64,000 bases of DNA, from contig CBFGTS010000001.1 of the NCBI GenBank assembly GCA_965652295.1, forward strand, positions 352,001 through 416,000, read 5' to 3'. Position 1 is the stretch's first letter. The number at the start of each line of letters is the position of its first letter. The position numbers were made by a program, and so were the translations under genes. This document shows, piece after piece, positions 1 to 64,000 of this stretch. The stretch comes from an uncultured Haloferula sp. Lineage in GTDB: Bacteria > Verrucomicrobiota > Verrucomicrobiia > Verrucomicrobiales > Akkermansiaceae. Under the pieces are notes generated by a model that did no database searches, was not told the origin of the DNA, and worked only from the letters and a program-made list of their open reading frames with translations.

Positions 1-147
1 CCACCGCCGGACCCGCCATGAGGAAAAGCCCGGCCGCGTCCTGAGCACCCAGCAGACCGCCGAGGTGAGGCTGTAAATCTCGGAGCACTCCGAAACCTTT
101 CCGCCCCGGCGTTGACGGGACCGATCCGATCGTCTCCCATCGCGCCA

Positions 148-1923
148 ATGCCGAGCGACGAGGGAAAAGGATCGCGGTTCTCGATTGAGGGACTGCGCTG
201 GGTGATGACCTACCTGAAGCCCCATCGCGCCCTGTTCCTGCCCTCGATCCTCGCGTTGATGATTACCGCCGGGCTGTCGCTGGCGTTCCCGTGGTTCATG
301 AAGGAACTCTTCGGCGGCACGGTCGATGACCTCCGCGAGGGCGTCCCCGCCCCTGAAGTCCTTCAAGCCGCCAACCGCACGATTCTCATGCTGCTCGGCG
401 TGCTGGCGGTGCAGGCGATCATCGGTTTCTTCCGCGTGCAGGGCTTGATCCGCTCCGGTGAGGCGGCGCTCAACGACCTCCGTCGCGACCTGTTCGGCCA
501 TCTCCTTCGGCTGCCGGTCCCGTTTTTCCAGGAACACCGGGCCGGCGCGCTGAGCAACCGCGTTTCCGCCGATCTCGCCGTGGTCCGCGAAACCCTGATC
601 ACCACCCTGCCTCAGGCGATCCGCCAGAGCGTGGTGCTCGTCGGTTCGCTGGTCGTGATCTTCGTGATGTCGTGGAAACTTTCGCTCGCCATGCTCGGCA
701 GCGTGCCCTTGGTGGTGCTGGCGGTGGCCATCGCCGGGCGGAAGGTGCGGAACCATTCGAAAGCGGCTCAGGACGCGCTGGCCGATGCCGGGACCGTTAT
801 CGAGGAGAGCGTCCAATCGATCGCCGACGTCAAGGCCTTCACCAACGAGCCCTTTGAATCCGCTCGCTACGACTCGGCTCTGCGGCGGTTTTTCGACGTC
901 ACCCTGCGCGGTGCCTTCGCCCGCGCCAGCTTCCTCGCCTTCGTCATTTTCGTCATGTTCGGCACCATCGCGGCCGTCGCGTGGCTCGGCGTGCGGATGA
1001 TGGTTTCCGGAAATCTCACGTCGGAGGAGTTTTCCGGCTTCATCCTCTTCAGCGTATTTGTCGGGGCCTCGCTCGGCTCGATGCCGGAAATCGTTTCCCA
1101 GCTCCAGGCGATGAGCGGCGCGACCGAGCGGCTGCGTGAAATCATGACCGAGCCGGCAGAGACTGACGGTGGTGAAGCGGTCGACCACCTCGGCGGCGCT
1201 CTCGCCCTCCAAGGCGTGCATTTCCGCTACCCATCGCGGCCCGATCAAGCGGTGCTCGATGGTGTCGATTTCACCATCGCGCCCGGCCAGCGGATTGCCG
1301 TCGTCGGGCCTTCGGGTGCGGGAAAATCCACGCTGTTTTCCCTGATCCTCGGCTACTACCGGCCGGAGTGTGGCCAGGTGATGTTCGATGGCCGGGACGC
1401 CGCCACGCTCGACTTGCAGGCGCTGCGCAAGGCCATCGCGGTGGTGCCGCAGGAGGTCATGCTTTTCGGCGGTACCATCCTGGAGAACATCGAATACGGC
1501 CGACCCGGCGCGAGCCGCGAGGAAATCATCGAGGCCGCGAAGAAGGCGAACGCCCACGATTTCATCGAGGAGCGGCCGGAAGGCTACGAAACCGTCGTCG
1601 GCCCCCGCGGCGTGAAGCTCTCCGGCGGCCAGCGCCAGCGGATCGCGATCGCCCGCGCGATCCTCGCCGACCCGCGTATCCTGCTGCTCGACGAGGCGAC
1701 CAGCGCGCTGGATGCGGAAAGCGAGCGGCTCGTCAACGAAGCGCTCGACCGTCTGATGGCCGGCCGCACCAGCCTGGTGATCGCCCACCGCCTCTCCACC
1801 GTCCGCAATGCCGACCGCATCCTTGTTTTGAACCAGGGCAGGCTGGTCGAGCAGGGCACGCATGACGAGCTGATGGCGCAGGCCGGGACCTACAAGGTGC
1901 TGGTGCAAACCCAGCTCGGATAG
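148..1923 (+). CDS. ABC exporter, fused permease + ATP-binding domain (MsbA/ABCB-like)
   Basis: About 6 hydrophobic helices, then Walker A GPSGAGKS, signature LSGGQRQR, Walker B LLLDEATSALD and the H-loop IAHRLST. ATG at 148 preferred over TTG at 112. Confidence 0.92.
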   Translation: MPSDEGKGSRFSIEGLRWVMTYLKPHRALFLPSILALMITAGLSLAFPWFMKELFGGTVDDLREGVPAPEVLQAANRTILMLLGVLAVQAIIGFFRVQGLIRSGEAALNDLRRDLFGHLLRLPVPFFQEHRAGALSNRVSADLAVVRETLITTLPQAIRQSVVLVGSLVVIFVMSWKLSLAMLGSVPLVVLAVAIAGRKVRNHSKAAQDALADAGTVIEESVQSIADVKAFTNEPFESARYDSALRRFFDVTLRGAFARASFLAFVIFVMFGTIAAVAWLGVRMMVSGNLTSEEFSGFILFSVFVGASLGSMPEIVSQLQAMSGATERLREIMTEPAETDGGEAVDHLGGALALQGVHFRYPSRPDQAVLDGVDFTIAPGQRIAVVGPSGAGKSTLFSLILGYYRPECGQVMFDGRDAATLDLQALRKAIAVVPQEVMLFGGTILENIEYGRPGASREEIIEAAKKANAHDFIEERPEGYETVVGPRGVKLSGGQRQRIAIARAILADPRILLLDEATSALDAESERLVNEALDRLMAGRTSLVIAHRLSTVRNADRILVLNQGRLVEQGTHDELMAQAGTYKVLVQTQLG

Positions 1924-1984
1924 AGGAGCGAATCATGACGTGCTGGCTGTGGGATTCCGGCGCTCGTTCTGCTAATCGTCGCCC

Positions 1985-4900
1985 ATGCAGCGGCGTCTCC
2001 AGGAAACCATCGGCTACTTTGCTTCTGAAACCGAAGCGGCTTCGGCCCGCGCGCGGTTGGAAGAACTGGCCAATGTGAAGCTCGCCTCCCGTGGGTTCGC
2101 CGTCCCGGAGCTGGCCGGCGATTCGCCACTGCTCACGCTCGGCCGCTCGCTGCTGGCGAACTTCGAGGAAAAGCTTCGCATCTTCGGTGAGCCGCTGTGC
2201 CCGGTGGACCAGGCGATCCACGACTTCCTCGCCCGCTACCTCGGAGATCAGGCGGCGGGGGTGTTCGACACCGGGGAACCGATGGTCCCGGGCTCCGCGC
2301 TCACGCTTGAGCGCCACGGGCTGGCCCGCGAGTTCTCGCTGCCGGCCGATGCCGACCGCCTCGAATCCGACATTCTCTCCTCCTTCCGCGTCCACCAAGG
2401 CGTCTGTCACAATCCCGCCAAGGACCGTCGCACCACCGAGGGCGTCTTCCACGTCGTGGAGGACGGACTACCGATCCCGGCGGATAAAAAAGGAGTCCCA
2501 CGCCGCGCCTTCGCGGGGCTGCTGAAGGCCGCGTTGAACCCTCCTGCGGAATTCCTACGCCTCCCGTACACCGCCACGCGTCCGGAGAACGAGCAGGCAC
2601 ACACCTTCGTCAGCCTCTTGCTGCGCCCGGTCGTCTGCCCCGAGGTCGCCGGCGTGGTCCGCCAGCGCACCATGGAGATCCGGTTTTTCGCCCCCGGCGC
2701 GCTGGTGAGCAATCTGGACTTCGTCGAGAGCATCTTCGGCAATGCCGGCGATCCCTCCCTGCCGGAAAATGACGCCCGCCTCGATGCCGGCGGCTGGACC
2801 GGCCACACCGGTTGCGTGATCCTCGCCCCGCACCTCACCGCCCTGAAAAAGAAGGACCTGGGCCTGCCGCATGTTTCCGAGGCCACCGCGCGTCAGCAGG
2901 CCGATGGCATGTGCTGGGAAAACGAGGACGAACTCTACAATGACGGCGGCGCGTTCAAGGTCGCCTGCCGCGATGCCTCCGGCGTCTGCGTCACCCTCAT
3001 CGCCGACAGCTACTACGGTTACTGTAAGAAGGAAGTGAAGACGCAGATCAGCTTCGCCGCGAACCTCTTCGGTCTTTGCGAGGAAGAGCACGCCGGTGGT
3101 GCGTTGGCGTTCCCCTCGTTCGACCACGGCGAGGATTTCTCCGTGGCACAGCTGGGTTCGCTGGTGAACCACCGCTGGGAGGATGTGGTGCGGCTCAATG
3201 CCGACCGCATGGACGTGCTGCCTGAGGGCTACGGAGTGGACAAGCGCTGGCCGGACATCATTTACCTGCCGGAAACCGCGAGCCTCGACCTGCGCGCCCA
3301 ACGGATCACCTGGACGAAGCCCGACGGCCTCGCCGCCGAGCGCAAGATGCTGGCGGGCGAAACCTACGTCATGCCCTCCGGTTACAAGGTGGAGATGAAT
3401 CAGAGCGTGAAAGGCCAGCGTTGGCGGCTGGTCGGCACGCAGGCCGAGGGCACGCTGTGTCACAAGCCGTGCACCGTCTCCGGAGGGGGGAAATCGGAAA
3501 TCTCGAAGTCGCTTTCCGACGCCATGCTCACCGGCCCAGTCACGGTGCCGAACTTTCAGGATGCTCTGCGCCGCGTGCAGGAGATCCTCGACATGGGGCA
3601 GGAGTTTTTCACCGCCCGCTTCCACACGCCGCGCCAGCCGCAGCAGCCCAGCCGGCCGATCCTCGACCCCTCGCGCTCGTTCGGTTCGGTGGTGCGGATG
3701 ATGACGCCGGGTCATCTTTTCACCGAATCCTACAACCGCTGGCTGGAATCAATCCCGCGTCCCGTCCGTGCGCTGCTGCTCATCCTGAAGCGCCGCTACC
3801 AGCCGGAGTGGGGCGCGGATTGGGCGTCGAAATTCAGCGTCGACATGATCGATGGCCAACCCGGCATCGAACTGAAGTTCTACAACCAGCGGCTCTACAC
3901 CCGCTACCTGCGGGTCGGCTTCTCGGACGACGGATCATGGCGCATCTTCGGGTTGCGCAAGGACTTCGCGCCGGCGGTGAAACTGCAGCGCGAGGACGAC
4001 ATCACCGCTTCAGTCGTCGTTCCGGCGGCGAAATTGAAAGGCCTGCATCCGAAGCTCGACGAGCCCTGCTACAAGTTCGTGGCCAACTGCGAGTATCGGC
4101 TTTTCCAGCGCCCGGACGACGCCGTGATTCGCGGCTACGACCGCACCACCGAGGCGGATTTCGCGAAAAAGGGGATGTTTTTCTCCAATTACGAGCCTTT
4201 GCCCCGGGCGCTGGCCAAGGAGATGACCGAGGATGCGGTCCGCTTCGGTCAGTTCACTGCACCGGCTCAGAGAATGATCCGCGAGGTCGTCGCGGCGGAT
4301 TCGCCCGATTGGTTCGTCTGCACCGCCAATCCGCGGATCGTCGATGGCAAGCCGACCAAGAATCCGCGGTATCTGCAGAACCGGCCCGACCTCGACGATC
4401 CGCGAAAGGAATACCTCGGCGAGCTGGGCGCGCGGCTCTACCGGCGGCTCGAGCCCTTGCAGCCGGTGCTCAACCCCGCCCACTCCGTCCTCACCGGCCG
4501 CCGCAACAACCCGGCCGAACCCGAGGTCGGCATCCGTCCGCTCGCGGTCTTCGGGCCCGTCCATTTCCAGGAGCTGCCGGAGCTGTTCATGGACTTCACC
4601 GCGAGCCTCACCGGCAAGTCCCCCTCGACCACCGGAGCGGGCTCCGAAGGCGCGCTTACGAAAGGCCCGTTCAACTGCCTGTTGCCGATCCACGATCTCA
4701 ACAACGCTCTCATTTCCATGCTGCTCACCCGCTCGCACGGCTTCAGCAGCGCCGCCGGTCACATCGGCAGGAAATACCGGGTCGATCACGACATCAGCCT
4801 GGTCGTTCCCGAGGTCTGGAGCCGCATGCACATCCACGAGCGCGATCCCGAATGGCTCATCGAGCACGGTTGTTTGGAGCAGGTGAAGGACTTCGAGCAC

Positions 4901-5494
4901 GAAGGCCGCACGATCCCCGGCAGCCGGCTCGGGTGGCGGATCACGAAGGAGTTCGTCTCGCGCTTCTTCGGCCGGGTTTTCAATGATCCCATGGCCGTGT
5001 TTCCCGTCGACATGCTGCGGCCGGAATTGCAGAGCCAGGAGGAGTTCATCGACGGCATCGAGCACATCGCCGAGGCCCACCAGCGGGTGGCGGCGGACTA
5101 TTTCCGGGACGGATCGATCGACCACGCCATCCCGCCGCTCAAGGCGCTGCTGACCATCATGGCGGAGGGCAGGTGGGAGGGAAAAACGGCGAACGACCTG
5201 GAGGTCCGCCAGCTCTTCAGCCTCGAAGCGATGTTGGAGAGCGATTGGTATCGCGCTCGTCTTCAGGCCCGTGCCACCACCGCGCATCGGCTGTGGGAGC
5301 GCCACGTGGCCGATCTATCGAGCTTCCTTGAGCGCCGCACCCGCCTCCAGCCAGCCGAGCGGGCAGCGATGGAGGAGAAACTCCAGCACGCCCGGGAGCA
5401 GCTCCTCGACCTCGAAAAAACCGGGGCCCAGCGCTACGCCGGATCCCTCGGTCTTGATCCGGCTCTTCTGGAGACGGAGTTTTGTGGTTCATGA
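1985..5494 (+). CDS. Pyrophosphate-dependent phosphoenolpyruvate carboxykinase (PPi-PEPCK family)
   Basis: 1169 aa. Motifs HNPAKDRRTTEGVFH, YYGYCKKEVKTQISF, EEEHAGGA, P-loop-like CHKPCTVSGGGKSEISKS and GKSPSTTGAGSEGALTKGPFN match my recollection of the ~1150-aa PPi-type PEPCK family. Confidence 0.82.
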   Translation: MQRRLQETIGYFASETEAASARARLEELANVKLASRGFAVPELAGDSPLLTLGRSLLANFEEKLRIFGEPLCPVDQAIHDFLARYLGDQAAGVFDTGEPMVPGSALTLERHGLAREFSLPADADRLESDILSSFRVHQGVCHNPAKDRRTTEGVFHVVEDGLPIPADKKGVPRRAFAGLLKAALNPPAEFLRLPYTATRPENEQAHTFVSLLLRPVVCPEVAGVVRQRTMEIRFFAPGALVSNLDFVESIFGNAGDPSLPENDARLDAGGWTGHTGCVILAPHLTALKKKDLGLPHVSEATARQQADGMCWENEDELYNDGGAFKVACRDASGVCVTLIADSYYGYCKKEVKTQISFAANLFGLCEEEHAGGALAFPSFDHGEDFSVAQLGSLVNHRWEDVVRLNADRMDVLPEGYGVDKRWPDIIYLPETASLDLRAQRITWTKPDGLAAERKMLAGETYVMPSGYKVEMNQSVKGQRWRLVGTQAEGTLCHKPCTVSGGGKSEISKSLSDAMLTGPVTVPNFQDALRRVQEILDMGQEFFTARFHTPRQPQQPSRPILDPSRSFGSVVRMMTPGHLFTESYNRWLESIPRPVRALLLILKRRYQPEWGADWASKFSVDMIDGQPGIELKFYNQRLYTRYLRVGFSDDGSWRIFGLRKDFAPAVKLQREDDITASVVVPAAKLKGLHPKLDEPCYKFVANCEYRLFQRPDDAVIRGYDRTTEADFAKKGMFFSNYEPLPRALAKEMTEDAVRFGQFTAPAQRMIREVVAADSPDWFVCTANPRIVDGKPTKNPRYLQNRPDLDDPRKEYLGELGARLYRRLEPLQPVLNPAHSVLTGRRNNPAEPEVGIRPLAVFGPVHFQELPELFMDFTASLTGKSPSTTGAGSEGALTKGPFNCLLPIHDLNNALISMLLTRSHGFSSAAGHIGRKYRVDHDISLVVPEVWSRMHIHERDPEWLIEHGCLEQVKDFEHEGRTIPGSRLGWRITKEFVSRFFGRVFNDPMAVFPVDMLRPELQSQEEFIDGIEHIAEAHQRVAADYFRDGSIDHAIPPLKALLTIMAEGRWEGKTANDLEVRQLFSLEAMLESDWYRARLQARATTAHRLWERHVADLSSFLERRTRLQPAERAAMEEKLQHAREQLLDLEKTGAQRYAGSLGLDPALLETEFCGS

Positions 5495-5561
5495 AAGCTG
5501 CGCAGTTCGGCGGAATCCGAAACGGCTTGGAAACCAGTTCGATGTCGAATGAAGCTCCGAT

Positions 5562-6107
5562 ATGCCGAAGCTGCTGATCATAATTTCCCTGCTCACACTG
5601 ATCGCGGCGATGGTCGCGCGGTGGTGGTTCTGGGGGCGCGTGCGGGAGCGGGGACGCCGGGTGGAGTGCTCGATTTCGGTCGGGGAGGTTTGCGAGATGC
5701 TGGCGGTCTCGTGCGGGAAATCGGCGGATCTGAAGGACGCGGCGGCGCTGGGCGTGGCGGTGCGGGAGGCGGGGATGCAGCTGATGGAAAGAGAAGGACT
5801 GGCGCTGGCGAAGCGGCGCCGGCTGGGTTGGTGGAACCTCCGCATCCTGCCGGGACTGGTGGCGATGGTGGCGGTGGTGTCCGCGGTGAGCAAGTGGGCT
5901 CCGGTCCAGTGGGTGCTGGCGATCGGAGCGCTGTTGATCGCCGGGCACGTGGTGGTGAGGGTCAGTGGCTTGTCGATCGAGCTGGAAGCGGTGAAACGCG
6001 GCTGGACGGAACTCGGCAAGCACGTGCGGTTCCGCCGGATGGATGAGGAAGAGGCGGTCCTGCGCTGCGCCCGGGCGAGCGTCTGGGAGACGATTCTGCC
6101 GTGGTAG
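5562..6107 (+). CDS. Hypothetical membrane protein (181 aa)
   Basis: ATG start, N-terminal hydrophobic helix plus two further hydrophobic segments; fills the gap between PEPCK and polX. Confidence 0.7.
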   Translation: MPKLLIIISLLTLIAAMVARWWFWGRVRERGRRVECSISVGEVCEMLAVSCGKSADLKDAAALGVAVREAGMQLMEREGLALAKRRRLGWWNLRILPGLVAMVAVVSAVSKWAPVQWVLAIGALLIAGHVVVRVSGLSIELEAVKRGWTELGKHVRFRRMDEEEAVLRCARASVWETILPW

Positions 6108-6246
6108 GAGCGCCGATTATGAAATCGGCATCGAAGGAGCGTTGGATGTGGCCTCCCGGTTGGGATGAACGGGCGGGTGAAGCTGTCTATCGAGAACAGG
6201 AAAGCTCGCCCGAGGAGGTGATGCCGATTTCATAATCGGCGCTCCT
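6104..6246. repeat. REPIN-like element: two inverted 27-bp arms, each a palindrome
   Basis: 6106-6132 aggagcgccgattatgaaatcggcatc is the exact reverse complement of 6220-6246. Each arm contains the hairpin gccgatt-N4-aatcggc. GTAG is at 6104-6107. Confidence 0.85.
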
Positions 6247-7969
6247 TTTGGGTGGAGAGAAACGCCTTCACTTCCTCAAGGCTGCGGGTGTTGAAGACGT
6301 CCTGTTTCCTCAGCCATCCTTTGCGGGCGATGCCGACGCCGAAGCTGAGGAACTGGAGTTGCTCGGGGCTGTGGGCATCGGGGTTGATCGAGGTCAGCAC
6401 GCCCTTGTCGCGGGCCTTTTTCCACCAGCGCCAATCCATATCGAGGCGCTTGGGCGCGCAATTCAACTCGATGATGGTGCGGGTGGCGGCGACGCAGTCG
6501 ATGATCTTGTCGTGGTTCACCGCGTAGGCGTCACGGCGGAGAAGGAGCCGGCCGGTGAGGTGGCCGAGCATGGTGATGTGCTCGTTCTCCATGGAACGGA
6601 TGAGCCGCCGGGTCATGGTTTTTTCATCGAGCGTGAAGGACGCGTGGACGGAGGCGACGGCATAGTCGAGCTGGGCGAGAACCTCGTCGGGGAAATCGAG
6701 CGAGCCGTCCTTGAGGATATCGACTTCCGAGCCAGCGAAGATCCAGAGTTCGTCGCCGCGCTGTGCGTTCCACGCGCGGATCTGCTCGACCTGCCTGAGC
6801 AGGCGTTCTTCGTTGAGACCGTTGGCTTGGAAAGAGGCCTTGGAGTGATCGGCGATGCCGAGGTAGCGGAGGCCGAGGTCAATGGCGGCTTCGGCCATTT
6901 CTTCCAGAGTGGCGCGGCCATCGGAGGCGGTGGTGTGGTTGTGGAAGGTGCCGCGGAGGTTCTCGAGCTCGACGAGTCGGGGGAGCTCGCCTTTGGCCGC
7001 GGCTTCGATTTCGCCGCGGTTCTCGCGGAGTTCGGGCGGGATGAATTCGAGGCCGAGGGCTTTGTAGATGCCGGCTTCGTCGTAAACTTCGGGGATCTCG
7101 CGATCGCCGGTGAAGCCGTATTCGTTGAGCGAGAGGCCCTGCTTGAGGGCGAGCGAGCGGAGGGCGACGTTGTGCTCTTTGGAGCCGGAGAAATACTGGA
7201 GGGCGAAGGGAAACTGGGCGTTCGAGACGGCCCGGAGGTCGCACTGGATGCCGTTGTCGAGACGGATGGAGCATTTGGTGTCGCCCTGCACGATGACTTC
7301 CGCGGCGAGGTCGAGCGTCGCGAACCAGGCGGTGAGTTCGGCGGGTCGGGTGGTGGCGGCGATGAAGTCGAGATCGCCAATGGTTTCCTTCGAGCGCCGG
7401 AGCGAACCGGCATACTGGGCGCGTAGTACCTCGGGGTGCTTGCGAAGCCTGCCGAGGATGAGCGCGGCGGCGTTGGTGGCGGTGGAGAGCAGGAAGCGGT
7501 TGGCGAAAGCTTTGCGGCGGGCGAGAGCCTCGAGGATTTTTTGCTCGGTCTTTTTTCCGAAACCGGAAAGCCCGGCGACCTTGCCGTCGAGGCAGGCGGT
7601 TTTGAGTTCAGGGATGGATCCGACGCCGAGTTCCTTGTGAAGAGCGGCGATCTTTTTCGGGCCGAGGCCTTCGACATCGAAGAGGTCGAAGAACGTGTCC
7701 GGGTATTGGGAGCGGAGGTTCTGGTGAAAGGCGAGCGTGCCGGTGGTGGCGAGTTCGTGGAGCTTTTGCTGGAGGGCGTCACCGATGCCTTTGATGCCGC
7801 CGAGGTCGTTGTCTTTGGCCCGTTGGACGATGTCGCCATCGAAGCCACGGACGATCTCGGCTCCCTGCCGGTAGGCGCGGGTTTTGAAAGGATTCTCGCC
7901 CTGGATTTCGAGGAGCAGGGCAATTTCCTCCAAGACTTCGGCGAGACTTTCGCGGGTAACGTCAGACAT
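6230..7969 (-). CDS. polX: DNA polymerase X family with C-terminal PHP domain
   Basis: N-terminal ENPFKTRAY, HhH motifs (GIKGIG, VEGLGPKK), catalytic GSLRR..GDLD and CDLR, and PHP motifs HNHT..SDG, DHS, GHLTGR, NPDAH. ATG at 7969. Confidence 0.93.
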   Translation of the reverse strand: MSDVTRESLAEVLEEIALLLEIQGENPFKTRAYRQGAEIVRGFDGDIVQRAKDNDLGGIKGIGDALQQKLHELATTGTLAFHQNLRSQYPDTFFDLFDVEGLGPKKIAALHKELGVGSIPELKTACLDGKVAGLSGFGKKTEQKILEALARRKAFANRFLLSTATNAAALILGRLRKHPEVLRAQYAGSLRRSKETIGDLDFIAATTRPAELTAWFATLDLAAEVIVQGDTKCSIRLDNGIQCDLRAVSNAQFPFALQYFSGSKEHNVALRSLALKQGLSLNEYGFTGDREIPEVYDEAGIYKALGLEFIPPELRENRGEIEAAAKGELPRLVELENLRGTFHNHTTASDGRATLEEMAEAAIDLGLRYLGIADHSKASFQANGLNEERLLRQVEQIRAWNAQRGDELWIFAGSEVDILKDGSLDFPDEVLAQLDYAVASVHASFTLDEKTMTRRLIRSMENEHITMLGHLTGRLLLRRDAYAVNHDKIIDCVAATRTIIELNCAPKRLDMDWRWWKKARDKGVLTSINPDAHSPEQLQFLSFGVGIARKGWLRKQDVFNTRSLEEVKAFLSTQKERRL

Positions 7970-8052
7970 GGAGGAAGGGAACCGCCAAGATGCCGGGAAC
8001 GCCAAGGTTTTTGGAAGGGAGGCGCCATCAGAGGCGTCTGGAGGTTTGCGCG

Positions 8053-9420
8053 CTACCCTGCGGAACCTGAGCCAGAAGGCTCGAATAGCCAGCCTTCCTC
8101 GACCGGCTGGTAACGAAACAATCCCTGGGTATCGAGAAACCGGCGAAGTTCCGCTTCTGAGGCGGAATTAATCGATTGCACCGGCCGCGTATGGACGACC
8201 GGCAGTGCATCGACGATGCCTTTCCTCCCCAGTGGCACGTAGTCGTATCCCCAACCGCTGCCGTTTTCCTCATCCAGATAGCTGTGGAACTCAGTCCACG
8301 CCTCTCTGGCGAACACAGGCGCCATGATCTCGACGAAGTTTGTGAGCCGCCCAACGACGGGTAGGGGTTCATCCGAATCCTTGAAGCGCCGCGGCAGGGG
8401 GCAGGCTCTCCAGGCTGTGATCCCGTGAGATAGTCCGTGAGGCGACTGAATCGCGGGCTGCGCTACCGAGAGGCGATTGGCGGTCATGATCCGAACGAAG
8501 CGAAGAGGGTCGAAGTCCTCACAGTCGAGATCGTCGTCCCAGTAGAAAATGAAGTCGTAGGCCGCGACCGTCTCTGGTGCCAAGTGACGGAGCGCCAGCT
8601 GCCATTTGTAGCCTCGGTCCTTGATGATTCTAGTTCCGGAGCGAACCTCCATTTCCGCGTCGTCGTATTGCAGGAGAAGGCAATCGGCTCCTGCTCTCTG
8701 GAAACATGTCAGAGCCCGCTCGACGAGTGGTTGAGCATTCACACCCACTGGGGAGGCGAACAGGATGCGCGGCTGGAAGCCTACTGGAAGCCTGCGAAGC
8801 CTTTCTTTTGCAGGCTGAATTGCCAGACACGGGACTGGATGATGCATTTTTCCCGGCACGTGCTTCACGGGCTCCTGCCAGTCCCAGGTATCGACGCTGT
8901 ACCAGCGATCACGTCGGTCCTCTGGAGTGAAGCCTCCTTCACCTCCGATATCCTCGATCTTCAGCCCTGCCTGGTCGATCAGTGTGGGAACCACCGCCTC
9001 ATGATGGCCGCCCCAGCCATTCTTGAGCCCCTCTACGACCGCCGCCGCAGCAGCCCGGCTCAGACGTGCGAGGGGCAGCATGGCGGCGATTCCGTCCGAC
9101 GTTGAATGATCTCCTGAAGCCTTCAGACTTCGCAACCAGTGCCAATCGGGCTCCTCAGTGCGGTGTCGCACCACGGTGGCGAGGAGGTCCGCATCGCAGC
9201 GGGAAAAACTTTCGAAAAATTCATCCCAATCTCCGTCGAAAAAGACCTGCTCGTCGATGAGCCAAAGGTACCGATCCTCGGTGGAAAGAAACGCTTCGAG
9301 CATCGCACCGAGCTTTTGCAGCGTAAGACCGGGGCCGGTTTCCAGAATGGCTTCCACGCTCGACCAAGAGTTTTCTTCATCGCGCTCGCCGGCGTTGTTT
9401 TCGAAAGGAATGGAATTCAT
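8053..9420 (-). CDS. Two-domain putative glycosyltransferase: DUF3405-like + DUF707-like
   Basis: N-half LWLIDEQVFFDG..DADLL..LPLARLS..GHHEAVVPT..KIEDIGG. C-half YDFIFYWDDDL..AQPAI..TNFVEIMAPVFAREAW..GWGYD resembles DUF707 (GT-A-like). Confidence 0.7.
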   Translation of the reverse strand: MNSIPFENNAGERDEENSWSSVEAILETGPGLTLQKLGAMLEAFLSTEDRYLWLIDEQVFFDGDWDEFFESFSRCDADLLATVVRHRTEEPDWHWLRSLKASGDHSTSDGIAAMLPLARLSRAAAAAVVEGLKNGWGGHHEAVVPTLIDQAGLKIEDIGGEGGFTPEDRRDRWYSVDTWDWQEPVKHVPGKMHHPVPCLAIQPAKERLRRLPVGFQPRILFASPVGVNAQPLVERALTCFQRAGADCLLLQYDDAEMEVRSGTRIIKDRGYKWQLALRHLAPETVAAYDFIFYWDDDLDCEDFDPLRFVRIMTANRLSVAQPAIQSPHGLSHGITAWRACPLPRRFKDSDEPLPVVGRLTNFVEIMAPVFAREAWTEFHSYLDEENGSGWGYDYVPLGRKGIVDALPVVHTRPVQSINSASEAELRRFLDTQGLFRYQPVEEGWLFEPSGSGSAG

Positions 9421-10763
9421 GACGGCTGTTTCTCGAAGTGGAAAGTCCCGGCGGCCTCACGGGATTCGCGGTGGAGATCCCATCGGCCGATGTTCGATCC
9501 AGGTGCGAATTTCCGGGCGAAGTAGCATCCGCTCTCCGCGATCTCGGCTGCGACTCTCGGAAGCACCTGATGAAATGTCTGGGGGTGAGCTCCTCCCCGC
9601 CAGCAGGTCCACGTGACGGGGCGATTGATGATGCTTTCGCCAGGAAACCGTCCTGAAGCGCTCAGCACCGTCGAGAAAAAACATTCGTCGGCCGCCCAGA
9701 CGTCTTTGAAGTGGGGCGACCAATCCTTCTCGCTCACGATCAGGGTATCCTTCCGGTTCAGACACATCCACTGGTCTTGAAACCAAGCATGCTCCTTCGG
9801 AATCCCCCACAACGCTTCCAACCGCAAAGCCTTTTCCCGGTTTCTCCAACTCTGGACCTGCTCAAGGGAGCGCATGGCGAGTCGTGAGCGTTCGTCCAAG
9901 CGAAGGCTTCGTGCCAGGGCGGAGAAGGGTCGGACAGGGACGCAGCTCTCGGAAACCAGAACGATGTGCGTCACATCGCCGTCCTCCAGTGCGGCCCGCA
10001 TCATCGCGAGAGTCGCTTCGACCAATGAAAACGCTCCCCAATCCGTATGGATGCGTTCGGTAACCTGCGCGTCCCGGAGAAACGATCCCTCGGGGAGTGA
10101 GTCGAGAGCCTTGGTATGAGCGTGAATCCTCGCTTGGGCACCAGCAGCAGCGAGGTACTCCCGCCAGATGTCCGGATGGTTCAGCTCGCCGCGTGTCAGA
10201 AAGAGACAAGCAACCGTCGGCGTGGGTGCCGGAATGTCCGTCTTCCAGACCGGGTCCCGAGGGTTCACAGGGTAGTGCAGCTTTCCGGGCACGAAACTCA
10301 CCGGTCCTTCCCAATGCCACGTCCGTTCGTCATACCAGCGGCCGACCTGACCCGGAGGTGTAAACGAACCCGCTCCGCCGATGTCTTCGATCTTCAGTCC
10401 GGCCCGGTTCACGAGCGTCGGGATCACTGCCTCCGGGTGCCCGTCCCAGCCCACGTCGAGACCCTTGAGGACCGCTTCCGCGGCTCCTCGGCTCATGCGG
10501 ATGAGCGGCAAAAGCATCGCCACGCCATGGACCAGCGGCTTTTCGCCTGCGGGTGCTCGCAGGCTCGACCACCAGTGCCAGCCCGGCTCTTCCGCATGAC
10601 GGCGCACGGCGGTGCCGAGCAGGTCGGCATCGGATTCTTCGAAGGCAGCTTCCAGGGTCTCGATTTCTCCGTCGAAGTGGACGCCTTCATCGACCAGCCA
10701 GAGGTGATTCGCCTCCGATTGGAGAAAGTCGTGTAGGACGGGAGTGACTTCTTTCAGGTTCAT
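9417..10763 (-). CDS. Two-domain putative glycosyltransferase: DUF3405-like + GT14/Core-2-I-branching domain
   Basis: N-half is paralogous to the previous ORF. C-half has LFLTRG, TDWGAFSLVEA, LVSESCVPV, QWMCLNR, DECFFSTVL, YFARKF (Branch/GT14). 4-bp stop/start overlap with the next gene. Confidence 0.78.
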   Translation of the reverse strand: MNLKEVTPVLHDFLQSEANHLWLVDEGVHFDGEIETLEAAFEESDADLLGTAVRRHAEEPGWHWWSSLRAPAGEKPLVHGVAMLLPLIRMSRGAAEAVLKGLDVGWDGHPEAVIPTLVNRAGLKIEDIGGAGSFTPPGQVGRWYDERTWHWEGPVSFVPGKLHYPVNPRDPVWKTDIPAPTPTVACLFLTRGELNHPDIWREYLAAAGAQARIHAHTKALDSLPEGSFLRDAQVTERIHTDWGAFSLVEATLAMMRAALEDGDVTHIVLVSESCVPVRPFSALARSLRLDERSRLAMRSLEQVQSWRNREKALRLEALWGIPKEHAWFQDQWMCLNRKDTLIVSEKDWSPHFKDVWAADECFFSTVLSASGRFPGESIINRPVTWTCWRGGAHPQTFHQVLPRVAAEIAESGCYFARKFAPGSNIGRWDLHRESREAAGTFHFEKQPS

Positions 10764-10798
10764 GAACCGTAGGGAAAAGGGCAATGCTGCCGAGGAAG

Positions 10799-12349
10799 TC
10801 AGAAGTCTTGCCACTCCCCATAGCGCTTCTTTCGCATCTGAAACTTCGCCTTGTTGATTCTCAAGAGCTTCATGGCGAGGTTGTTGGCGAAAGTGGCATG
10901 ATAGAAAACGGTGGCTTCAAAGACAGGTTGCTTTCCGAGCGTTCCGATTTGAGAAGAAAGCGCGCGGTGCTTGATGCCCAGCTCGTGGATCAAGCGATTG
11001 ATTTCTTCTTGATCCGCGTCGGCGATCCTCCCATGGCGGAGGCCCTTTAGAACGCGGGAGTAGAGAGTCACAATCTTCGGGCAGTTCTTGAGAATAATGA
11101 ATCCACAGTTGTAGTAGTTTGGCCTGTCCAGCAACGCTGAGAATTCGATGTTGTCCCGACGGGCGTCATTGATCATGGTCCGAACTTCGCTGGGCTTGAA
11201 AAAATGGATATCCACATCGCTGATAATGAGATATTCGTTATCGTCGATCTGATGCATCACCTCCAGTGCGAGCTCGACCTGATTGATCAGCATCTCGTAC
11301 CACGAGCGGGTCTGAAACCCGTGTTCGCTAAACGAACTCAAATCGACCTTCCGGTTGAACACCGTGATTCCTTGTCTGGCAGGATCAAGGCTGGCAAGGA
11401 AGCCCTCGTATAGGGGTTGGAGATTGCTCGAATGGACGGTGACGACCGTCAGAGGGTGCGCTGCGGTCCCGTTTGATGAAGGGGGTTCCTCGGGCGGCTC
11501 TTCCCGCTTCCGAAGCTCATTCCACAGGGCTTCGGCAGTTCGATTTAGCTGCGCTTCGACGGTGAGATGGGTCGCCGCAAAGCGCCGACCCTCGCGGCCG
11601 ATCAGATCGTACAGCTTCTCGTCGGCTTCCAGTCGTGCATGGTTCTCGAAGAGGTCGGAGAGGTCTTGTTTCACCGGGACAAAGTGAACCCACGGTTCCA
11701 GATCCTCGTGCCACGGTTCGATAATGGGGCGGTCTACGATGAAGAGCGGTCGTCCCGTCGCGAGCAACCACTTGACGCGTGCGGAGTAGCCGTTGCCGGG
11801 GCAGTCGATGAGGTACTTGTATCTGGCGTGATCGGGGATCGTCACGAGCCGGGTCTTGGAGCGGGGCTTGCCGGGTGAGCTGAAATCCCACTCCATCAGC
11901 TCGACATCGAAAAGGTCACGGTGCTCTCGTCCCAGCCCGCAGAGTGCGACGCGTGAGGGATGGGTGTTCGCGCCGATCCAGAACAAACGATCGTCTTCGT
12001 AGGGAGCCTGCGTTTGAAGCAGCTCGAGCATCATCGTTTCGGCGTCGTCGATGCCTGCCTCCGGCCAACGCAGGGTGTATGGGCAGGGAAAGGGAAGCGT
12101 GCTCGCGGATTGACCGGAGAAGCGAGTGGTGCTGAAGGCCAGGTCGTGGGCCTCGACCCAATGCAAGGGCGGAACTCCGTCGCGGAAAGCGATTCCTCCG
12201 CTCCGGCCCACCATCAAGTCCGGCCAATTCTGGACGAGATCGCAGAGCAGCTTCAAGGCGTTGTCCGGTCGGCATTGAAAGCCTTTCGCTGCGGTGATCA
12301 CAACGCGGTCCACGGCTTCAACCCGGAATGAAATCGTATTATCCTCCAT
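10799..12349 (-). CDS. Two-domain glycosyltransferase: GT90 (CAP10) + nucleotide-diphospho-sugar transferase (GT77-like)
   Basis: YKYLIDCPGNGYSARVKWLL..LEPWVHFVPVKQDLSDL is the GT90/CAP10 core. C-half has IISDVDI, NCGF, DQEEIN, FYHAT (GT-A, GT77/GT8-like). Confidence 0.78.
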   Translation of the reverse strand: MEDNTISFRVEAVDRVVITAAKGFQCRPDNALKLLCDLVQNWPDLMVGRSGGIAFRDGVPPLHWVEAHDLAFSTTRFSGQSASTLPFPCPYTLRWPEAGIDDAETMMLELLQTQAPYEDDRLFWIGANTHPSRVALCGLGREHRDLFDVELMEWDFSSPGKPRSKTRLVTIPDHARYKYLIDCPGNGYSARVKWLLATGRPLFIVDRPIIEPWHEDLEPWVHFVPVKQDLSDLFENHARLEADEKLYDLIGREGRRFAATHLTVEAQLNRTAEALWNELRKREEPPEEPPSSNGTAAHPLTVVTVHSSNLQPLYEGFLASLDPARQGITVFNRKVDLSSFSEHGFQTRSWYEMLINQVELALEVMHQIDDNEYLIISDVDIHFFKPSEVRTMINDARRDNIEFSALLDRPNYYNCGFIILKNCPKIVTLYSRVLKGLRHGRIADADQEEINRLIHELGIKHRALSSQIGTLGKQPVFEATVFYHATFANNLAMKLLRINKAKFQMRKKRYGEWQDF

Positions 12350-12354
12350 CGCGT

Positions 12355-13824
12355 TCAAATTCCTGCCCGGTGGAGCCCCCACTTAGCAATGTCCGAATTG
12401 GGTGGGAATTTTCTGGCGAAGAACCCGGGGAACGTAGCGAGGTCGATGGCCATTGAGCAATCGGTTTCCTTGTGGCACGTGGGCGTCGTGATGGGCCAAG
12501 TTTCCCATTTCAACCACGTAAGCGGAGTAAAGCGAACTCGTTCCTGTATCGGGAAACCTCGCATTGCAAGGACTGAGCCAAAGTAGTGCTCGTCTGGAGC
12601 TTCAATGGAGGAGAAATGCATGGTGAAATCATGTTCCGATACGCAGGAAGCGGCGGCGCGATCCAGTAAAACCCACTGCGAGTGTTTGAGCATAACGTTC
12701 TCGGGAAGTCGCCTTATCGACTGGAGCCTACGAAAATGCTTTTTCTGCATTGATGACGAATCTTCAAGATCCATCATTGAACGTGGGTCGATCCTTAAAA
12801 GGCGCTTCATTTCCCGCCAAGGCTTTATCGGGACGCAGCTCTCGGACACAAACGCGAAGTGAGTGATATCCGAATGAGCTAATCCTTCCCTGAGCAACGC
12901 CAGCATTGCCCGAACAAGTGAAATATCGCCCCAACACGTATCGTGCAGTTCAGGGATCAAATAGGGCGTAAGAATCCCCGCTTCTCCAGGAGTCTTGACA
13001 TGAGCCAACGCCGTGACGTCGCCGATTGCTCCTTCGAGAAACTCTTTCCAGATTTCTGGATGATTGACATTACCCCGGGTGAGAAACAGCAGGCCGAGCT
13101 TCGGCGGAGCGGGATCTGATGGCTGCGTTTCGTTGGGATTCCAACGGCTGCCTCCCCAAACTTCTGCGTGAAAGCCTCTGAGCGGGTCGGGCCGAGCTGG
13201 AGTGTCGCCATTGTCACAATCGGCTTCATGAGCCGGAGACGGATAAGAAGGCTCGGTCTCCCGCACGAGGTCGGGGTAGCACGCATAGATTGGAACGCTC
13301 TGCAGCAGGCCTCCAAACAGGGAATCGGCACTGTAGGAATGGCATGAGCAGGCCTGGGTGCAAGCTTTCAGCGCTGCGAGGACCTGCTTGTAGTAGGGTG
13401 CGCGTACTGCGAAAGCGTAGGTACCGGATGCGTCGGTGACCTTGACGATTCCTTGAGAGTAAGGGAGCGGGCGTTCACGGTGGGTGCATCCGAGAAGAAG
13501 AATCCCCCAGTCGTCCGGAAGATCGACTTCGTCGAGGATGGATTTGATGTCCGGTCGGAACGTCACATTGTCTCCCAACAGGAGGACGGCGTCGGCGCTC
13601 GCTAGCATTGCGCTGCGAAGCGCCAGTCTTTGAGTGAGCGTATGCGCATAGCTCTCGGGATTCGAGTGGCCCCGTGTGTTCTTCACAAACCTTGCGTCGA
13701 TGGCCCGGAAACGCTTGGCCGGGAGGTCGGCTCTTTCGAGCGCCTCCTCCATCGCGAAACGTCGTTCCTGATTGCGTCCAAGGTTGGTCCAGTAGACTAA
13801 AGAAAATGTCGTCTCGGTATTCAT
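12355..13824 (-). CDS. Two-domain glycosyltransferase: GT25-like + GT14/Core-2-I-branching domain
   Basis: N-half WTNLGRNQERR..RFRAIDA..DWGILLLG..GTYAFAV is GT25-like, with EDD replaced by GDN. C-half has LLFLTRG, TCWGDISLVRA, FVSESCVP, SQWVLL, PDEHYF, FFARKF. Confidence 0.78.
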   Translation of the reverse strand: MNTETTFSLVYWTNLGRNQERRFAMEEALERADLPAKRFRAIDARFVKNTRGHSNPESYAHTLTQRLALRSAMLASADAVLLLGDNVTFRPDIKSILDEVDLPDDWGILLLGCTHRERPLPYSQGIVKVTDASGTYAFAVRAPYYKQVLAALKACTQACSCHSYSADSLFGGLLQSVPIYACYPDLVRETEPSYPSPAHEADCDNGDTPARPDPLRGFHAEVWGGSRWNPNETQPSDPAPPKLGLLFLTRGNVNHPEIWKEFLEGAIGDVTALAHVKTPGEAGILTPYLIPELHDTCWGDISLVRAMLALLREGLAHSDITHFAFVSESCVPIKPWREMKRLLRIDPRSMMDLEDSSSMQKKHFRRLQSIRRLPENVMLKHSQWVLLDRAAASCVSEHDFTMHFSSIEAPDEHYFGSVLAMRGFPIQERVRFTPLTWLKWETWPITTPTCHKETDCSMAIDLATFPGFFARKFPPNSDIAKWGLHRAGI

Positions 13825-13839
13825 GAGCGATTCTTCAGG

Positions 13840-14700
13840 TCAGGCTTCAAGAAGATCCAACAACAGGCCACCCGCGTCCCCGTAAGTTTTCATCATATGA
13901 AGGGCGAAGGCCAGGTTGATCTTCTCCCGTTGATCGCCGCCAACAAAATGCAAGAGCGCTGCATGTTGGTAATCAAGGAAACCTGGGTTGAGGTGGAAGG
14001 GGAACATGATTTCGCCCTTCTCAAAAGTTCCGACTCGGAGCGTGGTATCCAGCAAGAGTCGGTTCCACGCCGTTTGGTCCCGCATGTCCGGATGTCGAGC
14101 CGGAGTCCTTTCAAAGATCTCCCTCCACTGGGCCATCACCTCGTGGTAGTGTCGTGCCCTGATCGCAACGGTGCCTGCGTTGATCCCGTGCCCATAGGCC
14201 CTCAGCCATTGGTTCCGCTCCGGTTGAAGACTCTCTTTGGCTCCGATATAGCCGTTGAATGCGCGGGAATGGAGCATGCTTCGTCCTGCCTCTGGTTGAA
14301 CGAGGATGTCGGCGTCACTATCGAAAAGATGATCCAGGTTGCGCAGTCCGAGGCAGTCTGCATCAAAATAGCCGATCCATTCATAGGGTGATGGATCGAT
14401 CATTTCCGCCGCGAGAAAACGGTAGGCAAGTGCCGAGAGCAAGCAGGCCTTGCCCCGATTCTGACTTCCCTCGACCTCCGGCGTCTCGACAAAAACTTCT
14501 TCGAGCCCGGGTCGCTGGACCGGAAATAAGGGCTCCGCAAAGTTCCTGAAGACAACGATGTCCCCGCTCCAGAAATGCCGCAGCAATGAGGCGCATAAGA
14601 GCTTCGCCATCGTTCGGCTACCGCGCCATCCCGGAGGGGTGAAAGCTACCGTGTAGATCAAACTAGGTTTTTGAAGGGAGCGTTCGTGGGAGGCGGGCAT
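13840..14700 (-). CDS. GT-A fold glycosyltransferase (GT8/GT34/GT77-like)
   Basis: DxD motif YFDADC, GINAGTV, DQTAWN, LLHFVG. Start is uncertain (14700 ATG, 14766 ATG or 14778 TTG). Confidence 0.72.
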   Translation of the reverse strand: MPASHERSLQKPSLIYTVAFTPPGWRGSRTMAKLLCASLLRHFWSGDIVVFRNFAEPLFPVQRPGLEEVFVETPEVEGSQNRGKACLLSALAYRFLAAEMIDPSPYEWIGYFDADCLGLRNLDHLFDSDADILVQPEAGRSMLHSRAFNGYIGAKESLQPERNQWLRAYGHGINAGTVAIRARHYHEVMAQWREIFERTPARHPDMRDQTAWNRLLLDTTLRVGTFEKGEIMFPFHLNPGFLDYQHAALLHFVGGDQREKINLAFALHMMKTYGDAGGLLLDLLEA

Positions 14701-14796
14701 ATTTTTTTGCGTGGATCTACGCGATTTCAGGTTGACGACTGCTAGGTTCCTCGTTAAAGGCTTCATCCCGTAGTTCAAACCTTCCTAAAACAAGCC

Positions 14797-15135
14797 ATGA
14801 ATTCCGAAGAAGTAGTGCCGACACCGTTAAGGGGCAGTCAACAAGAAATCAGCGCAGAAGGCCACGAATGGAATACCGGGATGACCCGGCGGCGGTTCCT
14901 TAGAAGGACGGGTGGAGCGACCGTCGCTTCCATGGTGGCTTGGCATGCGTCAGGAACAGCGGCGTGGGCGGGTGGTGAGGGTGGTGGCAGTTCGGGTGGC
15001 AGTTCGGGTGGCAGTTCGGGTGGCAGTTCGGGTGGCAGTTCGGGTGGCAGCGGTGGACATTGGGCGGACTACGGTCCTGACGGGAAATGTAAAAAATGCG
15101 GTGCCACCAGCGGAATGTACCATATCCCCTTCTGA
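14797..15135 (+). CDS. Small protein with twin-arginine-like signal, (GGSS)n tract and C-terminal CxxC
   Basis: MTRRRFLRRTGGATVASMVAW..AWA matches S/T-R-R-x-F-L, followed by a hydrophobic stretch and AxA. Then GGSS x5 and GKCKKCG. Confidence 0.65.
   Translation: MNSEEVVPTPLRGSQQEISAEGHEWNTGMTRRRFLRRTGGATVASMVAWHASGTAAWAGGEGGGSSGGSSGGSSGGSSGGSSGGSGGHWADYGPDGKCKKCGATSGMYHIPF
14983..15050 (+). repeat. 12-bp perfect tandem repeat (ggtggcagttcg) x5 plus 8-bp partial
   Basis: Five identical units read directly from the sequence, in frame, encoding Gly-Gly-Ser-Ser. Confidence 0.95.
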
Positions 15136-15434
15136 GCCTTGGATTGCTGTCTCGCATTGATAGATTCAAGATCCGATAATTGAGTTATGTAGTTTAATTG
15201 GATCGAGAAATGCTTGGGAGCTGCGGTATGGTGTTTCGGAAATACGGAACGACAACTTCATATTGTTTTGGTCGTATGACTCGTCGGTCCCTTCCTTGAT
15301 TTCGACATCGCGACATACCTGCCTGTAGCGCATGGTCTTGAGAGCCAACATCGTCTTTCTTTGCGGCGAAGGCCTTTCCCAGAAGGGAACCGCCACCTTC
15401 CCCATGGTGGGGTGTATGTATTTGTTCCTCATTA

Positions 15435-15940
15435 GGTGGGAGAGCAGGTTCGGCCGGGGAGGTGTTGTGAGGGGTGAGAAGCGGCTTCGCAGCTACCGAC
15501 CGCCGCACCTGCCGGCGGCTATTCAAGCAGTGATTCTCAACGAAGCTGTCCGCCCGCCCAAGCACCCGACCGGCTGGCGCACCCGCCCCATGGCTAAAGC
15601 CCACGGAGCCTCAAAGGCCAGTTGTCACCGCTTCTGGACAGCTATTGGCATCAAGCCGGACCACTCTTGGACCTTCAAGTTTTCCATCGATAACGGCTTC
15701 GAACCGAAGTTGTGGGACGTCATCGGTCTGTATTGGAATCCTCTTTGCCAAGCCTTGGCGCTCTCCTGCAACGAGAAAAGCCGGTGCCAAGCTCTCAAGC
15801 ACACGCAACAACCCGGCTTGCCACTGGAAGCTTCACGAGCATTGAGGAGATCAATCAAGCCATCGGAGCCTACCTGTCCCGCGCCCGATAGGAGCCCAGG
15901 CGCTACGTCTGGAAAGCCGAATGTAGCGAAACTCACACTA
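15435..15940 (+). pseudogene. IS630-family transposase remnant with internal deletion
   Basis: KPDHSWTFKFSIDNGFEPKLWDVIGLYWNP..LSCNEKSRCQALKHTQQPGLPL resembles the IS630 N/central region, with the catalytic DEK read as NEK. It jumps to a C-terminal GSFTSIEEINQAIGAYLSRAR*EPRRYVWKA in another frame, which has an internal stop. Confidence 0.85.
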
Positions 15941-16081
15941 CGATCCATCATTTTTTTTCAGTTCCTCATGAACCCTTCCGGTGATGATGATTGGTTATTT
16001 GGTAATCTCTGTAATAGTCGATTGTGGGCATTGAGCCGTGTGAGTGAGGAATGGGAACCTAATGCATCTAATATCAGTTAA

Positions 16082-17263
16082 ATGATGAAACCAGGAACTT
16101 GCTATCTAGTCGTCATTTCTTCCGTGGTTCTATCAGGTTTGGCTGGATATTATATCGGAGCCGAACGGCAAATGGATACGTGGAGGAAAGGACGAGCATC
16201 TCAGGACAACGCATCCATGGTTCACGGAGGCCCGGGGGATTCATGGTCTAAAAGGGAGCATTTAAACGCGCGAAGAATGGAGCGCGATAAAGCCTCAAAC
16301 ACAAACAAGAAAGATGTTCATATTTCCCCTGATGAGGCAAAGGAAATGATGCGTAACGCAGCCATGATAACCGATCAGCGGGAGAAGGCGGCCGCTTATC
16401 GAAATATAATGAGGCGGCTTTGTGAGGCGGGATACACAGAAGACGCATGGCAGCTAATTGTGGAGGATCCGGGTTTGGTTCGCGACGCGCAAGTTTATGA
16501 ATTTTTTACGAGTTCGACACTCGCGTTGTCAACGTGTCTTTCAAAAGTGGCGATGCTTCGGGATGACTCGGAAATGAAGACGGCTTTAGCAGGTTATCTT
16601 CAAAATAACCTTCACGACATTAATCGAATTGTGAATGATTATGGCTTTGTGGAGATTACTAATCGACTTAACGAGAAGGATTCACATGCATTGGACGAAA
16701 TTCTCACGTCGGCCCTCCGAATGAGTTTTGATAATGCGTCCTCAGAGGAGCGAAAGGAAGAAGTTAATCAGATGGTTATTGATTATCATAAAAAGGGGAT
16801 TGTTTCCAATTCTGATTATGCGACATTTATTGCCAGAAACATTAATTCCAATGAGCCATTTGACATGTGGCAATGGATCTCGGATTCTTCTATGGGTGTG
16901 TCGAGTCCAGAAGGAAGCTTCGAGTCTCAAGCTCGAGCTGCTATTGTTGGTTCAATGGTGAACCAGGACCCCGAGAAAGCGATGGCCCAATTGAAGGCGT
17001 CTAGTAGTGATGGCTCTTCCTATGATTTGTATCTCGGATTGGAGTCATGGACAAAAACTGATCCTGGAGCCGCATATAATTGGTTTGATGATAATAGAGC
17101 GTCATTAACTGCGGACCAACAGGATTCAGCTGCCCGTGCTTTCGCGGTCAATGCTTTAGCTTTCAGAGAATTCGAAGGGGCTGAGCGGTGGGTTGAAAAA
17201 ATAAAAAATGAAGATCTTAGATCTGATTTGTTGAAGAAAATCAAATTAGGCTTAAGCGAATAG
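16082..17263 (+). CDS. Hypothetical AT-rich protein, N-terminal anchor, predicted alpha-helical
   Basis: 393-aa ORF in the most AT-rich DNA of the window. N-terminal hydrophobic helix; repeated DP..A..W motifs (QDPEKAMAQL, WTKTDPGAAYNW). Confidence 0.75.
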   Translation: MMKPGTCYLVVISSVVLSGLAGYYIGAERQMDTWRKGRASQDNASMVHGGPGDSWSKREHLNARRMERDKASNTNKKDVHISPDEAKEMMRNAAMITDQREKAAAYRNIMRRLCEAGYTEDAWQLIVEDPGLVRDAQVYEFFTSSTLALSTCLSKVAMLRDDSEMKTALAGYLQNNLHDINRIVNDYGFVEITNRLNEKDSHALDEILTSALRMSFDNASSEERKEEVNQMVIDYHKKGIVSNSDYATFIARNINSNEPFDMWQWISDSSMGVSSPEGSFESQARAAIVGSMVNQDPEKAMAQLKASSSDGSSYDLYLGLESWTKTDPGAAYNWFDDNRASLTADQQDSAARAFAVNALAFREFEGAERWVEKIKNEDLRSDLLKKIKLGLSE

Positions 17264-17525
17264 GTCGCGTGGATCAAATGGTTAACGCAACAAACTTATT
17301 AAAGTTTTAAGGGGGTAAGCACCGCCGAGTGCTGTCGGTCGCCGAGTGCTGTCTGTTCTTGGGTTGACGGCATGGTTGGGTGGCATAGGCGACAGCGGAT
17401 CGGTCGGACTTGGCTACCGGGTGCTTGGTGCGGTGCGCGTCGGCCCAAATGGACGGAAGCAGGGCGGGGTTAATCCTGAGAAAATATCTGATTGCTAAGA
17501 GTCGGGCTGATTCATAAAAACGCGA

Positions 17526-19682
17526 ATGCATCGAGGGTATCAGGTGGTTGCGGTCACTTCATTTGGACGATCACGATATACCGATCTACTCGCATCTATC
17601 ACTCGGAGTTGCTGGTTGATCGACCGGCACGAGCTGTGGATGAACACGGAGGATGCGGACGACCTTGCGGCGGCGGATCGGTATTGTGCGGAACATCCCG
17701 ATTTTTTTGTCAAGGTGGAGAGCTCTATGCCCTACGGCAACGGGATGGGGGGCGCGCGACTCGCCTCGTTCTGGCGGCTGTTGGAGGACGATCCGAAGAC
17801 GATTTACCTGCGCTTCGACGACGACATCGTCTGGATGGCGGATGATGCGGTGCAGCGCTTGTTGGATTTCCGGATCGATCATCCTGACTTCTTCCTGGTG
17901 TTTGCCAATACGCTGAACAATTCGCTTTGCTCCCACCTCCATCAGCGGCTCGGAGCTCTGCCGCCAGCTCCATTTCTCGAATACACCTGCTGCGGCGAAC
18001 GCTCTTGGCGACGGTGGGAGACGGCGGATGAGGTGCATCGGCGGTTTTTCGAGGCGATGGAGTGTGGCCAATTGGACCGGTTCAAGTTTCCGGCTTGGGA
18101 GCTGGTCGGCTACGAGCGCTTTTCGATCAACTGCATGGCCTGGTTCGGAGCGGATAATAGAGCGATTCGTGACCGCATGACCGATAGCGAGGAGATCTGT
18201 TTGACGGAGCAGATCCCGAGGCAGTTGGGGCGACGGAACGTCATCGTTGGGGATGCGCTGGTTTCCCATTTCGCCTATTATCCCCAACGGGAGGCATTGG
18301 AGGCGAACACGGGTTGGTTGTCGCGCTATTGGGATCTGGCTCGATCGAAAGGGATCATTGCCAGGGATGGACAACCGCGTGAGGTCGTAACGAAGACCCC
18401 TCAGATCCCGGTCCGGGAACGATTCCTCATTCTTACCCGCCGGAGCGGCAGCGCCGCGGAGCGCTTGGTCAGAGTCTTGAAACCGCTGGGAAAGGTGGAG
18501 GTGGTGGTGGATGAACTCCCGGCGGTGGAAGAGCTTCCTGCCAATCAGGTCTGGATTGCGGCCGAGGACGTGGAGGCGTTTGTCGGAGCGACAACTCCGG
18601 CGCTTCCCAGGACGACGGCTTGGGAGCGGGCACTTGCCCATCTTGAGCGGAGTTTTAATCCAAAAGAGGCGGTCTGGTTCGTGGAAGATGATGTGGCGGG
18701 TGAGGCGGAAGTATTCGCCCGCTTGGTGGCTGCTACTCGAAGACTGAATCCCGGGCTGGCGGCCACCGACGTGGTTTCCAAAGGTGAAGAGCCGGGATGG
18801 CACTGGTGGGAGCTTCTGAGGGAAGAGGACGGGATCTCAGAACCATGGAGGGCGTTTCTGCCTCTGTGTCGGCTGCGGCCTGAGCTGGTAAGAGAGGTGC
18901 TGAATTTTCGGAAAGCGCGGGGACGCATGCTACTGCACGAGATCTTGTTCGCCTCGCTTGCCAAAAGTTCGGGGATGTGGTGCCTCGACTGGAAGGTGCA
19001 TCCGGGGACTGCCCAGCATTTTGGGGCATTCCGATTTCGCCCTGAGGTGGATCGGTGGGTGCGTGGCATCTCCCACCCGGTGAAGGATCAGGACGTTCAT
19101 TGCGCCGTGTGTGAGGGAGGTTTGGATCCTTACCTTCGGATCGGAAGGGCGAATCTCGAAGGGTGGTCCATCCTTGCTGATGATTACCGGTTCCTCGTGA
19201 GCTACTGCCGTGAGAATGGGATCAAGCGGGTCGTCGAATTTGGCCCGGGAGACTCGACCTTGGCATTCCTCGACGCCGGATGTGAGATCCTATCATTCGA
19301 GCATAGCCAAGAATGGCTGCATAAGGTGGCGGCGCGTTTTTCCGGGGAGCTTCGTTTGGAGCTGGACTATTGCCCCGAAGATGCAGTTCCGGACCGGGCA
19401 ACATTGGGCTTTCAACCGGATCTGGTTTTTGTGGACGGTCCGCCGCTCCGAGAGGGACAAACGATGTCCCGGCTGGGGCCATGCGAGTGGGCGCTTGAGC
19501 AGTATGGGCGATTTCTTCTGCACGATGCAAAGCGCCCTGCGGAGCAGGCGACCTTGGCTGAGATGGAGAGGCGAGGAATGAGAGTGATCCGGATCGATAC
19601 CGAAAAGGGTCTGGCGCTTGTTGAGGCAGATCCGGCCGATGGGAGAGGGCTCCGCGGCAGGGATCGGGAGGCCTCGGGCTGA
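17526..19682 (+). CDS. Three-domain protein: GT-A-like + DUF3405-like + class I SAM methyltransferase
   Basis: IYLRFDDDIVWM..ANTLNN (DxD). Middle AWERAL..VWFVEDDV..WHWW..FLPLCRL..HEILF. C-terminal VVEFGPGDST, SFEH, LVFVDGPP, LLHDAKR. Confidence 0.75.
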   Translation: MHRGYQVVAVTSFGRSRYTDLLASITRSCWLIDRHELWMNTEDADDLAAADRYCAEHPDFFVKVESSMPYGNGMGGARLASFWRLLEDDPKTIYLRFDDDIVWMADDAVQRLLDFRIDHPDFFLVFANTLNNSLCSHLHQRLGALPPAPFLEYTCCGERSWRRWETADEVHRRFFEAMECGQLDRFKFPAWELVGYERFSINCMAWFGADNRAIRDRMTDSEEICLTEQIPRQLGRRNVIVGDALVSHFAYYPQREALEANTGWLSRYWDLARSKGIIARDGQPREVVTKTPQIPVRERFLILTRRSGSAAERLVRVLKPLGKVEVVVDELPAVEELPANQVWIAAEDVEAFVGATTPALPRTTAWERALAHLERSFNPKEAVWFVEDDVAGEAEVFARLVAATRRLNPGLAATDVVSKGEEPGWHWWELLREEDGISEPWRAFLPLCRLRPELVREVLNFRKARGRMLLHEILFASLAKSSGMWCLDWKVHPGTAQHFGAFRFRPEVDRWVRGISHPVKDQDVHCAVCEGGLDPYLRIGRANLEGWSILADDYRFLVSYCRENGIKRVVEFGPGDSTLAFLDAGCEILSFEHSQEWLHKVAARFSGELRLELDYCPEDAVPDRATLGFQPDLVFVDGPPLREGQTMSRLGPCEWALEQYGRFLLHDAKRPAEQATLAEMERRGMRVIRIDTEKGLALVEADPADGRGLRGRDREASG

Positions 19683-19687
19683 GCGCA

Positions 19688-19707
19688 TCCCCCTGAAGGG
19701 GGACTAC
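19688..19707 (-). repeat. GTAG-type REP-like palindrome
   Basis: Minus strand reads GTAG-tccccc-ttca-ggggga (6-bp stem, 4-nt loop), between convergent genes. Confidence 0.55.
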
Positions 19708-19732
19708 GTACAGAGGCGGCGGGCTTGTGAGG

Positions 19733-20752
19733 TCATTCGAGGATCAGATCCGCGACGACGAAGCGATGGTCCGAGTGGCGGGTGGTCACGGCGCGGCAGC
19801 CGATGGGCCTGAAGTGGCGGGTGGCGTGGATCTGGTCGATGCGAAGGACCGGGATGCGGCGCTGATAGGTGTTGCCCCAGCCGGTGCCGGCTTCGGCGAA
19901 TGCATCCTGGAAGTCCCGCGCCATCAGGCGGTGGATGGGATCGGTGGGCGGGGCGTTGAAGTCGCCGCCGAGGATGACCGGCTGCGCGCCGGGGAAATCA
20001 CAGGTTTCCTCCAGGATGCGGAGGGCGACGGATGCTTCGAAGTGGCGCTTGCGGCGGTTCTCACGATGGATGCGCCAGCAGGAGGGACGCCAGAGGCTGA
20101 GGTCGGTGGCGGCGGAGGAAAGGTGGAGGTTGGCGACTTCGATCGTCCGGCCATCGGGCAGGCGGACGGTGACGTTGTGATTGAAGAAACGGAACTTGAG
20201 GTTGGGGTTCCGGACCTCGCGGATGATCGGCCAGCGGCTGGCGATGCCATTGAGCGCGTAGCTGCGGTAGTGGGAGTCGGCCCCGAAGATGGTGTCGGAG
20301 ATGTGCTTCACCCGGACGGCATCGATTTCCTGGAGCAGGAGGATGTCCGGCTGCCAGACGGCGAGATCGGCGGTGGGATCGCCGTATCTGAAATAGGCGG
20401 TGTTGAGGGTGGCGATGCGGATCGGTTTGACGCCATTGAGGGCGGCGGCGGGACCCGGTTCCGGCGTGCGGGCCCCGAAGTGACCGATGACGCGGGCTTC
20501 GTCCGCGCCGAGGAAAAGGGTGAGCGCCCAGATGGTGGTGACGACCAGCGAGAGGGGGGCGCGGAGGGCGAGGAAAGCGAGCGAGGAGGCGAACAGCCCG
20601 AACCCGCCCCAGACCCAGATGGGCATCACGGTGAACGCCGCCAGCACCGAAGGCTGGCGGTAGTAGGCGAAGACGGTGATGAAATGGAGCGCCAGCGAGA
20701 GGCCGATGAGGATCCAGCCGACTCGGCGCACGGTGCGGGTGGAGCGAGGCAT
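19733..20752 (-). CDS. Endonuclease/exonuclease/phosphatase family protein with N-terminal TM helices
   Basis: IATLN, DILLLQE, ILGGDFN, RIDQI and SDH motifs; three hydrophobic helices at the N-terminus. Confidence 0.88.
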   Translation of the reverse strand: MPRSTRTVRRVGWILIGLSLALHFITVFAYYRQPSVLAAFTVMPIWVWGGFGLFASSLAFLALRAPLSLVVTTIWALTLFLGADEARVIGHFGARTPEPGPAAALNGVKPIRIATLNTAYFRYGDPTADLAVWQPDILLLQEIDAVRVKHISDTIFGADSHYRSYALNGIASRWPIIREVRNPNLKFRFFNHNVTVRLPDGRTIEVANLHLSSAATDLSLWRPSCWRIHRENRRKRHFEASVALRILEETCDFPGAQPVILGGDFNAPPTDPIHRLMARDFQDAFAEAGTGWGNTYQRRIPVLRIDQIHATRHFRPIGCRAVTTRHSDHRFVVADLILE

Positions 20753-20807
20753 GGATCCTGGGGCTGGCGGGTGAACTGGGCTTGGCGGATGAAATCCGCC
20801 GCCACGA

Positions 20808-21113
20808 TCAAAGCCCGGGGATGCCAAGCCCGCCGGTGAGCTTCTTCATCTCGGTAGCGGTGGCTTCCTTACCTTTGGCGATGGCTTCCTGGACGCCCTT
20901 GAGAACGAGGTCCTGGAGAAACTCGACGTCGCCGGGATCGACCACGGCGGGATCGATGGTGATGGCGGTGACGTCGCCGGCACCGGTGGCGGTCACGGTG
21001 ACTTTATCGCCGCCGACGGAGGCGGTGAACTCCATGGCAGCGAGTTCTTCCTGCTTGGCGAGCATGCCGGCCTGCATCTGCTGGGCCTGCTTCATCATTT
21101 TGGCGAGGTTCAT
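20808..21113 (-). CDS. ybaB: YbaB/EbfC nucleoid-associated protein
   Basis: MMKQAQQMQ..GGDKVTVT..G..IDPAVVDPGDVEFLQDLV; directly downstream of dnaX, the usual context. Confidence 0.95.
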   Translation of the reverse strand: MNLAKMMKQAQQMQAGMLAKQEELAAMEFTASVGGDKVTVTATGAGDVTAITIDPAVVDPGDVEFLQDLVLKGVQEAIAKGKEATATEMKKLTGGLGIPGL

Positions 21114-21114
21114 G

Positions 21115-21142
21115 GATTTGCGATTTAAGATTGGAGATTTTG
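21115..21142 (-). repeat. Imperfect heptamer tandem (NNNAATC x4) upstream of ybaB start
   Basis: Minus strand CAAAATC TCCAATC TTAAATC GCAAATC C ATG. Confidence 0.6.
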
Positions 21143-21149
21143 GGAAGGA

Positions 21150-22631
21150 TCAGCGGATTTTGGCTTCGAAGATCTCGAGGGCTTTCTGGATGAGCGGGTC
21201 TTGGTAGAACTCGTCCTCTGCGGGTGGCGCGGCGGGCTCGGGGGCCGGGGTGGCGGATGGAGCCGGTGCGGCGACGGGTGTCGGAGCAGGCTCGGGCTGC
21301 GGCGGTGCCTCGGGGGCCTCGGCTTCCAGAGCGTCCAGCGAGGCGTCGAGGTCGTCGAAGCTCTTAACGGCTACGGGTGCCGTTTTTTTTTCCGCGGGAG
21401 GCTCGGGCGTCGGAGCGGGAGCGGGTGCAGGCTCGGCGGGAGCCGGCGTGGAGGAAACCGGCGGCGTTTGGGAAACGGCGGGCGCTTCCGGCATTTGGTC
21501 GGCAACGCCGGCGAGGACTTTGATGAGGTCGTTGATGCGGACTTCACCGAGGACTTGGACGACTTTGATGAGGCCGAGTTCGAGGTGCATCCGCTTGTTG
21601 GTGGCCCAGCGCATGCGGCCTTCGGTTTCGGCGAAGCTGTCGATGATCGCCAGCAACCGGTCGGGCGGGTGGGCGGAGGCGGTCTCCACGAGGGCTTTCC
21701 AGATTTCCTCCGGGATGCCCTCGCCGCTGGCGGTGGGATCGATGCGGGCGACGAGCAAGGCGCGCAGGCCGCCGATGAGTTCGCCGAGCAGCTGGGAAAG
21801 CTCGCGGCCGGCATCGGCCTCGCGCTGGACGATGGAAAGGGCGCGGGCGCTGTCCTTTTCGAGCAGCGCGGTGGCGAGGGCGGCGACGGTTTCACGCGAG
21901 GTGAAGCCGAAGACGTCGAGCACGTTGGCCTCGGTGATCGTTTCGCCGCAGAAGGCGACGAGCTGGTCGAGCATCGACTGCGCGTCGCGCATGCCGCCAT
22001 CGGCACCTTTGGCGATGGCCCAGGCGGCGGCTTCATCGAGCTTCACGCCTTCGTTCGAGGCGATGTAGAGGAGGTGCCGCGCGATGATGTCGGCGGGGAT
22101 CGGGCGGAGGTCGAAGCGTTGGCAGCGGGACAGGATGGTGGCGAGGATCTTGTGGGGCTCGGTGGTGGCGAAGATGAACTTCACGTGTTCCGGCGGCTCT
22201 TCGAGGGTCTTCAACAGGGCGTTGAAGGCCGAGTTCGAGAGCATGTGGACCTCGTCGATGTAGTAGATCTTGAACTGGCCGCTGGACGGGGCGTAGCGGA
22301 CGGTTTCGCGCAGCGAGCGGACTTCTTCGACGCCGTTGTTCGAGGCACCGTCGATTTCGAGCACGTCGAGCGACCGGCCTTCGGCGATTTCCTGGCAAAT
22401 GGTGTCGTCCGGATCGAAGTCGGCCTTGGGGCCGCCGGGGCAGTTGAGGGCCTTGGCGAGGATGCGCGCGGTGGTGGTCTTGCCGGTGCCGCGCGGGCCG
22501 ACGAAGAGGTAGGCGTGGGCGAGACGGTTCTGGGCGATGGCGTTTTTCAGCGTCCGCACGACGTGATCCTGGCCGAGGATGTCGTCGAAGGTGCGGGGCC
22601 GGTATTTCCGGGCGAAGACCTGATAGCTCAC
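21150..22631 (-). CDS. dnaX: DNA polymerase III subunit gamma/tau
   Basis: GTG start SYQVFARKYRP, Walker A GPRGTGKT, EIDGASN, IDEVHML, NALLKTLEEPP, SRCQ; Pro/Ala linker and short C-terminal DPLIQKALEIFEA. Confidence 0.96.
   Translation of the reverse strand: MSYQVFARKYRPRTFDDILGQDHVVRTLKNAIAQNRLAHAYLFVGPRGTGKTTTARILAKALNCPGGPKADFDPDDTICQEIAEGRSLDVLEIDGASNNGVEEVRSLRETVRYAPSSGQFKIYYIDEVHMLSNSAFNALLKTLEEPPEHVKFIFATTEPHKILATILSRCQRFDLRPIPADIIARHLLYIASNEGVKLDEAAAWAIAKGADGGMRDAQSMLDQLVAFCGETITEANVLDVFGFTSRETVAALATALLEKDSARALSIVQREADAGRELSQLLGELIGGLRALLVARIDPTASGEGIPEEIWKALVETASAHPPDRLLAIIDSFAETEGRMRWATNKRMHLELGLIKVVQVLGEVRINDLIKVLAGVADQMPEAPAVSQTPPVSSTPAPAEPAPAPAPTPEPPAEKKTAPVAVKSFDDLDASLDALEAEAPEAPPQPEPAPTPVAAPAPSATPAPEPAAPPAEDEFYQDPLIQKALEIFEAKIR
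21383..21391 (-). promoter_or_regulatory. A9 slippery run in dnaX (candidate recoding site)
   Basis: Minus strand GCG GAA AAA AAA ACG. Stops follow in both shifted frames (TAG at 21373-21371, TAA at 21366-21364). Confidence 0.65.
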
Positions 22632-22739
22632 GGCCGGGAGTCTAGGAGCGGATTCAGGGGGAGGAAAATGGGATAATTGGGGAAATCCGACGAGCGATCG
22701 CGCTGGCCCGTCCCGGCGGGGGTGGTAGGGTGCCGGGGC

Positions 22740-24245
22740 ATGACGGAACGGGATCCGAATCACATCGAGGGCGTGGGCTCGCGGCAGCCGGGGGCGACGA
22801 AAAAGCGGGGTTTCCCGTGGGTCCGGATGTCGATCTTCGTCCTCGCGGTGGCCGCCGCCGCGCTGCCCTTCACCGAGCAGGGAAGGGGTCTGCTGGGCGC
22901 GGTGAAACGGAAGCTGGACGGGCGGATCGAGACCCGGAACGCCGAGGATCAGGATGTTTTCCGCCAGGCGGAGGCGCGGCTGCGGGAGCAGTATGAAGCC
23001 GATCTCGAGGCCCTGCGCGATCAGGCCAAGGCGGCCGAGGAAGCGGCGCGGAAGGCGGCGGAAAGGCCCACGGAAACCGTGCTGCCGCCGATCAATGAAC
23101 ACACGGCGCAGAGCGGCGGTGACGTGCGGAAACTGCGTTCGGAAATCACGCTCAAGACCGAAGTGGAGATCGCGCCTGGGACGCTGGCCTCGATCGAGCG
23201 CAAGGACGACGACGCCTACGTGGCGACCTACAAGCTGAGCGTGCGGGTGCCGGAGCCATCGAAATCGCTCGCCGATCTGGAAAAGGTGAGCCCCGGGCTC
23301 GGCGAAATGCTGCCCGGGATGACGAAGCTGCTGGAGAAGCCGCAGGTTTCCCGCTGGTTCTACAAGCTCTACGAAAACAAGACCGACCGGTTGCGGCGCG
23401 ATGCCACCCAACTCAACCAGCTGCTCACCCGGCATAATTTCTACGATTGCGAGACGATTCTGAACCTCCGTCACCCCGAAACCGGCCGGCGGGTTTTCCT
23501 GATGCAGGCGGAAATGGATGTGGTGTCGGATGGCTCGGATGGTGACCGGCTGGCGACGATGCCGGATGAGATCGTCAACTCCACCCACTACCAGCCCTTC
23601 ACCAGTTATGGTTGGAAGAAGCGCACGGATATCCCGAACCCGATGGTGGCCGGTTGGAAGAAACGTATCGGCAACGCGGATCGCGAGTTGGCGGATCCCA
23701 ACACGACGGCCGCCCGCAAGGCATGGTTGCGCGACCGGAAGGCCTATCTCAAGCGCGGCATCGAAGACATGACTTATCGCAGCTTCCTGATTGCGGAATA
23801 CGATCCCTTCATTGTCATCCCTGTGAACCTGCTCACGGCGAGCGGTGATCCTTTCGCACCGAAGGTGGGCGACTACGCCGTGGTCGCGCATGAGGGCGTG
23901 CTTTATCCGGCGATCGTCGGCGATGGCGGCCCGACCTTCAAAGTCGGCGAGGCCTCGCTACGCATGGCGCGGCAGATCAACCCGCGCTCATCGCCCTATT
24001 CGCGGCCGGTTTCCGATCTGACGGTGACCTACGTCGTTTTCCCCGGCAGCCGGGACAAGGAGAGGAATCCACCCGACTACGACAAGTGGCGTACCCGCTG
24101 TGGTGAGCTGATCGGGGAAATCGGTGGCCTCGGTGAAGGTGCTAAACTGTTCGAGTGGGAAGACAAACTGCCGAAGCCGAAACCGGCCGAGGCTCTCGAA
24201 CCTGAGCCGGCAGGGCCGCAGGCACCTTCATCGACGGCGGAATAG
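22740..24245 (+). CDS. Membrane-anchored protein with C-terminal glycoside hydrolase family 75 (chitosanase-like) domain
   Basis: TM helix and coiled coil, then [46 protein letters not shown]. Confidence 0.75.
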
Positions 24246-24253
24246 CAGGTTGC

Positions 24254-24277
24254 GGAGCATTGGCATTCCTGCCGATG
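24254..24277 (+). repeat. GGAG-led REP-like palindrome
   Basis: ggag-cattggca-ttcc-tgccgatg (8-bp stem with one G-U pair), between convergent genes. Confidence 0.5.
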
Positions 24278-24348
24278 GAACTTTGTGAGAAGCGGGATCG
24301 AGGGTCTGCCGGCCGAACGCCGCGGCCCCGAAGAAGCCCGCCCTTTCT

Positions 24349-25041
24349 TCACCCGATGAAGTCCCCCTCGACCCGCTTGTCGGGGATGCGGAGGTGCTTT
24401 TCGATCTGCTGTTCGATGAAGATCGCCTGGTCGGCCTGGCGGAGGTTTTTCAGGATCGTGCGGCGGTGGTTGCCGTTGAAGATGGCCTCGACCTCGTAGG
24501 TGGTACTGGGGCCGTTCTTGCCGTGCCTGATTTTCTCCCGGCAGAAGATCTGCGTGAGGCGGGTGGCGTCGAGCCGTTGGTTGCCGCGCCAGGGGATGGG
24601 GCCGTGGTGGATTTCGAGCTCGTTGCGGCCGGCGCGGATGGTGGTGGTGTTGAAAAAGGTGGCGGCGAGGAAATAGAGGATGCCGATGCCGATGGCGGTG
24701 TGCAGCAGCGCGAAGGCGGACATGAGCCACTGGCCCTGGGTGAGGGCGATGGTGTGCCAGACGATGAGGAAGCCGTTCCAGAAGACGGCGAAGAACAGGA
24801 GGATCCAGGCGCTGTGATCGAACCAGCGGCGGCGGATGACGAGTTCGCCGGCCTCCTCGGCCATGGTGAAGCGCGGGGGCAGCCCGACCTGGCCGCGAGG
24901 GATGGCTTGCGTGGTGGCGGCGGGCAGGGCGAAGAGCGAGTGGCAGTGACGGCAGCGCGCGGCGGCGATCTGCGGAGAGATGTCGGCGGGATCGAGGACC
25001 GAGCCGCAGTTGGTGCACTTGAGTTCGACGAGTTCGCTCAC
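24349..25041 (-). CDS. Zinc-ribbon membrane protein
   Basis: GTG start overlapping the upstream stop; CTNC..CRHC, then two TM helices and a PH-like C-terminal region. Confidence 0.75.
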   Translation of the reverse strand: MSELVELKCTNCGSVLDPADISPQIAAARCRHCHSLFALPAATTQAIPRGQVGLPPRFTMAEEAGELVIRRRWFDHSAWILLFFAVFWNGFLIVWHTIALTQGQWLMSAFALLHTAIGIGILYFLAATFFNTTTIRAGRNELEIHHGPIPWRGNQRLDATRLTQIFCREKIRHGKNGPSTTYEVEAIFNGNHRRTILKNLRQADQAIFIEQQIEKHLRIPDKRVEGDFIG

Positions 25042-26501
25042 GGTTTTTTCGAAAGGGGAATGAGGATGCGGAAACCGAGGTTGTCGCGACGCAGCAGCAG
25101 GTCGGAGGTCCACTGGCGGGTCCATGCGCCGGAGCTGGAATCGATGAAGGAGCCGCCGATGATCACGTGGGCGGGCTGGCCGGCGGGATTGGCGGGGTTG
25201 ATGCCGGGCTCAAGCGTCCATTCGGCCACGGAGCCGGCCATGCCGCGGAGGCCGTTCGGAGTGGTATCGCGAGGACCGATGTCAGTGACCGGGCCCCAGT
25301 CGGCGGGCAGCAGGGTGGAGGGCGATTCGAGCGGCGCGAACCATTCTTCCTGCGTCGGCAGGCGGCCGCCGGCCCACCGGCAGTAGGCGGCGGCGTCGTA
25401 CCAATCGACGTTCACCACCGGGCAGTTCAGCGACATCGGACGGCCTTCCCAGGTGCGGCCGTCCTGCGCTGCGGAAAACATGGCGGTCCAGTCGCTGGGC
25501 TCGTGGTGCTCTTTTTCCGCCGGCTGCCCGGGGTGGTCGAAGACGTCGCGGTCTTCGGGTGGAAGCGCGGAGAGGACGTCGAGAAACCGATGATACTCGC
25601 CGATGGTCACCTCGCAGGCACCGAGCTGGTAGGCGGCGAGGTCGGTCTTGTCGCCGTCCGGCGTGAAATAGTTTCCCGCCCCGACCTCGATCGGTCCGGG
25701 CACCGAGGGCTCACTAGGAGCGGGCGGCGGGGTGTCGCGGTCTTTCTTCAGCAGACCGGCGAGGCCGAGGCCGGCGACGACGGCGAGACCGCCGAGCACG
25801 GCGGGCAGAAGGGCGGTTCTTTTCCGGACAGGACGGGTGGTGGCGGCGACGGGGGAGGACTCCAGAAGCTGGTTCTCGACCTGCTCGCTGTAGGTGCGGA
25901 CCTGCGCCCAGCCGATGGGCGCGTCAAGGCCCTCGCCGCGCATCCAGGCGAGGACTGTCTGCAGGCGGCCCGCGCCGGGTTGGCCATCGGCGACGATGGC
26001 GGGCAGGGTTTCGCCCAAACGCATGACATCCGAGATTTCGCGATCCGGCTCCGGTGCGCCGTCGCAGGCGATGTTTTCGAGGCGCACGGCACCGAGGCCA
26101 TCGATGTGGATGGCGGCGGGGGTGAGCGGCTCGGTGGCGATGCCTTCGAGCCGGAGCATGGCCTCGGCGGTGCGGCGCAACGCGTGGGCGAGGCGCAGCG
26201 GCGGCAGCTTGATGCGGTCCTGGAGGTGGGCGGCGAGGCTGGCGGAGGGGAGATGTTCGAGCGCCACGAAGCACTGTTCCTCGTCCGACACCGCCTCGTA
26301 GACCGAGGAGATGAGCGGATGGTTCACCGCGGCTTTGGCGCGCACCTGGGCGAGGAATTCGTCGCGGTATTCGAGCTCGGTGAGTTCGACGATCACGACG
26401 GTGCGGCCGACCGAGGTCTGCTCGGCGAGCCAGGTCGTCTGGCCGGGGTGGGTGGCGAGGGGCTCAAGCAGGCGGTAGTCGCCCAACTGACGGGTGTCCA
26501 T
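25038..26501 (-). CDS. Degenerate Ser/Thr kinase-like domain + TM + FGE-sulfatase (SUMF1-like) domain
   Basis: LGDYRLLE..HPLISSVYEA..FVALE resembles a kinase N-lobe. After the TM helix: EVTIGEY, PVVNVDWYDAAAYCRWAGGRLPT..EW, GMAGSVAEW, GFR. Confidence 0.8.
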   Translation of the reverse strand: MDTRQLGDYRLLEPLATHPGQTTWLAEQTSVGRTVVIVELTELEYRDEFLAQVRAKAAVNHPLISSVYEAVSDEEQCFVALEHLPSASLAAHLQDRIKLPPLRLAHALRRTAEAMLRLEGIATEPLTPAAIHIDGLGAVRLENIACDGAPEPDREISDVMRLGETLPAIVADGQPGAGRLQTVLAWMRGEGLDAPIGWAQVRTYSEQVENQLLESSPVAATTRPVRKRTALLPAVLGGLAVVAGLGLAGLLKKDRDTPPPAPSEPSVPGPIEVGAGNYFTPDGDKTDLAAYQLGACEVTIGEYHRFLDVLSALPPEDRDVFDHPGQPAEKEHHEPSDWTAMFSAAQDGRTWEGRPMSLNCPVVNVDWYDAAAYCRWAGGRLPTQEEWFAPLESPSTLLPADWGPVTDIGPRDTTPNGLRGMAGSVAEWTLEPGINPANPAGQPAHVIIGGSFIDSSSGAWTRQWTSDLLLRRDNLGFRILIPLSKKP

Positions 26502-26504
26502 GGA

Positions 26505-27650
26505 TCAGCGTTCGTCGAAGGATGGCAGCTCGCCCATGGGGTCGGTGAGGACCTCGTTTTCCAGCGGAGGCAGCAGGGGCATGTTGGGGTCGAAGCCCGG
26601 CATGCCTTCCTCGTCGAGGAAGAGCGGGTCGGGATTGCCGGAAGCTTGCTGTTTGACGTTCGCCTCGCTGGCGAGGTGGCGGGGGCTGGCCTGCGCGTCG
26701 ATGAGTTCGTTGCGGTAGAAAAGCTCGACGGTCTGACCGTAGTACTTCCGCCGCGGGAAAAGGTGGGCGTCGGCAGCCGGAGGATTGGGGATGGTGTAGG
26801 TGACGCGCAGCATTTCCTGGCCGCCGAGCCAATCGATCGCGCCGCTGGCCCACTCGTATTCGGAGGAGGCGTCCGGGCCCATGTTGAGAATCTCGCCCTT
26901 GGCGTCTTTGTCGTAGAGATTCACCTTCACGAAAAAATCGTCGGCGGTGGGCTCGGCGCCGGGTGCGGCGGAGACGGGGATGGTGAGGATCACGCGTTCG
27001 CCGTCGGGGTAGGAAGTGTCCGGGAAGATGATGACCCGTCCGAGGGCCAGCTTGCCGCGCATGTTCTGCGGCAGGGCGATGCCTTCCTCAAGCTTCTTGG
27101 CGGCGAGCGGGTAGAGTGCGCCGGCGCGGCTGGTCCCGAGATTGAACACGCCTTGGAACGCCTCCGCCGCCTTTGCCGCGAGGCTGGTATCGAACGCCGC
27201 CATGGTTTCGTAAACCAACCCAAGTTCGTAGAGGGCGTTCGGGTCCTCGGGGTCGCGCTCAAGGGCTTCGGTCAGCTTCGGAATGGCGGTGCCGAAATCC
27301 TCGGCCACACGCGCCTCGCGGGCTTCGTGGACCAGTCGCTCGACTACGGGATCGGCGATCGGCGGGGCTTGGAGCGGGCGAGCTTCCGGTAGACGGCGAT
27401 CCGCGGGGATCGGCTCTGGAGCGGGCGGCAGGGCGACGAGAGGTTTGGCGGGTTCTTTCGGAGCGGGCGGGGCGATGTTGACCAGCTTGGTGACGACTTT
27501 TTCCTCCACGCGGACCTCGCGGGCGGCCTCGACGCGCAGGGCCAGGGCGACGCCACCGATCAGGATCTGGACGAACGCGATGAGCCCGATGACCCAGCAT
27601 GAAAGCTGAAAAAACAGGCCGGCGCGGGCATGGGTGGTCACTTCCGCCAT
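26505..27650 (-). CDS. Membrane-anchored TPR-containing protein
   Basis: N-terminal TM, Pro-rich linker, TPR-like AIPKLTEALERDPEDPNALYELGLVYE, beta-rich C-terminal domain. Confidence 0.75.
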   Translation of the reverse strand: MAEVTTHARAGLFFQLSCWVIGLIAFVQILIGGVALALRVEAAREVRVEEKVVTKLVNIAPPAPKEPAKPLVALPPAPEPIPADRRLPEARPLQAPPIADPVVERLVHEAREARVAEDFGTAIPKLTEALERDPEDPNALYELGLVYETMAAFDTSLAAKAAEAFQGVFNLGTSRAGALYPLAAKKLEEGIALPQNMRGKLALGRVIIFPDTSYPDGERVILTIPVSAAPGAEPTADDFFVKVNLYDKDAKGEILNMGPDASSEYEWASGAIDWLGGQEMLRVTYTIPNPPAADAHLFPRRKYYGQTVELFYRNELIDAQASPRHLASEANVKQQASGNPDPLFLDEEGMPGFDPNMPLLPPLENEVLTDPMGELPSFDER

Positions 27651-27771
27651 GCGGCAAAACGTAGGGAGCGGTGCTGGAAGTTCAAAGTGCGAAGTTTCGC
27701 GCATCGGCTGGCTGCGTCCGACGGTGAAAGTTGGGGCTTGGCAGGCGGGGCGGGGGGGCTAGAGGTGCGGC

Positions 27772-29034
27772 GTGAGTCGGACCGACGTGACGCCGCGTCG
27801 CGACCTCGAAGGGATGTCACCGGTCGAGGTCGCGGGACGGCTGCGCCATCTGCCGGGACTGGTGTTCTTCGATTCGGCGGCAAACGTGCCGGGCGATGCG
27901 GGAGCCGCCGTTTCAATCGTGGCTGCGGCACCGGTGGAGGTCTTCCGCGGCTCGATCCACTCGGCTCGGGATCGGGCTGTGCTGGAAATGCGGCTGGCCG
28001 AGCGTGGCGGGGAGCCGGCGGCGGACCTCGGGTTTCCCGCCGGAGGGCTGTGCGGGTGGGTGGACTATGAGGGCGGGTTTGTTTTCGGCGACTACCCGCG
28101 GATGCTCGTTCATACCGGGGCCGGCGGATGGATGGATGCCGGAGGCTTGGCCGATGAGTTGCGGGATGCCCCGGTTGAGCCGGGGCCGTGGATCGGGTCG
28201 GTGGTGGCGGAGTGGACGCGGGAACGGTTCATCGCCGCGGTGGAGCGGATCCGTGAGTGGATCGCAGCGGGCGATATCTATCAGGTGAACGTGGCGCAGG
28301 GTTTCACGGCGGAAGTACGAGGAACGTCGTTGTTCAGCCTTTACGAACGGCTGCGCGAGGTTTCCCCGGCACCGATGGCGGCATGGCTGTCGCTCGATGG
28401 CAGGGAGGTCCTTTCCTCTTCGCCGGAGACGTTTCTGCGGATTTCGGGTCGCGGCGTGGAGACGCGGCCGATCAAAGGCACCCGCCCGCGCTTTGCGGAT
28501 GCTGCGGAGGACCGACGCTCGGCGTATGAGCTGCAAACCTCACCCAAGGAGATCGCCGAGCTGGTGATGATCACCGACCTGCTGCGAAACGATCTCGGGA
28601 TGGTGTGCGAGTTCGGATCGGTGGAAGTGGATGAAATGCTGCGTCTGGAGACCCTGGCGCAGGTGCATCATCTGGTCTCGGTGGTGCGCGGACGGTTGCG
28701 GGCGGAGGTTTCGCCGGTGGCGGCGCTGGCACGGTGTTTTCCCGGCGGGAGCATCACCGGTGCGCCGAAGAAGCGGGCGATGGAGATCATATCCGAGTTG
28801 GAGCAAGCGCCGCGCGGGATGTATTGCGGTGCGCTGGGCTGCTTCGGTTATCACGGCGAGAGCCGTTTCAACATCGCGATCCGGACGATCGTGCGGGAGG
28901 GAGGCCGTCTGAGCTTCCACGCCGGCGCGGGGATCGTGGCGGATTCCGATCCGCAGAAGGAATACGAGGAAACCCTGCACAAGGCGGAAGGCATCCGCCT
29001 GGCGCTGGAGGGGTTCAGCGCCTCGGACTCTTGA
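27772..29034 (+). CDS. pabB: Aminodeoxychorismate synthase component I
   Basis: GDIYQVN, SSSPETFL, PIKGT (Lys as in PabB, whereas TrpE has PIAGT), ELVMITDLLRND, FPGGSITGAPK, NIAIRT, AGAGIVADS. Confidence 0.85.
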   Translation: MSRTDVTPRRDLEGMSPVEVAGRLRHLPGLVFFDSAANVPGDAGAAVSIVAAAPVEVFRGSIHSARDRAVLEMRLAERGGEPAADLGFPAGGLCGWVDYEGGFVFGDYPRMLVHTGAGGWMDAGGLADELRDAPVEPGPWIGSVVAEWTRERFIAAVERIREWIAAGDIYQVNVAQGFTAEVRGTSLFSLYERLREVSPAPMAAWLSLDGREVLSSSPETFLRISGRGVETRPIKGTRPRFADAAEDRRSAYELQTSPKEIAELVMITDLLRNDLGMVCEFGSVEVDEMLRLETLAQVHHLVSVVRGRLRAEVSPVAALARCFPGGSITGAPKKRAMEIISELEQAPRGMYCGALGCFGYHGESRFNIAIRTIVREGGRLSFHAGAGIVADSDPQKEYEETLHKAEGIRLALEGFSASDS

Positions 29035-29707
29035 TGAGGTAGCGCCTCGGGATCGCGCCTTCGACGATGTCGTGGTAATGCTCCCTGAGTCGCGCGACTT
29101 TTTCGGGATCGACGTCGAGAGCGTCGGCGGGCGTTTCCGCGACCGGATTTTCGTTCCCCACGGGATCGCCGGTGCTTCCGGGGTCGGTCGGGACTTCGGG
29201 GTCAGACACCGAGGTTCCGGGGGAGGACGCGATAGGGCTGGGGAAATGGGCGGCACGGTAGTCGCGCATCAGCCCGTCATAGGACTCGGTCCAGGTTTCG
29301 GGAAAGGTGGTGACGGCGCTGCGCAGGTCTTCGCTGAGCTCTTCCGCTGCGCGGGTGGCCGCGAGTTGTTTTTCGAGCGTTGCTTCTGCCTCGGGGGTCG
29401 GCGTAGGATTGGCGCGGGCTTCGGCGAGCGCTGCGCGGTGTTCCGGGGGCATCCGGCTTTCCAATTTCTGCAGAGCCTCCGCTCCGAGCGGCTGCCCGGG
29501 AGTCGGGCGGATGCCGAGAACGGGCGGACGCTTCTCGTCGCTCTCTTCACGGGCCATGGTGGCATCCCGCTGGCTGATTTTCGCGGTGGCGAATTCATCC
29601 GGCTGCGGTTCGCCAGAGTTCGCCTTGCGATCAGGCAAAGAGACGAACACGGCCGTGCCGACCGCGAGGATGGCGGTGACGCTGGCGATGAGGACGGTGG
29701 GTTTCAT
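29015..29707 (-). CDS. Hypothetical exported/anchored protein
   Basis: MKPTVLIASVTAILAVG signal-like N-terminus; Pro/acidic low-complexity body. Confidence 0.6.
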   Translation of the reverse strand: MKPTVLIASVTAILAVGTAVFVSLPDRKANSGEPQPDEFATAKISQRDATMAREESDEKRPPVLGIRPTPGQPLGAEALQKLESRMPPEHRAALAEARANPTPTPEAEATLEKQLAATRAAEELSEDLRSAVTTFPETWTESYDGLMRDYRAAHFPSPIASSPGTSVSDPEVPTDPGSTGDPVGNENPVAETPADALDVDPEKVARLREHYHDIVEGAIPRRYLIKSPRR

Positions 29708-29785
29708 AAATGGGGAGCTGGGCAACCTTTACGCCTGAAACCCCACCAGGGAAAGGATTTGTCTGCGGCGGTTTTTGGCGGGAGA

Positions 29786-30454
29786 TCAGGCTTGGCGGAT
29801 GGCTTGGATGGCTTCGGCCATGTCCGGGGCGCGGAAGGTGGACGAGCCGGCGACCATGACATTGGCCCCGGCGCGGGCGCAGCGGCCGGCGGTTTCAGCG
29901 ACGATCCCGCCATCGACTTCGATGTGGAAACCGAGCCCGCGGAGGTCGCGCGCGGCGGCGGCGGCTTCGATTTTCGGCAAAACCTCGGCCATGAACGATT
30001 GCCCGCCGAAGCCGGGGACGACGGTCATGCAGAGCAGCAGGTCGATGTGATCGAGGTGCGCCTCGACCTCTTCGAAAGGCGTGGCGGGGTTGAGCGCGAG
30101 CCCGGCCTGGCAGCCGGCGGCGCGGATCCGGCGGAGCGTGTCGGCCACGTCGTGATCGGCCTCGACATGCACGGTGATGAGGTCGGAGCCGGCGGCGATG
30201 AAACGGTCGAGATAGTGGTCCGGCCGGCTGAGCATGAGGTGGACATCGAGGAAGATGTCGTTGGTTTCATGCACGGTCTGGACGACGGCGGGGCCGAAGG
30301 AAATGTTGTCGACGAAGTGGCCGTCCATGATGTCCATGTGCAGCCAGTCGGCTCCGGAGCGGATGGCGCGGGATACTTCTTCGCCGAGCTTGGAGAAGTC
30401 GGCGGCGAGCAGGGAGGGCGCGATGACGCGGTCGCGGCAGGTCGGGGGAATCAT
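29786..30454 (-). CDS. rpe: Ribulose-phosphate 3-epimerase
   Basis: IAPSLLAADF, HMDIMDGHFVDNISFG, DVHLM, MTVVPGFGGQ, IEVDGG, VAGS. Confidence 0.96.
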   Translation of the reverse strand: MIPPTCRDRVIAPSLLAADFSKLGEEVSRAIRSGADWLHMDIMDGHFVDNISFGPAVVQTVHETNDIFLDVHLMLSRPDHYLDRFIAAGSDLITVHVEADHDVADTLRRIRAAGCQAGLALNPATPFEEVEAHLDHIDLLLCMTVVPGFGGQSFMAEVLPKIEAAAAARDLRGLGFHIEVDGGIVAETAGRCARAGANVMVAGSSTFRAPDMAEAIQAIRQA

Positions 30455-30460
30455 GGGTGG

Positions 30461-30835
30461 TCAGCGTTCGAGGATCTCGATTTCGTAGCCATCCGGATCG
30501 GTGACGAAGGCCATTTTGCGGTCGCCGGAGGCGAACTTCTCCCGCCAGCCGGACGGCCAGATTTCGAGGCCGGCTTTCTCCAGGGTATCGCAGTATTCGA
30601 TGATGTCGGGCACGCCGACGCAGGTGTGCATGAGGTCCTCGGGGCAGGTGGTCTTGTAGTCCTCTGACCAGGTCAGCTCGAGGAAGACGTCGTTTCCGGG
30701 GAGTTCGAGAAAGGCGAGCTGATTGCCTTGCGGCGAGCCTTTGCGCTCTTTTTCGGCGTAGCCGAGCTTGGAGTAGAACTCGATGGACTTGTCCAGGTCC
30801 TGGACGCGGATGCGCGTGTGGAGAAATCGGATCAT
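30461..30835 (-). CDS. VOC family protein (lactoylglutathione lyase-like)
   Basis: FLHTRIRVQDLDKSIEFY, LELTW, AFVTDPDGYEIEILE. Confidence 0.88.
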   Translation of the reverse strand: MIRFLHTRIRVQDLDKSIEFYSKLGYAEKERKGSPQGNQLAFLELPGNDVFLELTWSEDYKTTCPEDLMHTCVGVPDIIEYCDTLEKAGLEIWPSGWREKFASGDRKMAFVTDPDGYEIEILER

Positions 30836-30972
30836 GGCGGGGCGAAGATGGGGTGGGAGCGGGGGGCTGTCAGCGGCGAAATCGTGCCGAACCGCGCATG
30901 GAGTGTGAAATCTCTCTCCGGACATGACGAGGGCTGGCATCCCGGGGGAGGCGGTGTTAGGGGTGTAGGACC

Positions 30973-31413
30973 ATGAAAACGATCGTAGCAGCAGTGGATT
31001 TCTCCGACTCGACGCCCGGCGTGCTGAAGGCCGCGCGAGCCCAGGCCGGAGCCTTCGATGCGGCGCTCCATCTGGTTCACGTGCTGGAGCCGGAGCCGTC
31101 CTACACCGCGTATGGATTCACGCCGGATGAATTCCCGGCGATGCATGTCTTTCAGGAAGAAGCCCGCAAGCGCGCTGGCAAGAAGCTCAACGAGCTGGCC
31201 GGGCAATGCGGCGCGGAGGCGGTGCTGCTGGAAGGCAGTCCGCTCCATGCTCTGATGGAGCACGTGAAGAAGACCGGTGCCGAACTCGTCGTTCTGGGCT
31301 GCCACGGACACGGAATGGTGGCCTCTCTCCTGCTCGGCTCGGTGGCGGAGGGCATGGTGCGAAAGGCGATCGTGCCGACGATGATCGTGCCGGTGACCGA
31401 GGGGAAGGACTGA
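30973..31413 (+). CDS. Universal stress protein
   Basis: IVAAVDFS, LHLVHV, LVVLGCHG..LLGSVAE. Confidence 0.92.
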   Translation: MKTIVAAVDFSDSTPGVLKAARAQAGAFDAALHLVHVLEPEPSYTAYGFTPDEFPAMHVFQEEARKRAGKKLNELAGQCGAEAVLLEGSPLHALMEHVKKTGAELVVLGCHGHGMVASLLLGSVAEGMVRKAIVPTMIVPVTEGKD

Positions 31414-31459
31414 ACCATCGCGGGAAAGAAGCGCGGCGGGCGGACGTAGAGAGCCGGCG

Positions 31460-32452
31460 ATGCGGAGCCTGTTGTTCCTGACCCTGTTTTTCATGGCCGG
31501 CCTGAGCGAGGGCGGGGAAAGGTTTGCCAACCCGGTGGCGGAGCGTGGTGCCGATCCGTGGGTCATCCGCCACGAGGGTCGGTATTACTACTGCTTCTCC
31601 AGACGCGGTGCGGTGTGGGTGGCGTCGTCCGCTTCCCTGATCGGCGTGTTTTCAGCAGAACCCGTGGAGGCCTGGCGGCCGGAGCGTGGGAAACCGTGGT
31701 CGCACGGGCTGTGGGCACCCGAGTTGCATAGGATCGGTGAGGAATGGATCATCTACGTGGCGGCGGATGATGGCGACAACGCCAACCACCGGATGCAGGT
31801 GCTGCGGCGCAAGGGTGCCGATGCATGCGGGGAGTTCGAGCACCTCGGTCCGCTGGACCTGCCGGAAAACCGGTGGGCGATCGATGGCACCGCGCTGCAA
31901 CACAAGGGCAAGCTCTACCACATCTGGTCCGGCTGGGAGGGCGCGGAGAACGTGCGGCAGAATCTCTACATCTGTGCGATGGAGGATTCCTCCACTCCGG
32001 TCGGTCCGCGGGTGCTGATTTCCAAGCCGGAGCACGCATGGGAGTTGCGTGGCGGAAGCCCGGAGATCAACGAAGGGCCGACGGTGTTGCAGCATGAGGG
32101 CGAGACCTTCGTGATCTATTCCGCCAGCGGTTCGTGGTCCGACCACTACTGCCTGGGAATCCTCAAGCTGGTGGGTGACGATCCGATGGAGCCCGGGTCC
32201 TGGGTGAAGGCGACGCACGTGTGGTTCGAGGGCACGCGGAAGGTGATCTCGCCGGGTCATGCGTCGTTCACCGTTTCGCCGGATGGCAGCGAGCACTGGA
32301 TCGTGTATCACGTGGCGCGGCATCCCGGCGCGGGCTGGGACCGGCAGGTCCACATCCAGCCGTTTGAGTTCGACGCCGGCCGGGAATGGCCTGAAATCGG
32401 CAACCCGGTCCGGGCGGGCCAGAAAATCGAGAGGCCTTCGGGCGATTTTTGA
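31460..32452 (+). CDS. Glycoside hydrolase family 43 (arabinofuranosidase/xylosidase-like), secreted
   Basis: Signal peptide, ADPWV, WAPELH, WAIDG, NEGP, SPGHASF. Confidence 0.9.
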   Translation: MRSLLFLTLFFMAGLSEGGERFANPVAERGADPWVIRHEGRYYYCFSRRGAVWVASSASLIGVFSAEPVEAWRPERGKPWSHGLWAPELHRIGEEWIIYVAADDGDNANHRMQVLRRKGADACGEFEHLGPLDLPENRWAIDGTALQHKGKLYHIWSGWEGAENVRQNLYICAMEDSSTPVGPRVLISKPEHAWELRGGSPEINEGPTVLQHEGETFVIYSASGSWSDHYCLGILKLVGDDPMEPGSWVKATHVWFEGTRKVISPGHASFTVSPDGSEHWIVYHVARHPGAGWDRQVHIQPFEFDAGREWPEIGNPVRAGQKIERPSGDF

Positions 32453-32454
32453 AA

Positions 32455-32598
32455 ATGGACGAGACCGACAGCGGGGAAACCGAAGGAACCTGCGAGACGT
32501 GCGGGGCGACGACGGAGCTGCGCTTCGGCGAGCGTTGGATTTGCGAAGCCTGCTACGTGGCGGCCGGTGCGTGCTGCGCGGGCGATGACGAGGACTGA
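32455..32598 (+). CDS. Small Cys-rich protein (47 aa), zinc-finger-like; below the ORF-track length cut-off
   Basis: My translation: MDETDSGETEGTCETCGATTELRFGERWICEACYVAAGACCAGDDED. ATG 2 nt after the GH43 stop; exactly fills the gap. Confidence 0.65.
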   Translation: MDETDSGETEGTCETCGATTELRFGERWICEACYVAAGACCAGDDED

Positions 32599-32607
32599 AG
32601 CGACCGT

Positions 32608-34779
32608 TCAGGGCAGCTTGCCAATGCGCGCTTCCAGGTCGACGTTCGGCGGTGCGCCCAGTTCGAGGGCCTTGCCGTAGGCTGCTGCGGCGTCCTTCTT
32701 GCGGCCGAGGCGGGCGAGCAGGACGGCGTAGTTGTAGTGGGCTTCCGTGAGGTTCGGGTCACAGGAAATGGCCATGCCGTAAGCGTCTTCCGCGCCGGCG
32801 AGGTCGCCGCTTTTGAAGAGCAGGTCGCCGAGCTGGAAATGGGACAAGGCAAGCGTGGGCGAAAGCTCGATCGCCTTGCGGGTTTCCGCGACGGCTCCAT
32901 TCCCATCGCCGAGTTTTCCCAGCAGATAGCCCAGCATGCGGTGGGCGTAGGGGTTTTTCGGATCGAGTTCGGTGGCGCGGCGGAAGACGTCGGCCGCGGC
33001 GACGACCTCCTCCAGCTTCAACTGCACGACCCCCAGCTTGCACATCGCGGAAACATCGCCGGGATGGCGGTCGATCATGATCTCGAACGCTTCGCGGGCG
33101 GCGTGGAAGCGACCGTTGCGGAAGGCGCGGGTGCCGGCCGATTCGTAGGGCTTCAGCTCGCGGCTGAGGTCGGCGAGGTCGCGCTCGACCTCCGAGCGGG
33201 GGCGGGCGTAGGGCGAGATGATGGTGCCGTCGACCTCCTGGCCTTCGATGACTTGAAGTTCCTCCGGGGAGAGATTGAGCTCGGCACCTTGGAAAATGTC
33301 GAGGGCGCGCTGGATGTCGGCGTCCTGACGGGCGGTTTCGCCGAGCGAACTCATCAGGATCTCGCGGGCTTCGACGCGCTTTTCCTGGATCTTCAACTGC
33401 CGCTCAAGGATGCCGCGGAGCATCCCGGCTTCGTCGGAATTCACCGCGTGCTCGTCCACCGAGGCCACCTCGCCGCGGAGGCGGGTTTGCAGCTCGGCGA
33501 GGCGTTGCTGCTGCTCCTTGTTTTCCTGCCGGTATTCCTGGATGCGCAGCTTGGAAATGGCGAGGTCGCGCAGGGCTTCAAGGAGGTCCTCCTTGGTGGC
33601 GTCGTTGTCCTCTTGAACGGCCTCGTAGCGTTTCTTGGTTTCGCGGAGTTCGCGGTCGAGCGCGAGGTTCTGGTCGATGACTTCCTGGAGTTGGCCGGCC
33701 TTGTTGAGCTTGAGCAGGGCGGCCATCTGGTCGCGTTCGCGAAGCAGTTCATTGCGCTCCTCCTGAACTTCGTTGAACGAGTCGCGGAGTTCGGTCAGCT
33801 CGGTCTGCAGGTGGTCGATCGTCTTGTTCGCGGCGGCGAGTTGCTCGTCCTTTTTCTTGATCGTTTCGTGGAGCGACTGGATCTGCTTGAGCTGCCCGGC
33901 GACGACCTGATTGGAAGCCTTACGCTCTGTTTCAAGATCGCGTTTCGTGTCGGCGAGTTCCTGTTCGATCTGCTTGATCTGGCCGAGCAGGCGGGCGCGT
34001 TCGTTCTGCAGCGCATCGACCTGGCCGCGGGCTTCCTCGGTTTCCTTGCGGGAGGCATCGAGCGCGCGACCCATGACGGCTTTTTCCGCCTCAAGCTTGT
34101 CGATGCGGCGGGCGAGACCGTCGATTTCCCCCTGCATCGGGGCTTCGGCGGCTTGTCGGCGAAGCCGGTCAAGTTCGGTGCGGGCCCGTTGCAGCTCGGC
34201 CACGGCACGGTCGCGCTCGCGTTCCGACTGCTGACCGCTGGCGATTTGCTGTTTCAGCGATCCCACCTCGTTCTGCAGATCGCGGATGCGGCGGGAGGCG
34301 AGGGTCTCCACCGGCCGGGCGGATTCGATGGGTGCGACGGGGAGCGTTTCGAGAAGTCCTTCGTCGTCGGCGATCCCGCCCTGGCGGGCACCGCCTTCCA
34401 GCTCGGCGATCGCGGCTTGGTCCTTTTCCTGCTCGCGGCGGGCATCGGGAAACACCTCGGCGATGGCGTCGGAGACCTTGCGACGGCGGCTCTCGACCAT
34501 GTCCTTTTTCCACTCCGGAAAGGTGCGGGAAATGGTGTCGAAGAGTTCGCCGGCGCGTCGGAGCTTGCCGAGCGCCTCGGTGGCCTTGCCTTCCTTGGCG
34601 AGCTTCTCCGCGTCGTTGCACAGCAGCCAGCCTTGGAAATAGACGTCGGAGGGATCGAAGGCCGCGGGAGCCTCCGCGACCGGCGCGGGTGCCTGGCCGG
34701 GAGCGGGCATCGTGCCTCCGGCCAACGCGGCGAGGGCGAGCGCGGTGGCGGCGAGCGGACGGTGGATTCCCCGGACCAT
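32608..34779 (-). CDS. Exported coiled-coil + TPR protein
   Basis: Signal peptide, ~300-aa heptad-rich region, C-terminal TPR repeats (ELDPKNPYAHRMLG, CDPNLTEAHYNYAV). Confidence 0.85.
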   Translation of the reverse strand: MVRGIHRPLAATALALAALAGGTMPAPGQAPAPVAEAPAAFDPSDVYFQGWLLCNDAEKLAKEGKATEALGKLRRAGELFDTISRTFPEWKKDMVESRRRKVSDAIAEVFPDARREQEKDQAAIAELEGGARQGGIADDEGLLETLPVAPIESARPVETLASRRIRDLQNEVGSLKQQIASGQQSERERDRAVAELQRARTELDRLRRQAAEAPMQGEIDGLARRIDKLEAEKAVMGRALDASRKETEEARGQVDALQNERARLLGQIKQIEQELADTKRDLETERKASNQVVAGQLKQIQSLHETIKKKDEQLAAANKTIDHLQTELTELRDSFNEVQEERNELLRERDQMAALLKLNKAGQLQEVIDQNLALDRELRETKKRYEAVQEDNDATKEDLLEALRDLAISKLRIQEYRQENKEQQQRLAELQTRLRGEVASVDEHAVNSDEAGMLRGILERQLKIQEKRVEAREILMSSLGETARQDADIQRALDIFQGAELNLSPEELQVIEGQEVDGTIISPYARPRSEVERDLADLSRELKPYESAGTRAFRNGRFHAAREAFEIMIDRHPGDVSAMCKLGVVQLKLEEVVAAADVFRRATELDPKNPYAHRMLGYLLGKLGDGNGAVAETRKAIELSPTLALSHFQLGDLLFKSGDLAGAEDAYGMAISCDPNLTEAHYNYAVLLARLGRKKDAAAAYGKALELGAPPNVDLEARIGKLP

Positions 34780-34915
34780 AGCGGGCGGAGGCTAGGGAGC
34801 GCCGGGCGGAGCGGCAAGGGGAAACGCGGGTGGTTAGGAGCCGCAAAATGGCAGGACGCGAACCGCTGAACCGCGGCCTTTCAGGGCTTGTTCGCCTTGC
34901 AGCGTCCCTGACGGC

Positions 34916-35767
34916 TCAGCGTCGTCTTCGGGGGAAAGTCAGTGCGGCCAAGCCGGTGAGCAGTGCGACTCCGGGCTCCGGGACGAGAGTGAGGTTGTCA
35001 CGGAGGACGTCGTCATTGGTCGACCCGATGCGGGATGCGATGAGGATGTCCTGATAGCCACGGCCGTTTTCAGGGTTGCCGGAGTCGCTGACCAACACCC
35101 AGAGGTGGTAGTTCTGGGCCGTGTAGGTTTCGGTAACACCGGCGCTGGAAAGCTGGTCGAGCCAGTTCTGGGCGAGGGCGATGGCGTTGTTCCGGGTGGC
35201 ACTCGATTGGCTCCCGACATAGATGTCGCCGCTGGTGGAAGCGAGGCTCAGATCGGCATCATGCGTCACCTCCCACAGCGCGAGCTGGAAGGCCTGGGTG
35301 AGAGGATTGCTCCACGAGTAGCTCCAATCGGTGAGGGTCTCGGAAGGGGCGTAGTTGTCGAAAAGCCACTGCGCACGGGCGGCGCGGAGGTTTCCCAGTC
35401 CGCCTGCCGGTATCCCTGAGCTGGCGGTCCCTGCCTCGCCCGCGCGGCCCGCTGCGGCGTAGGGCATGGGTGCCACCTCGAAGGTGTAGGACGAGGCGCT
35501 GATGGGCTCCGCCAGCTCGGTGCAGAAGGCGACCAGTGGATCCATGGAGTGCGGCGTGCCATCGACCGCAGTGATCTGGGCCTGAAAGCCGATGGCGTAG
35601 ACGGAGTTCGTGCCGGCATCACCCTCATGAAAGCCCGAGTACGTGTTTCCGGGCTGACTGCTCTCATTCACCGAGACGGTGAACGATACCAGATTCTGAC
35701 CATGCGCTGCCGACAGGGTCAGCAGCAGGCACGGTAGGGATATCCGTACGCGTTGGGGAATGCTCAT
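34916..35767 (-). CDS. PEP-CTERM sorting-domain protein with thioester-domain-like motifs
   Basis: Signal peptide; C-terminus VPEPGVALLTGLAALTFPRRRR; internal FCTEL and TQAFQLALW. Confidence 0.88.
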   Translation of the reverse strand: MSIPQRVRISLPCLLLTLSAAHGQNLVSFTVSVNESSQPGNTYSGFHEGDAGTNSVYAIGFQAQITAVDGTPHSMDPLVAFCTELAEPISASSYTFEVAPMPYAAAGRAGEAGTASSGIPAGGLGNLRAARAQWLFDNYAPSETLTDWSYSWSNPLTQAFQLALWEVTHDADLSLASTSGDIYVGSQSSATRNNAIALAQNWLDQLSSAGVTETYTAQNYHLWVLVSDSGNPENGRGYQDILIASRIGSTNDDVLRDNLTLVPEPGVALLTGLAALTFPRRRR

Positions 35768-35945
35768 GCGGGGGTGTGCTTCCGGGGGAGGGAAGTCTTT
35801 GGGGGTGGATGATGTCGGACGAACCGGTGCTGGGGGGCACCCCCAAGGGGACTGCCATGGAAATTACGAAAGATCCATAAAAATTTAAGGACCCTTAATT
35901 AAAATTCCAAGAGGCCTCGAAGGTCAGCCCGCCCCGGGGGGACGA

Positions 35946-38609
35946 TCATTCTACCCGCAGCCGCACGAATCGCTGTCCCGTCCCTGCCGGGACGTGCGCA
36001 CGAAACGTGTGCGCTTCGGTGTCCTCGGCGGTGACCTCAAGGGTCACGCCCGCGTCGCTCCAGCTCAGGAGATCATCCGACCACTCGACGGTTGCCGTCG
36101 CTTCGCTCGAAGCCTTGAGATGGTTGAAAACGAGCATCCATTCCTCATCGACGAGCGTGATCGCGAGGCCATCGCCAGCTGTCGTCGGATCGCTGCCGAG
36201 ATAGTATTCGATGAGATTGGCGAGGCCATCGCCATCGGGATCGTCGTCGCGCTGGGTGAAGCCGGTGGCGAAGGTGGCGATCCAGTTTTCGTAGCTCACT
36301 GGAGCCTGGTTCCGAATGGAGATCGTTACGGCGTCCGAGATGCGGGAGGCCCCTTCGTCGTCGGTGGCACGGATTGTCAGAATGTGCTCGCCCTCCGCGG
36401 GGGAAAAGGCGAGGGCGAAGGGAGGGCTGGGATCGATGACGACCGGCACGCCGTCATCGAGCAGCTCGATGCTGGTGATGGTGCCGGTTTCCCCGTCCGC
36501 TGTGAGGTCGGTGGCGGTGAACGCGATATCGACCTCTGTGCCGGGGCTGAAGACCGCGCCGTCCGAGGGAGAGTCGATCGACACGACGGGCGGTGGGTTG
36601 AAATCAACCTCCGTCACGCCATGGAGAGTGAGCGTGGCGCCGGTCAATGAGCCGGCGTCCAGCTCCACCTCGTCGGTGACTTTCAAGGTCCAGATTCCAT
36701 CGGCGATCTCGCCCCAGTGCCGGACGCTGGAAAAGGTCCAGGCGCTGTAGTGATTGGCGGTGTCGTCATGGGCTTCGGCGAGCCGACTCTCCGTGCCCGA
36801 GGGCGAGATGAGCGTCACGGTAAGGTCGCCGCGCGAGGTGTGGTTGGCGGTGAAGGTGAGCGTGACGTGCTCGCAGCGCAGCTCGCTGCCGGAGAAGTCG
36901 AAGGTCCGGGTGATGCCGGCGGGGTTGTCGTCCGGGATGGCGATGGAAACGCCGCCCAGATCGCGGGTTTCGGTGCTGGCCGCGGGGAGCTTGATCCAGG
37001 TTTCTGCCAGGCTGACTGCGGCGGTGGCATCCACGAGTCCGGCGCCGAACTTGTGGTTGAAATGAAAGCCCGCGGCGTTGTCGACCCAGTCGCCGTCGGC
37101 CGGCTGGATTTTGGCGGCGCTGCGGATGAGGATCTCCTGCACGTCGCGCCAGCCGAGACCCGGGTTTTTCTCCAACATCAGGGCAACCACGCCGGAAACG
37201 ACCGGGGTGGCGGATGAAGTGCCGCCGAAGTCGCTGGCGTAATCGCCGAACTCATATCCACTCGACCCGGTGCGGTCGGTGGTGGTGATGCCGAGGGCGG
37301 AGCCTGATCCATCCGAGGGCGCGGCGATGAGGATGTTGGCGCCGGGCTCGGCGTAATAGGCCTGGCGGCCGAGACTGTCGATCGCGGTGACGGCGATGGT
37401 GTGGATGTCGTTCGCATAACCATCGTAGTTCGAGTTGTCGTCGCTGCCGAGGCCGTTGCCTGCCGCCCAGGTGAAGATGGTGCCGAGGCCACCGCGCCCG
37501 TTGGCGGCTGCCGAGGCAAAAGCCGCGCGGGTCAGCGAGCCGGGGGCTTCCAAAGTATAGCCGTTGTCCTCCGGGCCCCAGGAGTTCGATTTGATATCGA
37601 TCAGATCCGGCAGGTAAGCCATGGCATCGGCTTCCATGGTGTCGGTGGTAACCGCGCCGATGAGCCGCATGCCGACCAGTGTCGCCTCCGGGGCCACGCC
37701 GGACACGCCGATGCCGTTGTTTCCGCGGGCGGCGGCGACCCCGGCGCAGGCCGTGCCGTGGTCGTCGTCGAAGTTCGCCGGGTTCGGGTTGTCATCTTCG
37801 CCGTTCCAGTCCCAGCCGTTGATGGTGTCGATGTTTCCGACCAAGTCCGGATGAGCCGTCTGCACACCATCGTCCACCACCCCGATGACCACGCCGTTGC
37901 CACGGATGCCAACTGTACCGCCGTAGTTCCATGTCGACTCGATGTTGATGTCGGTGCCTGCGGAGGAGCCGGATTGCTTGAGATGCCACTGGTCGGAGAT
38001 CAGCGGGTCGTTCGGCAGGGTGCGGTGGTGCTGTTGTTTCGCGAGTTGCACTTCGGCCGAGGCCACGCCCTGCGAATCCCTCAACCCCTCCACGGCCGCG
38101 AGTGCTGCAAAAGGATCGGCGGCAGTGAGGACGACGTGGTCCGGCGCGTAGGCCGGGCGCTCTTTTACCTTCAGCCCTGGGGGCAAGGGGAGATCCTGAT
38201 GGTACGGTGAGAGGCGGACGGTGATGTCCCGGGTGATCACATAAGTCCTGCCGGGATGTTCTTCCGGATGGCAGACGGGATGGACTTCGCCCCCGGCCTG
38301 CATTTCCGCCAATCGGCGGGGAAGGTCGGACGGAGTGGTTGCCGGAGGGTCGAGCGTGACCAAGCGGTCCGTGCCGCCGGGCAGCCGGACGACCGCCCGG
38401 TCCAGAGCGAGCTGGAAGACGGTGGGTGCGCCATCACTGCCGGTGGCGGTGAACTCCTTCTCAGGGATTGCCCGGGGTCGCTCAGGATTCGGGTGGTCCG
38501 TGATGCCTCGATGTTCCCCCTCCGCCGTCTCCTCGCGGTCCGGCTGCGTGCAGCTCACGAAGCCGATGGCGGTCAGGCAAACGGTGAACGTGAGAAATCG
38601 GGCTTTCAC
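35946..38609 (-). CDS. S8 kexin/furin-like serine protease with P-domain, Ig-like domain and DxDGDG C-terminal domain; probable lipoprotein
   Basis: Lipobox-like FVSC; triad VVDDG / HGTACAG / GTSSATP and oxyanion AAGNG; LGWRDVQ, KFGAG; P-domain EHV..H..RGDL..LISPSGT..HWGE..GIWTL; DPDGDGLANLIEY. Confidence 0.92.
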   Translation of the reverse strand: MKARFLTFTVCLTAIGFVSCTQPDREETAEGEHRGITDHPNPERPRAIPEKEFTATGSDGAPTVFQLALDRAVVRLPGGTDRLVTLDPPATTPSDLPRRLAEMQAGGEVHPVCHPEEHPGRTYVITRDITVRLSPYHQDLPLPPGLKVKERPAYAPDHVVLTAADPFAALAAVEGLRDSQGVASAEVQLAKQQHHRTLPNDPLISDQWHLKQSGSSAGTDINIESTWNYGGTVGIRGNGVVIGVVDDGVQTAHPDLVGNIDTINGWDWNGEDDNPNPANFDDDHGTACAGVAAARGNNGIGVSGVAPEATLVGMRLIGAVTTDTMEADAMAYLPDLIDIKSNSWGPEDNGYTLEAPGSLTRAAFASAAANGRGGLGTIFTWAAGNGLGSDDNSNYDGYANDIHTIAVTAIDSLGRQAYYAEPGANILIAAPSDGSGSALGITTTDRTGSSGYEFGDYASDFGGTSSATPVVSGVVALMLEKNPGLGWRDVQEILIRSAAKIQPADGDWVDNAAGFHFNHKFGAGLVDATAAVSLAETWIKLPAASTETRDLGGVSIAIPDDNPAGITRTFDFSGSELRCEHVTLTFTANHTSRGDLTVTLISPSGTESRLAEAHDDTANHYSAWTFSSVRHWGEIADGIWTLKVTDEVELDAGSLTGATLTLHGVTEVDFNPPPVVSIDSPSDGAVFSPGTEVDIAFTATDLTADGETGTITSIELLDDGVPVVIDPSPPFALAFSPAEGEHILTIRATDDEGASRISDAVTISIRNQAPVSYENWIATFATGFTQRDDDPDGDGLANLIEYYLGSDPTTAGDGLAITLVDEEWMLVFNHLKASSEATATVEWSDDLLSWSDAGVTLEVTAEDTEAHTFRAHVPAGTGQRFVRLRVE

Positions 38610-38780
38610 TATAGGAACGGCCTCCGCCGGGAGAAGATCGTAGAGGACCAGCGGGTGACCTGCAAAGCACTCAAGTCCACCGCCTGGCCCGAGCCGGATT
38701 TCGCCGTGATCGGAATCTTTGACCCGCAGTCAACGCGCTGTTGTCGTCAGGCGGTTGCAGTGCTTCGATGAGCCGTAAAA

Positions 38781-39311
38781 ATGAATCTTGTTCGAAGCCT
38801 CGTCCCATTTGGGCTCTTTTTCGTCTCCCTCATCTCCCTTTCACCTCCGCTTTCCGGGCAAGCTGGGGAGACCCCAAAGCTTCCGGATCACTCCTTGCCT
38901 GTGTTGCAGAATTGGCTGCATCAGAATAGCGAAGTCGTGGAAGTTTGTGTGTTCCGCGAAGAGTGGAAGGCTCCGACAGAGCGGTTGCCGAAGGGCATCT
39001 TGACGCGTTTTGGGACGATTACCCGTGTTCACAAAGGAGAAGTGAAAGTGGGTGAACGTGTGGCCTTTGCAAGCCTCGTCGAGTTTCCGCCTTCGGATTG
39101 GAAACGCGAAGCGAGGCTCAGACCGAGCCGCATGTCGCTGGTGGATGGAGAGATGATGATCGTGATATTCTCCCGGGCGGAGTGCGAGAATCAGGATGGC
39201 TATTGGAATGTGGGATCCGATATTTCGAGATTCTCATTTGACGATCCCTTCTATCAGGCTTTTCAGCTGGAAAAGAAGAGGGACCCGAAGCTTCGCGGGA
39301 TTCCAAATTGA
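38781..39311 (+). CDS. Hypothetical exported protein
   Basis: 176-aa ORF with a signal-like N-terminus, in somewhat lower-GC DNA. Confidence 0.65.
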   Translation: MNLVRSLVPFGLFFVSLISLSPPLSGQAGETPKLPDHSLPVLQNWLHQNSEVVEVCVFREEWKAPTERLPKGILTRFGTITRVHKGEVKVGERVAFASLVEFPPSDWKREARLRPSRMSLVDGEMMIVIFSRAECENQDGYWNVGSDISRFSFDDPFYQAFQLEKKRDPKLRGIPN

Positions 39312-39367
39312 ACGATCGAGCTTCGAGCGGAGCCGGAGGACGGGGATGTCTCACCTCCTATCCCCGG

Positions 39368-39826
39368 CTATTCCCGCTTTTTTGAATACTCCTTTGCAGC
39401 TTTCTTCATCTTCCGAAGAGAGTCGCGATTGTCGGCGGAATATTCCTTTTGGTGGGTGAATTCCAAGACTTCGCCGGTCTCCGGGTTCACCAAGGCAAGG
39501 AATGGGTAGGTCCCCACGGAGGCGAATTTCTTCGCGACCGCGTCGGGTAAGCCGGCGTAACCTTCTTTCGGTTTCACGTGGACCCAGACGGCTTTGTTCC
39601 GAAGGGATTTGACCATGGCATTCGAGGTGGACTCGCAGATCGGGCAGGTGGTGTTGATTTCGGTCAGAAAGACCGCGACCGGTAAGCCTTCGGCGACGGC
39701 TTGTTCCTGGGCTTTCGCATAGGATGCCTTCGGCAGGTAGTCACGAGGCATGTCCACTTCGCCAGCGATGGCGAGCATGGGGCCGGCAAGCATCCCGACG
39801 AGGCAGGCAGTGAGGTTTCGGATCAT
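39368..39826 (-). CDS. Exported thioredoxin-like protein (CxxC)
   Basis: Signal peptide MIRNLTAC.., AQEQAVAEGLPVAVF..TCPIC, cis-Pro-like TYPFLALVNP. Confidence 0.65.
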   Translation of the reverse strand: MIRNLTACLVGMLAGPMLAIAGEVDMPRDYLPKASYAKAQEQAVAEGLPVAVFLTEINTTCPICESTSNAMVKSLRNKAVWVHVKPKEGYAGLPDAVAKKFASVGTYPFLALVNPETGEVLEFTHQKEYSADNRDSLRKMKKAAKEYSKKRE

Positions 39827-39881
39827 GTCTGGAATGAAAGAGGGGCGAAATGCGAAGATCAAGGATGCAGAGCCGACGCTC

Positions 39882-40157
39882 TCACGGCCCCTCACGCCGC
39901 TGCATCGCGTCGAGTTCGGCAGGTCGTTGTCGCGGTGAGGCTCCGGGGTGGTCGATGTCGTCAAGGTTCTGCTCCGGGTCCGGCGAGGAAAGCGCGCGGT
40001 CTTCTTCCTCGCTCTCCACGGTTTCACGCAGGTCGTTTTCGGCCGCGTTGAGGCCGCCATCGACCAGGTCTTGCACGAGGCGGTCTTCACCGGGCTCGGG
40101 GAGCTTAGCGCTGGTGTCTTCGGACGGAACGGAAGGTTGGGGATCGAGTGGTGTCAT
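39882..40157 (-). CDS. Small acidic hypothetical protein
   Basis: 91-aa D/E-rich ORF from ATG 40157, downstream of the SDR on the same strand. Confidence 0.55.
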   Translation of the reverse strand: MTPLDPQPSVPSEDTSAKLPEPGEDRLVQDLVDGGLNAAENDLRETVESEEEDRALSSPDPEQNLDDIDHPGASPRQRPAELDAMQRREGP

Positions 40158-40222
40158 GGATTGGTTCGTTCGGGTTGTCTCCTCACCTCTTCGCACATGC
40201 CGTTCCAACGAGTGCGCGCAGC

Positions 40223-41107
40223 TCAGCCGTTGATGATCTCCCCGCCGTTGGGGTGGATCACCTGACCGGTGACGTAGTTGGCCGACGAACTCGCGAGAAA
40301 CACGTAGCACTCCGCGCATTCCCAGGGTTGTCCCGCGCGGCCGAGCGGGGTGGACGTGCCGAAGGTCTCCACCTTCTCCGGCGGGAAAGTGGAGGGAATC
40401 AAGGGTGTCCACACCGGCCCCGGCGCCACCGCGTTGACCCGGATGCCCTTGCTCGCGAGCTGGGCGGAAAGCGAGCGGGTGAAGCTCACGATCGCCCCCT
40501 TGGTCGCGGAGTAGTCGACGAGCCCCGCGCTGCCGCGGTAGGCCGTCACGGAAGTGGTGCTGATAACGCTGCCCGTAAGGGATTTCTCCAGGTGGGGCAG
40601 AGCGGCGCCGGTGAGATAGAACAGGGGAAAGACATTGGTGCGGAAGGTGTTCTCCAACTGCTCCTCGGAGATATCCAGGATCGACTCCTGCGGATGCTGT
40701 TCCGCGGCGTTGTTCACCACGATGTCGAGTCCGCCGAACTCTTCCACGGCCTTGTTGACGGCTTCGACGCAGGCCTCCTTGGAGCGCACGTCGCAGCGGT
40801 GGATCAGGCACTTGCACCCCTTCTGCTCGACCAGGCGGGCGGTATCGCGGGCGTCTTCGGCTTCATCCAGATAGACGATCATCACGTCGGCACCCTCGCG
40901 GGCGAAGGCGAGGGCGACGGCCCTGCCGATCCCGGAGTCGCCGCCCGTGATGAGGGCTTTCAAACCGGCGAGCCGGCCGGCCCCCCGGATGGTTTCGTTC
41001 TCGGAAACCGGCTTCGGATGCATCGGTTTCCGGCGGCCCGGCTGGCGGGACTGGGACTGGCGCGGGAGTTCGGCGGTGGCGCTGGTGGAGCGGGATTGAT
41101 TCGGCAT
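40223..41107 (-). CDS. SDR oxidoreductase (YhdF/YghA, general-stress type)
   Basis: TGGDSGIG, VNNAAEQ, YSATK, VNAVAPGPVWTPLIP, GRAGQP. Confidence 0.92.
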   Translation of the reverse strand: MPNQSRSTSATAELPRQSQSRQPGRRKPMHPKPVSENETIRGAGRLAGLKALITGGDSGIGRAVALAFAREGADVMIVYLDEAEDARDTARLVEQKGCKCLIHRCDVRSKEACVEAVNKAVEEFGGLDIVVNNAAEQHPQESILDISEEQLENTFRTNVFPLFYLTGAALPHLEKSLTGSVISTTSVTAYRGSAGLVDYSATKGAIVSFTRSLSAQLASKGIRVNAVAPGPVWTPLIPSTFPPEKVETFGTSTPLGRAGQPWECAECYVFLASSSANYVTGQVIHPNGGEIING

Positions 41108-41374
41108 GGCGCGCGGCTTCCGCAGACACCGCGCCAGAGCGGGAGTGATTGAAATTCAAAGTGGTTTCCCATCGAGGGCTTGGGCGGCAGATGCGATCTG
41201 CACCAAACCGGCGCAGAATGCGCGGCGAGGACGGAGGTAGGGGCCTCACAAGGCAAAGGCTGCGTCCGATCCAGATGAAGGCAAAACGCACGAACTGCCT
41301 GGGGAGCATTGCATAATCACCGGGTCGGACAGAAGTGGCAGGCCGGAGGAGGTTGATCCCCAAGGGGAAGGACG

Positions 41375-43678
41375 ATGGTGCATCCCCTGCTGCATTTCCT
41401 GAGAGTCCTCTACCGATTCATGATGCTACGATTTCTCCCATGGCGGATGCTGCTCAAGTATGCCGCCCGCCGATACGGGGTGCTGGACCCAGTCACCCTG
41501 CTCGCCCGCCTGCGCGGCTTTGCCCAGCCGTCCGAGGTGGCCGAGCCGATTGAGCTCCTGCGCGCCGGGATGGTCTTTCACGCACGCGGGCTGGTGAACG
41601 CGAAGGCGATCCAGCACAACCTCGACTGGGTGTGGCCTTACTGGGTCGAGCGTCAGTTCAACCCGGCCGATCCGTCTTTCGTGCCACGCGCGTTTTCGTT
41701 CAGTCACATCAATCTGACGCACCGCAACTGGACCGCGGTGGGCTCGCCGAATCTGCCGGTCTATCCGTTGGTCGACCCCCGCGGGCTGGTGACGCCGCTT
41801 TATGACGGGTGGTCGCTCGACTTCTGGATTCTCACCGAACGCGGACCGCGGCTGCTGCCCAGCAAGCTGGAGGATGCGCAGGTGAGCCAGAAGCTGGACC
41901 TTGATCCCACACTGTCCGTGACCACGCGGAGCACCCGCGATCGGATGAGTCTGGAGGTGACGACGAGCCTGGAGGATCGGGCTGAGGGAAATCCTGGGCT
42001 CCTCAGCGTGGCCCGGGCCGACGCTGGTGAGCGCGGCTGGCTCGCGGTGGCGATCCGTCCCTACAACCCGGAGGGCGTCCAGTTCGTGAACCGCATCACG
42101 GTCGATCCCGAACGCCGGCGTATCGAAGTGAATGACGAGGCGGTGATCCACCTCAGCCGCAGCGCCGGCGCGGTGAAGATGGCCCGCTACGAGGAAGGCG
42201 ACGTCTCGCTTCATCTGAAACGTGAGTCGTCCGCTTCAGAGGTCGATTGCGAGGTCGGGCTCGCGACGCTGGCGGCGCTGTTTCCGCTCGACGATTCCGG
42301 AGTGGCGGAAATCGAGGTCCGCACCGATCTCCAGCGCGACCTGCCTTCCAAATGCCCGAGGAGCCGGGTGGCGCTGGCGGATCAGTGGAAAGAGGCGATC
42401 GCCGGCACCGCGCGGCTTTCGATTCCGGACCCGCGCATGCGCTTTCTTTACGATGCCGCGGTGCGCACGCTGCTGATGCTTTCCGCGGGCGACTACTACC
42501 CGGGCCCATACACCTACCGGCGGTTCTGGTTTCGCGACGCGTGCCTGATGCTTCATCCTCTGCTGGCGATTGGCTGTGCCGACCGGACGGAGCGGATCCT
42601 GGCGGAGTTCCCGGTGCGGCAGACGCTCTCGGGATATTTCTCCTCGCAGGAGGGCGAGTGGGATTCGAACGGGCAGGTGCTGTGGATCGCCGCAAAATTC
42701 CTCCGGCTGAGTGGTCGGCGGCTGCCTGCGGAGTTGGACAAGGCCTTGCTCAAGGCTGTGAGGTGGCTGCGCCAGAAGCGCCTTCCGGAAACGGCGACAA
42801 ACGGCACGGCGGGCCTGCTTCCCGCCGGGTTCAGCGCCGAGCATCTGGGGCCGAACGATTACTACTACTGGGATAGTTTTTGGGCGCTCGGAGGGTTGCG
42901 GTGCATGGCCGAGGAATGGCGGCGTCAGGGAAATGAGGACGCGGCCGGCGAGGCGGCGGATCTGGCGGAGAAATACGAAGCGGCGCTGGAAAGCAGCATC
43001 TCGGGCGTCCCGATCGAGAAATCACGCGGTGGGATTCCGGCTGCTCCCGGTCGGAGGATGGATGCCGGGGCGGTGGGTTCGATGGTCGCCGACTATCCAC
43101 TCCAGCTTTATCCCCCGGCGGAGGCACGGCTGATGAAGACGCTCGATTTCCTGGTGGAGCATTCGTTTCACCGCGGCGGGTTTTTCCAAGACATGATCCA
43201 CTCCGGGATCAATGCCTACCTCACGTTGGATCTCGCGCAAACGCTGCTGCGGGCCGGCGATCCGCGGTTCGCGGCGCTGATGCGATCCGTCGCGGAGCTG
43301 GCCACGCCCACCGGTCAATGGCCGGAGGCCATCCATCCAAACACCCTCGGCGGCTGCATGGGCGATGGCCAGCACGGCTGGGCCGCGGCGGAGTGGGTGA
43401 TGATGATCCGCAACTGTTTCGTCCGCGAGGAGGCCGACCATCTGGTAATCGGCTCGGGACTGCTGCCGGAGTGGCTTGAACCGGGCGAGCCGCTGGCATT
43501 CGGCCCGACGCTTACCGCGTGGGGAGCGGTGGCGATTCGCCTCACGGGGAACCGGGTGGAGATCGACGCGCAGTGGCGGGACGAAATCCCGATGTTCCAC
43601 CTCCGCGTGCCGGGTTTCAAACCGCGGGAAGCCGCAGGCGGCGAACGGGTGATCGAACTCGAACGTGAAACCCCATGA
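41375..43678 (+). CDS. Six-hairpin (alpha/alpha)6 glycoside hydrolase-like protein
   Basis: YRRFWFRDA, GEWDSNGQVLW, YYWDSFWALGGL, WPEAIHP..GDGQHGWAAA, typical of GH15/GH63/debranching-like folds. Family not resolved. Confidence 0.72.
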   Translation: MVHPLLHFLRVLYRFMMLRFLPWRMLLKYAARRYGVLDPVTLLARLRGFAQPSEVAEPIELLRAGMVFHARGLVNAKAIQHNLDWVWPYWVERQFNPADPSFVPRAFSFSHINLTHRNWTAVGSPNLPVYPLVDPRGLVTPLYDGWSLDFWILTERGPRLLPSKLEDAQVSQKLDLDPTLSVTTRSTRDRMSLEVTTSLEDRAEGNPGLLSVARADAGERGWLAVAIRPYNPEGVQFVNRITVDPERRRIEVNDEAVIHLSRSAGAVKMARYEEGDVSLHLKRESSASEVDCEVGLATLAALFPLDDSGVAEIEVRTDLQRDLPSKCPRSRVALADQWKEAIAGTARLSIPDPRMRFLYDAAVRTLLMLSAGDYYPGPYTYRRFWFRDACLMLHPLLAIGCADRTERILAEFPVRQTLSGYFSSQEGEWDSNGQVLWIAAKFLRLSGRRLPAELDKALLKAVRWLRQKRLPETATNGTAGLLPAGFSAEHLGPNDYYYWDSFWALGGLRCMAEEWRRQGNEDAAGEAADLAEKYEAALESSISGVPIEKSRGGIPAAPGRRMDAGAVGSMVADYPLQLYPPAEARLMKTLDFLVEHSFHRGGFFQDMIHSGINAYLTLDLAQTLLRAGDPRFAALMRSVAELATPTGQWPEAIHPNTLGGCMGDGQHGWAAAEWVMMIRNCFVREEADHLVIGSGLLPEWLEPGEPLAFGPTLTAWGAVAIRLTGNRVEIDAQWRDEIPMFHLRVPGFKPREAAGGERVIELERETP

Positions 43679-44955
43679 ACCTCGCGCTTTTCACCAACAC
43701 CTACATTCCGTTTGTCGGGGGGGTGGCCCGCTCGGTCCGCACCCTGGAGCTGGAGTGTCGTCGCCGCGGCCACGAGGTCGCCATCGTCGCGCCGGAACTC
43801 GATGGTGCCGAGCCCGCCGAGCGGGTCCTGCGCGTCCCGGCGATCCAGGATTTCCATGGCAGCGGATTCTGTGTGCGCATTCCACTCCCGAATCTGGTGC
43901 GGGACTTCATGGATGAATTCTGTCCGGACTTGATCCACAGCCATCACCCGTTTCTCCTCGGCGATGCGGCGCTGCGCGAGGCGTGGAAAATGCGCGTCCC
44001 GCTGGTGTTCACGCATCACACGCTCTACGAGCAATACACCCACTACATGCCGCTCGATTCGGTGGCTTTGCAGCGTGCGGCGATCCAGCTCGATACCGAA
44101 TATTGCAACCTCTGCGACCGCGTGATCGCTCCGAGCGAAAGCATTCGCGAGTTGCTGATCGAGCGCGGAGTCGAAACCCCGGTCGAGGTCATTCCCACGG
44201 GCATCCAGGTCGAGGATTTCGCTGCCGGCGATGGTGGTCGTGCGCGGGAAAAGCACGGCATCCCGCAGGACGGGAAAGTCGTTGGCCACGTCGGACGTCT
44301 TGCCGGGGAAAAGAACCTGCCCTTCCTGGTAAACGCGGTGATCGAGGCCATCCGCGATCGCGACGACGTCGCCTTCCTGCTGGTTGGCGACGGCGAAGAA
44401 CGCGCCGCCTTGCAGGAAACGCTGGAGCGCGAGCTGGGCGCGCGCGCGTACGTGACCGGCAGTCTTTCCGGTCAGGAGCTCTTCGATGCCTACGCCGCGA
44501 TGGACGTGTTCGTGTTCGCCTCGCAGTCGGAAACGCAGGGCATGGTGCTGGCCGAGGCGATGGCCGCCGGACAGCCCGTCGTCGCGCTCGATGGGCCGGG
44601 TGTCCGCGACATCGTGATCGATGGGAAAAACGGCCGCCTGCTGGATGGCGGGGCGAGCGAGGTGGAATTCGCGGGTGCGCTCTCCGCGATGCTCGATGAT
44701 CCGGGCCTTCGCGGCGGCTGGCGCGAAGCGGCGCTCGAACGGGCTCACGAGTTCGGCACGCGGGCGTGCGTCGAGGAAATGCTGGCCTGCTATGGCCGGG
44801 CGATCGCCGACTATGAACATCGTAGATCCGAGGACCTGGGCGTGCTCCAGCGGCTCGTCGATGGTGCCGAGGCGGAGTGGGACCTGATGAGCGCCAAGCT
44901 CTCCGCCGCCATGGCAGGTGCCACCGAGTCCCTCGCGCCGGAGGAGCAGTCATGA
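43675..44955 (+). CDS. GT4 glycosyltransferase (diacylglycerol glucosyltransferase-like)
   Basis: FTNTYIPFVGGVARSV, HSHHPF, FTHHTLYEQY, VGRLAGEKN, ETQGMVLAEAMAAG. ATGA overlap. Confidence 0.9.
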   Translation: MNLALFTNTYIPFVGGVARSVRTLELECRRRGHEVAIVAPELDGAEPAERVLRVPAIQDFHGSGFCVRIPLPNLVRDFMDEFCPDLIHSHHPFLLGDAALREAWKMRVPLVFTHHTLYEQYTHYMPLDSVALQRAAIQLDTEYCNLCDRVIAPSESIRELLIERGVETPVEVIPTGIQVEDFAAGDGGRAREKHGIPQDGKVVGHVGRLAGEKNLPFLVNAVIEAIRDRDDVAFLLVGDGEERAALQETLERELGARAYVTGSLSGQELFDAYAAMDVFVFASQSETQGMVLAEAMAAGQPVVALDGPGVRDIVIDGKNGRLLDGGASEVEFAGALSAMLDDPGLRGGWREAALERAHEFGTRACVEEMLACYGRAIADYEHRRSEDLGVLQRLVDGAEAEWDLMSAKLSAAMAGATESLAPEEQS

Positions 44956-47405
44956 TCAGCCGCGTCCATGTCCGCTTGCGCTGGCTGCGCCGGAAGCTCA
45001 GCCGCACCCACCTGGCCGCGCGGTTCCTGGGATACGAGCTCCCCGCCGGCGACAGCCATCTTGGCGGCCTGATCATGATCCAGCTCGACGGGCTTTCCCG
45101 CGAGCAGTTTGATCGCGCGCTCAAAAGTCGCAGGCTGCCGTTCCTCAGCCGCATGATCCGGCGCGGAGATCTGGCGGAGGAAGACTTCTACTCCGGCATT
45201 CCTTCGACAACGCCTGCCGTACAAGCGGAGATCTTCTTCGGCAAAAAAGCGGCCGTGCCTGCCTTTCAGTTTCTCGACCGGGAAACACGTTACGTCCTGC
45301 GGATGTACGAGGCGGAATCGTCCGCCATCATCGAGAAAAGGCTCCGCCGGAAATGTCCGGAGCCTCTGCTGCAGGGTGGGCATTCGTATTCGAATATCTA
45401 CCTCGCGGGAGCCGCCGAGTCGCGTTACTGCGCGCAGGATCTTTCGGTCGATACCCTGCTCCAACGCCTGCACCCGCTGAAAACGGTGATCCTCTGCATG
45501 AGCCATATCGTGCGGATCCTGCGGATGCTCGGGCTGGCGGTGATCGAGGCGGTGCTGGCCGTGGTGGACCTGGTCCGGGGGCTCTACGAGAAGCACGATT
45601 TCTGGAAGGAATTCGCCTTCGTCCCGGCGCGGATGACGATCTGTATCCTGGTCCGCGAGGCGATCCGGTTTCGCGCCCTGCTGGATATCGAGCGGGGTGT
45701 GCGGGTGATTCACGCGAACTTCCTGGGTTACGACGAACAGGCGCATCGTCGCGGGCCGTCGTCGCCCTTCGCCCACTGGACGCTCAAGGGCATCGATCGC
45801 GCGATCCGTGATATCCACCGCGCCGCGGTCCGGTCCCCTTATCACGAGTATGAACTCATCGTTTACTCGGATCACGGTCAGGAGGAAACCGAGCCCTTCG
45901 AGCGTCGCCATGGTCGGCGGCTCGATGAAGCCGTGGCGGAGGTCTTTTCCCGTGGCCCGGTGGCCGGGCACCAGCTCTGGACGCCGCAGTCGGCCTCGCC
46001 GCTGGGCGGCACGCTCGGCCGCTGGATGAGCCTGTTGAAGCTCGAGTCACCTCCAACGCAGCAGGTCGATGACGACCATGTGGTGCTGACGGCGATGGGG
46101 CCGCTCGGTCACGTGTATCTACCCTTGCCCGTCGATGAGGAGGGGACCCGGCGATATGCGCGCGACCTCATCGAGGCGGGCGTGCCCTTGGTCATGCTGC
46201 CTGCCCGTGGCGGTGAAGTCCGCGCCTTCAACCCCCGTGGTGAATGGCTGCTGCCCCGCGATGCGGCGGAGGTCATCGGCCGTGATCACCGGTTTTTCCG
46301 GCAGGTCACGCAGGACCTCATCGAGCTGGCGGCGCATCCGAACGCCGGGGATTTCATCCTCAGCGGCTGGGACCCGCTCGGGAATCCCGTGAGCTTTCCA
46401 CTGGAAAACGGCTCTCATGGCGGACCCGGATTTCACGAGACCCACGGCTTCGTCCTCCTGCCGGAAAGAATCGATCGCTGGCATCACGAGCGTGGGCCGG
46501 ACAAGGACCAACCGATCCGGGGTGGGACGCTGCACCGGATCGCGAAGCACTTCCTGCACGAGGAGCCGATGTTCGGTGCGCGGGCGTCGGCGGAGGTTGG
46601 AACCCCGGTGCTCCGCGTAGCCACCTACAACGTCCACAGCTGCATGGGGCTGGACGGACGTGTGCGGCCCGACCGAATCGCGCGGGTGATCAATTCGCTG
46701 GCTCCGGACGTGATCGCGCTGCAGGAGGTCGACGTCCACCGGCCGCGCAGCGGCGGGCTCGATCAGCCGCACGAGATCAGCCGCCGACTCGAAATGGAAC
46801 ACGTTTTCCACTCGATGCTGGAGGAACACGACGAGAGATATGGCATCGCCATCCTTTCGCGTCATCCGATCGAGCTGGTGAAAAAAGGGCTGCTCACCAC
46901 GGCATCGAAGCGCCCGTGGCGCGAAGCGCGCGGGGCGATCTGGGTCAAGATCGAGGTGCCGGGATTCGATCGCCCGCTCCATTTCATCGGCACCCATTTC
47001 GGGCTCGGTCGCGAGGAGCGGAAGCAGCAGGCGGAGATTCTGATGGGCGATGAGTGGCTCGGCGCTCTGCCGGACGACGAGCCGGTGATCGTTTGCGGCG
47101 ACTTCAACTCCGGCAGACGCTCGGTGGTTTGGCAAAGGATGACGTCGCGCTTGGCGGATGCGCAGATGCAGCTTGCCGAGCACCGGCATCGGCCGACCTT
47201 TCCCTCGTCCAAACCGCTGGTCGGGCTCGATCACATTTTCATCAGCCCGCATTTCAAAGTGTCAGGGATCGAGCTGCCCGACAGTCCGATGACCGTCCGT
47301 GCCTCGGACCACCTGCCGCTCGCCGCCGACCTCGTTCCGGAAACCGAATCCGTCCTATGCTCGACTTCCTCAAACGCCACCCTGGCAAGCTCGTCCTCGG
47401 TCTGA
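44952..47405 (+). CDS. Alkaline-phosphatase-superfamily (phosphodiesterase) + EEP fusion protein
   Basis: IQLDGL, PSTTP, YDEQAH, YSDHGQ, SHGG, then ATYNVH, ALQEVD, CGDFN, LDHIF, ASDHLP. ATGA overlap. Confidence 0.85.
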   Translation: MISRVHVRLRWLRRKLSRTHLAARFLGYELPAGDSHLGGLIMIQLDGLSREQFDRALKSRRLPFLSRMIRRGDLAEEDFYSGIPSTTPAVQAEIFFGKKAAVPAFQFLDRETRYVLRMYEAESSAIIEKRLRRKCPEPLLQGGHSYSNIYLAGAAESRYCAQDLSVDTLLQRLHPLKTVILCMSHIVRILRMLGLAVIEAVLAVVDLVRGLYEKHDFWKEFAFVPARMTICILVREAIRFRALLDIERGVRVIHANFLGYDEQAHRRGPSSPFAHWTLKGIDRAIRDIHRAAVRSPYHEYELIVYSDHGQEETEPFERRHGRRLDEAVAEVFSRGPVAGHQLWTPQSASPLGGTLGRWMSLLKLESPPTQQVDDDHVVLTAMGPLGHVYLPLPVDEEGTRRYARDLIEAGVPLVMLPARGGEVRAFNPRGEWLLPRDAAEVIGRDHRFFRQVTQDLIELAAHPNAGDFILSGWDPLGNPVSFPLENGSHGGPGFHETHGFVLLPERIDRWHHERGPDKDQPIRGGTLHRIAKHFLHEEPMFGARASAEVGTPVLRVATYNVHSCMGLDGRVRPDRIARVINSLAPDVIALQEVDVHRPRSGGLDQPHEISRRLEMEHVFHSMLEEHDERYGIAILSRHPIELVKKGLLTTASKRPWREARGAIWVKIEVPGFDRPLHFIGTHFGLGREERKQQAEILMGDEWLGALPDDEPVIVCGDFNSGRRSVVWQRMTSRLADAQMQLAEHRHRPTFPSSKPLVGLDHIFISPHFKVSGIELPDSPMTVRASDHLPLAADLVPETESVLCSTSSNATLASSSSV

Positions 47406-48019
47406 TCGCTCTGGCCGTCGCCGGCGTGCTTGCGTGGATCTTCCGTGATCGCTTCGATGCGGACCGGTGGATCGAGTATGGCAACCACCTGCCGATCCCG
47501 GTCTTGATCGCGGCATTCCTGCTGCTGCCGCTGGCCGGCGTGCCGCTTACGGTCTTTCTCGTACTTGCCGGGATGCGCTTTGGCGTCGTGAACGGGATGT
47601 TGGTGACCACCGCGTGTATTTTTTTCCACAACGCCGCCGCCTACAAGCTGACGCACAGCACCTTCCGTCGCCGGCTCCGCGCATGGCTGGAAAGCCGGGG
47701 ACGGGCGATTCCTCCGATCCGCGAAGACCGGCGCATTCTTTACACCGGGCTGTTCGCGGCGGTCTCCGGTCCGCCCTACGCGCTCAAGCTCTACCTCTCG
47801 GCCCTCGCGGACATTCCGTTCAAGATCTACCTGTGGGTGGGGGCGCCTGTGTATGCGATTTTCAGTCTGATCCCGGTGGCGGCCGGTGCGGCGGCCACCG
47901 AGATCAAGCCGGTGTGGATCATCGTCGTGGTGGCTGCGGCTCTCGTGCTGACCGTCGTCGTGCGGCGGTTGATGCGACGCTTCGAGAGCCGGGTGCTGGG
48001 CGAGGGCGAAGAACCTTAG
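47357..48019 (+). CDS. VTT/DedA (TVP38/TMEM64-like) membrane protein
   Basis: About 5 hydrophobic segments; PLAGVPLTVFLVLAGMRFG and GPPYALKLY. ATG at 47357 overlaps the upstream gene by 49 bp. Confidence 0.75.
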   Translation: MLDFLKRHPGKLVLGLIALAVAGVLAWIFRDRFDADRWIEYGNHLPIPVLIAAFLLLPLAGVPLTVFLVLAGMRFGVVNGMLVTTACIFFHNAAAYKLTHSTFRRRLRAWLESRGRAIPPIREDRRILYTGLFAAVSGPPYALKLYLSALADIPFKIYLWVGAPVYAIFSLIPVAAGAAATEIKPVWIIVVVAAALVLTVVVRRLMRRFESRVLGEGEEP

Positions 48020-48226
48020 TGTGGTGATCGCGAAATAACTGGGCGAAATGCGCGAGGGATTTTTCCCAAGATCAAGGCGCGACGAGGGAGCGGATGAATA
48101 TCCGTGACCGAGGAGAAACGCAGAGATTGGGAAAAAGCACCGCGCGCCTGAATGCGGCCGAGCGAAGCGTGCTGTCTTAAAAATTTCCATTCACTCATTT
48201 CGTCTAGGGATTTCGCGATCACCACA

Positions 48227-48994
48227 CTAGAGCCGGGGAATCGTCAGGCCGCCATCGACCATCACGACCTGGCCGGTGGAGTAGGGGAAATCGAGTCGTG
48301 CCAATGCGGCGACCGCCTTGCCCACGTCCTCGGGCAGGCCCCAGCGGGGCGTGACGCAGAGGCCGTCGGCGATGAGACGGTCATACTTTTCGGTCACGCC
48401 CGCGGTCATGTCGGTCTTGGTGACGCCCGGGCGGACCTCGTAGACCGGGAGGTCGAACTCTCCGAGCCGCGTGGCGAAGAGTTGCGTGACCATGGCGAGG
48501 CCGGCCTTGCTGACGCAGTATTCGCCACGGTTGGTGGAGACGACCGTCGCGCTGATCGAGTTGATGTTGATGATGCCGCCGCGGAAAGAGGGGTCGGCCT
48601 GCTTTTGCTCGATGAGCTGGTTTGCTACGGCCTGCGTGAGGAAATACGGTCCTTCGAGGTTGATCGACATCAGGCGCTGGAAGCTTTCGATCGAGGTTTC
48701 GAGCACATCCTTTCGCTCCGCCGGAGCGACGCCGGCGTTGTTGACGAGGAAATTGAGCCCGCCGAACTGCGTGCGAATTTTTTCCAGAATGGTACGGCGG
48801 TCATCGGAGTTCCCGACATCGCCCTGGCAGTAGATGACTTCCGGGGAACCGGCGGCCCGGAGCTGTTCGAGGACCTCGGCGACCTGGACCTCCGGCCGCA
48901 TGCCGTTGATCGCGAGGCGGTGGCGTTCCTTTGCGAGGGTGAGGGCGATGCCGAGCCCGATGCCGCGGCTGCCGCCGGTGATGAGTGTGATCAT
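48227..48994 (-). CDS. SDR oxidoreductase
   Basis: TGGSRGIG, VNNAG, YCVSK, VRPG, DGG. Confidence 0.9.
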   Translation of the reverse strand: MITLITGGSRGIGLGIALTLAKERHRLAINGMRPEVQVAEVLEQLRAAGSPEVIYCQGDVGNSDDRRTILEKIRTQFGGLNFLVNNAGVAPAERKDVLETSIESFQRLMSINLEGPYFLTQAVANQLIEQKQADPSFRGGIININSISATVVSTNRGEYCVSKAGLAMVTQLFATRLGEFDLPVYEVRPGVTKTDMTAGVTEKYDRLIADGLCVTPRWGLPEDVGKAVAALARLDFPYSTGQVVMVDGGLTIPRL

Positions 48995-49004
48995 GGTGGA
49001 AAAT

Positions 49005-49070
49005 GGGGAGAGTGGCTTTTCAAGCCGCTTCGTTAGGGCTGGAGAAGAGCGGGCTACAAACCGCTCTCCT
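49005..49070. repeat. REPIN-like paired palindromes (GGAG family), copy 1
   Basis: ggggagagtggcttttcaagccgctt ... aagagcgggctacaaaccgctctcct; similar to 51075-51135. Confidence 0.7.
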
Positions 49071-49073
49071 GAT

Positions 49074-50225
49074 TCAAGGGTTGAGATCGGGGATGTCGAT
49101 CCAGCGGCGTTCGGCGCTGGATTGGAGGCCGAGTTCGGCGAGTTGCACGCCTTTGGCTCCCTCCAGGAGACCGAAGTGCCACGGCTCGTCGAGCACGACG
49201 TGGCGGAGGAACATCTCCCACTGGACCTTGAAGGCGTTGTCGTAGGACTCCTGATCGGGTACCTTGCTCCAGCCTTCGAAAAAGTCGATCGGCTGGGGGA
49301 TGTCGGGATTCCACACGGGGCGCGGGGTGTTGCCGTAGTGCTGGATCCAGCAATCGCGCAGGCCGATCACGGCGCTGCCCTTGGTGCCATCGACCTGCAT
49401 GGTCAGCAAATCGTCGCGGCGCACGCGGACGTTCCAGGACGAGTTGAAGTGGCAGATGATGCCGTTCTGCGTTTCGAAAGTACTATAAGCGGAGTCGTCG
49501 GCGGTGCAGCGGTAGGGCTTTCCGCTTTCGTCGATCCGCTCGGGGATGTGGGTGGCGGCGAGGGTGGAGACGCTTTTCACCGGGCCGAAAAGGTGATCGA
49601 TGACATATCGCCAGTGGCAGAGCATGTCGACGATCATGCCGCCGCCGTCCTCGGCGCGGTAGTTCCATGAAGGGCGCTGGGGGGCGACGGTGTGTCCCTC
49701 GAACACCCAGTATCCGAACTCGCCGCGGACCGAGAGGATGTCGCCGAAGAAGCCGTTTTCCCGGAGTCGTTTGAATTTCACCAGGCCCGGAAGCCACAGC
49801 TTGTCCTGCACCACGCCGTGCTTCACGCCGGCATCGCGGCAGATGGTGTAGAGTTCGTACGCGTCCTCGGTTTTGATTGCGGTGGGCTTTTCACAATAGA
49901 CGTGCTTGCCGGCGGCGGCGGCTTGTTTGACGGCATCGAAGCGGCGCAGGGTGCTTTGGGCGTCGAAGTAGATTTCGTAGGCCGGGTCGTTCATCACCGG
50001 GTCGAGATCGGTGGCGTATTTCTCGACGCTGGTTTGCTCGATCAGCGACTTGAGCTTGCTTTCGTTGCGGCCGACGAGGATCGGGTCGGGCATGATGGTC
50101 TCGGTGGGGGATACCTTCACGCCGCCTTGTTTGATGATGGCGTCGATCGAACGGAGCAGGTGCTGGTTGGTGCCCATGCGTCCGGTGACGCCGTTCATGA
50201 TGATGCCGATGCGGTGAACCTTCAC
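49074..50225 (-). CDS. Gfo/Idh/MocA family oxidoreductase
   Basis: Rossmann-like IGIIMNGVTGRMG, AGKHVYCEKP, GGGMIVDMLCH. Confidence 0.9.
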   Translation of the reverse strand: MKVHRIGIIMNGVTGRMGTNQHLLRSIDAIIKQGGVKVSPTETIMPDPILVGRNESKLKSLIEQTSVEKYATDLDPVMNDPAYEIYFDAQSTLRRFDAVKQAAAAGKHVYCEKPTAIKTEDAYELYTICRDAGVKHGVVQDKLWLPGLVKFKRLRENGFFGDILSVRGEFGYWVFEGHTVAPQRPSWNYRAEDGGGMIVDMLCHWRYVIDHLFGPVKSVSTLAATHIPERIDESGKPYRCTADDSAYSTFETQNGIICHFNSSWNVRVRRDDLLTMQVDGTKGSAVIGLRDCWIQHYGNTPRPVWNPDIPQPIDFFEGWSKVPDQESYDNAFKVQWEMFLRHVVLDEPWHFGLLEGAKGVQLAELGLQSSAERRWIDIPDLNP

Positions 50226-50259
50226 GAGTTTGCTGGTTTTCAGTGTTTAGTTTTCAGGC
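50226..50259 (-). repeat. 34-bp heptamer-based leader, copy 1
   Basis: 32/34 identical to 52516-52549; abuts the GTG start. Confidence 0.85.
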
Positions 50260-50263
50260 CTGA

Positions 50264-51070
50264 TCAGACGTGCTGTTGATAGGCTTGGATGATTTTTTGG
50301 AGATAGTCGTCGGGGTCGTGGGACCACCAACGGTCGGAGAAGATTTCGACTTCGATCCAGTCCTGGAACCCGGCCGATTCGACCTGCTGGCGGATGCCTT
50401 TGATGTCGATGCAGCCTTCGCCCATGAGACCGCGGTCGTTGAGCAGGTCGGTGGTGGGCGTGAGCCAATCGCAGACATGGAAGCCGCAGATGCGGCTTCC
50501 GGCGCGGGCGATTTCGGCTCCGAGATCGGGGTCCCACCAGAGGTGGTAGACATCGGCGGCGATGCCGATTTCCGGAGGCGAGCCGAGACGATCGATGAGG
50601 TCGTTGGTCTGGCCGAGGGTATTGATGGCGCTACGGCAATCGGCGTACATGGGATGCAGCGGCTCGATGGCGAGCTTCACGCCGGTGGTGCGGGCGTGGT
50701 CGAGGCAGGCGGCGAGGCCTTCCTCGATGTGCTTGCGGGATTCGGCGAGAGGGAGGTCCGGCTTCGCGCCGCATACCAGCACGACCTGCGGCGCGCCGAG
50801 AGCGGCGGCCTCGTCGAGGGCGCGGAGATTGTCATCGAGGGCGGCCTGTTTTTCCCCGGCGGTCAGGTAGGGAAAGAACCCTCCGCGGACGAGCGAGACG
50901 GCGGTGAGGCCGTGGTCGTCGAGGATGCGGCGGGATTCGGTGAGGGGACGGCCTTCGAGCCACTGTCGCCACACGCCCATGCCCCGGACGCCGGCGGCGC
51001 TGTATTTTGCGGCGGCGGTGGGGAGGTTCCACGCTTTGGTGGTGATGGTGTGGATGGCGAGACGGTTCAT
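50264..51070 (-). CDS. Sugar phosphate isomerase/epimerase (XylA/IolE-like TIM barrel)
   Basis: LAIEPLHP, DVYHLWWD, FHVCDW, RGLMGEG, EVEIFS. ATG at 51070. Confidence 0.88.
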   Translation of the reverse strand: MNRLAIHTITTKAWNLPTAAAKYSAAGVRGMGVWRQWLEGRPLTESRRILDDHGLTAVSLVRGGFFPYLTAGEKQAALDDNLRALDEAAALGAPQVVLVCGAKPDLPLAESRKHIEEGLAACLDHARTTGVKLAIEPLHPMYADCRSAINTLGQTNDLIDRLGSPPEIGIAADVYHLWWDPDLGAEIARAGSRICGFHVCDWLTPTTDLLNDRGLMGEGCIDIKGIRQQVESAGFQDWIEVEIFSDRWWSHDPDDYLQKIIQAYQQHV

Positions 51071-51074
51071 GGAT

Positions 51075-51135
51075 GGGGAGAGCGGCTTTGCAAGCCGCCG
51101 GGTGTGCGTGAAGCGGGTTGGAAACCCGCTCTCCT
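51075..51135. repeat. REPIN-like paired palindromes (GGAG family), copy 2
   Basis: ggggagagcggctttgcaagccgc ... aagcgggttggaaacccgctctcct. Confidence 0.75.
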
Positions 51136-52511
51136 TAGTGGAAAAAGGTGAGGTAGGGGCCGTTGTTGATGAGGCGCTGGAGATAGACGGCGAGTTCCAT
51201 GGCGTGGTAATCTCCCCACATACTGGATTCACCGTAGGGAGCCTTGTTGGCCTCGGGCCGGTGGTCCCAGCCGTTGGGGTGGTGGTAGATGGTGTGGAGG
51301 AGCAGGCCCTGGTGGGCGGGATCCTCGCTGGCGTAGGTGTCGGAGAGGAGGCTCCGGGCGGTGACGAGAGCGGCGGCCTGGTAGCGGTCGGCATTGGCGG
51401 TGTCGCCGCGGTCGCGAAGGACCCTGGAAAGCCGGAGAAGCCCCTGGGCGGTGATGGCGCTGGCGGAGGAGTCGACCGGCTCGTGCTCGTTGAAAGGGTC
51501 GGCCGGTTCGAGGAGGTGGTTTGGAGGCATTTTCCACATGTTCGGGCCGCCCTGGTCCCAGTAGGAAATGCCGTCGGCCGGGGTGTGATCGATGAAGTTC
51601 TCCGCGATGGCGATGGCCCCGCGCAACATGAGCAACTCCCATTTTTCCCGGCCTCCGAAGGGCTCCAGCTCGGCATCGGAGAGGGTGGTGAGGAACTCGA
51701 GCTCTTCGGCGAATCCGAGCATCGCCCACGATTGCCCGCGGGTCCAGGTGGTGAAGCCGGAGTAGCCCTGCTGCGAGTTCGGGCAGCGGTAGGCACCGTC
51801 CTTGGTGTTGAAGATGGCCTCGTGGGTGGTGCGGCCGGCGAGGTCCCAGATGTCGCGGCCTTCGCCGTAGAAAACGGAGTATTTCGCGGTGGATTCGATG
51901 TGCTGGAGAGCGCGATCGAGCAGGGAAATAGGCTTGTCGCCTTCGCCCATGAGGACGTGGCCGAGACGGTGCGCCTGCATGAGGATGCGACAGGAGCGGA
52001 TGGTATCGACGAAGAGCGAATGCGGGCCGTTGAAGGAATGGATGAAGCCGCCACCCTGACGCTCGGTCCAGCGCGCGGCTTGGACGGCACCGCTCGTTTT
52101 GATGGCGAGTTCGTAGAAATGGCGCTCCCATTCGTTTGCCGGCAGGCGGCCTTCGAGCATCAGCCTACGAAGGTTGCCGTAGGTGGAGAGGTTGTTGAAG
52201 CCATGGTCGTGGACGCCGATGTGGCTGACGTGGCTGGCCATTTTTTCCACGGTGCGGGTGCGGCCGGAGTCGAGGGAGGTTTCGTCACCGGTGGCATCGA
52301 AATGGAGGATGGCGATGCCGTAGCGGAAGCCTTCGGTCCACTCGGTCCAGCCGCGGGTGGTGTATTTCCCCTGAACGGTGAAGACCGGCGAGCCCTTGGC
52401 GTCGTCGTATTCGCGGTCGATGGAGGCGATCTTGGTTTTCGCGAGTGAAAAGAAGCGGTCGAGGGCCGGGGAGAGGCTTTCGAGGGTGGGGGCGGAGTCG
52501 AGGGAGATCAT
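51135..52511 (-). CDS. Glycoside hydrolase family 88-like (unsaturated glucuronyl hydrolase)
   Basis: WTEGF..G, HDHGF, QQGYS..TTWTRGQSWAMLGF, YWD, DSSASAITAQGLL, MWGDY. Confidence 0.82.
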   Translation of the reverse strand: MISLDSAPTLESLSPALDRFFSLAKTKIASIDREYDDAKGSPVFTVQGKYTTRGWTEWTEGFRYGIAILHFDATGDETSLDSGRTRTVEKMASHVSHIGVHDHGFNNLSTYGNLRRLMLEGRLPANEWERHFYELAIKTSGAVQAARWTERQGGGFIHSFNGPHSLFVDTIRSCRILMQAHRLGHVLMGEGDKPISLLDRALQHIESTAKYSVFYGEGRDIWDLAGRTTHEAIFNTKDGAYRCPNSQQGYSGFTTWTRGQSWAMLGFAEELEFLTTLSDAELEPFGGREKWELLMLRGAIAIAENFIDHTPADGISYWDQGGPNMWKMPPNHLLEPADPFNEHEPVDSSASAITAQGLLRLSRVLRDRGDTANADRYQAAALVTARSLLSDTYASEDPAHQGLLLHTIYHHPNGWDHRPEANKAPYGESSMWGDYHAMELAVYLQRLINNGPYLTFFH

Positions 52512-52515
52512 GGGA

Positions 52516-52549
52516 GAGTTTGCTAGTTTTCAGTGTTCAGTTTTCAGGC
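52516..52549 (-). repeat. 34-bp heptamer-based leader, copy 2
   Basis: 32/34 identical to 50226-50259; 4 nt before the ATG. Confidence 0.85.
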
Positions 52550-52578
52550 TGAAGGGCGGGACGCCTGGGCTCCTTTTT

Positions 52579-53124
52579 TCAGAAGCGGTGGGTTTTGGTG
52601 AGGTGGGCGATGGTGAGTTCGGCGTCCTCGAAGATTTGGTAGGTGTGGGGAAGGACGGCGTCGAATTTGAGCGCATCGCCAGCGGCGAGGGTGTGCTGCT
52701 CGTGGCGGAAGGCGACGTGGACCTTGCCGCGGCGGACCCAGCAGATTTCGTGATCGTCGCCGTGGGCCTCGGGGTGCTGGAGCGAGTCGCCGGCTCGGGC
52801 GGTGGCGTGGAACAGCTCGACGCCTTGGAAGGCGATCTTTTCGAACTGGAACGGTCCGGAGGTATAGCGGGTGGCTTTTTTCCGGTGGGCGGTGGGCGAC
52901 TCGGCGAGGGAAAGCAGGTCCGAGGCGGAGAGTCCGAAGACGCGGGCGAGGCGGTGGAGCGTGGGCAGTTCGACGAGGTTCTGATTGCGCTCAAGCTTCG
53001 AGAGCGAGGCGATCGAGAGGCCGGATTGATCCGAGACCTGCTGCAAGGTCAGTCCGGACTGCTTGCGCAGGTCGCGGATGACGGTGAAGTCGAGAGAGAG
53101 GCTTTCGGAGTCCTGAATGGGCAC
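52579..53124 (-). CDS. XRE-family HTH regulator with C-terminal cupin domain
   Basis: IRDLRKQSGLTLQQVSDQSGLSIASLSKLERN; cupin H..E..V..G..LAAGDALKFDAVLPHTY. Confidence 0.9.
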   Translation of the reverse strand: MPIQDSESLSLDFTVIRDLRKQSGLTLQQVSDQSGLSIASLSKLERNQNLVELPTLHRLARVFGLSASDLLSLAESPTAHRKKATRYTSGPFQFEKIAFQGVELFHATARAGDSLQHPEAHGDDHEICWVRRGKVHVAFRHEQHTLAAGDALKFDAVLPHTYQIFEDAELTIAHLTKTHRF

Positions 53125-53281
53125 GAGGGATAAAAAACACGAAGAAATTTATACGGGAAGAAAAATTTAGGAGTGCGGCAGGATTTATCTGCGCTTAGGA
53201 GGAGAACTTCAGTCCTGATGGAAAGGGCACGGCGATGAATCGCCTCGGGAAAGCGAGATGAATCTCCGCAGTCTGGAGGCG

Positions 53282-56200
53282 CTATTCGAGGATGAGTGTG
53301 CGGGAGCCGTGGTTGGGGTGGGTGATGAGGATGGCGAGGCGGCCGGTGGCGGGCGGGGTGTCGTCGGTCAGGGTGCGGTAGTCGAACTTGCCGCGGAGAT
53401 CGGTGTAGCCGTCCTTGAGGAATTCGGGTTCGCCGTCGCGCTCACAGTAGACTTTCACATAGGCGGCGGAAACGGGGGCACCGGTGGACGTGCGGACCCG
53501 GAGGACGGGATCAACGGGACGGCAGGCGATCTGGAGGGCGCGGCTGTCGAGGATGCGCAGGGCTTTGGTGCCGCTGGCATCGGCGGAGACGAGCACGTTG
53601 CCGCGGCGGAATTCCTCGGGCAGCTCAACGCGGGTGGTGTCGCCCGTCAGGTCGAGTTTCTGAACGAAATTCGGCCGGGTGCCGGGCAGCTCGCCGGCGT
53701 CCTGGAGGAAGGGGTTGCGGGAGAAGAGCATTTCGAGATCGATCTGATAGAGGGAGAGCTCGACCTGCTGGAGGTGGCGGTGGGTGAGCTGGAGTTGGCC
53801 ATCGGCGGTGGCGGAAATCTCAAGGGCGGGAGCGGCGTCGGCGGTGGCGTTCTCTTCGCCATCCAGGCTTGGATTTTCCGCGAGGGCGGTGATTTCCCCG
53901 GCTTGGGAAATGACGGCGGCGAAGCGCGCGGCCCACGGCCCGGGAGGGAGGTCGGGATGGGTGCGGGCGATCTGGGCGGCCTCGGTGGACTTCGCCTGAT
54001 GGAAGAGGACGAGGCAGTGGAGGTAGTCGTAGGCGAGTGGTGTGGCGACCTGGCTGCGATCGATTTCCGCGAAGCGGGCAATGCCCTCGCCGATGCGATC
54101 CTGGAGAAACAGGAACCAGGTGAGGTGGAGTTGGTCGTCGGCGGAAAGGACGGGCTTCCAGGCGAGCTGGTTCAGGAAACCGCGGTAGTGCTTGTGGGCG
54201 AGTTCCTGATGGAAGGGCGGACGGTCGCCGAGGCGGTGCGCGCGCGGGTTGACGAGAGGATCGAACTCAAGCGACTGCCATCCGCAGTGGATGGTGGGGC
54301 GGATATCGAGGAGCGGGGAGGTGAGGTATTCCCCGAGGTTGAGGGCGAGGTCGGAGTTTTCCAGCCAGGTGCTCATGGTCCCGGTGTCGCCATGAAGGAA
54401 GGCGTAGCGGGCGAGCGATTGGGGCAGGGTGAGGCGCTCGCGCAGGGTGGCGATGGCCTTGTCGTAGAACCCGCGGTCGCGGAGGCGCCAGGCGATGAGG
54501 CCGAGGTCGATGGCGTGAAGGTTTTCGCTGGCGAGGCGGGCGAGGACATCGTCGTCGGAGCCGTCGCGGGCGATGACTTTCCATGAGGCGTGGTCTTCGG
54601 CGGGGTCGCCATCGGTTACGCGCAGGGTGCGTGGCGGAGCGGTGGCGAGGATGGTGTCGGCCTCGGCGACATGGAGCGGGTAGGTGGCGAAATCACCGGG
54701 CTCCGGGAAATAGAAAGCGAGGTCGAAGGTGAGCACGCCGTAGGGTTCGAGTTCGCGCGTTTCGGAAAGGGTGGTTTCCTTTCCTCCGAGGGCGATGGCT
54801 CCGGCGGGGATCTGGGCGAGCACGTCGATGCGGCGGCCGGCTCCGGTGGGGTTGGTGATGACAAGGGACGCGCCGTAGGCGGTGCCGGTGCGGAAATCGC
54901 CGGTGATGGTGTTCTCGATGCGGCGGCCGGCTTCGTTGCGGAAGCGGTCGTCGAGGCGGTGGAAGGTGTGACGGACGAGGACGGGGGAATCGGCGGCGAC
55001 TTTGTCGGTCTCGCGGGTGTCCTTGTAGAAAAGAAGCATCGGCTCGCGGGCTTTGACGCGGAGCGTGGGGCCATCGGTGCGGACTTCGGGTCGCCCGGCT
55101 TTGAAGGGAAGGTCGAGCAGGGCGAGGCACATCAGCGCGTCGTTGTGGGAGGCGGTGCAGGCGTTGAAATGCGGGGAGATGAAGGGGCCGTTGCCGTCCC
55201 ATCGCGCGAGGTCGAGCCAGAAGGCGTTGAGCGGGATCAGCGACTCGCCGGTGTCGGTGCTACGATGGTGATCGTAGTTCGACTCGGACCAGATGCGGGT
55301 CTGGGGCCGGTCGGCGGACCAGGATTGGCGGGCCTGGTAGCGGGTGGTTTCGTCGGAGTCATCCATGGTGAAGCCGGGCACCGCTCCTCGGGGGGCGATG
55401 TCCATGCCGGCACCCTTGTCCGCGACAGCCGAACTGATGATTGCATCGACCAAGTCGAGATTCATCGGGGTGTTTCGAACCAGCAATGTTCCGGATTGAG
55501 CGAAATAGCTCGCTGTAGCGTCAGGGGGGAATTTGACGCCATTGGCCCGTAGGGCGTCGGTGAGAGTCATCTGATCCGGACGCGAATCGGGGTCTTGAAA
55601 CGGATCTTCCGGGGGAGCGTCTCCTTTTTCGTATCCACCGATGCGCGAAAGGAAATCCGGCGGGACTCTGAAAGTGCGGGTGAAAAGGTCCTCGCCGACT
55701 TCGGTGGCGGGTTTGACGGTCACCGCGAAGTCGTCGACGGACCAACTGCAACGGGTGGCCTCGCAAATATAGTTGAGAGCTTCGCTGAGCGGAGCATTGC
55801 GAAGCTTGAGTTCGGCGATGCGCTGATTGCCTGCGGGACCGCGGACGAAGAAGTTCACTCCCTTTTTCGCGGGATCCAACTCGAAGGTGTCGAGCTCGAT
55901 GGATTGAACGCGGAGGAAGTCGATGGCTTCTGCGACGGAGATGTCTTTGAAGTCGATTTCTGGAATGACGATATTGCTGATCTTCTGGAGGATGTAGCTG
56001 GATCCTGCGGATTTCATCACCCGCGAATCACCTTCCTCCTCTTCGATCTCGTTGCGGGCGAGGCCGAGGGAGTCGGTGATGGCGAGGTCGGTACCGCGGA
56101 GGGTCTGGGTGAAGAGCTGGGTTTCCTGCTCGGGAGCGGGGGCTTCGAGCTGCCAGCGGTGCTCGAGTTCGGAAAGAATGCGCGGGCGGGCCTCGGGCAG

Positions 56201-59200
56201 GGAGCGGGCGAGGAGGGCCTTTTCGGCGGCGTTCAGGCGTTCCCAAGCGAAGGGGCGGAGATAGGCGGTAAGGTCGCGGCCGAGCAGGTAGTCATCGATG
56301 AAGGTCGGCTCGAACTTCTGCTCCAGGGTGGGCTTGATGTACTTTTCAAAGAACTCCGGATCTCGGCGGGAGAGGAAGAGGTGGAGTTCGTGGCAGGCGT
56401 GATCGGTCCAGAAGGCGAGCTTGGCTTTCTGGTCGAAATCGGGCCAGTCGAGCAGGCCGGCCATTTCGCGGAGGCGATCGCTGCCGGTGGTGCCGAAAAG
56501 GAAGGCGTGGGCTTCCTCAAGGGTGGTGAAGGCGCGCCAGTCGGCATCGAGCATGTTGTCGATGACGGCCTCGGCGTCCTTCATGAGGGCGGTGGCGCGG
56601 CGGGTGCCGACGTGGTGTTTTCCGGGGTCGAGCGGCCGGGCGAGGCGGCGGTCGCGGAGCTGGATGGGGCTTTCCGGAAGCGGAATGATACGGCGCTCGT
56701 AGTAGTTTTCATCGGTGACGACGACACGGACGGTCTGGTAGCCATCGAAGGTGGCGAGGGGCAGGGAGACGGTGCCGTCCTCGGCGGGGGTGAGGTCGTA
56801 GTGGAGTTCGGAGGATCGCGCGAGGTAGTCGAGGAAATCGGGGAGGGTGCTGGCTCCTCCACCTCCGCCCGCGGCGAAGGGGTCATCGTCTCCATAGGAA
56901 TGGCGCGCGCTTCTTTTCTGCGACTCGGTTTCTCCATCCATCCCGGGAAGCGGCGGGAGGACGTCGCCGGAGCTGTCTTTCTCGCTCCAGCGGTGGGCGA
57001 GGAGGCCGGGGCGGGGCAGCATGGTGCCGGGGTAGGGGGTGAGGTTCCGACGTTCGAGGATATAGCGGGTTTCCTCATCGAGGGTCTGGTCGGTGAGGAA
57101 ACCGCAGGCTTCGAAGCCGGGACGCAGGACCGGGCGTGCTACGGGGCTGAAGGGCAGAAGTGGACGGTCATTCCAAGGGCTGTCGAGGAAACGGGTGCCG
57201 ATGAGGTGGACGCGGGTCGACTCGCTTGGACGGTCGAGGCGGACGGTGAGGGTATCGCCGTCGACGGCGGCAGCGAGGGTGTTCGGGACCGAGCCGGGGA
57301 GGTGGGGGGCGATGAGCTGCGGGGAGAGGAGCAGGCCGTCTTCCTCGGTGGCGGCGAGGACCTCGATGGCGATGCGGGAATCCGGCGTGGTGAGGCGGTA
57401 ACTGCCGGGAGCGAGGCCGGTGATCTCAAGCTGGCCGTCGCGGTGGGCAAGTTGCTCGAAGAGGTCGGTTTTGGGGCGGTCGGTGAGGTCGAGTGCGAAA
57501 AACGAATAGTCGATCCGATTCAACGGGCCTTGGAGAGGAAGGGTGATCGCCTCGTCCGGGGTGATGCGGAGGGTGGTGGGGAGTTCGATTTTCGGACGCA
57601 GGTCGTTTTCGGTGCAATGGAGGAGCGGTCGACGGTCGAGGTCGACGTCGAGACTCTGAATGTCCGCGAGGGAGCCAAGGCGGATGCGGCCGTTGTCGTC
57701 GGTGCGCAGGCGGAGTTCGATGGCTCCGACGTAGGTGTCGCGCCGGAAGGTGAGCTGGAGGGCGCGGTCGGGGAGGGGTTCGCCATTGCGGCCGCGGAGT
57801 TCGAGGAAATGGCCGTCGGTCGTGGCGATCAGATGGGCGTGGGCGAAGCCGCCGTTCAGGAGATGATTGAACTGGAAGCTGTTGGAGGTGGTGAGTTCGA
57901 CGGGGTCGGCGTTTTCCCGGGGAACGACGGTGGCATCGAGCTTGAGGGTGAGGGAAACGGTGTCGGCCGGGATTTGGAAGGGGACGGTGAAAACGGGCGC
58001 GAACTGGAGGTCGTCGGAGACGACGTGCTCGGTGGTGACGCCGGAGGAAAGCTTGGCGCTGAGGGTGAGGCGGGCGTTCTCGATGCGGTCGAGAGGCAGT
58101 TCGTGGCCGTGGTTGGTGAGGCGGAGCTGGATGCGGGCCCGGGCTTCGGCGTCGGCCCGGAGCTGTTCGCGGTCGAGGTGGACGCGTGAGATGAGCTTGA
58201 GCTGATCGGTGCGCTCTCTGATGCGGACGAGCGTGGCAAGCGGTCCGCGGGAAAGGACGCCGTAGCGGGCGGGGCCATGCTCGGCGTTGGGAATGGCGAT
58301 GGTGCCGGAGGCGTCGGCGGTGAAGGTCTCGAAGCCGAAGTCGAGGGTGGCGTCGGTGACGGGGTGCCCGTTTTCGTCGAAGACACGGAGGGTCTGTCCG
58401 GTGGCGCGGCGATCGAGGTAGGGAATAAGGCTGCCTTTGCGGATGAGGGCGCGGGAGGAGTGGCCGTTTCCAACCAGCTCGACGATCCATGCGCCAGGGC
58501 CGGTGAGTTCGGGGAGGTCGATGGTTTCCCGATGCAGGACGAGGGGCGGCTGGTCGAAGGTGAGGGTGCGGGTGTGGTGCGGGACGAGGCCGGCGAGGTC
58601 GAGGTTGACGTCCGGCTCCCGGCCATCGCGTGCGAGGATGCCGGGGAGGTCGAGTTCGTGGATGCGGATGAGCAGTTCGGGGGTGTTTTTCAGATCGACG
58701 CCGAGGGTGACGGCGGCATCGGAACTGAGGAGGACCGGTCGGCCGGGGGCGAACTCGAGGCGGGTCTGTTGGCGAAGGGTGGCGAACTCGGAGGGATCTA
58801 GTAGTTTTCCCCAGCGTTCCGGATCGGCCCCGGCAAGGAGGCGGGCGCGGGCGTGGATGGGGGTGAGGATGTGGTGGGGAATGAAGGGGGTGAAGCGGTC
58901 GGCGGAGTCCCGTTTGGCGAGGAAATGCTGGAGCAGCTCGCGGATGAGCGGCGCGTCGTTGGAAACGGAGGGGCAGCCGGTGATTTTCGCGAAATCGGTC
59001 GAGAGATCGATGGGCGGGGCGTTACGATGGGCGTCGGTCTTGAGCAGCTCGTGCGTCGGCCGGGGGATCGCGAGGTAGACGAGGAAGTCGTCGAGTTTGG
59101 GTTCGGAGTTTTCGAGCTGGAGTCGGAGGAGGTGGTGAAGGATGTGGGCCTTGAGTGAGACGAGCGCGGGCGGGAGGTCGGCGGTGGCCTCGCGCAGGCG

Positions 59201-60010
59201 TTCCATATGGGCGGTGTGGAGCCGGGGCTGGCGGGCGAAATCCTCGCCGGTGTGGCGGCGGAGTTTCTCCAGCCAAGTGGTGACGAAAGAGAGATTGGCC
59301 TGGAGGTCGGGGTGGAGCTGTTGGAGTTCCTCGAGCTGGGCGAGGGTGAGTTGCCGGTGAACGGGGCTTTCGCCGAAAGCGACGGGCGGCTTGAGCGCGA
59401 GGCCGCGGGAGATGAGCCGGACGACGCCGGGATGGTCGGCGCGGTAGAGCGAGGAAAGCGAGTGGCGGAGCCGGGCCTCGCTGAAGGAATCGACCTGATC
59501 GAGGGCGGCGAGGAGCTTCGGTGATTTGAGTCCGCGCCATGGTTCGTCCGGGTGCCGGGCGAGGGCTCCCTTTTCGAACGCCTCGTCGGAGATCAGGGCG
59601 GGATCGACGGTGTCAGGGAGCTTCTCAATGGCGTGGGCGTCCGGGCGGGAGTCATCGAATTGCAAGTCGAGGCGCTTGATGAGGGCGGCGAGGTTTTTCT
59701 CCGGATCAGCCTCATAGCGCAGCAGCAGCTCGCGGGTGGCGAGGGAGTCGAAGCCTTGAGCCGGGACCGGTTGTTGCTTGCGTTCGGAGGCGGCGCGCCA
59801 GTCGGCGAGGGTCCTTTCGAAGGCCGCGGTGTCACCAGTGAGCTGCTGGTGGAGGGCGGTGTGGAAAAACCAATCGCGGGTGCCGGGGACCAGCTCGGTG
59901 AGGGCTTCGACGCGCGTGGCAGGGTCGGCGAATTTTTCGGCGAAGTCGAACTCGGCGGCGAAGGTGAGCAGCGGGAGGGTGGCCAGCAGGGTGATGAGGC
60001 TGGGTTTCAT
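53282..60010 (-). CDS. Giant secreted protein (~2240 aa) with beta-sandwich/macroglobulin-like regions and an inserted secretin N-domain-like module
   Basis: Signal peptide MKPSLITLL.. with AGAAAGG upstream; uninterrupted ORF with host-like codon usage; C-terminal AYVKVY..FLKDGYTDLRGKFDY. Function unknown. Confidence 0.8.
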   Translation of the reverse strand: MKPSLITLLATLPLLTFAAEFDFAEKFADPATRVEALTELVPGTRDWFFHTALHQQLTGDTAAFERTLADWRAASERKQQPVPAQGFDSLATRELLLRYEADPEKNLAALIKRLDLQFDDSRPDAHAIEKLPDTVDPALISDEAFEKGALARHPDEPWRGLKSPKLLAALDQVDSFSEARLRHSLSSLYRADHPGVVRLISRGLALKPPVAFGESPVHRQLTLAQLEELQQLHPDLQANLSFVTTWLEKLRRHTGEDFARQPRLHTAHMERLREATADLPPALVSLKAHILHHLLRLQLENSEPKLDDFLVYLAIPRPTHELLKTDAHRNAPPIDLSTDFAKITGCPSVSNDAPLIRELLQHFLAKRDSADRFTPFIPHHILTPIHARARLLAGADPERWGKLLDPSEFATLRQQTRLEFAPGRPVLLSSDAAVTLGVDLKNTPELLIRIHELDLPGILARDGREPDVNLDLAGLVPHHTRTLTFDQPPLVLHRETIDLPELTGPGAWIVELVGNGHSSRALIRKGSLIPYLDRRATGQTLRVFDENGHPVTDATLDFGFETFTADASGTIAIPNAEHGPARYGVLSRGPLATLVRIRERTDQLKLISRVHLDREQLRADAEARARIQLRLTNHGHELPLDRIENARLTLSAKLSSGVTTEHVVSDDLQFAPVFTVPFQIPADTVSLTLKLDATVVPRENADPVELTTSNSFQFNHLLNGGFAHAHLIATTDGHFLELRGRNGEPLPDRALQLTFRRDTYVGAIELRLRTDDNGRIRLGSLADIQSLDVDLDRRPLLHCTENDLRPKIELPTTLRITPDEAITLPLQGPLNRIDYSFFALDLTDRPKTDLFEQLAHRDGQLEITGLAPGSYRLTTPDSRIAIEVLAATEEDGLLLSPQLIAPHLPGSVPNTLAAAVDGDTLTVRLDRPSESTRVHLIGTRFLDSPWNDRPLLPFSPVARPVLRPGFEACGFLTDQTLDEETRYILERRNLTPYPGTMLPRPGLLAHRWSEKDSSGDVLPPLPGMDGETESQKRSARHSYGDDDPFAAGGGGGASTLPDFLDYLARSSELHYDLTPAEDGTVSLPLATFDGYQTVRVVVTDENYYERRIIPLPESPIQLRDRRLARPLDPGKHHVGTRRATALMKDAEAVIDNMLDADWRAFTTLEEAHAFLFGTTGSDRLREMAGLLDWPDFDQKAKLAFWTDHACHELHLFLSRRDPEFFEKYIKPTLEQKFEPTFIDDYLLGRDLTAYLRPFAWERLNAAEKALLARSLPEARPRILSELEHRWQLEAPAPEQETQLFTQTLRGTDLAITDSLGLARNEIEEEEGDSRVMKSAGSSYILQKISNIVIPEIDFKDISVAEAIDFLRVQSIELDTFELDPAKKGVNFFVRGPAGNQRIAELKLRNAPLSEALNYICEATRCSWSVDDFAVTVKPATEVGEDLFTRTFRVPPDFLSRIGGYEKGDAPPEDPFQDPDSRPDQMTLTDALRANGVKFPPDATASYFAQSGTLLVRNTPMNLDLVDAIISSAVADKGAGMDIAPRGAVPGFTMDDSDETTRYQARQSWSADRPQTRIWSESNYDHHRSTDTGESLIPLNAFWLDLARWDGNGPFISPHFNACTASHNDALMCLALLDLPFKAGRPEVRTDGPTLRVKAREPMLLFYKDTRETDKVAADSPVLVRHTFHRLDDRFRNEAGRRIENTITGDFRTGTAYGASLVITNPTGAGRRIDVLAQIPAGAIALGGKETTLSETRELEPYGVLTFDLAFYFPEPGDFATYPLHVAEADTILATAPPRTLRVTDGDPAEDHASWKVIARDGSDDDVLARLASENLHAIDLGLIAWRLRDRGFYDKAIATLRERLTLPQSLARYAFLHGDTGTMSTWLENSDLALNLGEYLTSPLLDIRPTIHCGWQSLEFDPLVNPRAHRLGDRPPFHQELAHKHYRGFLNQLAWKPVLSADDQLHLTWFLFLQDRIGEGIARFAEIDRSQVATPLAYDYLHCLVLFHQAKSTEAAQIARTHPDLPPGPWAARFAAVISQAGEITALAENPSLDGEENATADAAPALEISATADGQLQLTHRHLQQVELSLYQIDLEMLFSRNPFLQDAGELPGTRPNFVQKLDLTGDTTRVELPEEFRRGNVLVSADASGTKALRILDSRALQIACRPVDPVLRVRTSTGAPVSAAYVKVYCERDGEPEFLKDGYTDLRGKFDYRTLTDDTPPATGRLAILITHPNHGSRTLILE

Positions 60011-60059
60011 GCTGCCTTTTCTAGCCGGGCCCATGAAACCTGGAAAGAAGATAGGCCGG

Positions 60060-61364
60060 TCATGACGAGCTCGGATCGTCAGTCGCCGAGCCATGCGTAC
60101 GGGATGCGAGTGATTCGATGGATTCACATGTCTTCGTCATCCAGACGTCCGGTTGGAATCCCTGCGAAACCCGACGCGCGTTCTTGGTAAAGCTGACATG
60201 CTCTTCCAAGCGCTCCAGCGCCGCGGCAATGGGATGGCGGGTGAACTGGTTCGGGTGAAGTCCGATCCCCACTCCAAGATCCCTCACCCGCGAGAGGGTA
60301 TCGAGTTGGTCATGGGCCATCGGTTGAATCAACTGCGGCACCCCGGCCTGCAGGGCTTGGGCGCAGGTGCCGACGCCTCCATGATGAATGATGGCGGCGG
60401 AACGATGCAACAAGGCGCTGAACGGCACATAAGGGAAATGAGCGCAGCCCTCGGGCAGCGTGGCAGGCAGCTGGCTCGCGTCCCGGGTGAGGAAGACGGC
60501 CCGGCGACCGAGCTGCGACACCGCCGCCGCCGCTTCGCGGAAAAACGAGTGTCCCTGGACCATGGCGCTGCCCGCGGTGATCGAAATCGGCGGGGGACCC
60601 GCGGACAGGAAGGCTTCGACTTCGCTTGAGGCGGATCCCTCGTTGGTTTCATCGAACAGAGGAAAGCCGGTCTGCACCGTCTGCGAAGGCCAGTCGGGCT
60701 GGGGAGGCGCGAACCATTCAGGAAACAAGGCGATCACCCGATCCGGAGAATGCCACCATTGCCTGAGCAATCCCTTGGCGGGAGGAAGGCGCAACTCCGA
60801 ACGGAAGCGGTTCAGGGCGGGCAGCGCGTGGTGATCGACGATTGCCGCGGCGATGGACCACTGGAGCGACTTGAGGAACCTCGGTGCTCTGTTGCCAAAG
60901 GGCATGCCATGGATTTCCGGCTGGCGGTGGACGCTGGGAAACAAGGACGGTGCGAGGTGGACGGTGGCCAGGGGGATGCCGAGTACCTCGCAGGCCGTCC
61001 GGGCCGCGAAGGCGAGCGAGCTCGCGACGACCACGGTTTTTCCCGGTACGTGAAGTTCGCGCGTGATCTCGAAGATGGTGGGGTGGCTCGGATTGACCGC
61101 ATGTCGGACGACGGCGGGAAAGGCGCGCCGCGGGTGCCAGAGATCGGGATCGTTCTTCACCCGATCGAAATCCTCCCGCGAGCCAAGCGGTCGAAAGCCC
61201 ATGCCGCGGGTGAGGAGGTCCGTTTCAAAAACCGGGCTCGTCGCCAGGATGACTTCGTGACCCCGTTTCACCAGAGCGGTCCCGATCCCGATGAACGGAT
61301 GGACGTCGCCAGCGCTGCCGAGAGTGAAAATGATGATCCTCAGCGGCCTCACGGAGGAGGTCAT
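60060..61364 (-). CDS. GT1 glycosyltransferase (RhlB/MGT-like)
   Basis: LGSAGDVHPF, FPEWFAPPQPDWP, YVPFSALL..IIHHGGVGT..PMAHDQ. Confidence 0.9.
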   Translation of the reverse strand: MTSSVRPLRIIIFTLGSAGDVHPFIGIGTALVKRGHEVILATSPVFETDLLTRGMGFRPLGSREDFDRVKNDPDLWHPRRAFPAVVRHAVNPSHPTIFEITRELHVPGKTVVVASSLAFAARTACEVLGIPLATVHLAPSLFPSVHRQPEIHGMPFGNRAPRFLKSLQWSIAAAIVDHHALPALNRFRSELRLPPAKGLLRQWWHSPDRVIALFPEWFAPPQPDWPSQTVQTGFPLFDETNEGSASSEVEAFLSAGPPPISITAGSAMVQGHSFFREAAAAVSQLGRRAVFLTRDASQLPATLPEGCAHFPYVPFSALLHRSAAIIHHGGVGTCAQALQAGVPQLIQPMAHDQLDTLSRVRDLGVGIGLHPNQFTRHPIAAALERLEEHVSFTKNARRVSQGFQPDVWMTKTCESIESLASRTHGSATDDPSSS

Positions 61365-62455
61365 GGTGCGATCTCCATGCCGGGGGCTCCATTCAAGGGA
61401 TTCGACCGGACCATCCTGCCGTCCTCGAATTGGACCCGCTGATCCGCAGGAAGCTCGGGCTCGAAATGATCCGTGCTGATCCACTGGGCACCGCTGTCGA
61501 AGGCTTGCTGCCGCATGGCGGGATCAGGATGGAGGGTGTCGGCGCGGGTTCTCACCATGAAGCCGCCTTCAACGAGCTTCTTGATCTGGTCGAACTGACC
61601 GACCGGGTCATTGCACTTGAACCAAGCGGCGGCGGGGTGGCGGTCGTTCGGCGCGCTGGCAAACATCAGGCGGTTCTCCAGCGCGGCGTTTCCTTCCAGA
61701 TAGTGATCCCGGATCGGGCCGCCTGAGTTATCCAGGGTGAAGATGAACTTTCCACGGGTGGCATCCAACGAGGGCCAGCCGTGGTCCTTGAGCGCTTCCG
61801 GCAGGGATTTTCCGCCTCGTCGCACGTCGTCGGGAAAGAGGATCTTCTTCCTGGGAATGCAGCTGAGGATTTCCTTTTCCAGCTCCATGAGCGTATCGCG
61901 CGTGAACTCTCCGACTCCGGGCGGCGACCCCGGGGTTTTCGCTTCCTTGCATTCGATGAGAATCATCAAGGGCAGGTGATCAGCGTGTTTCTCCGACCAT
62001 GCCGCCATTTCGCGAAGCGCGGAAACCAAGGTGGGGTAGTTGCTCCAGCAATCGACGCCGGGAACGTGCAGCACCTTGAAACCGCGCTTCTGCCATTCTC
62101 CGGTCGGATCGAAAGGCGGCAGCGATTTGCCGGCAGCCTTCGCCAAACCGATCGCGAGAGGCTTGGCGAACATCCCACCTTTCGGGTCGGGGTAGATGTC
62201 CAACTCGAACTGGCGGATCCCGGCGTTGTCGAGCTGGCTTGTCAGGGAGGGCATGGTCTTGCTCCAGGCTTCCACGGCACCCTCGTGGAACCGTCCGATG
62301 AGGCCGAGCACCTCCCGAGGCGGTGCCTTGTGGTAGGAGTTGTGGCTGCCGATGATCTGGATCTGGTTCAATCGCGGAGGCTCATCCTTGGCTCCGGACG
62401 GCGATAGCAAAGCCGCGATGAGAAGGGCTGGAGAAAGGAGTCGGACGAGGCTCAT
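61361..62455 (-). CDS. Secreted PI-PLC-like phosphodiesterase (Ca2+-dependent type)
   Basis: Signal peptide; IGSHNSYH, QLD.AGIRQFELD, HLPLMILIECK, WPSL..RGK, SGAQWISTD. Confidence 0.82.
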   Translation of the reverse strand: MSLVRLLSPALLIAALLSPSGAKDEPPRLNQIQIIGSHNSYHKAPPREVLGLIGRFHEGAVEAWSKTMPSLTSQLDNAGIRQFELDIYPDPKGGMFAKPLAIGLAKAAGKSLPPFDPTGEWQKRGFKVLHVPGVDCWSNYPTLVSALREMAAWSEKHADHLPLMILIECKEAKTPGSPPGVGEFTRDTLMELEKEILSCIPRKKILFPDDVRRGGKSLPEALKDHGWPSLDATRGKFIFTLDNSGGPIRDHYLEGNAALENRLMFASAPNDRHPAAAWFKCNDPVGQFDQIKKLVEGGFMVRTRADTLHPDPAMRQQAFDSGAQWISTDHFEPELPADQRVQFEDGRMVRSNPLNGAPGMEIAP

Positions 62456-62516
62456 GGGGTGAGTGTGCCTCCTGCGGTCGCGATGCTTCAATCCGGATTC
62501 GCGGCGAGCCCGGCCA

Positions 62517-63287
62517 TCAGGCCCGCTGCCAGTCGGGTTTGTTGTCGAAAACCCAGCGGTAATAGTCGGCGCGCGCCAATTGCGTCGCGGCGGGATCATC
62601 GAGACAGACTCGAACGGAAGGGTGCATCTGCAGTGCAGAGGCGGGGTTGCTGGCGCTGATCGGACCCTCGACGGCTCCGGCGATCGCCTCGGCCTTCTTT
62701 TCGCTGAAGGCGAGGAGGAGGATCTCACGGGCTTCCATGATCGTGCCGATGCCCATGGTGATGACATGCCGTGGCACGGTCTCGCCGGGCGCGAAAAACC
62801 GGGAGTTGTCCTCACAGGTTCGCCGGGTGAGCGTCTTGATCCGGGTGCGTGAGGCAAGCGAGGAAGAGGGTTCGTTGAAACCGATGTGACCGTCGGTTCC
62901 GATCCCCAGAACCTGGAGGTCGATCCCCCCCGCGGCCGCGATCTGTTCTTCGTATCGTTGGCAGAACGACGGAATGTCGTCGGCCTGGCCGTCGGGGATG
63001 TGGACATTTTCTTTCCGGATGTTGATACGGCCAAAAAGATGAGCCTCCATGAAGGAGTGATAACTCTGCGGGTGATCGACGGATAAGCCGATGTACTCGT
63101 CGAGGTTGAACGTCGTGACGTGCTGCCAGTCGAGATTCATGGCGACCAGCTCACGATAGAGGGCTATTGGGGTGCTGCCGGTGGCCAGGCCCAGCACGGC
63201 GTCCGGCTTTCGCCGGATGAGGTCGGCGATGAGGCGCGCTCCGATGACGGCGGCTTCCGCAGCGGTCGGTTGGATGATGATTTCCAT
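62517..63287 (-). CDS. nagB: Glucosamine-6-phosphate deaminase
   Basis: LGLATGSTP, TFNLDEY, LGIGTDGHIGFNEP, ITMGIGTI, PASALQMH. Confidence 0.95.
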   Translation of the reverse strand: MEIIIQPTAAEAAVIGARLIADLIRRKPDAVLGLATGSTPIALYRELVAMNLDWQHVTTFNLDEYIGLSVDHPQSYHSFMEAHLFGRINIRKENVHIPDGQADDIPSFCQRYEEQIAAAGGIDLQVLGIGTDGHIGFNEPSSSLASRTRIKTLTRRTCEDNSRFFAPGETVPRHVITMGIGTIMEAREILLLAFSEKKAEAIAGAVEGPISASNPASALQMHPSVRVCLDDPAATQLARADYYRWVFDNKPDWQRA

Positions 63288-64000
63288 CAGGATCCGAGGC
63301 GCTGGGTGAGGCGGGATTTCACATCCTGCTGGAAGGCCGCGATGTGATCGCAAACGAAGCCGACGATATCCGTGGTGTCGTCGACGATGAGGGGCGTGAG
63401 GTCCATGCCGAAGATGAGCTGCGTGGAGGTGTCCGAGGCATGGGATTCGAAGAAGGTGGCATTCGCAGCCCGGCGGCCGAGGGTGGCGAGATCATAGCGC
63501 TTTCCCCCGGCGATCTGGGAGTCGAAGACGCCGTTGAGTGCGGCGGCGAGGTTGTCACGACCGCTGACATCCATGAGGACCTTGGCTTCATCAGGGAGCC
63601 AATCGAGATTACGCCAGACTTCGCAACCGATCACCTGGGAGGGCCGCTTTTCCGGTGCGAGGGAACGGACGGCCTGGAGGGTGGCGACGGTGACGCCAAT
63701 GTGGGTGTCGTGCTTGTCGGCGGGATTGTGGGTGTAGACGACCTTGGGCGTGGCAGCTTCGAGGATGGAAACGAGATCTTCCTTCAGGGAAGCATCGGCG
63801 GCGTCCTTGATGGTCTTGCTGGAGTGGTCGAGTTGAATCATGACGCCGTAGGCTCCGATGGTGGCGGCGGTCTTTTGCTCGCAGCGTCGGACCTGCATCA
63901 TGTCGGCATCGCTATAAGTCGCGTAGGGACCGGTGCGGGAGCTGCCGGCACCGTTGCTGCAGGTCACTCCGCCGAACCATTGGTCGTCGCGCGAGATGCA
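63287..64000 (-). CDS. PIG-L/LmbE family de-N-acetylase (5' end outside window)
   Basis: VTC..G, R..EQ..AA, VVYTHNPADKHDTH, FDSQI; stop overlaps the nagB start. Confidence 0.72.
   Translation of the reverse strand, partial: CISRDDQWFGGVTCSNGAGSSRTGPYATYSDADMMQVRRCEQKTAATIGAYGVMIQLDHSSKTIKDAADASLKEDLVSILEAATPKVVYTHNPADKHDTHIGVTVATLQAVRSLAPEKRPSQVIGCEVWRNLDWLPDEAKVLMDVSGRDNLAAALNGVFDSQIAGGKRYDLATLGRRAANATFFESHASDTSTQLIFGMDLTPLIVDDTTDIVGFVCDHIAAFQQDVKSRLTQRLGS

What the first reader, a model, noticed from the sequence alone, without database searches (positions are those of the whole stretch)
14797..15135. Tat-signal (GGSS)5 mini-protein divergent from the GT operon: candidate glycosylation substrate
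Seen: the gene is transcribed divergently from the five-GT operon across under 100 bp. It has a TRRRFL twin-arginine motif and an AWA cleavage-like site, leaving a ~54-aa mature part that is mostly Gly/Ser plus CKKC. Known: animal GT14 xylosyltransferases initiate glycans on Ser-Gly dipeptides (e.g. serglycin), and Tat exports folded or modified cargo. Inference: this may be a proteoglycan-like or RiPP-like glycopeptide, glycosylated in the cytoplasm by the neighbouring GT14/GT90 enzymes (which show no obvious signal peptides) and then exported. The substrate link is speculative.
Basis: partly seen in the sequence, partly recalled or inferred. Interest (0 to 1): 0.7.

Follow-up and report, generated by a model that had tools for sequence, protein, structure and literature searches.

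The report
Glycosyltransferase-linked polymorphic twin-arginine protein family
This tiny gene is real and is a short member of an apparently undescribed bacterial protein family whose members share an export-type leader and a serine patch, swap their tail domains freely, and sit beside sugar-attaching enzymes and a matching membrane-anchored partner, which points to sugar-tagged secreted proteins, possibly for competition or recognition between related bacteria.

Summary
The ORF is as described: 112 aa, TRRRFL, AWA, a perfect 12-bp repeat of 5.7 copies, CKKC. It is not a lone glycopeptide. Its leader defines a family of 320 protein clusters in Verrucomicrobiales; 150 examined carry 94 unrelated, almost all unannotated C-terminal cargos. 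This one is a short His/Cys-knuckle type. The link to the glycosyltransferases is real. All 26 leader-bearing genomes of 401 have the adjacent GT-A enzyme (50 of 401 do), and 18 of 38 loci show the same divergent layout. The constant enzymes are that GT8/GT6-like protein and a GT25-GT14 fusion, not GT90. (GGSS)5 is not conserved, but serine just after the predicted cleavage site is (119 of 129, against 5 of 21 other Tat-like proteins). Best model: cytoplasmic O-glycosylation of the serine patch, Tat export, then binding by the cognate partner (immunity or anchoring). Glycosylation, export and toxicity are inferred, not shown. This copy may be decaying (IS630 remnant, degenerate GT25 motif).

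The parts
14797..14970 (+). Conserved family leader: N-region, twin-arginine motif at 14884, weakly hydrophobic helix, AWA cleavage-like site
14971..15057 (+). Gly/Ser linker: a tandem-repeat expansion (12 bp x 5.7, 14983-15050) of the family's post-cleavage serine patch; candidate glycan acceptor
15058..15135 (+). 25-aa His/Cys tail (His88, Cys98, Cys101, His109), a shortened member of the short His/Cys cargo class; possible zinc knuckle (inferred)
13840..14700 (-). GTa: GT-A-fold enzyme (GT8/GT6-like, DAD motif intact here); the most constant companion of the leader family
12355..13824 (-). GTb: GT25-like plus GT14-like (Branch) fusion, second core enzyme; its GT25 acidic motif is degenerate in this copy (GDN for EDD)
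10799..12382 (-). GT90 (POGLUT/Rumi-like) plus a second GT-like domain; accessory
9417..10814 (-). Unknown domain plus GT14-like (Branch) domain; accessory
8053..9420 (-). Unknown domain plus DUF707; accessory
15332..16081 (+). IS630-family transposase remnant between the mini-gene and its partner
   Evidence: E 4e-7, below cut-off; single copy in the genome
16082..17263 (+). Cognate partner: 393 aa, one N-terminal hydrophobic anchor, no known family; its relatives follow short His/Cys cargos
17526..19682 (+). 718-aa multidomain accessory protein (GT-like parts and a methyltransferase-like C-terminus by eye; no Pfam or NCBIfam hit)
14728..14760 (+). TTGAC-containing promoter-like site about 66 bp before the start, also seen before the closest relative L059; not picked up by the consensus scan
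   Evidence: by eye; 0 promoter hits

Best explanation
The gene encodes the cargo of a three-part system of Verrucomicrobiales: (1) a protein with a conserved twin-arginine leader, a serine patch and a swappable C-terminal cargo; (2) a cytoplasmic glycosylation cassette whose core is GTa plus a GT25(-GT14) enzyme, with variable accessory GTs and methyltransferases; (3) one or two cognate membrane-anchored proteins encoded just downstream. Shown: the family, the cargo diversity, the genomic linkage, the serine patch and the cargo-partner pairing. Inferred: the GTs O-glycosylate the serine patch in the cytoplasm (about 0.55); the folded, glycosylated protein leaves by Tat and is cleaved after the Ala-x-Ala site (about 0.75); the partner binds its cargo outside the inner membrane (about 0.6), most likely as immunity to a polymorphic antibacterial effector (about 0.4) or as a surface anchor (about 0.3). 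Here the cargo is a 54-aa peptide with 12 serines and a small His/Cys knuckle.
For: Family: 320 clusters at E<=1e-3; 150 proteins give 94 cargo groups, 67 singletons. Only one leader hit in the own genome although about 21 crude Tat-like proteins exist there, so it is not a generic Tat signal. GT link: leader in 26 of 401 genomes of the order, GTa in 50 of 401, all 26 among the 50; GTb or its GT25 half in 20 of the 26; a GT within 5 kb at 24 of 38 loci, divergent within 1.5 kb at 18. At 20 further GTa loci, 16 from genomes without a leader hit, 9 had a leader-like gene at 10 bits or more, against 0.027 expected per 13 kb from the own-genome background. Serine: at least one Ser at positions 30-39 after the first Arg in 119 of 129 members, 62-87 of 129 in other 10-residue windows, 5 of 21 in control Tat-like proteins. 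Three genomes have leader genes whose whole mature part is 7-10 Ser/Gly/Thr-rich residues, beside GTa. Enzymes: GT90 matches POGLUT1 (E 8e-16), GT25 matches COLGALT1 (E 1e-7), GTa weakly matches glycogenin and a Skp1 galactosyltransferase (E 4e-4). Partner: 38 of 45 leader genes have one, 34 of 38 with a hydrophobic N-terminal stretch of 1.8 or more, 11 lipobox-like; the window's partner family was found only at L047, L053 and L061, all with short His/Cys cargos. Tandem cargo-partner arrays and doubled partners occur (L041, L060, L089; L045, L048, L050, L052, L072). TatC is present.
Against: No expression, glycosylation or export data. 14 of 38 leader loci have no GT within 5 kb, so action in trans must be assumed; 10-11 of the 20 extra GTa loci have no leader gene. 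Related genomes are not independent. The GTa profile was built from leader-adjacent copies, so (22 of 30) is partly circular. Ser/Gly-rich linkers after signal peptides can arise without glycosylation, and the control set is small and crude (21). No cargo has a confident toxin domain: among 149 proteins the only non-signal Pfam hit is a sub-threshold Tlde1 match (E 0.006), 0 of 19 more cargos hit, and PDB searches found nothing. The leader's h-region is weak; TAT_signal hits 21 of 149, only 2 over cut-off. The DxD of GTa is degenerate in several loci and the GT25 motif is degenerate here. Across 38 cargo-partner pairs most partner similarities (27 of 30) have no cargo blast match. The window tail's likeness to the His/Cys class rests on CxxCG alone (rank 1 of 137 and 2 of 145, 7-9 bits).
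Confidence: 0.5

Rival explanations
1. Same family and partner, but the GTs make a lipid- or cell-wall glycan (for example a variable surface antigen or the cargo's receptor) and do not modify the cargo. The genes travel together because the glycan type gives self-protection or self-recognition, as recalled for Bacteroides BSAP toxins lying beside O-antigen GT variants.
For: GT25, GT8, GT14, GT32, GT4 and methyltransferase families also build surface glycans (established knowledge); accessory enzymes vary between loci; GTa-GTb pairs occur with no adjacent leader gene.
Against: No flippase, polymerase or sugar-pathway gene was noticed beside the loci I listed (not searched systematically). The core GT pair stays constant while cargos are unrelated. 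The serine patch and the leader-plus-tiny-core genes are unexplained. Leader similarity tracks GTa similarity (rho 0.37, n 39), though linkage confounds this.
Confidence: 0.25
2. One reading: a stand-alone proteoglycan-like or RiPP-like glycopeptide whose (GGSS)5 is the product, glycosylated by GT14/GT90.
For: Seven Ser-Gly dipeptides in an unstructured stretch, which is what XT1/XT2 need (PMC10570366, passages seen); tiny-core members exist; one distant locus (L149) pairs a leader-like Cys-rich precursor with a ranthipeptide-type radical SAM enzyme and the GTs.
Against: Repeat not conserved; most members carry large cargos; GT90 near 4 of 45 loci; GT14 domain has no match to solved XylT; the model ignores the cognate partner.
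Confidence: 0.1
3. This copy is a decaying remnant: the family is real but the gene here is shortened and cut off from its partner.
For: An IS630 remnant puts 947 bp between gene and partner; 36 of the 37 other pairs lie within 190 bp or overlap. The tail lacks the hairpin and first Cys of relatives. The GT25 motif is degenerate. The island is low in GC.
Against: All reading frames are intact; leader and GTa DAD are intact; the partner is full length (393 aa, like L047 and L053); the same sequence is in contigs of another study; short members are common (44 of 150, 18 His/Cys).
Confidence: 0.2

Closest known systems
Dedicated cytoplasmic glycosylation of exported proteins: HMW1/HMW1C, EtpA/EtpC, AIDA/BAHT (PMC8151025, passages seen); serine-rich repeat proteins with GtfA/B and accessory Sec (recalled)
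   Same: Linked cytoplasmic GT genes beside an exported, Ser-rich substrate; variable accessory GTs.
   Different: Those use Sec or accessory Sec and large adhesins (the review says no T5SS protein is known to use Tat); different GT families; no swappable cargo with a cognate partner.
Polymorphic toxin systems (MafB/MafI, CDI, Rhs; Tat-exported umbrella toxins) (recalled)
   Same: Conserved export leader, hypervariable C-terminus, cognate gene directly downstream, tandem cassettes, low-GC island, patchy distribution.
   Different: No known toxin domain passes a cut-off; leader is only about 58 aa; a GT cassette is attached; toxicity untested.
Glycocins such as sublancin (SunA/SunS/SunI) (recalled)
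   Same: Leader plus small Cys-containing core, dedicated GT, membrane-anchored immunity-like protein.
   Different: Twin-arginine rather than double-glycine leader; no peptidase-ABC exporter noticed; most cargos are 100-400 aa; GT families differ.
Animal proteoglycan and EGF-repeat glycosylation (XT1/2 GT14, POGLUT GT90, COLGALT GT25)
   Same: Same GT families side by side; Ser-Gly in an unstructured stretch.
   Different: Cytoplasmic and bacterial; GT14 domain did not match solved XT1; no EGF repeat or collagen; donor and acceptor unknown.

Membership tests
Tat substrate | S/T-R-R-x-F-L-K motif | tested here: met
   TRRRFLR here; R 100%, R 96%, F 96%, K 90% in 150 members
Tat substrate | Hydrophobic h-region and AxA site | tested here: inconclusive
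   Ala at +26 49% and +28 74%; hydropathy only 0.79; TAT_signal no hit here, 21 of 149 weak, 2 over cut-off; SignalP not available
Tat substrate | Tat machinery in the genome | tested here: met
   TatC E 3e-63
Tat substrate | RR-dependent export | not testable with these tools
   needs experiment
Polymorphic toxin system | Conserved N-terminus with unrelated C-termini | tested here: met
   94 cargo groups among 150
Polymorphic toxin system | Cognate gene directly downstream that varies with the cargo | tested here: met
   38 of 45; window partner family only with short His/Cys cargos, 4 loci; 3 of 4 cargo-similar pairs with partners also share partner similarity
Polymorphic toxin system | Recognisable toxin domains | tested here: not met
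   One sub-threshold Tlde1 hit in 149; 0 of 19; no PDB match
Polymorphic toxin system | Toxicity neutralised by the partner | not testable with these tools
   needs experiment
Glycocin / RiPP | Double-glycine leader with peptidase-ABC exporter, or match to a curated RiPP precursor or enzyme model | tested here: not met
   No NCBIfam hit for the peptide, GTa or GTb; none of the window genes from 6230 to 20827 that were scanned is such an exporter
Glycocin / RiPP | Leader bound by the modifying enzyme | not tested
   No usable result here; see Tried and rejected
Serine-rich repeat protein with GtfAB and accessory Sec | Very long Ser repeats, cell-wall anchor, GT4-type GtfA/B | tested here: not met
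   112 aa, no anchor; core GTs are GT-A fold and GT25-like; accessory Sec genes not searched
Peptide O-xylosyltransferase (GT14) substrate pair | GT14 enzyme similar to XT1/XT2 | tested here: inconclusive
   Pfam Branch E 1e-13 and 5e-19 but no hit to solved GT14 enzymes; by recall the motif looks closer to plant GT14-like DUF266, whose distant relation to GT14 is stated in PMC7866395 (passages)

The most novel reading that the evidence does not exclude
A new kind of bacterial effector system: a conserved twin-arginine leader directs a cassette of eukaryote-like protein glycosyltransferases (GT8/GT6-, GT25-, GT14-, GT90-like) to build a proteoglycan-like chain on a serine patch, and any cargo fused behind it, from an 8-residue peptide to a 400-residue domain, is glycosylated in the cytoplasm, exported folded by Tat and captured by a cognate membrane protein. 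It would be both a glyco-tagged polymorphic toxin or kin-recognition system and a portable tag for making O-glycoproteins in bacteria.
Probability: 0.3. Interest if true: 0.88.

Novelty: new variant of a known kind. Interest (0 to 1): 0.72.

Why it matters
It would give a function to bacterial GT14/GT25/GT90-like enzymes whose best-studied relatives glycosylate animal proteins, and would couple cytoplasmic glycosylation to Tat export, a pairing I did not find in the searches made. It also exposes about a hundred unannotated cargo families with cognate partners in common soil and water Verrucomicrobiales. The window's peptide (12 serines, 54 aa) is a very convenient substrate for an intact-mass test.

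Tried and rejected
Paralogue search in the own genome: none. Word-index protein search with the peptide: no hit; with the partner: only itself. Complex prediction GTa plus leader: no answer, score 0.00 against a mark of 0.32; not evidence either way. Fold of a cargo group with hairpins that looked pore-former-like by eye: pLDDT 37, unusable, not searched further. ESM Atlas: partner and one cargo reach only unnamed clusters. PDB sequence searches for cargos P0080 (lysozyme-like by eye), P0102 and alignment A4: nothing useful. Sequencing runs: no RNA holder listed; contigs collapse the repeat to 42 bases, so copy-number variation could not be read. Promoter scan: 0 hits. Truncation by frameshift: no continuation in the other frames after the stop. 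GTa in a 351-genome phylum sample: only the own genome and one of its genus. Literature searches found no description of this system; some searches were seen as listings, three papers as passages; no supplements were read, and subscription papers are not covered. Earlier scan notes: nothing by sequence or place or by two word sets. Rows dropped before counts: P0007 (5650 aa, repeat artefact); L058, L075, L083 (duplicates of loci already held); loci whose leader scored under 28 bits were left out of the 45-locus set; 7 loci with under 1 kb upstream and no GT were left out of the 38; L141 was skipped.

Full report
1. The ORF at 14797-15135 (+) encodes 112 aa with TRRRFL, an AWA site after residue 58 and a 54-aa remainder with 21 Gly, 12 Ser and 7 Ser-Gly dipeptides. 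The repeat is a perfect 12-bp unit, 5.7 copies. Five GT-like genes run the other way from about 14700 to 8053, 96 bp away with the likely ATG. None has an N-terminal hydrophobic stretch or RRxF. The region 8000-19500 is lower in GC (0.43-0.63) than most of its flanks (about 0.6-0.7). A contig from an independent study is identical over 15056-15308, so the stop codon is real.

2. It belongs to a large unannotated family. The peptide has no paralogue in its genome and no Pfam or NCBIfam hit. Its first 67 residues match N-termini of longer proteins in related genomes. A profile of 11 such leaders found 320 clusters at 50% identity. In the best 149 plus this one the leader is very conserved (R100, R96, F96, K90, R90, G98, A92 per cent), while the cargos fall into 94 unrelated groups, median 178 aa. 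Pfam gave only weak TAT_signal hits (21 of 149) and one sub-threshold Tlde1 hit. The leader was found in 11 of 35 genomes of the genus and 26 of 401 of the order. Named relatives are Haloferula chungangensis and Verrucomicrobiales MAGs. Of 150 members 44 are short and 18 of those have a His..Cys-x-Cys tail, often behind a Pro/Ser- or Gly/Ser-rich linker. The window's tail ranks 1 of 137 and 2 of 145 against profiles of that class, with 0-1 of 300 shuffles as good, but only 7-9 bits, resting on CxxCG. So the repeat is a linker expansion and CKKC belongs to a probable small metal knuckle (inference).

3. The GT link is real, with a different core than proposed. Among 38 leader loci with enough flank, 24 have GTa, GT25 or GT14 within 5 kb and 18 have it divergent within 1.5 kb. 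In the same 401 genomes GTa occurs in 50, including all 26 leader genomes; GTb or its GT25 half occurs in 38, including 20 of the 26. GT90 is near only 4 of 45 loci. Starting from GTa, 22 of the 30 best loci have a leader-like gene within 1.5 kb, but that profile was built from leader-adjacent copies. A fairer set of 20 loci, 16 from genomes with no leader hit, gave 9 at 10 bits or more plus one seen by eye; the own-genome background predicts 0.027 per 13 kb. In a 351-genome phylum sample GTa was found only in this genus. Kin are not independent, so these counts overstate significance. Leader similarity follows GTa similarity (rho 0.37, p 0.001, n 39), which linkage alone could give.

4. The enzymes. 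GTa folds confidently (pLDDT 89.7) as GT-A, nearest GT6 and UGGT structures, with weak sequence matches to glycogenin and a Skp1 galactosyltransferase; several orthologues have lost the DxD. The N-domain of GTb matches procollagen galactosyltransferase and mimivirus R655; here its acidic motif is degenerate. The GT90 matches POGLUT1, POGLUT2 and Rumi. The GT14-like domains hit Pfam Branch but no solved GT14 enzyme. Accessory genes vary: GT32-like, GT4, DUF707, DUF3431, methyltransferases.

5. A conserved serine patch. Serine is 17-23% at positions 30-39 after the first Arg, 3-12 residues past the predicted cut, against 6-8% beyond position 60 and 8-12% at 40-59. At least one Ser is there in 119 of 129 members and two or more in 76, against 62-87 and 20-46 in other windows, and 5 and 0 of 21 crude Tat-like controls. 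In three genomes the leader is followed by only 7-10 Ser/Gly/Thr-rich residues and a stop, beside GTa; these could be minimal substrates or truncations. Animal xylosyltransferases act on Ser-Gly in unstructured regions (PMC10570366, passages), but plain flexible linkers look similar.

6. The missed partner. Of 45 leader genes 38 are followed on the same strand by a protein of 140 aa or more; six of the other seven lie near a contig end. Of the 38, 34 have a hydrophobic N-terminal stretch of 1.8 or more and 11 a lipobox-like motif; none of 41 partners scanned passes a Pfam cut-off. The window's partner is 16082-17263, behind an IS630 remnant. Among all loci held its family appeared only at L047 (31%), L053 and L061 (24%), each with a short His/Cys cargo. 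Tandem cargo-partner units and doubled partners occur. This is the layout of polymorphic toxin-immunity loci (recalled), but no cargo is a recognisable toxin.

7. Mechanism. Most likely the precursor is glycosylated on its serine patch in the cytoplasm by the core GTs, extended by accessory enzymes, exported folded by Tat (TatC present), cleaved, and bound by its partner, as immunity or as an anchor. Overall confidence 0.5. Rivals: the GTs make a surface glycan and are only co-inherited (0.25); this copy is decaying (0.2, compatible with the family model); a stand-alone GT14/GT90 glycopeptide (0.1).

8. Comparison and verdict. It works like HMW1/HMW1C-type dedicated cytoplasmic glycosylation (PMC8151025, passages) combined with a polymorphic effector layout, and fails the membership tests for glycocins, serine-rich repeat proteins and known toxin families. 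Eight literature searches and the scan's own notes found no description; the library lacks most subscription papers. Verdict: real gene, apparently undescribed system, substrate link plausible but unproven. Interest 0.72.

Noticed in passing
L149:6776-10104 (G017): A leader-like gene with a Cys/Asp-rich 170-aa core is followed by a ranthipeptide-type radical SAM/SPASM gene (best PapB, E 3e-72, below cut-off), an unknown gene, GTa and GTb: a possible RiPP and glycosylation hybrid.
   Followed up: partly
L102:8950-9140, L108:1230-1430, L134:7140-7330: Leader genes with only 7-10 residues after the predicted cut, beside GTa; in L134 two radical SAM genes, one near the RiPP C-methyltransferase cut-off, lie divergent.
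   Followed up: partly
L072, L073, L078, just upstream of the leader gene start: Three to four tandem copies of a 7-8 bp unit directly before the ATG; could tune expression by slippage.
   Followed up: no
L048 versus window 8053-19682: Accessory GT genes are 80-86% identical to the window's, while GTa (32%), GTb (40%), cargo and partner differ: modules are exchanged separately.
   Followed up: partly
GTa orthologues in L044, L046-L048, L063, L072, L073, L076, L078: Short GTa forms with altered DxD pair with leaders lacking the Trp-Asn before the RR; all 13-14 Trp-Asn leaders pair with long, intact GTa. Possible pseudo-enzyme; confounded by kinship.
   Followed up: partly
P0085: Leader fused directly to a partner-like sequence, probably by deletion of the cargo.
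   Followed up: no
P0071, P0072; P0031, P0046, P0055, P0066, P0148: Cargos with a hydrophobic helical pair and an aromatic C-terminal strand, and cargos with alternating Ser/Thr hairpins; membrane-inserting by eye only, the fold attempt failed.
   Followed up: partly
window 30076-30154 (+): ARAGORN calls a tRNA-like gene with an undefined anticodon.
   Followed up: no
window 1985-5494 (+): A 1169-aa ORF that by recall resembles the pyrophosphate-dependent PEP carboxykinase family; not scanned.
   Followed up: no
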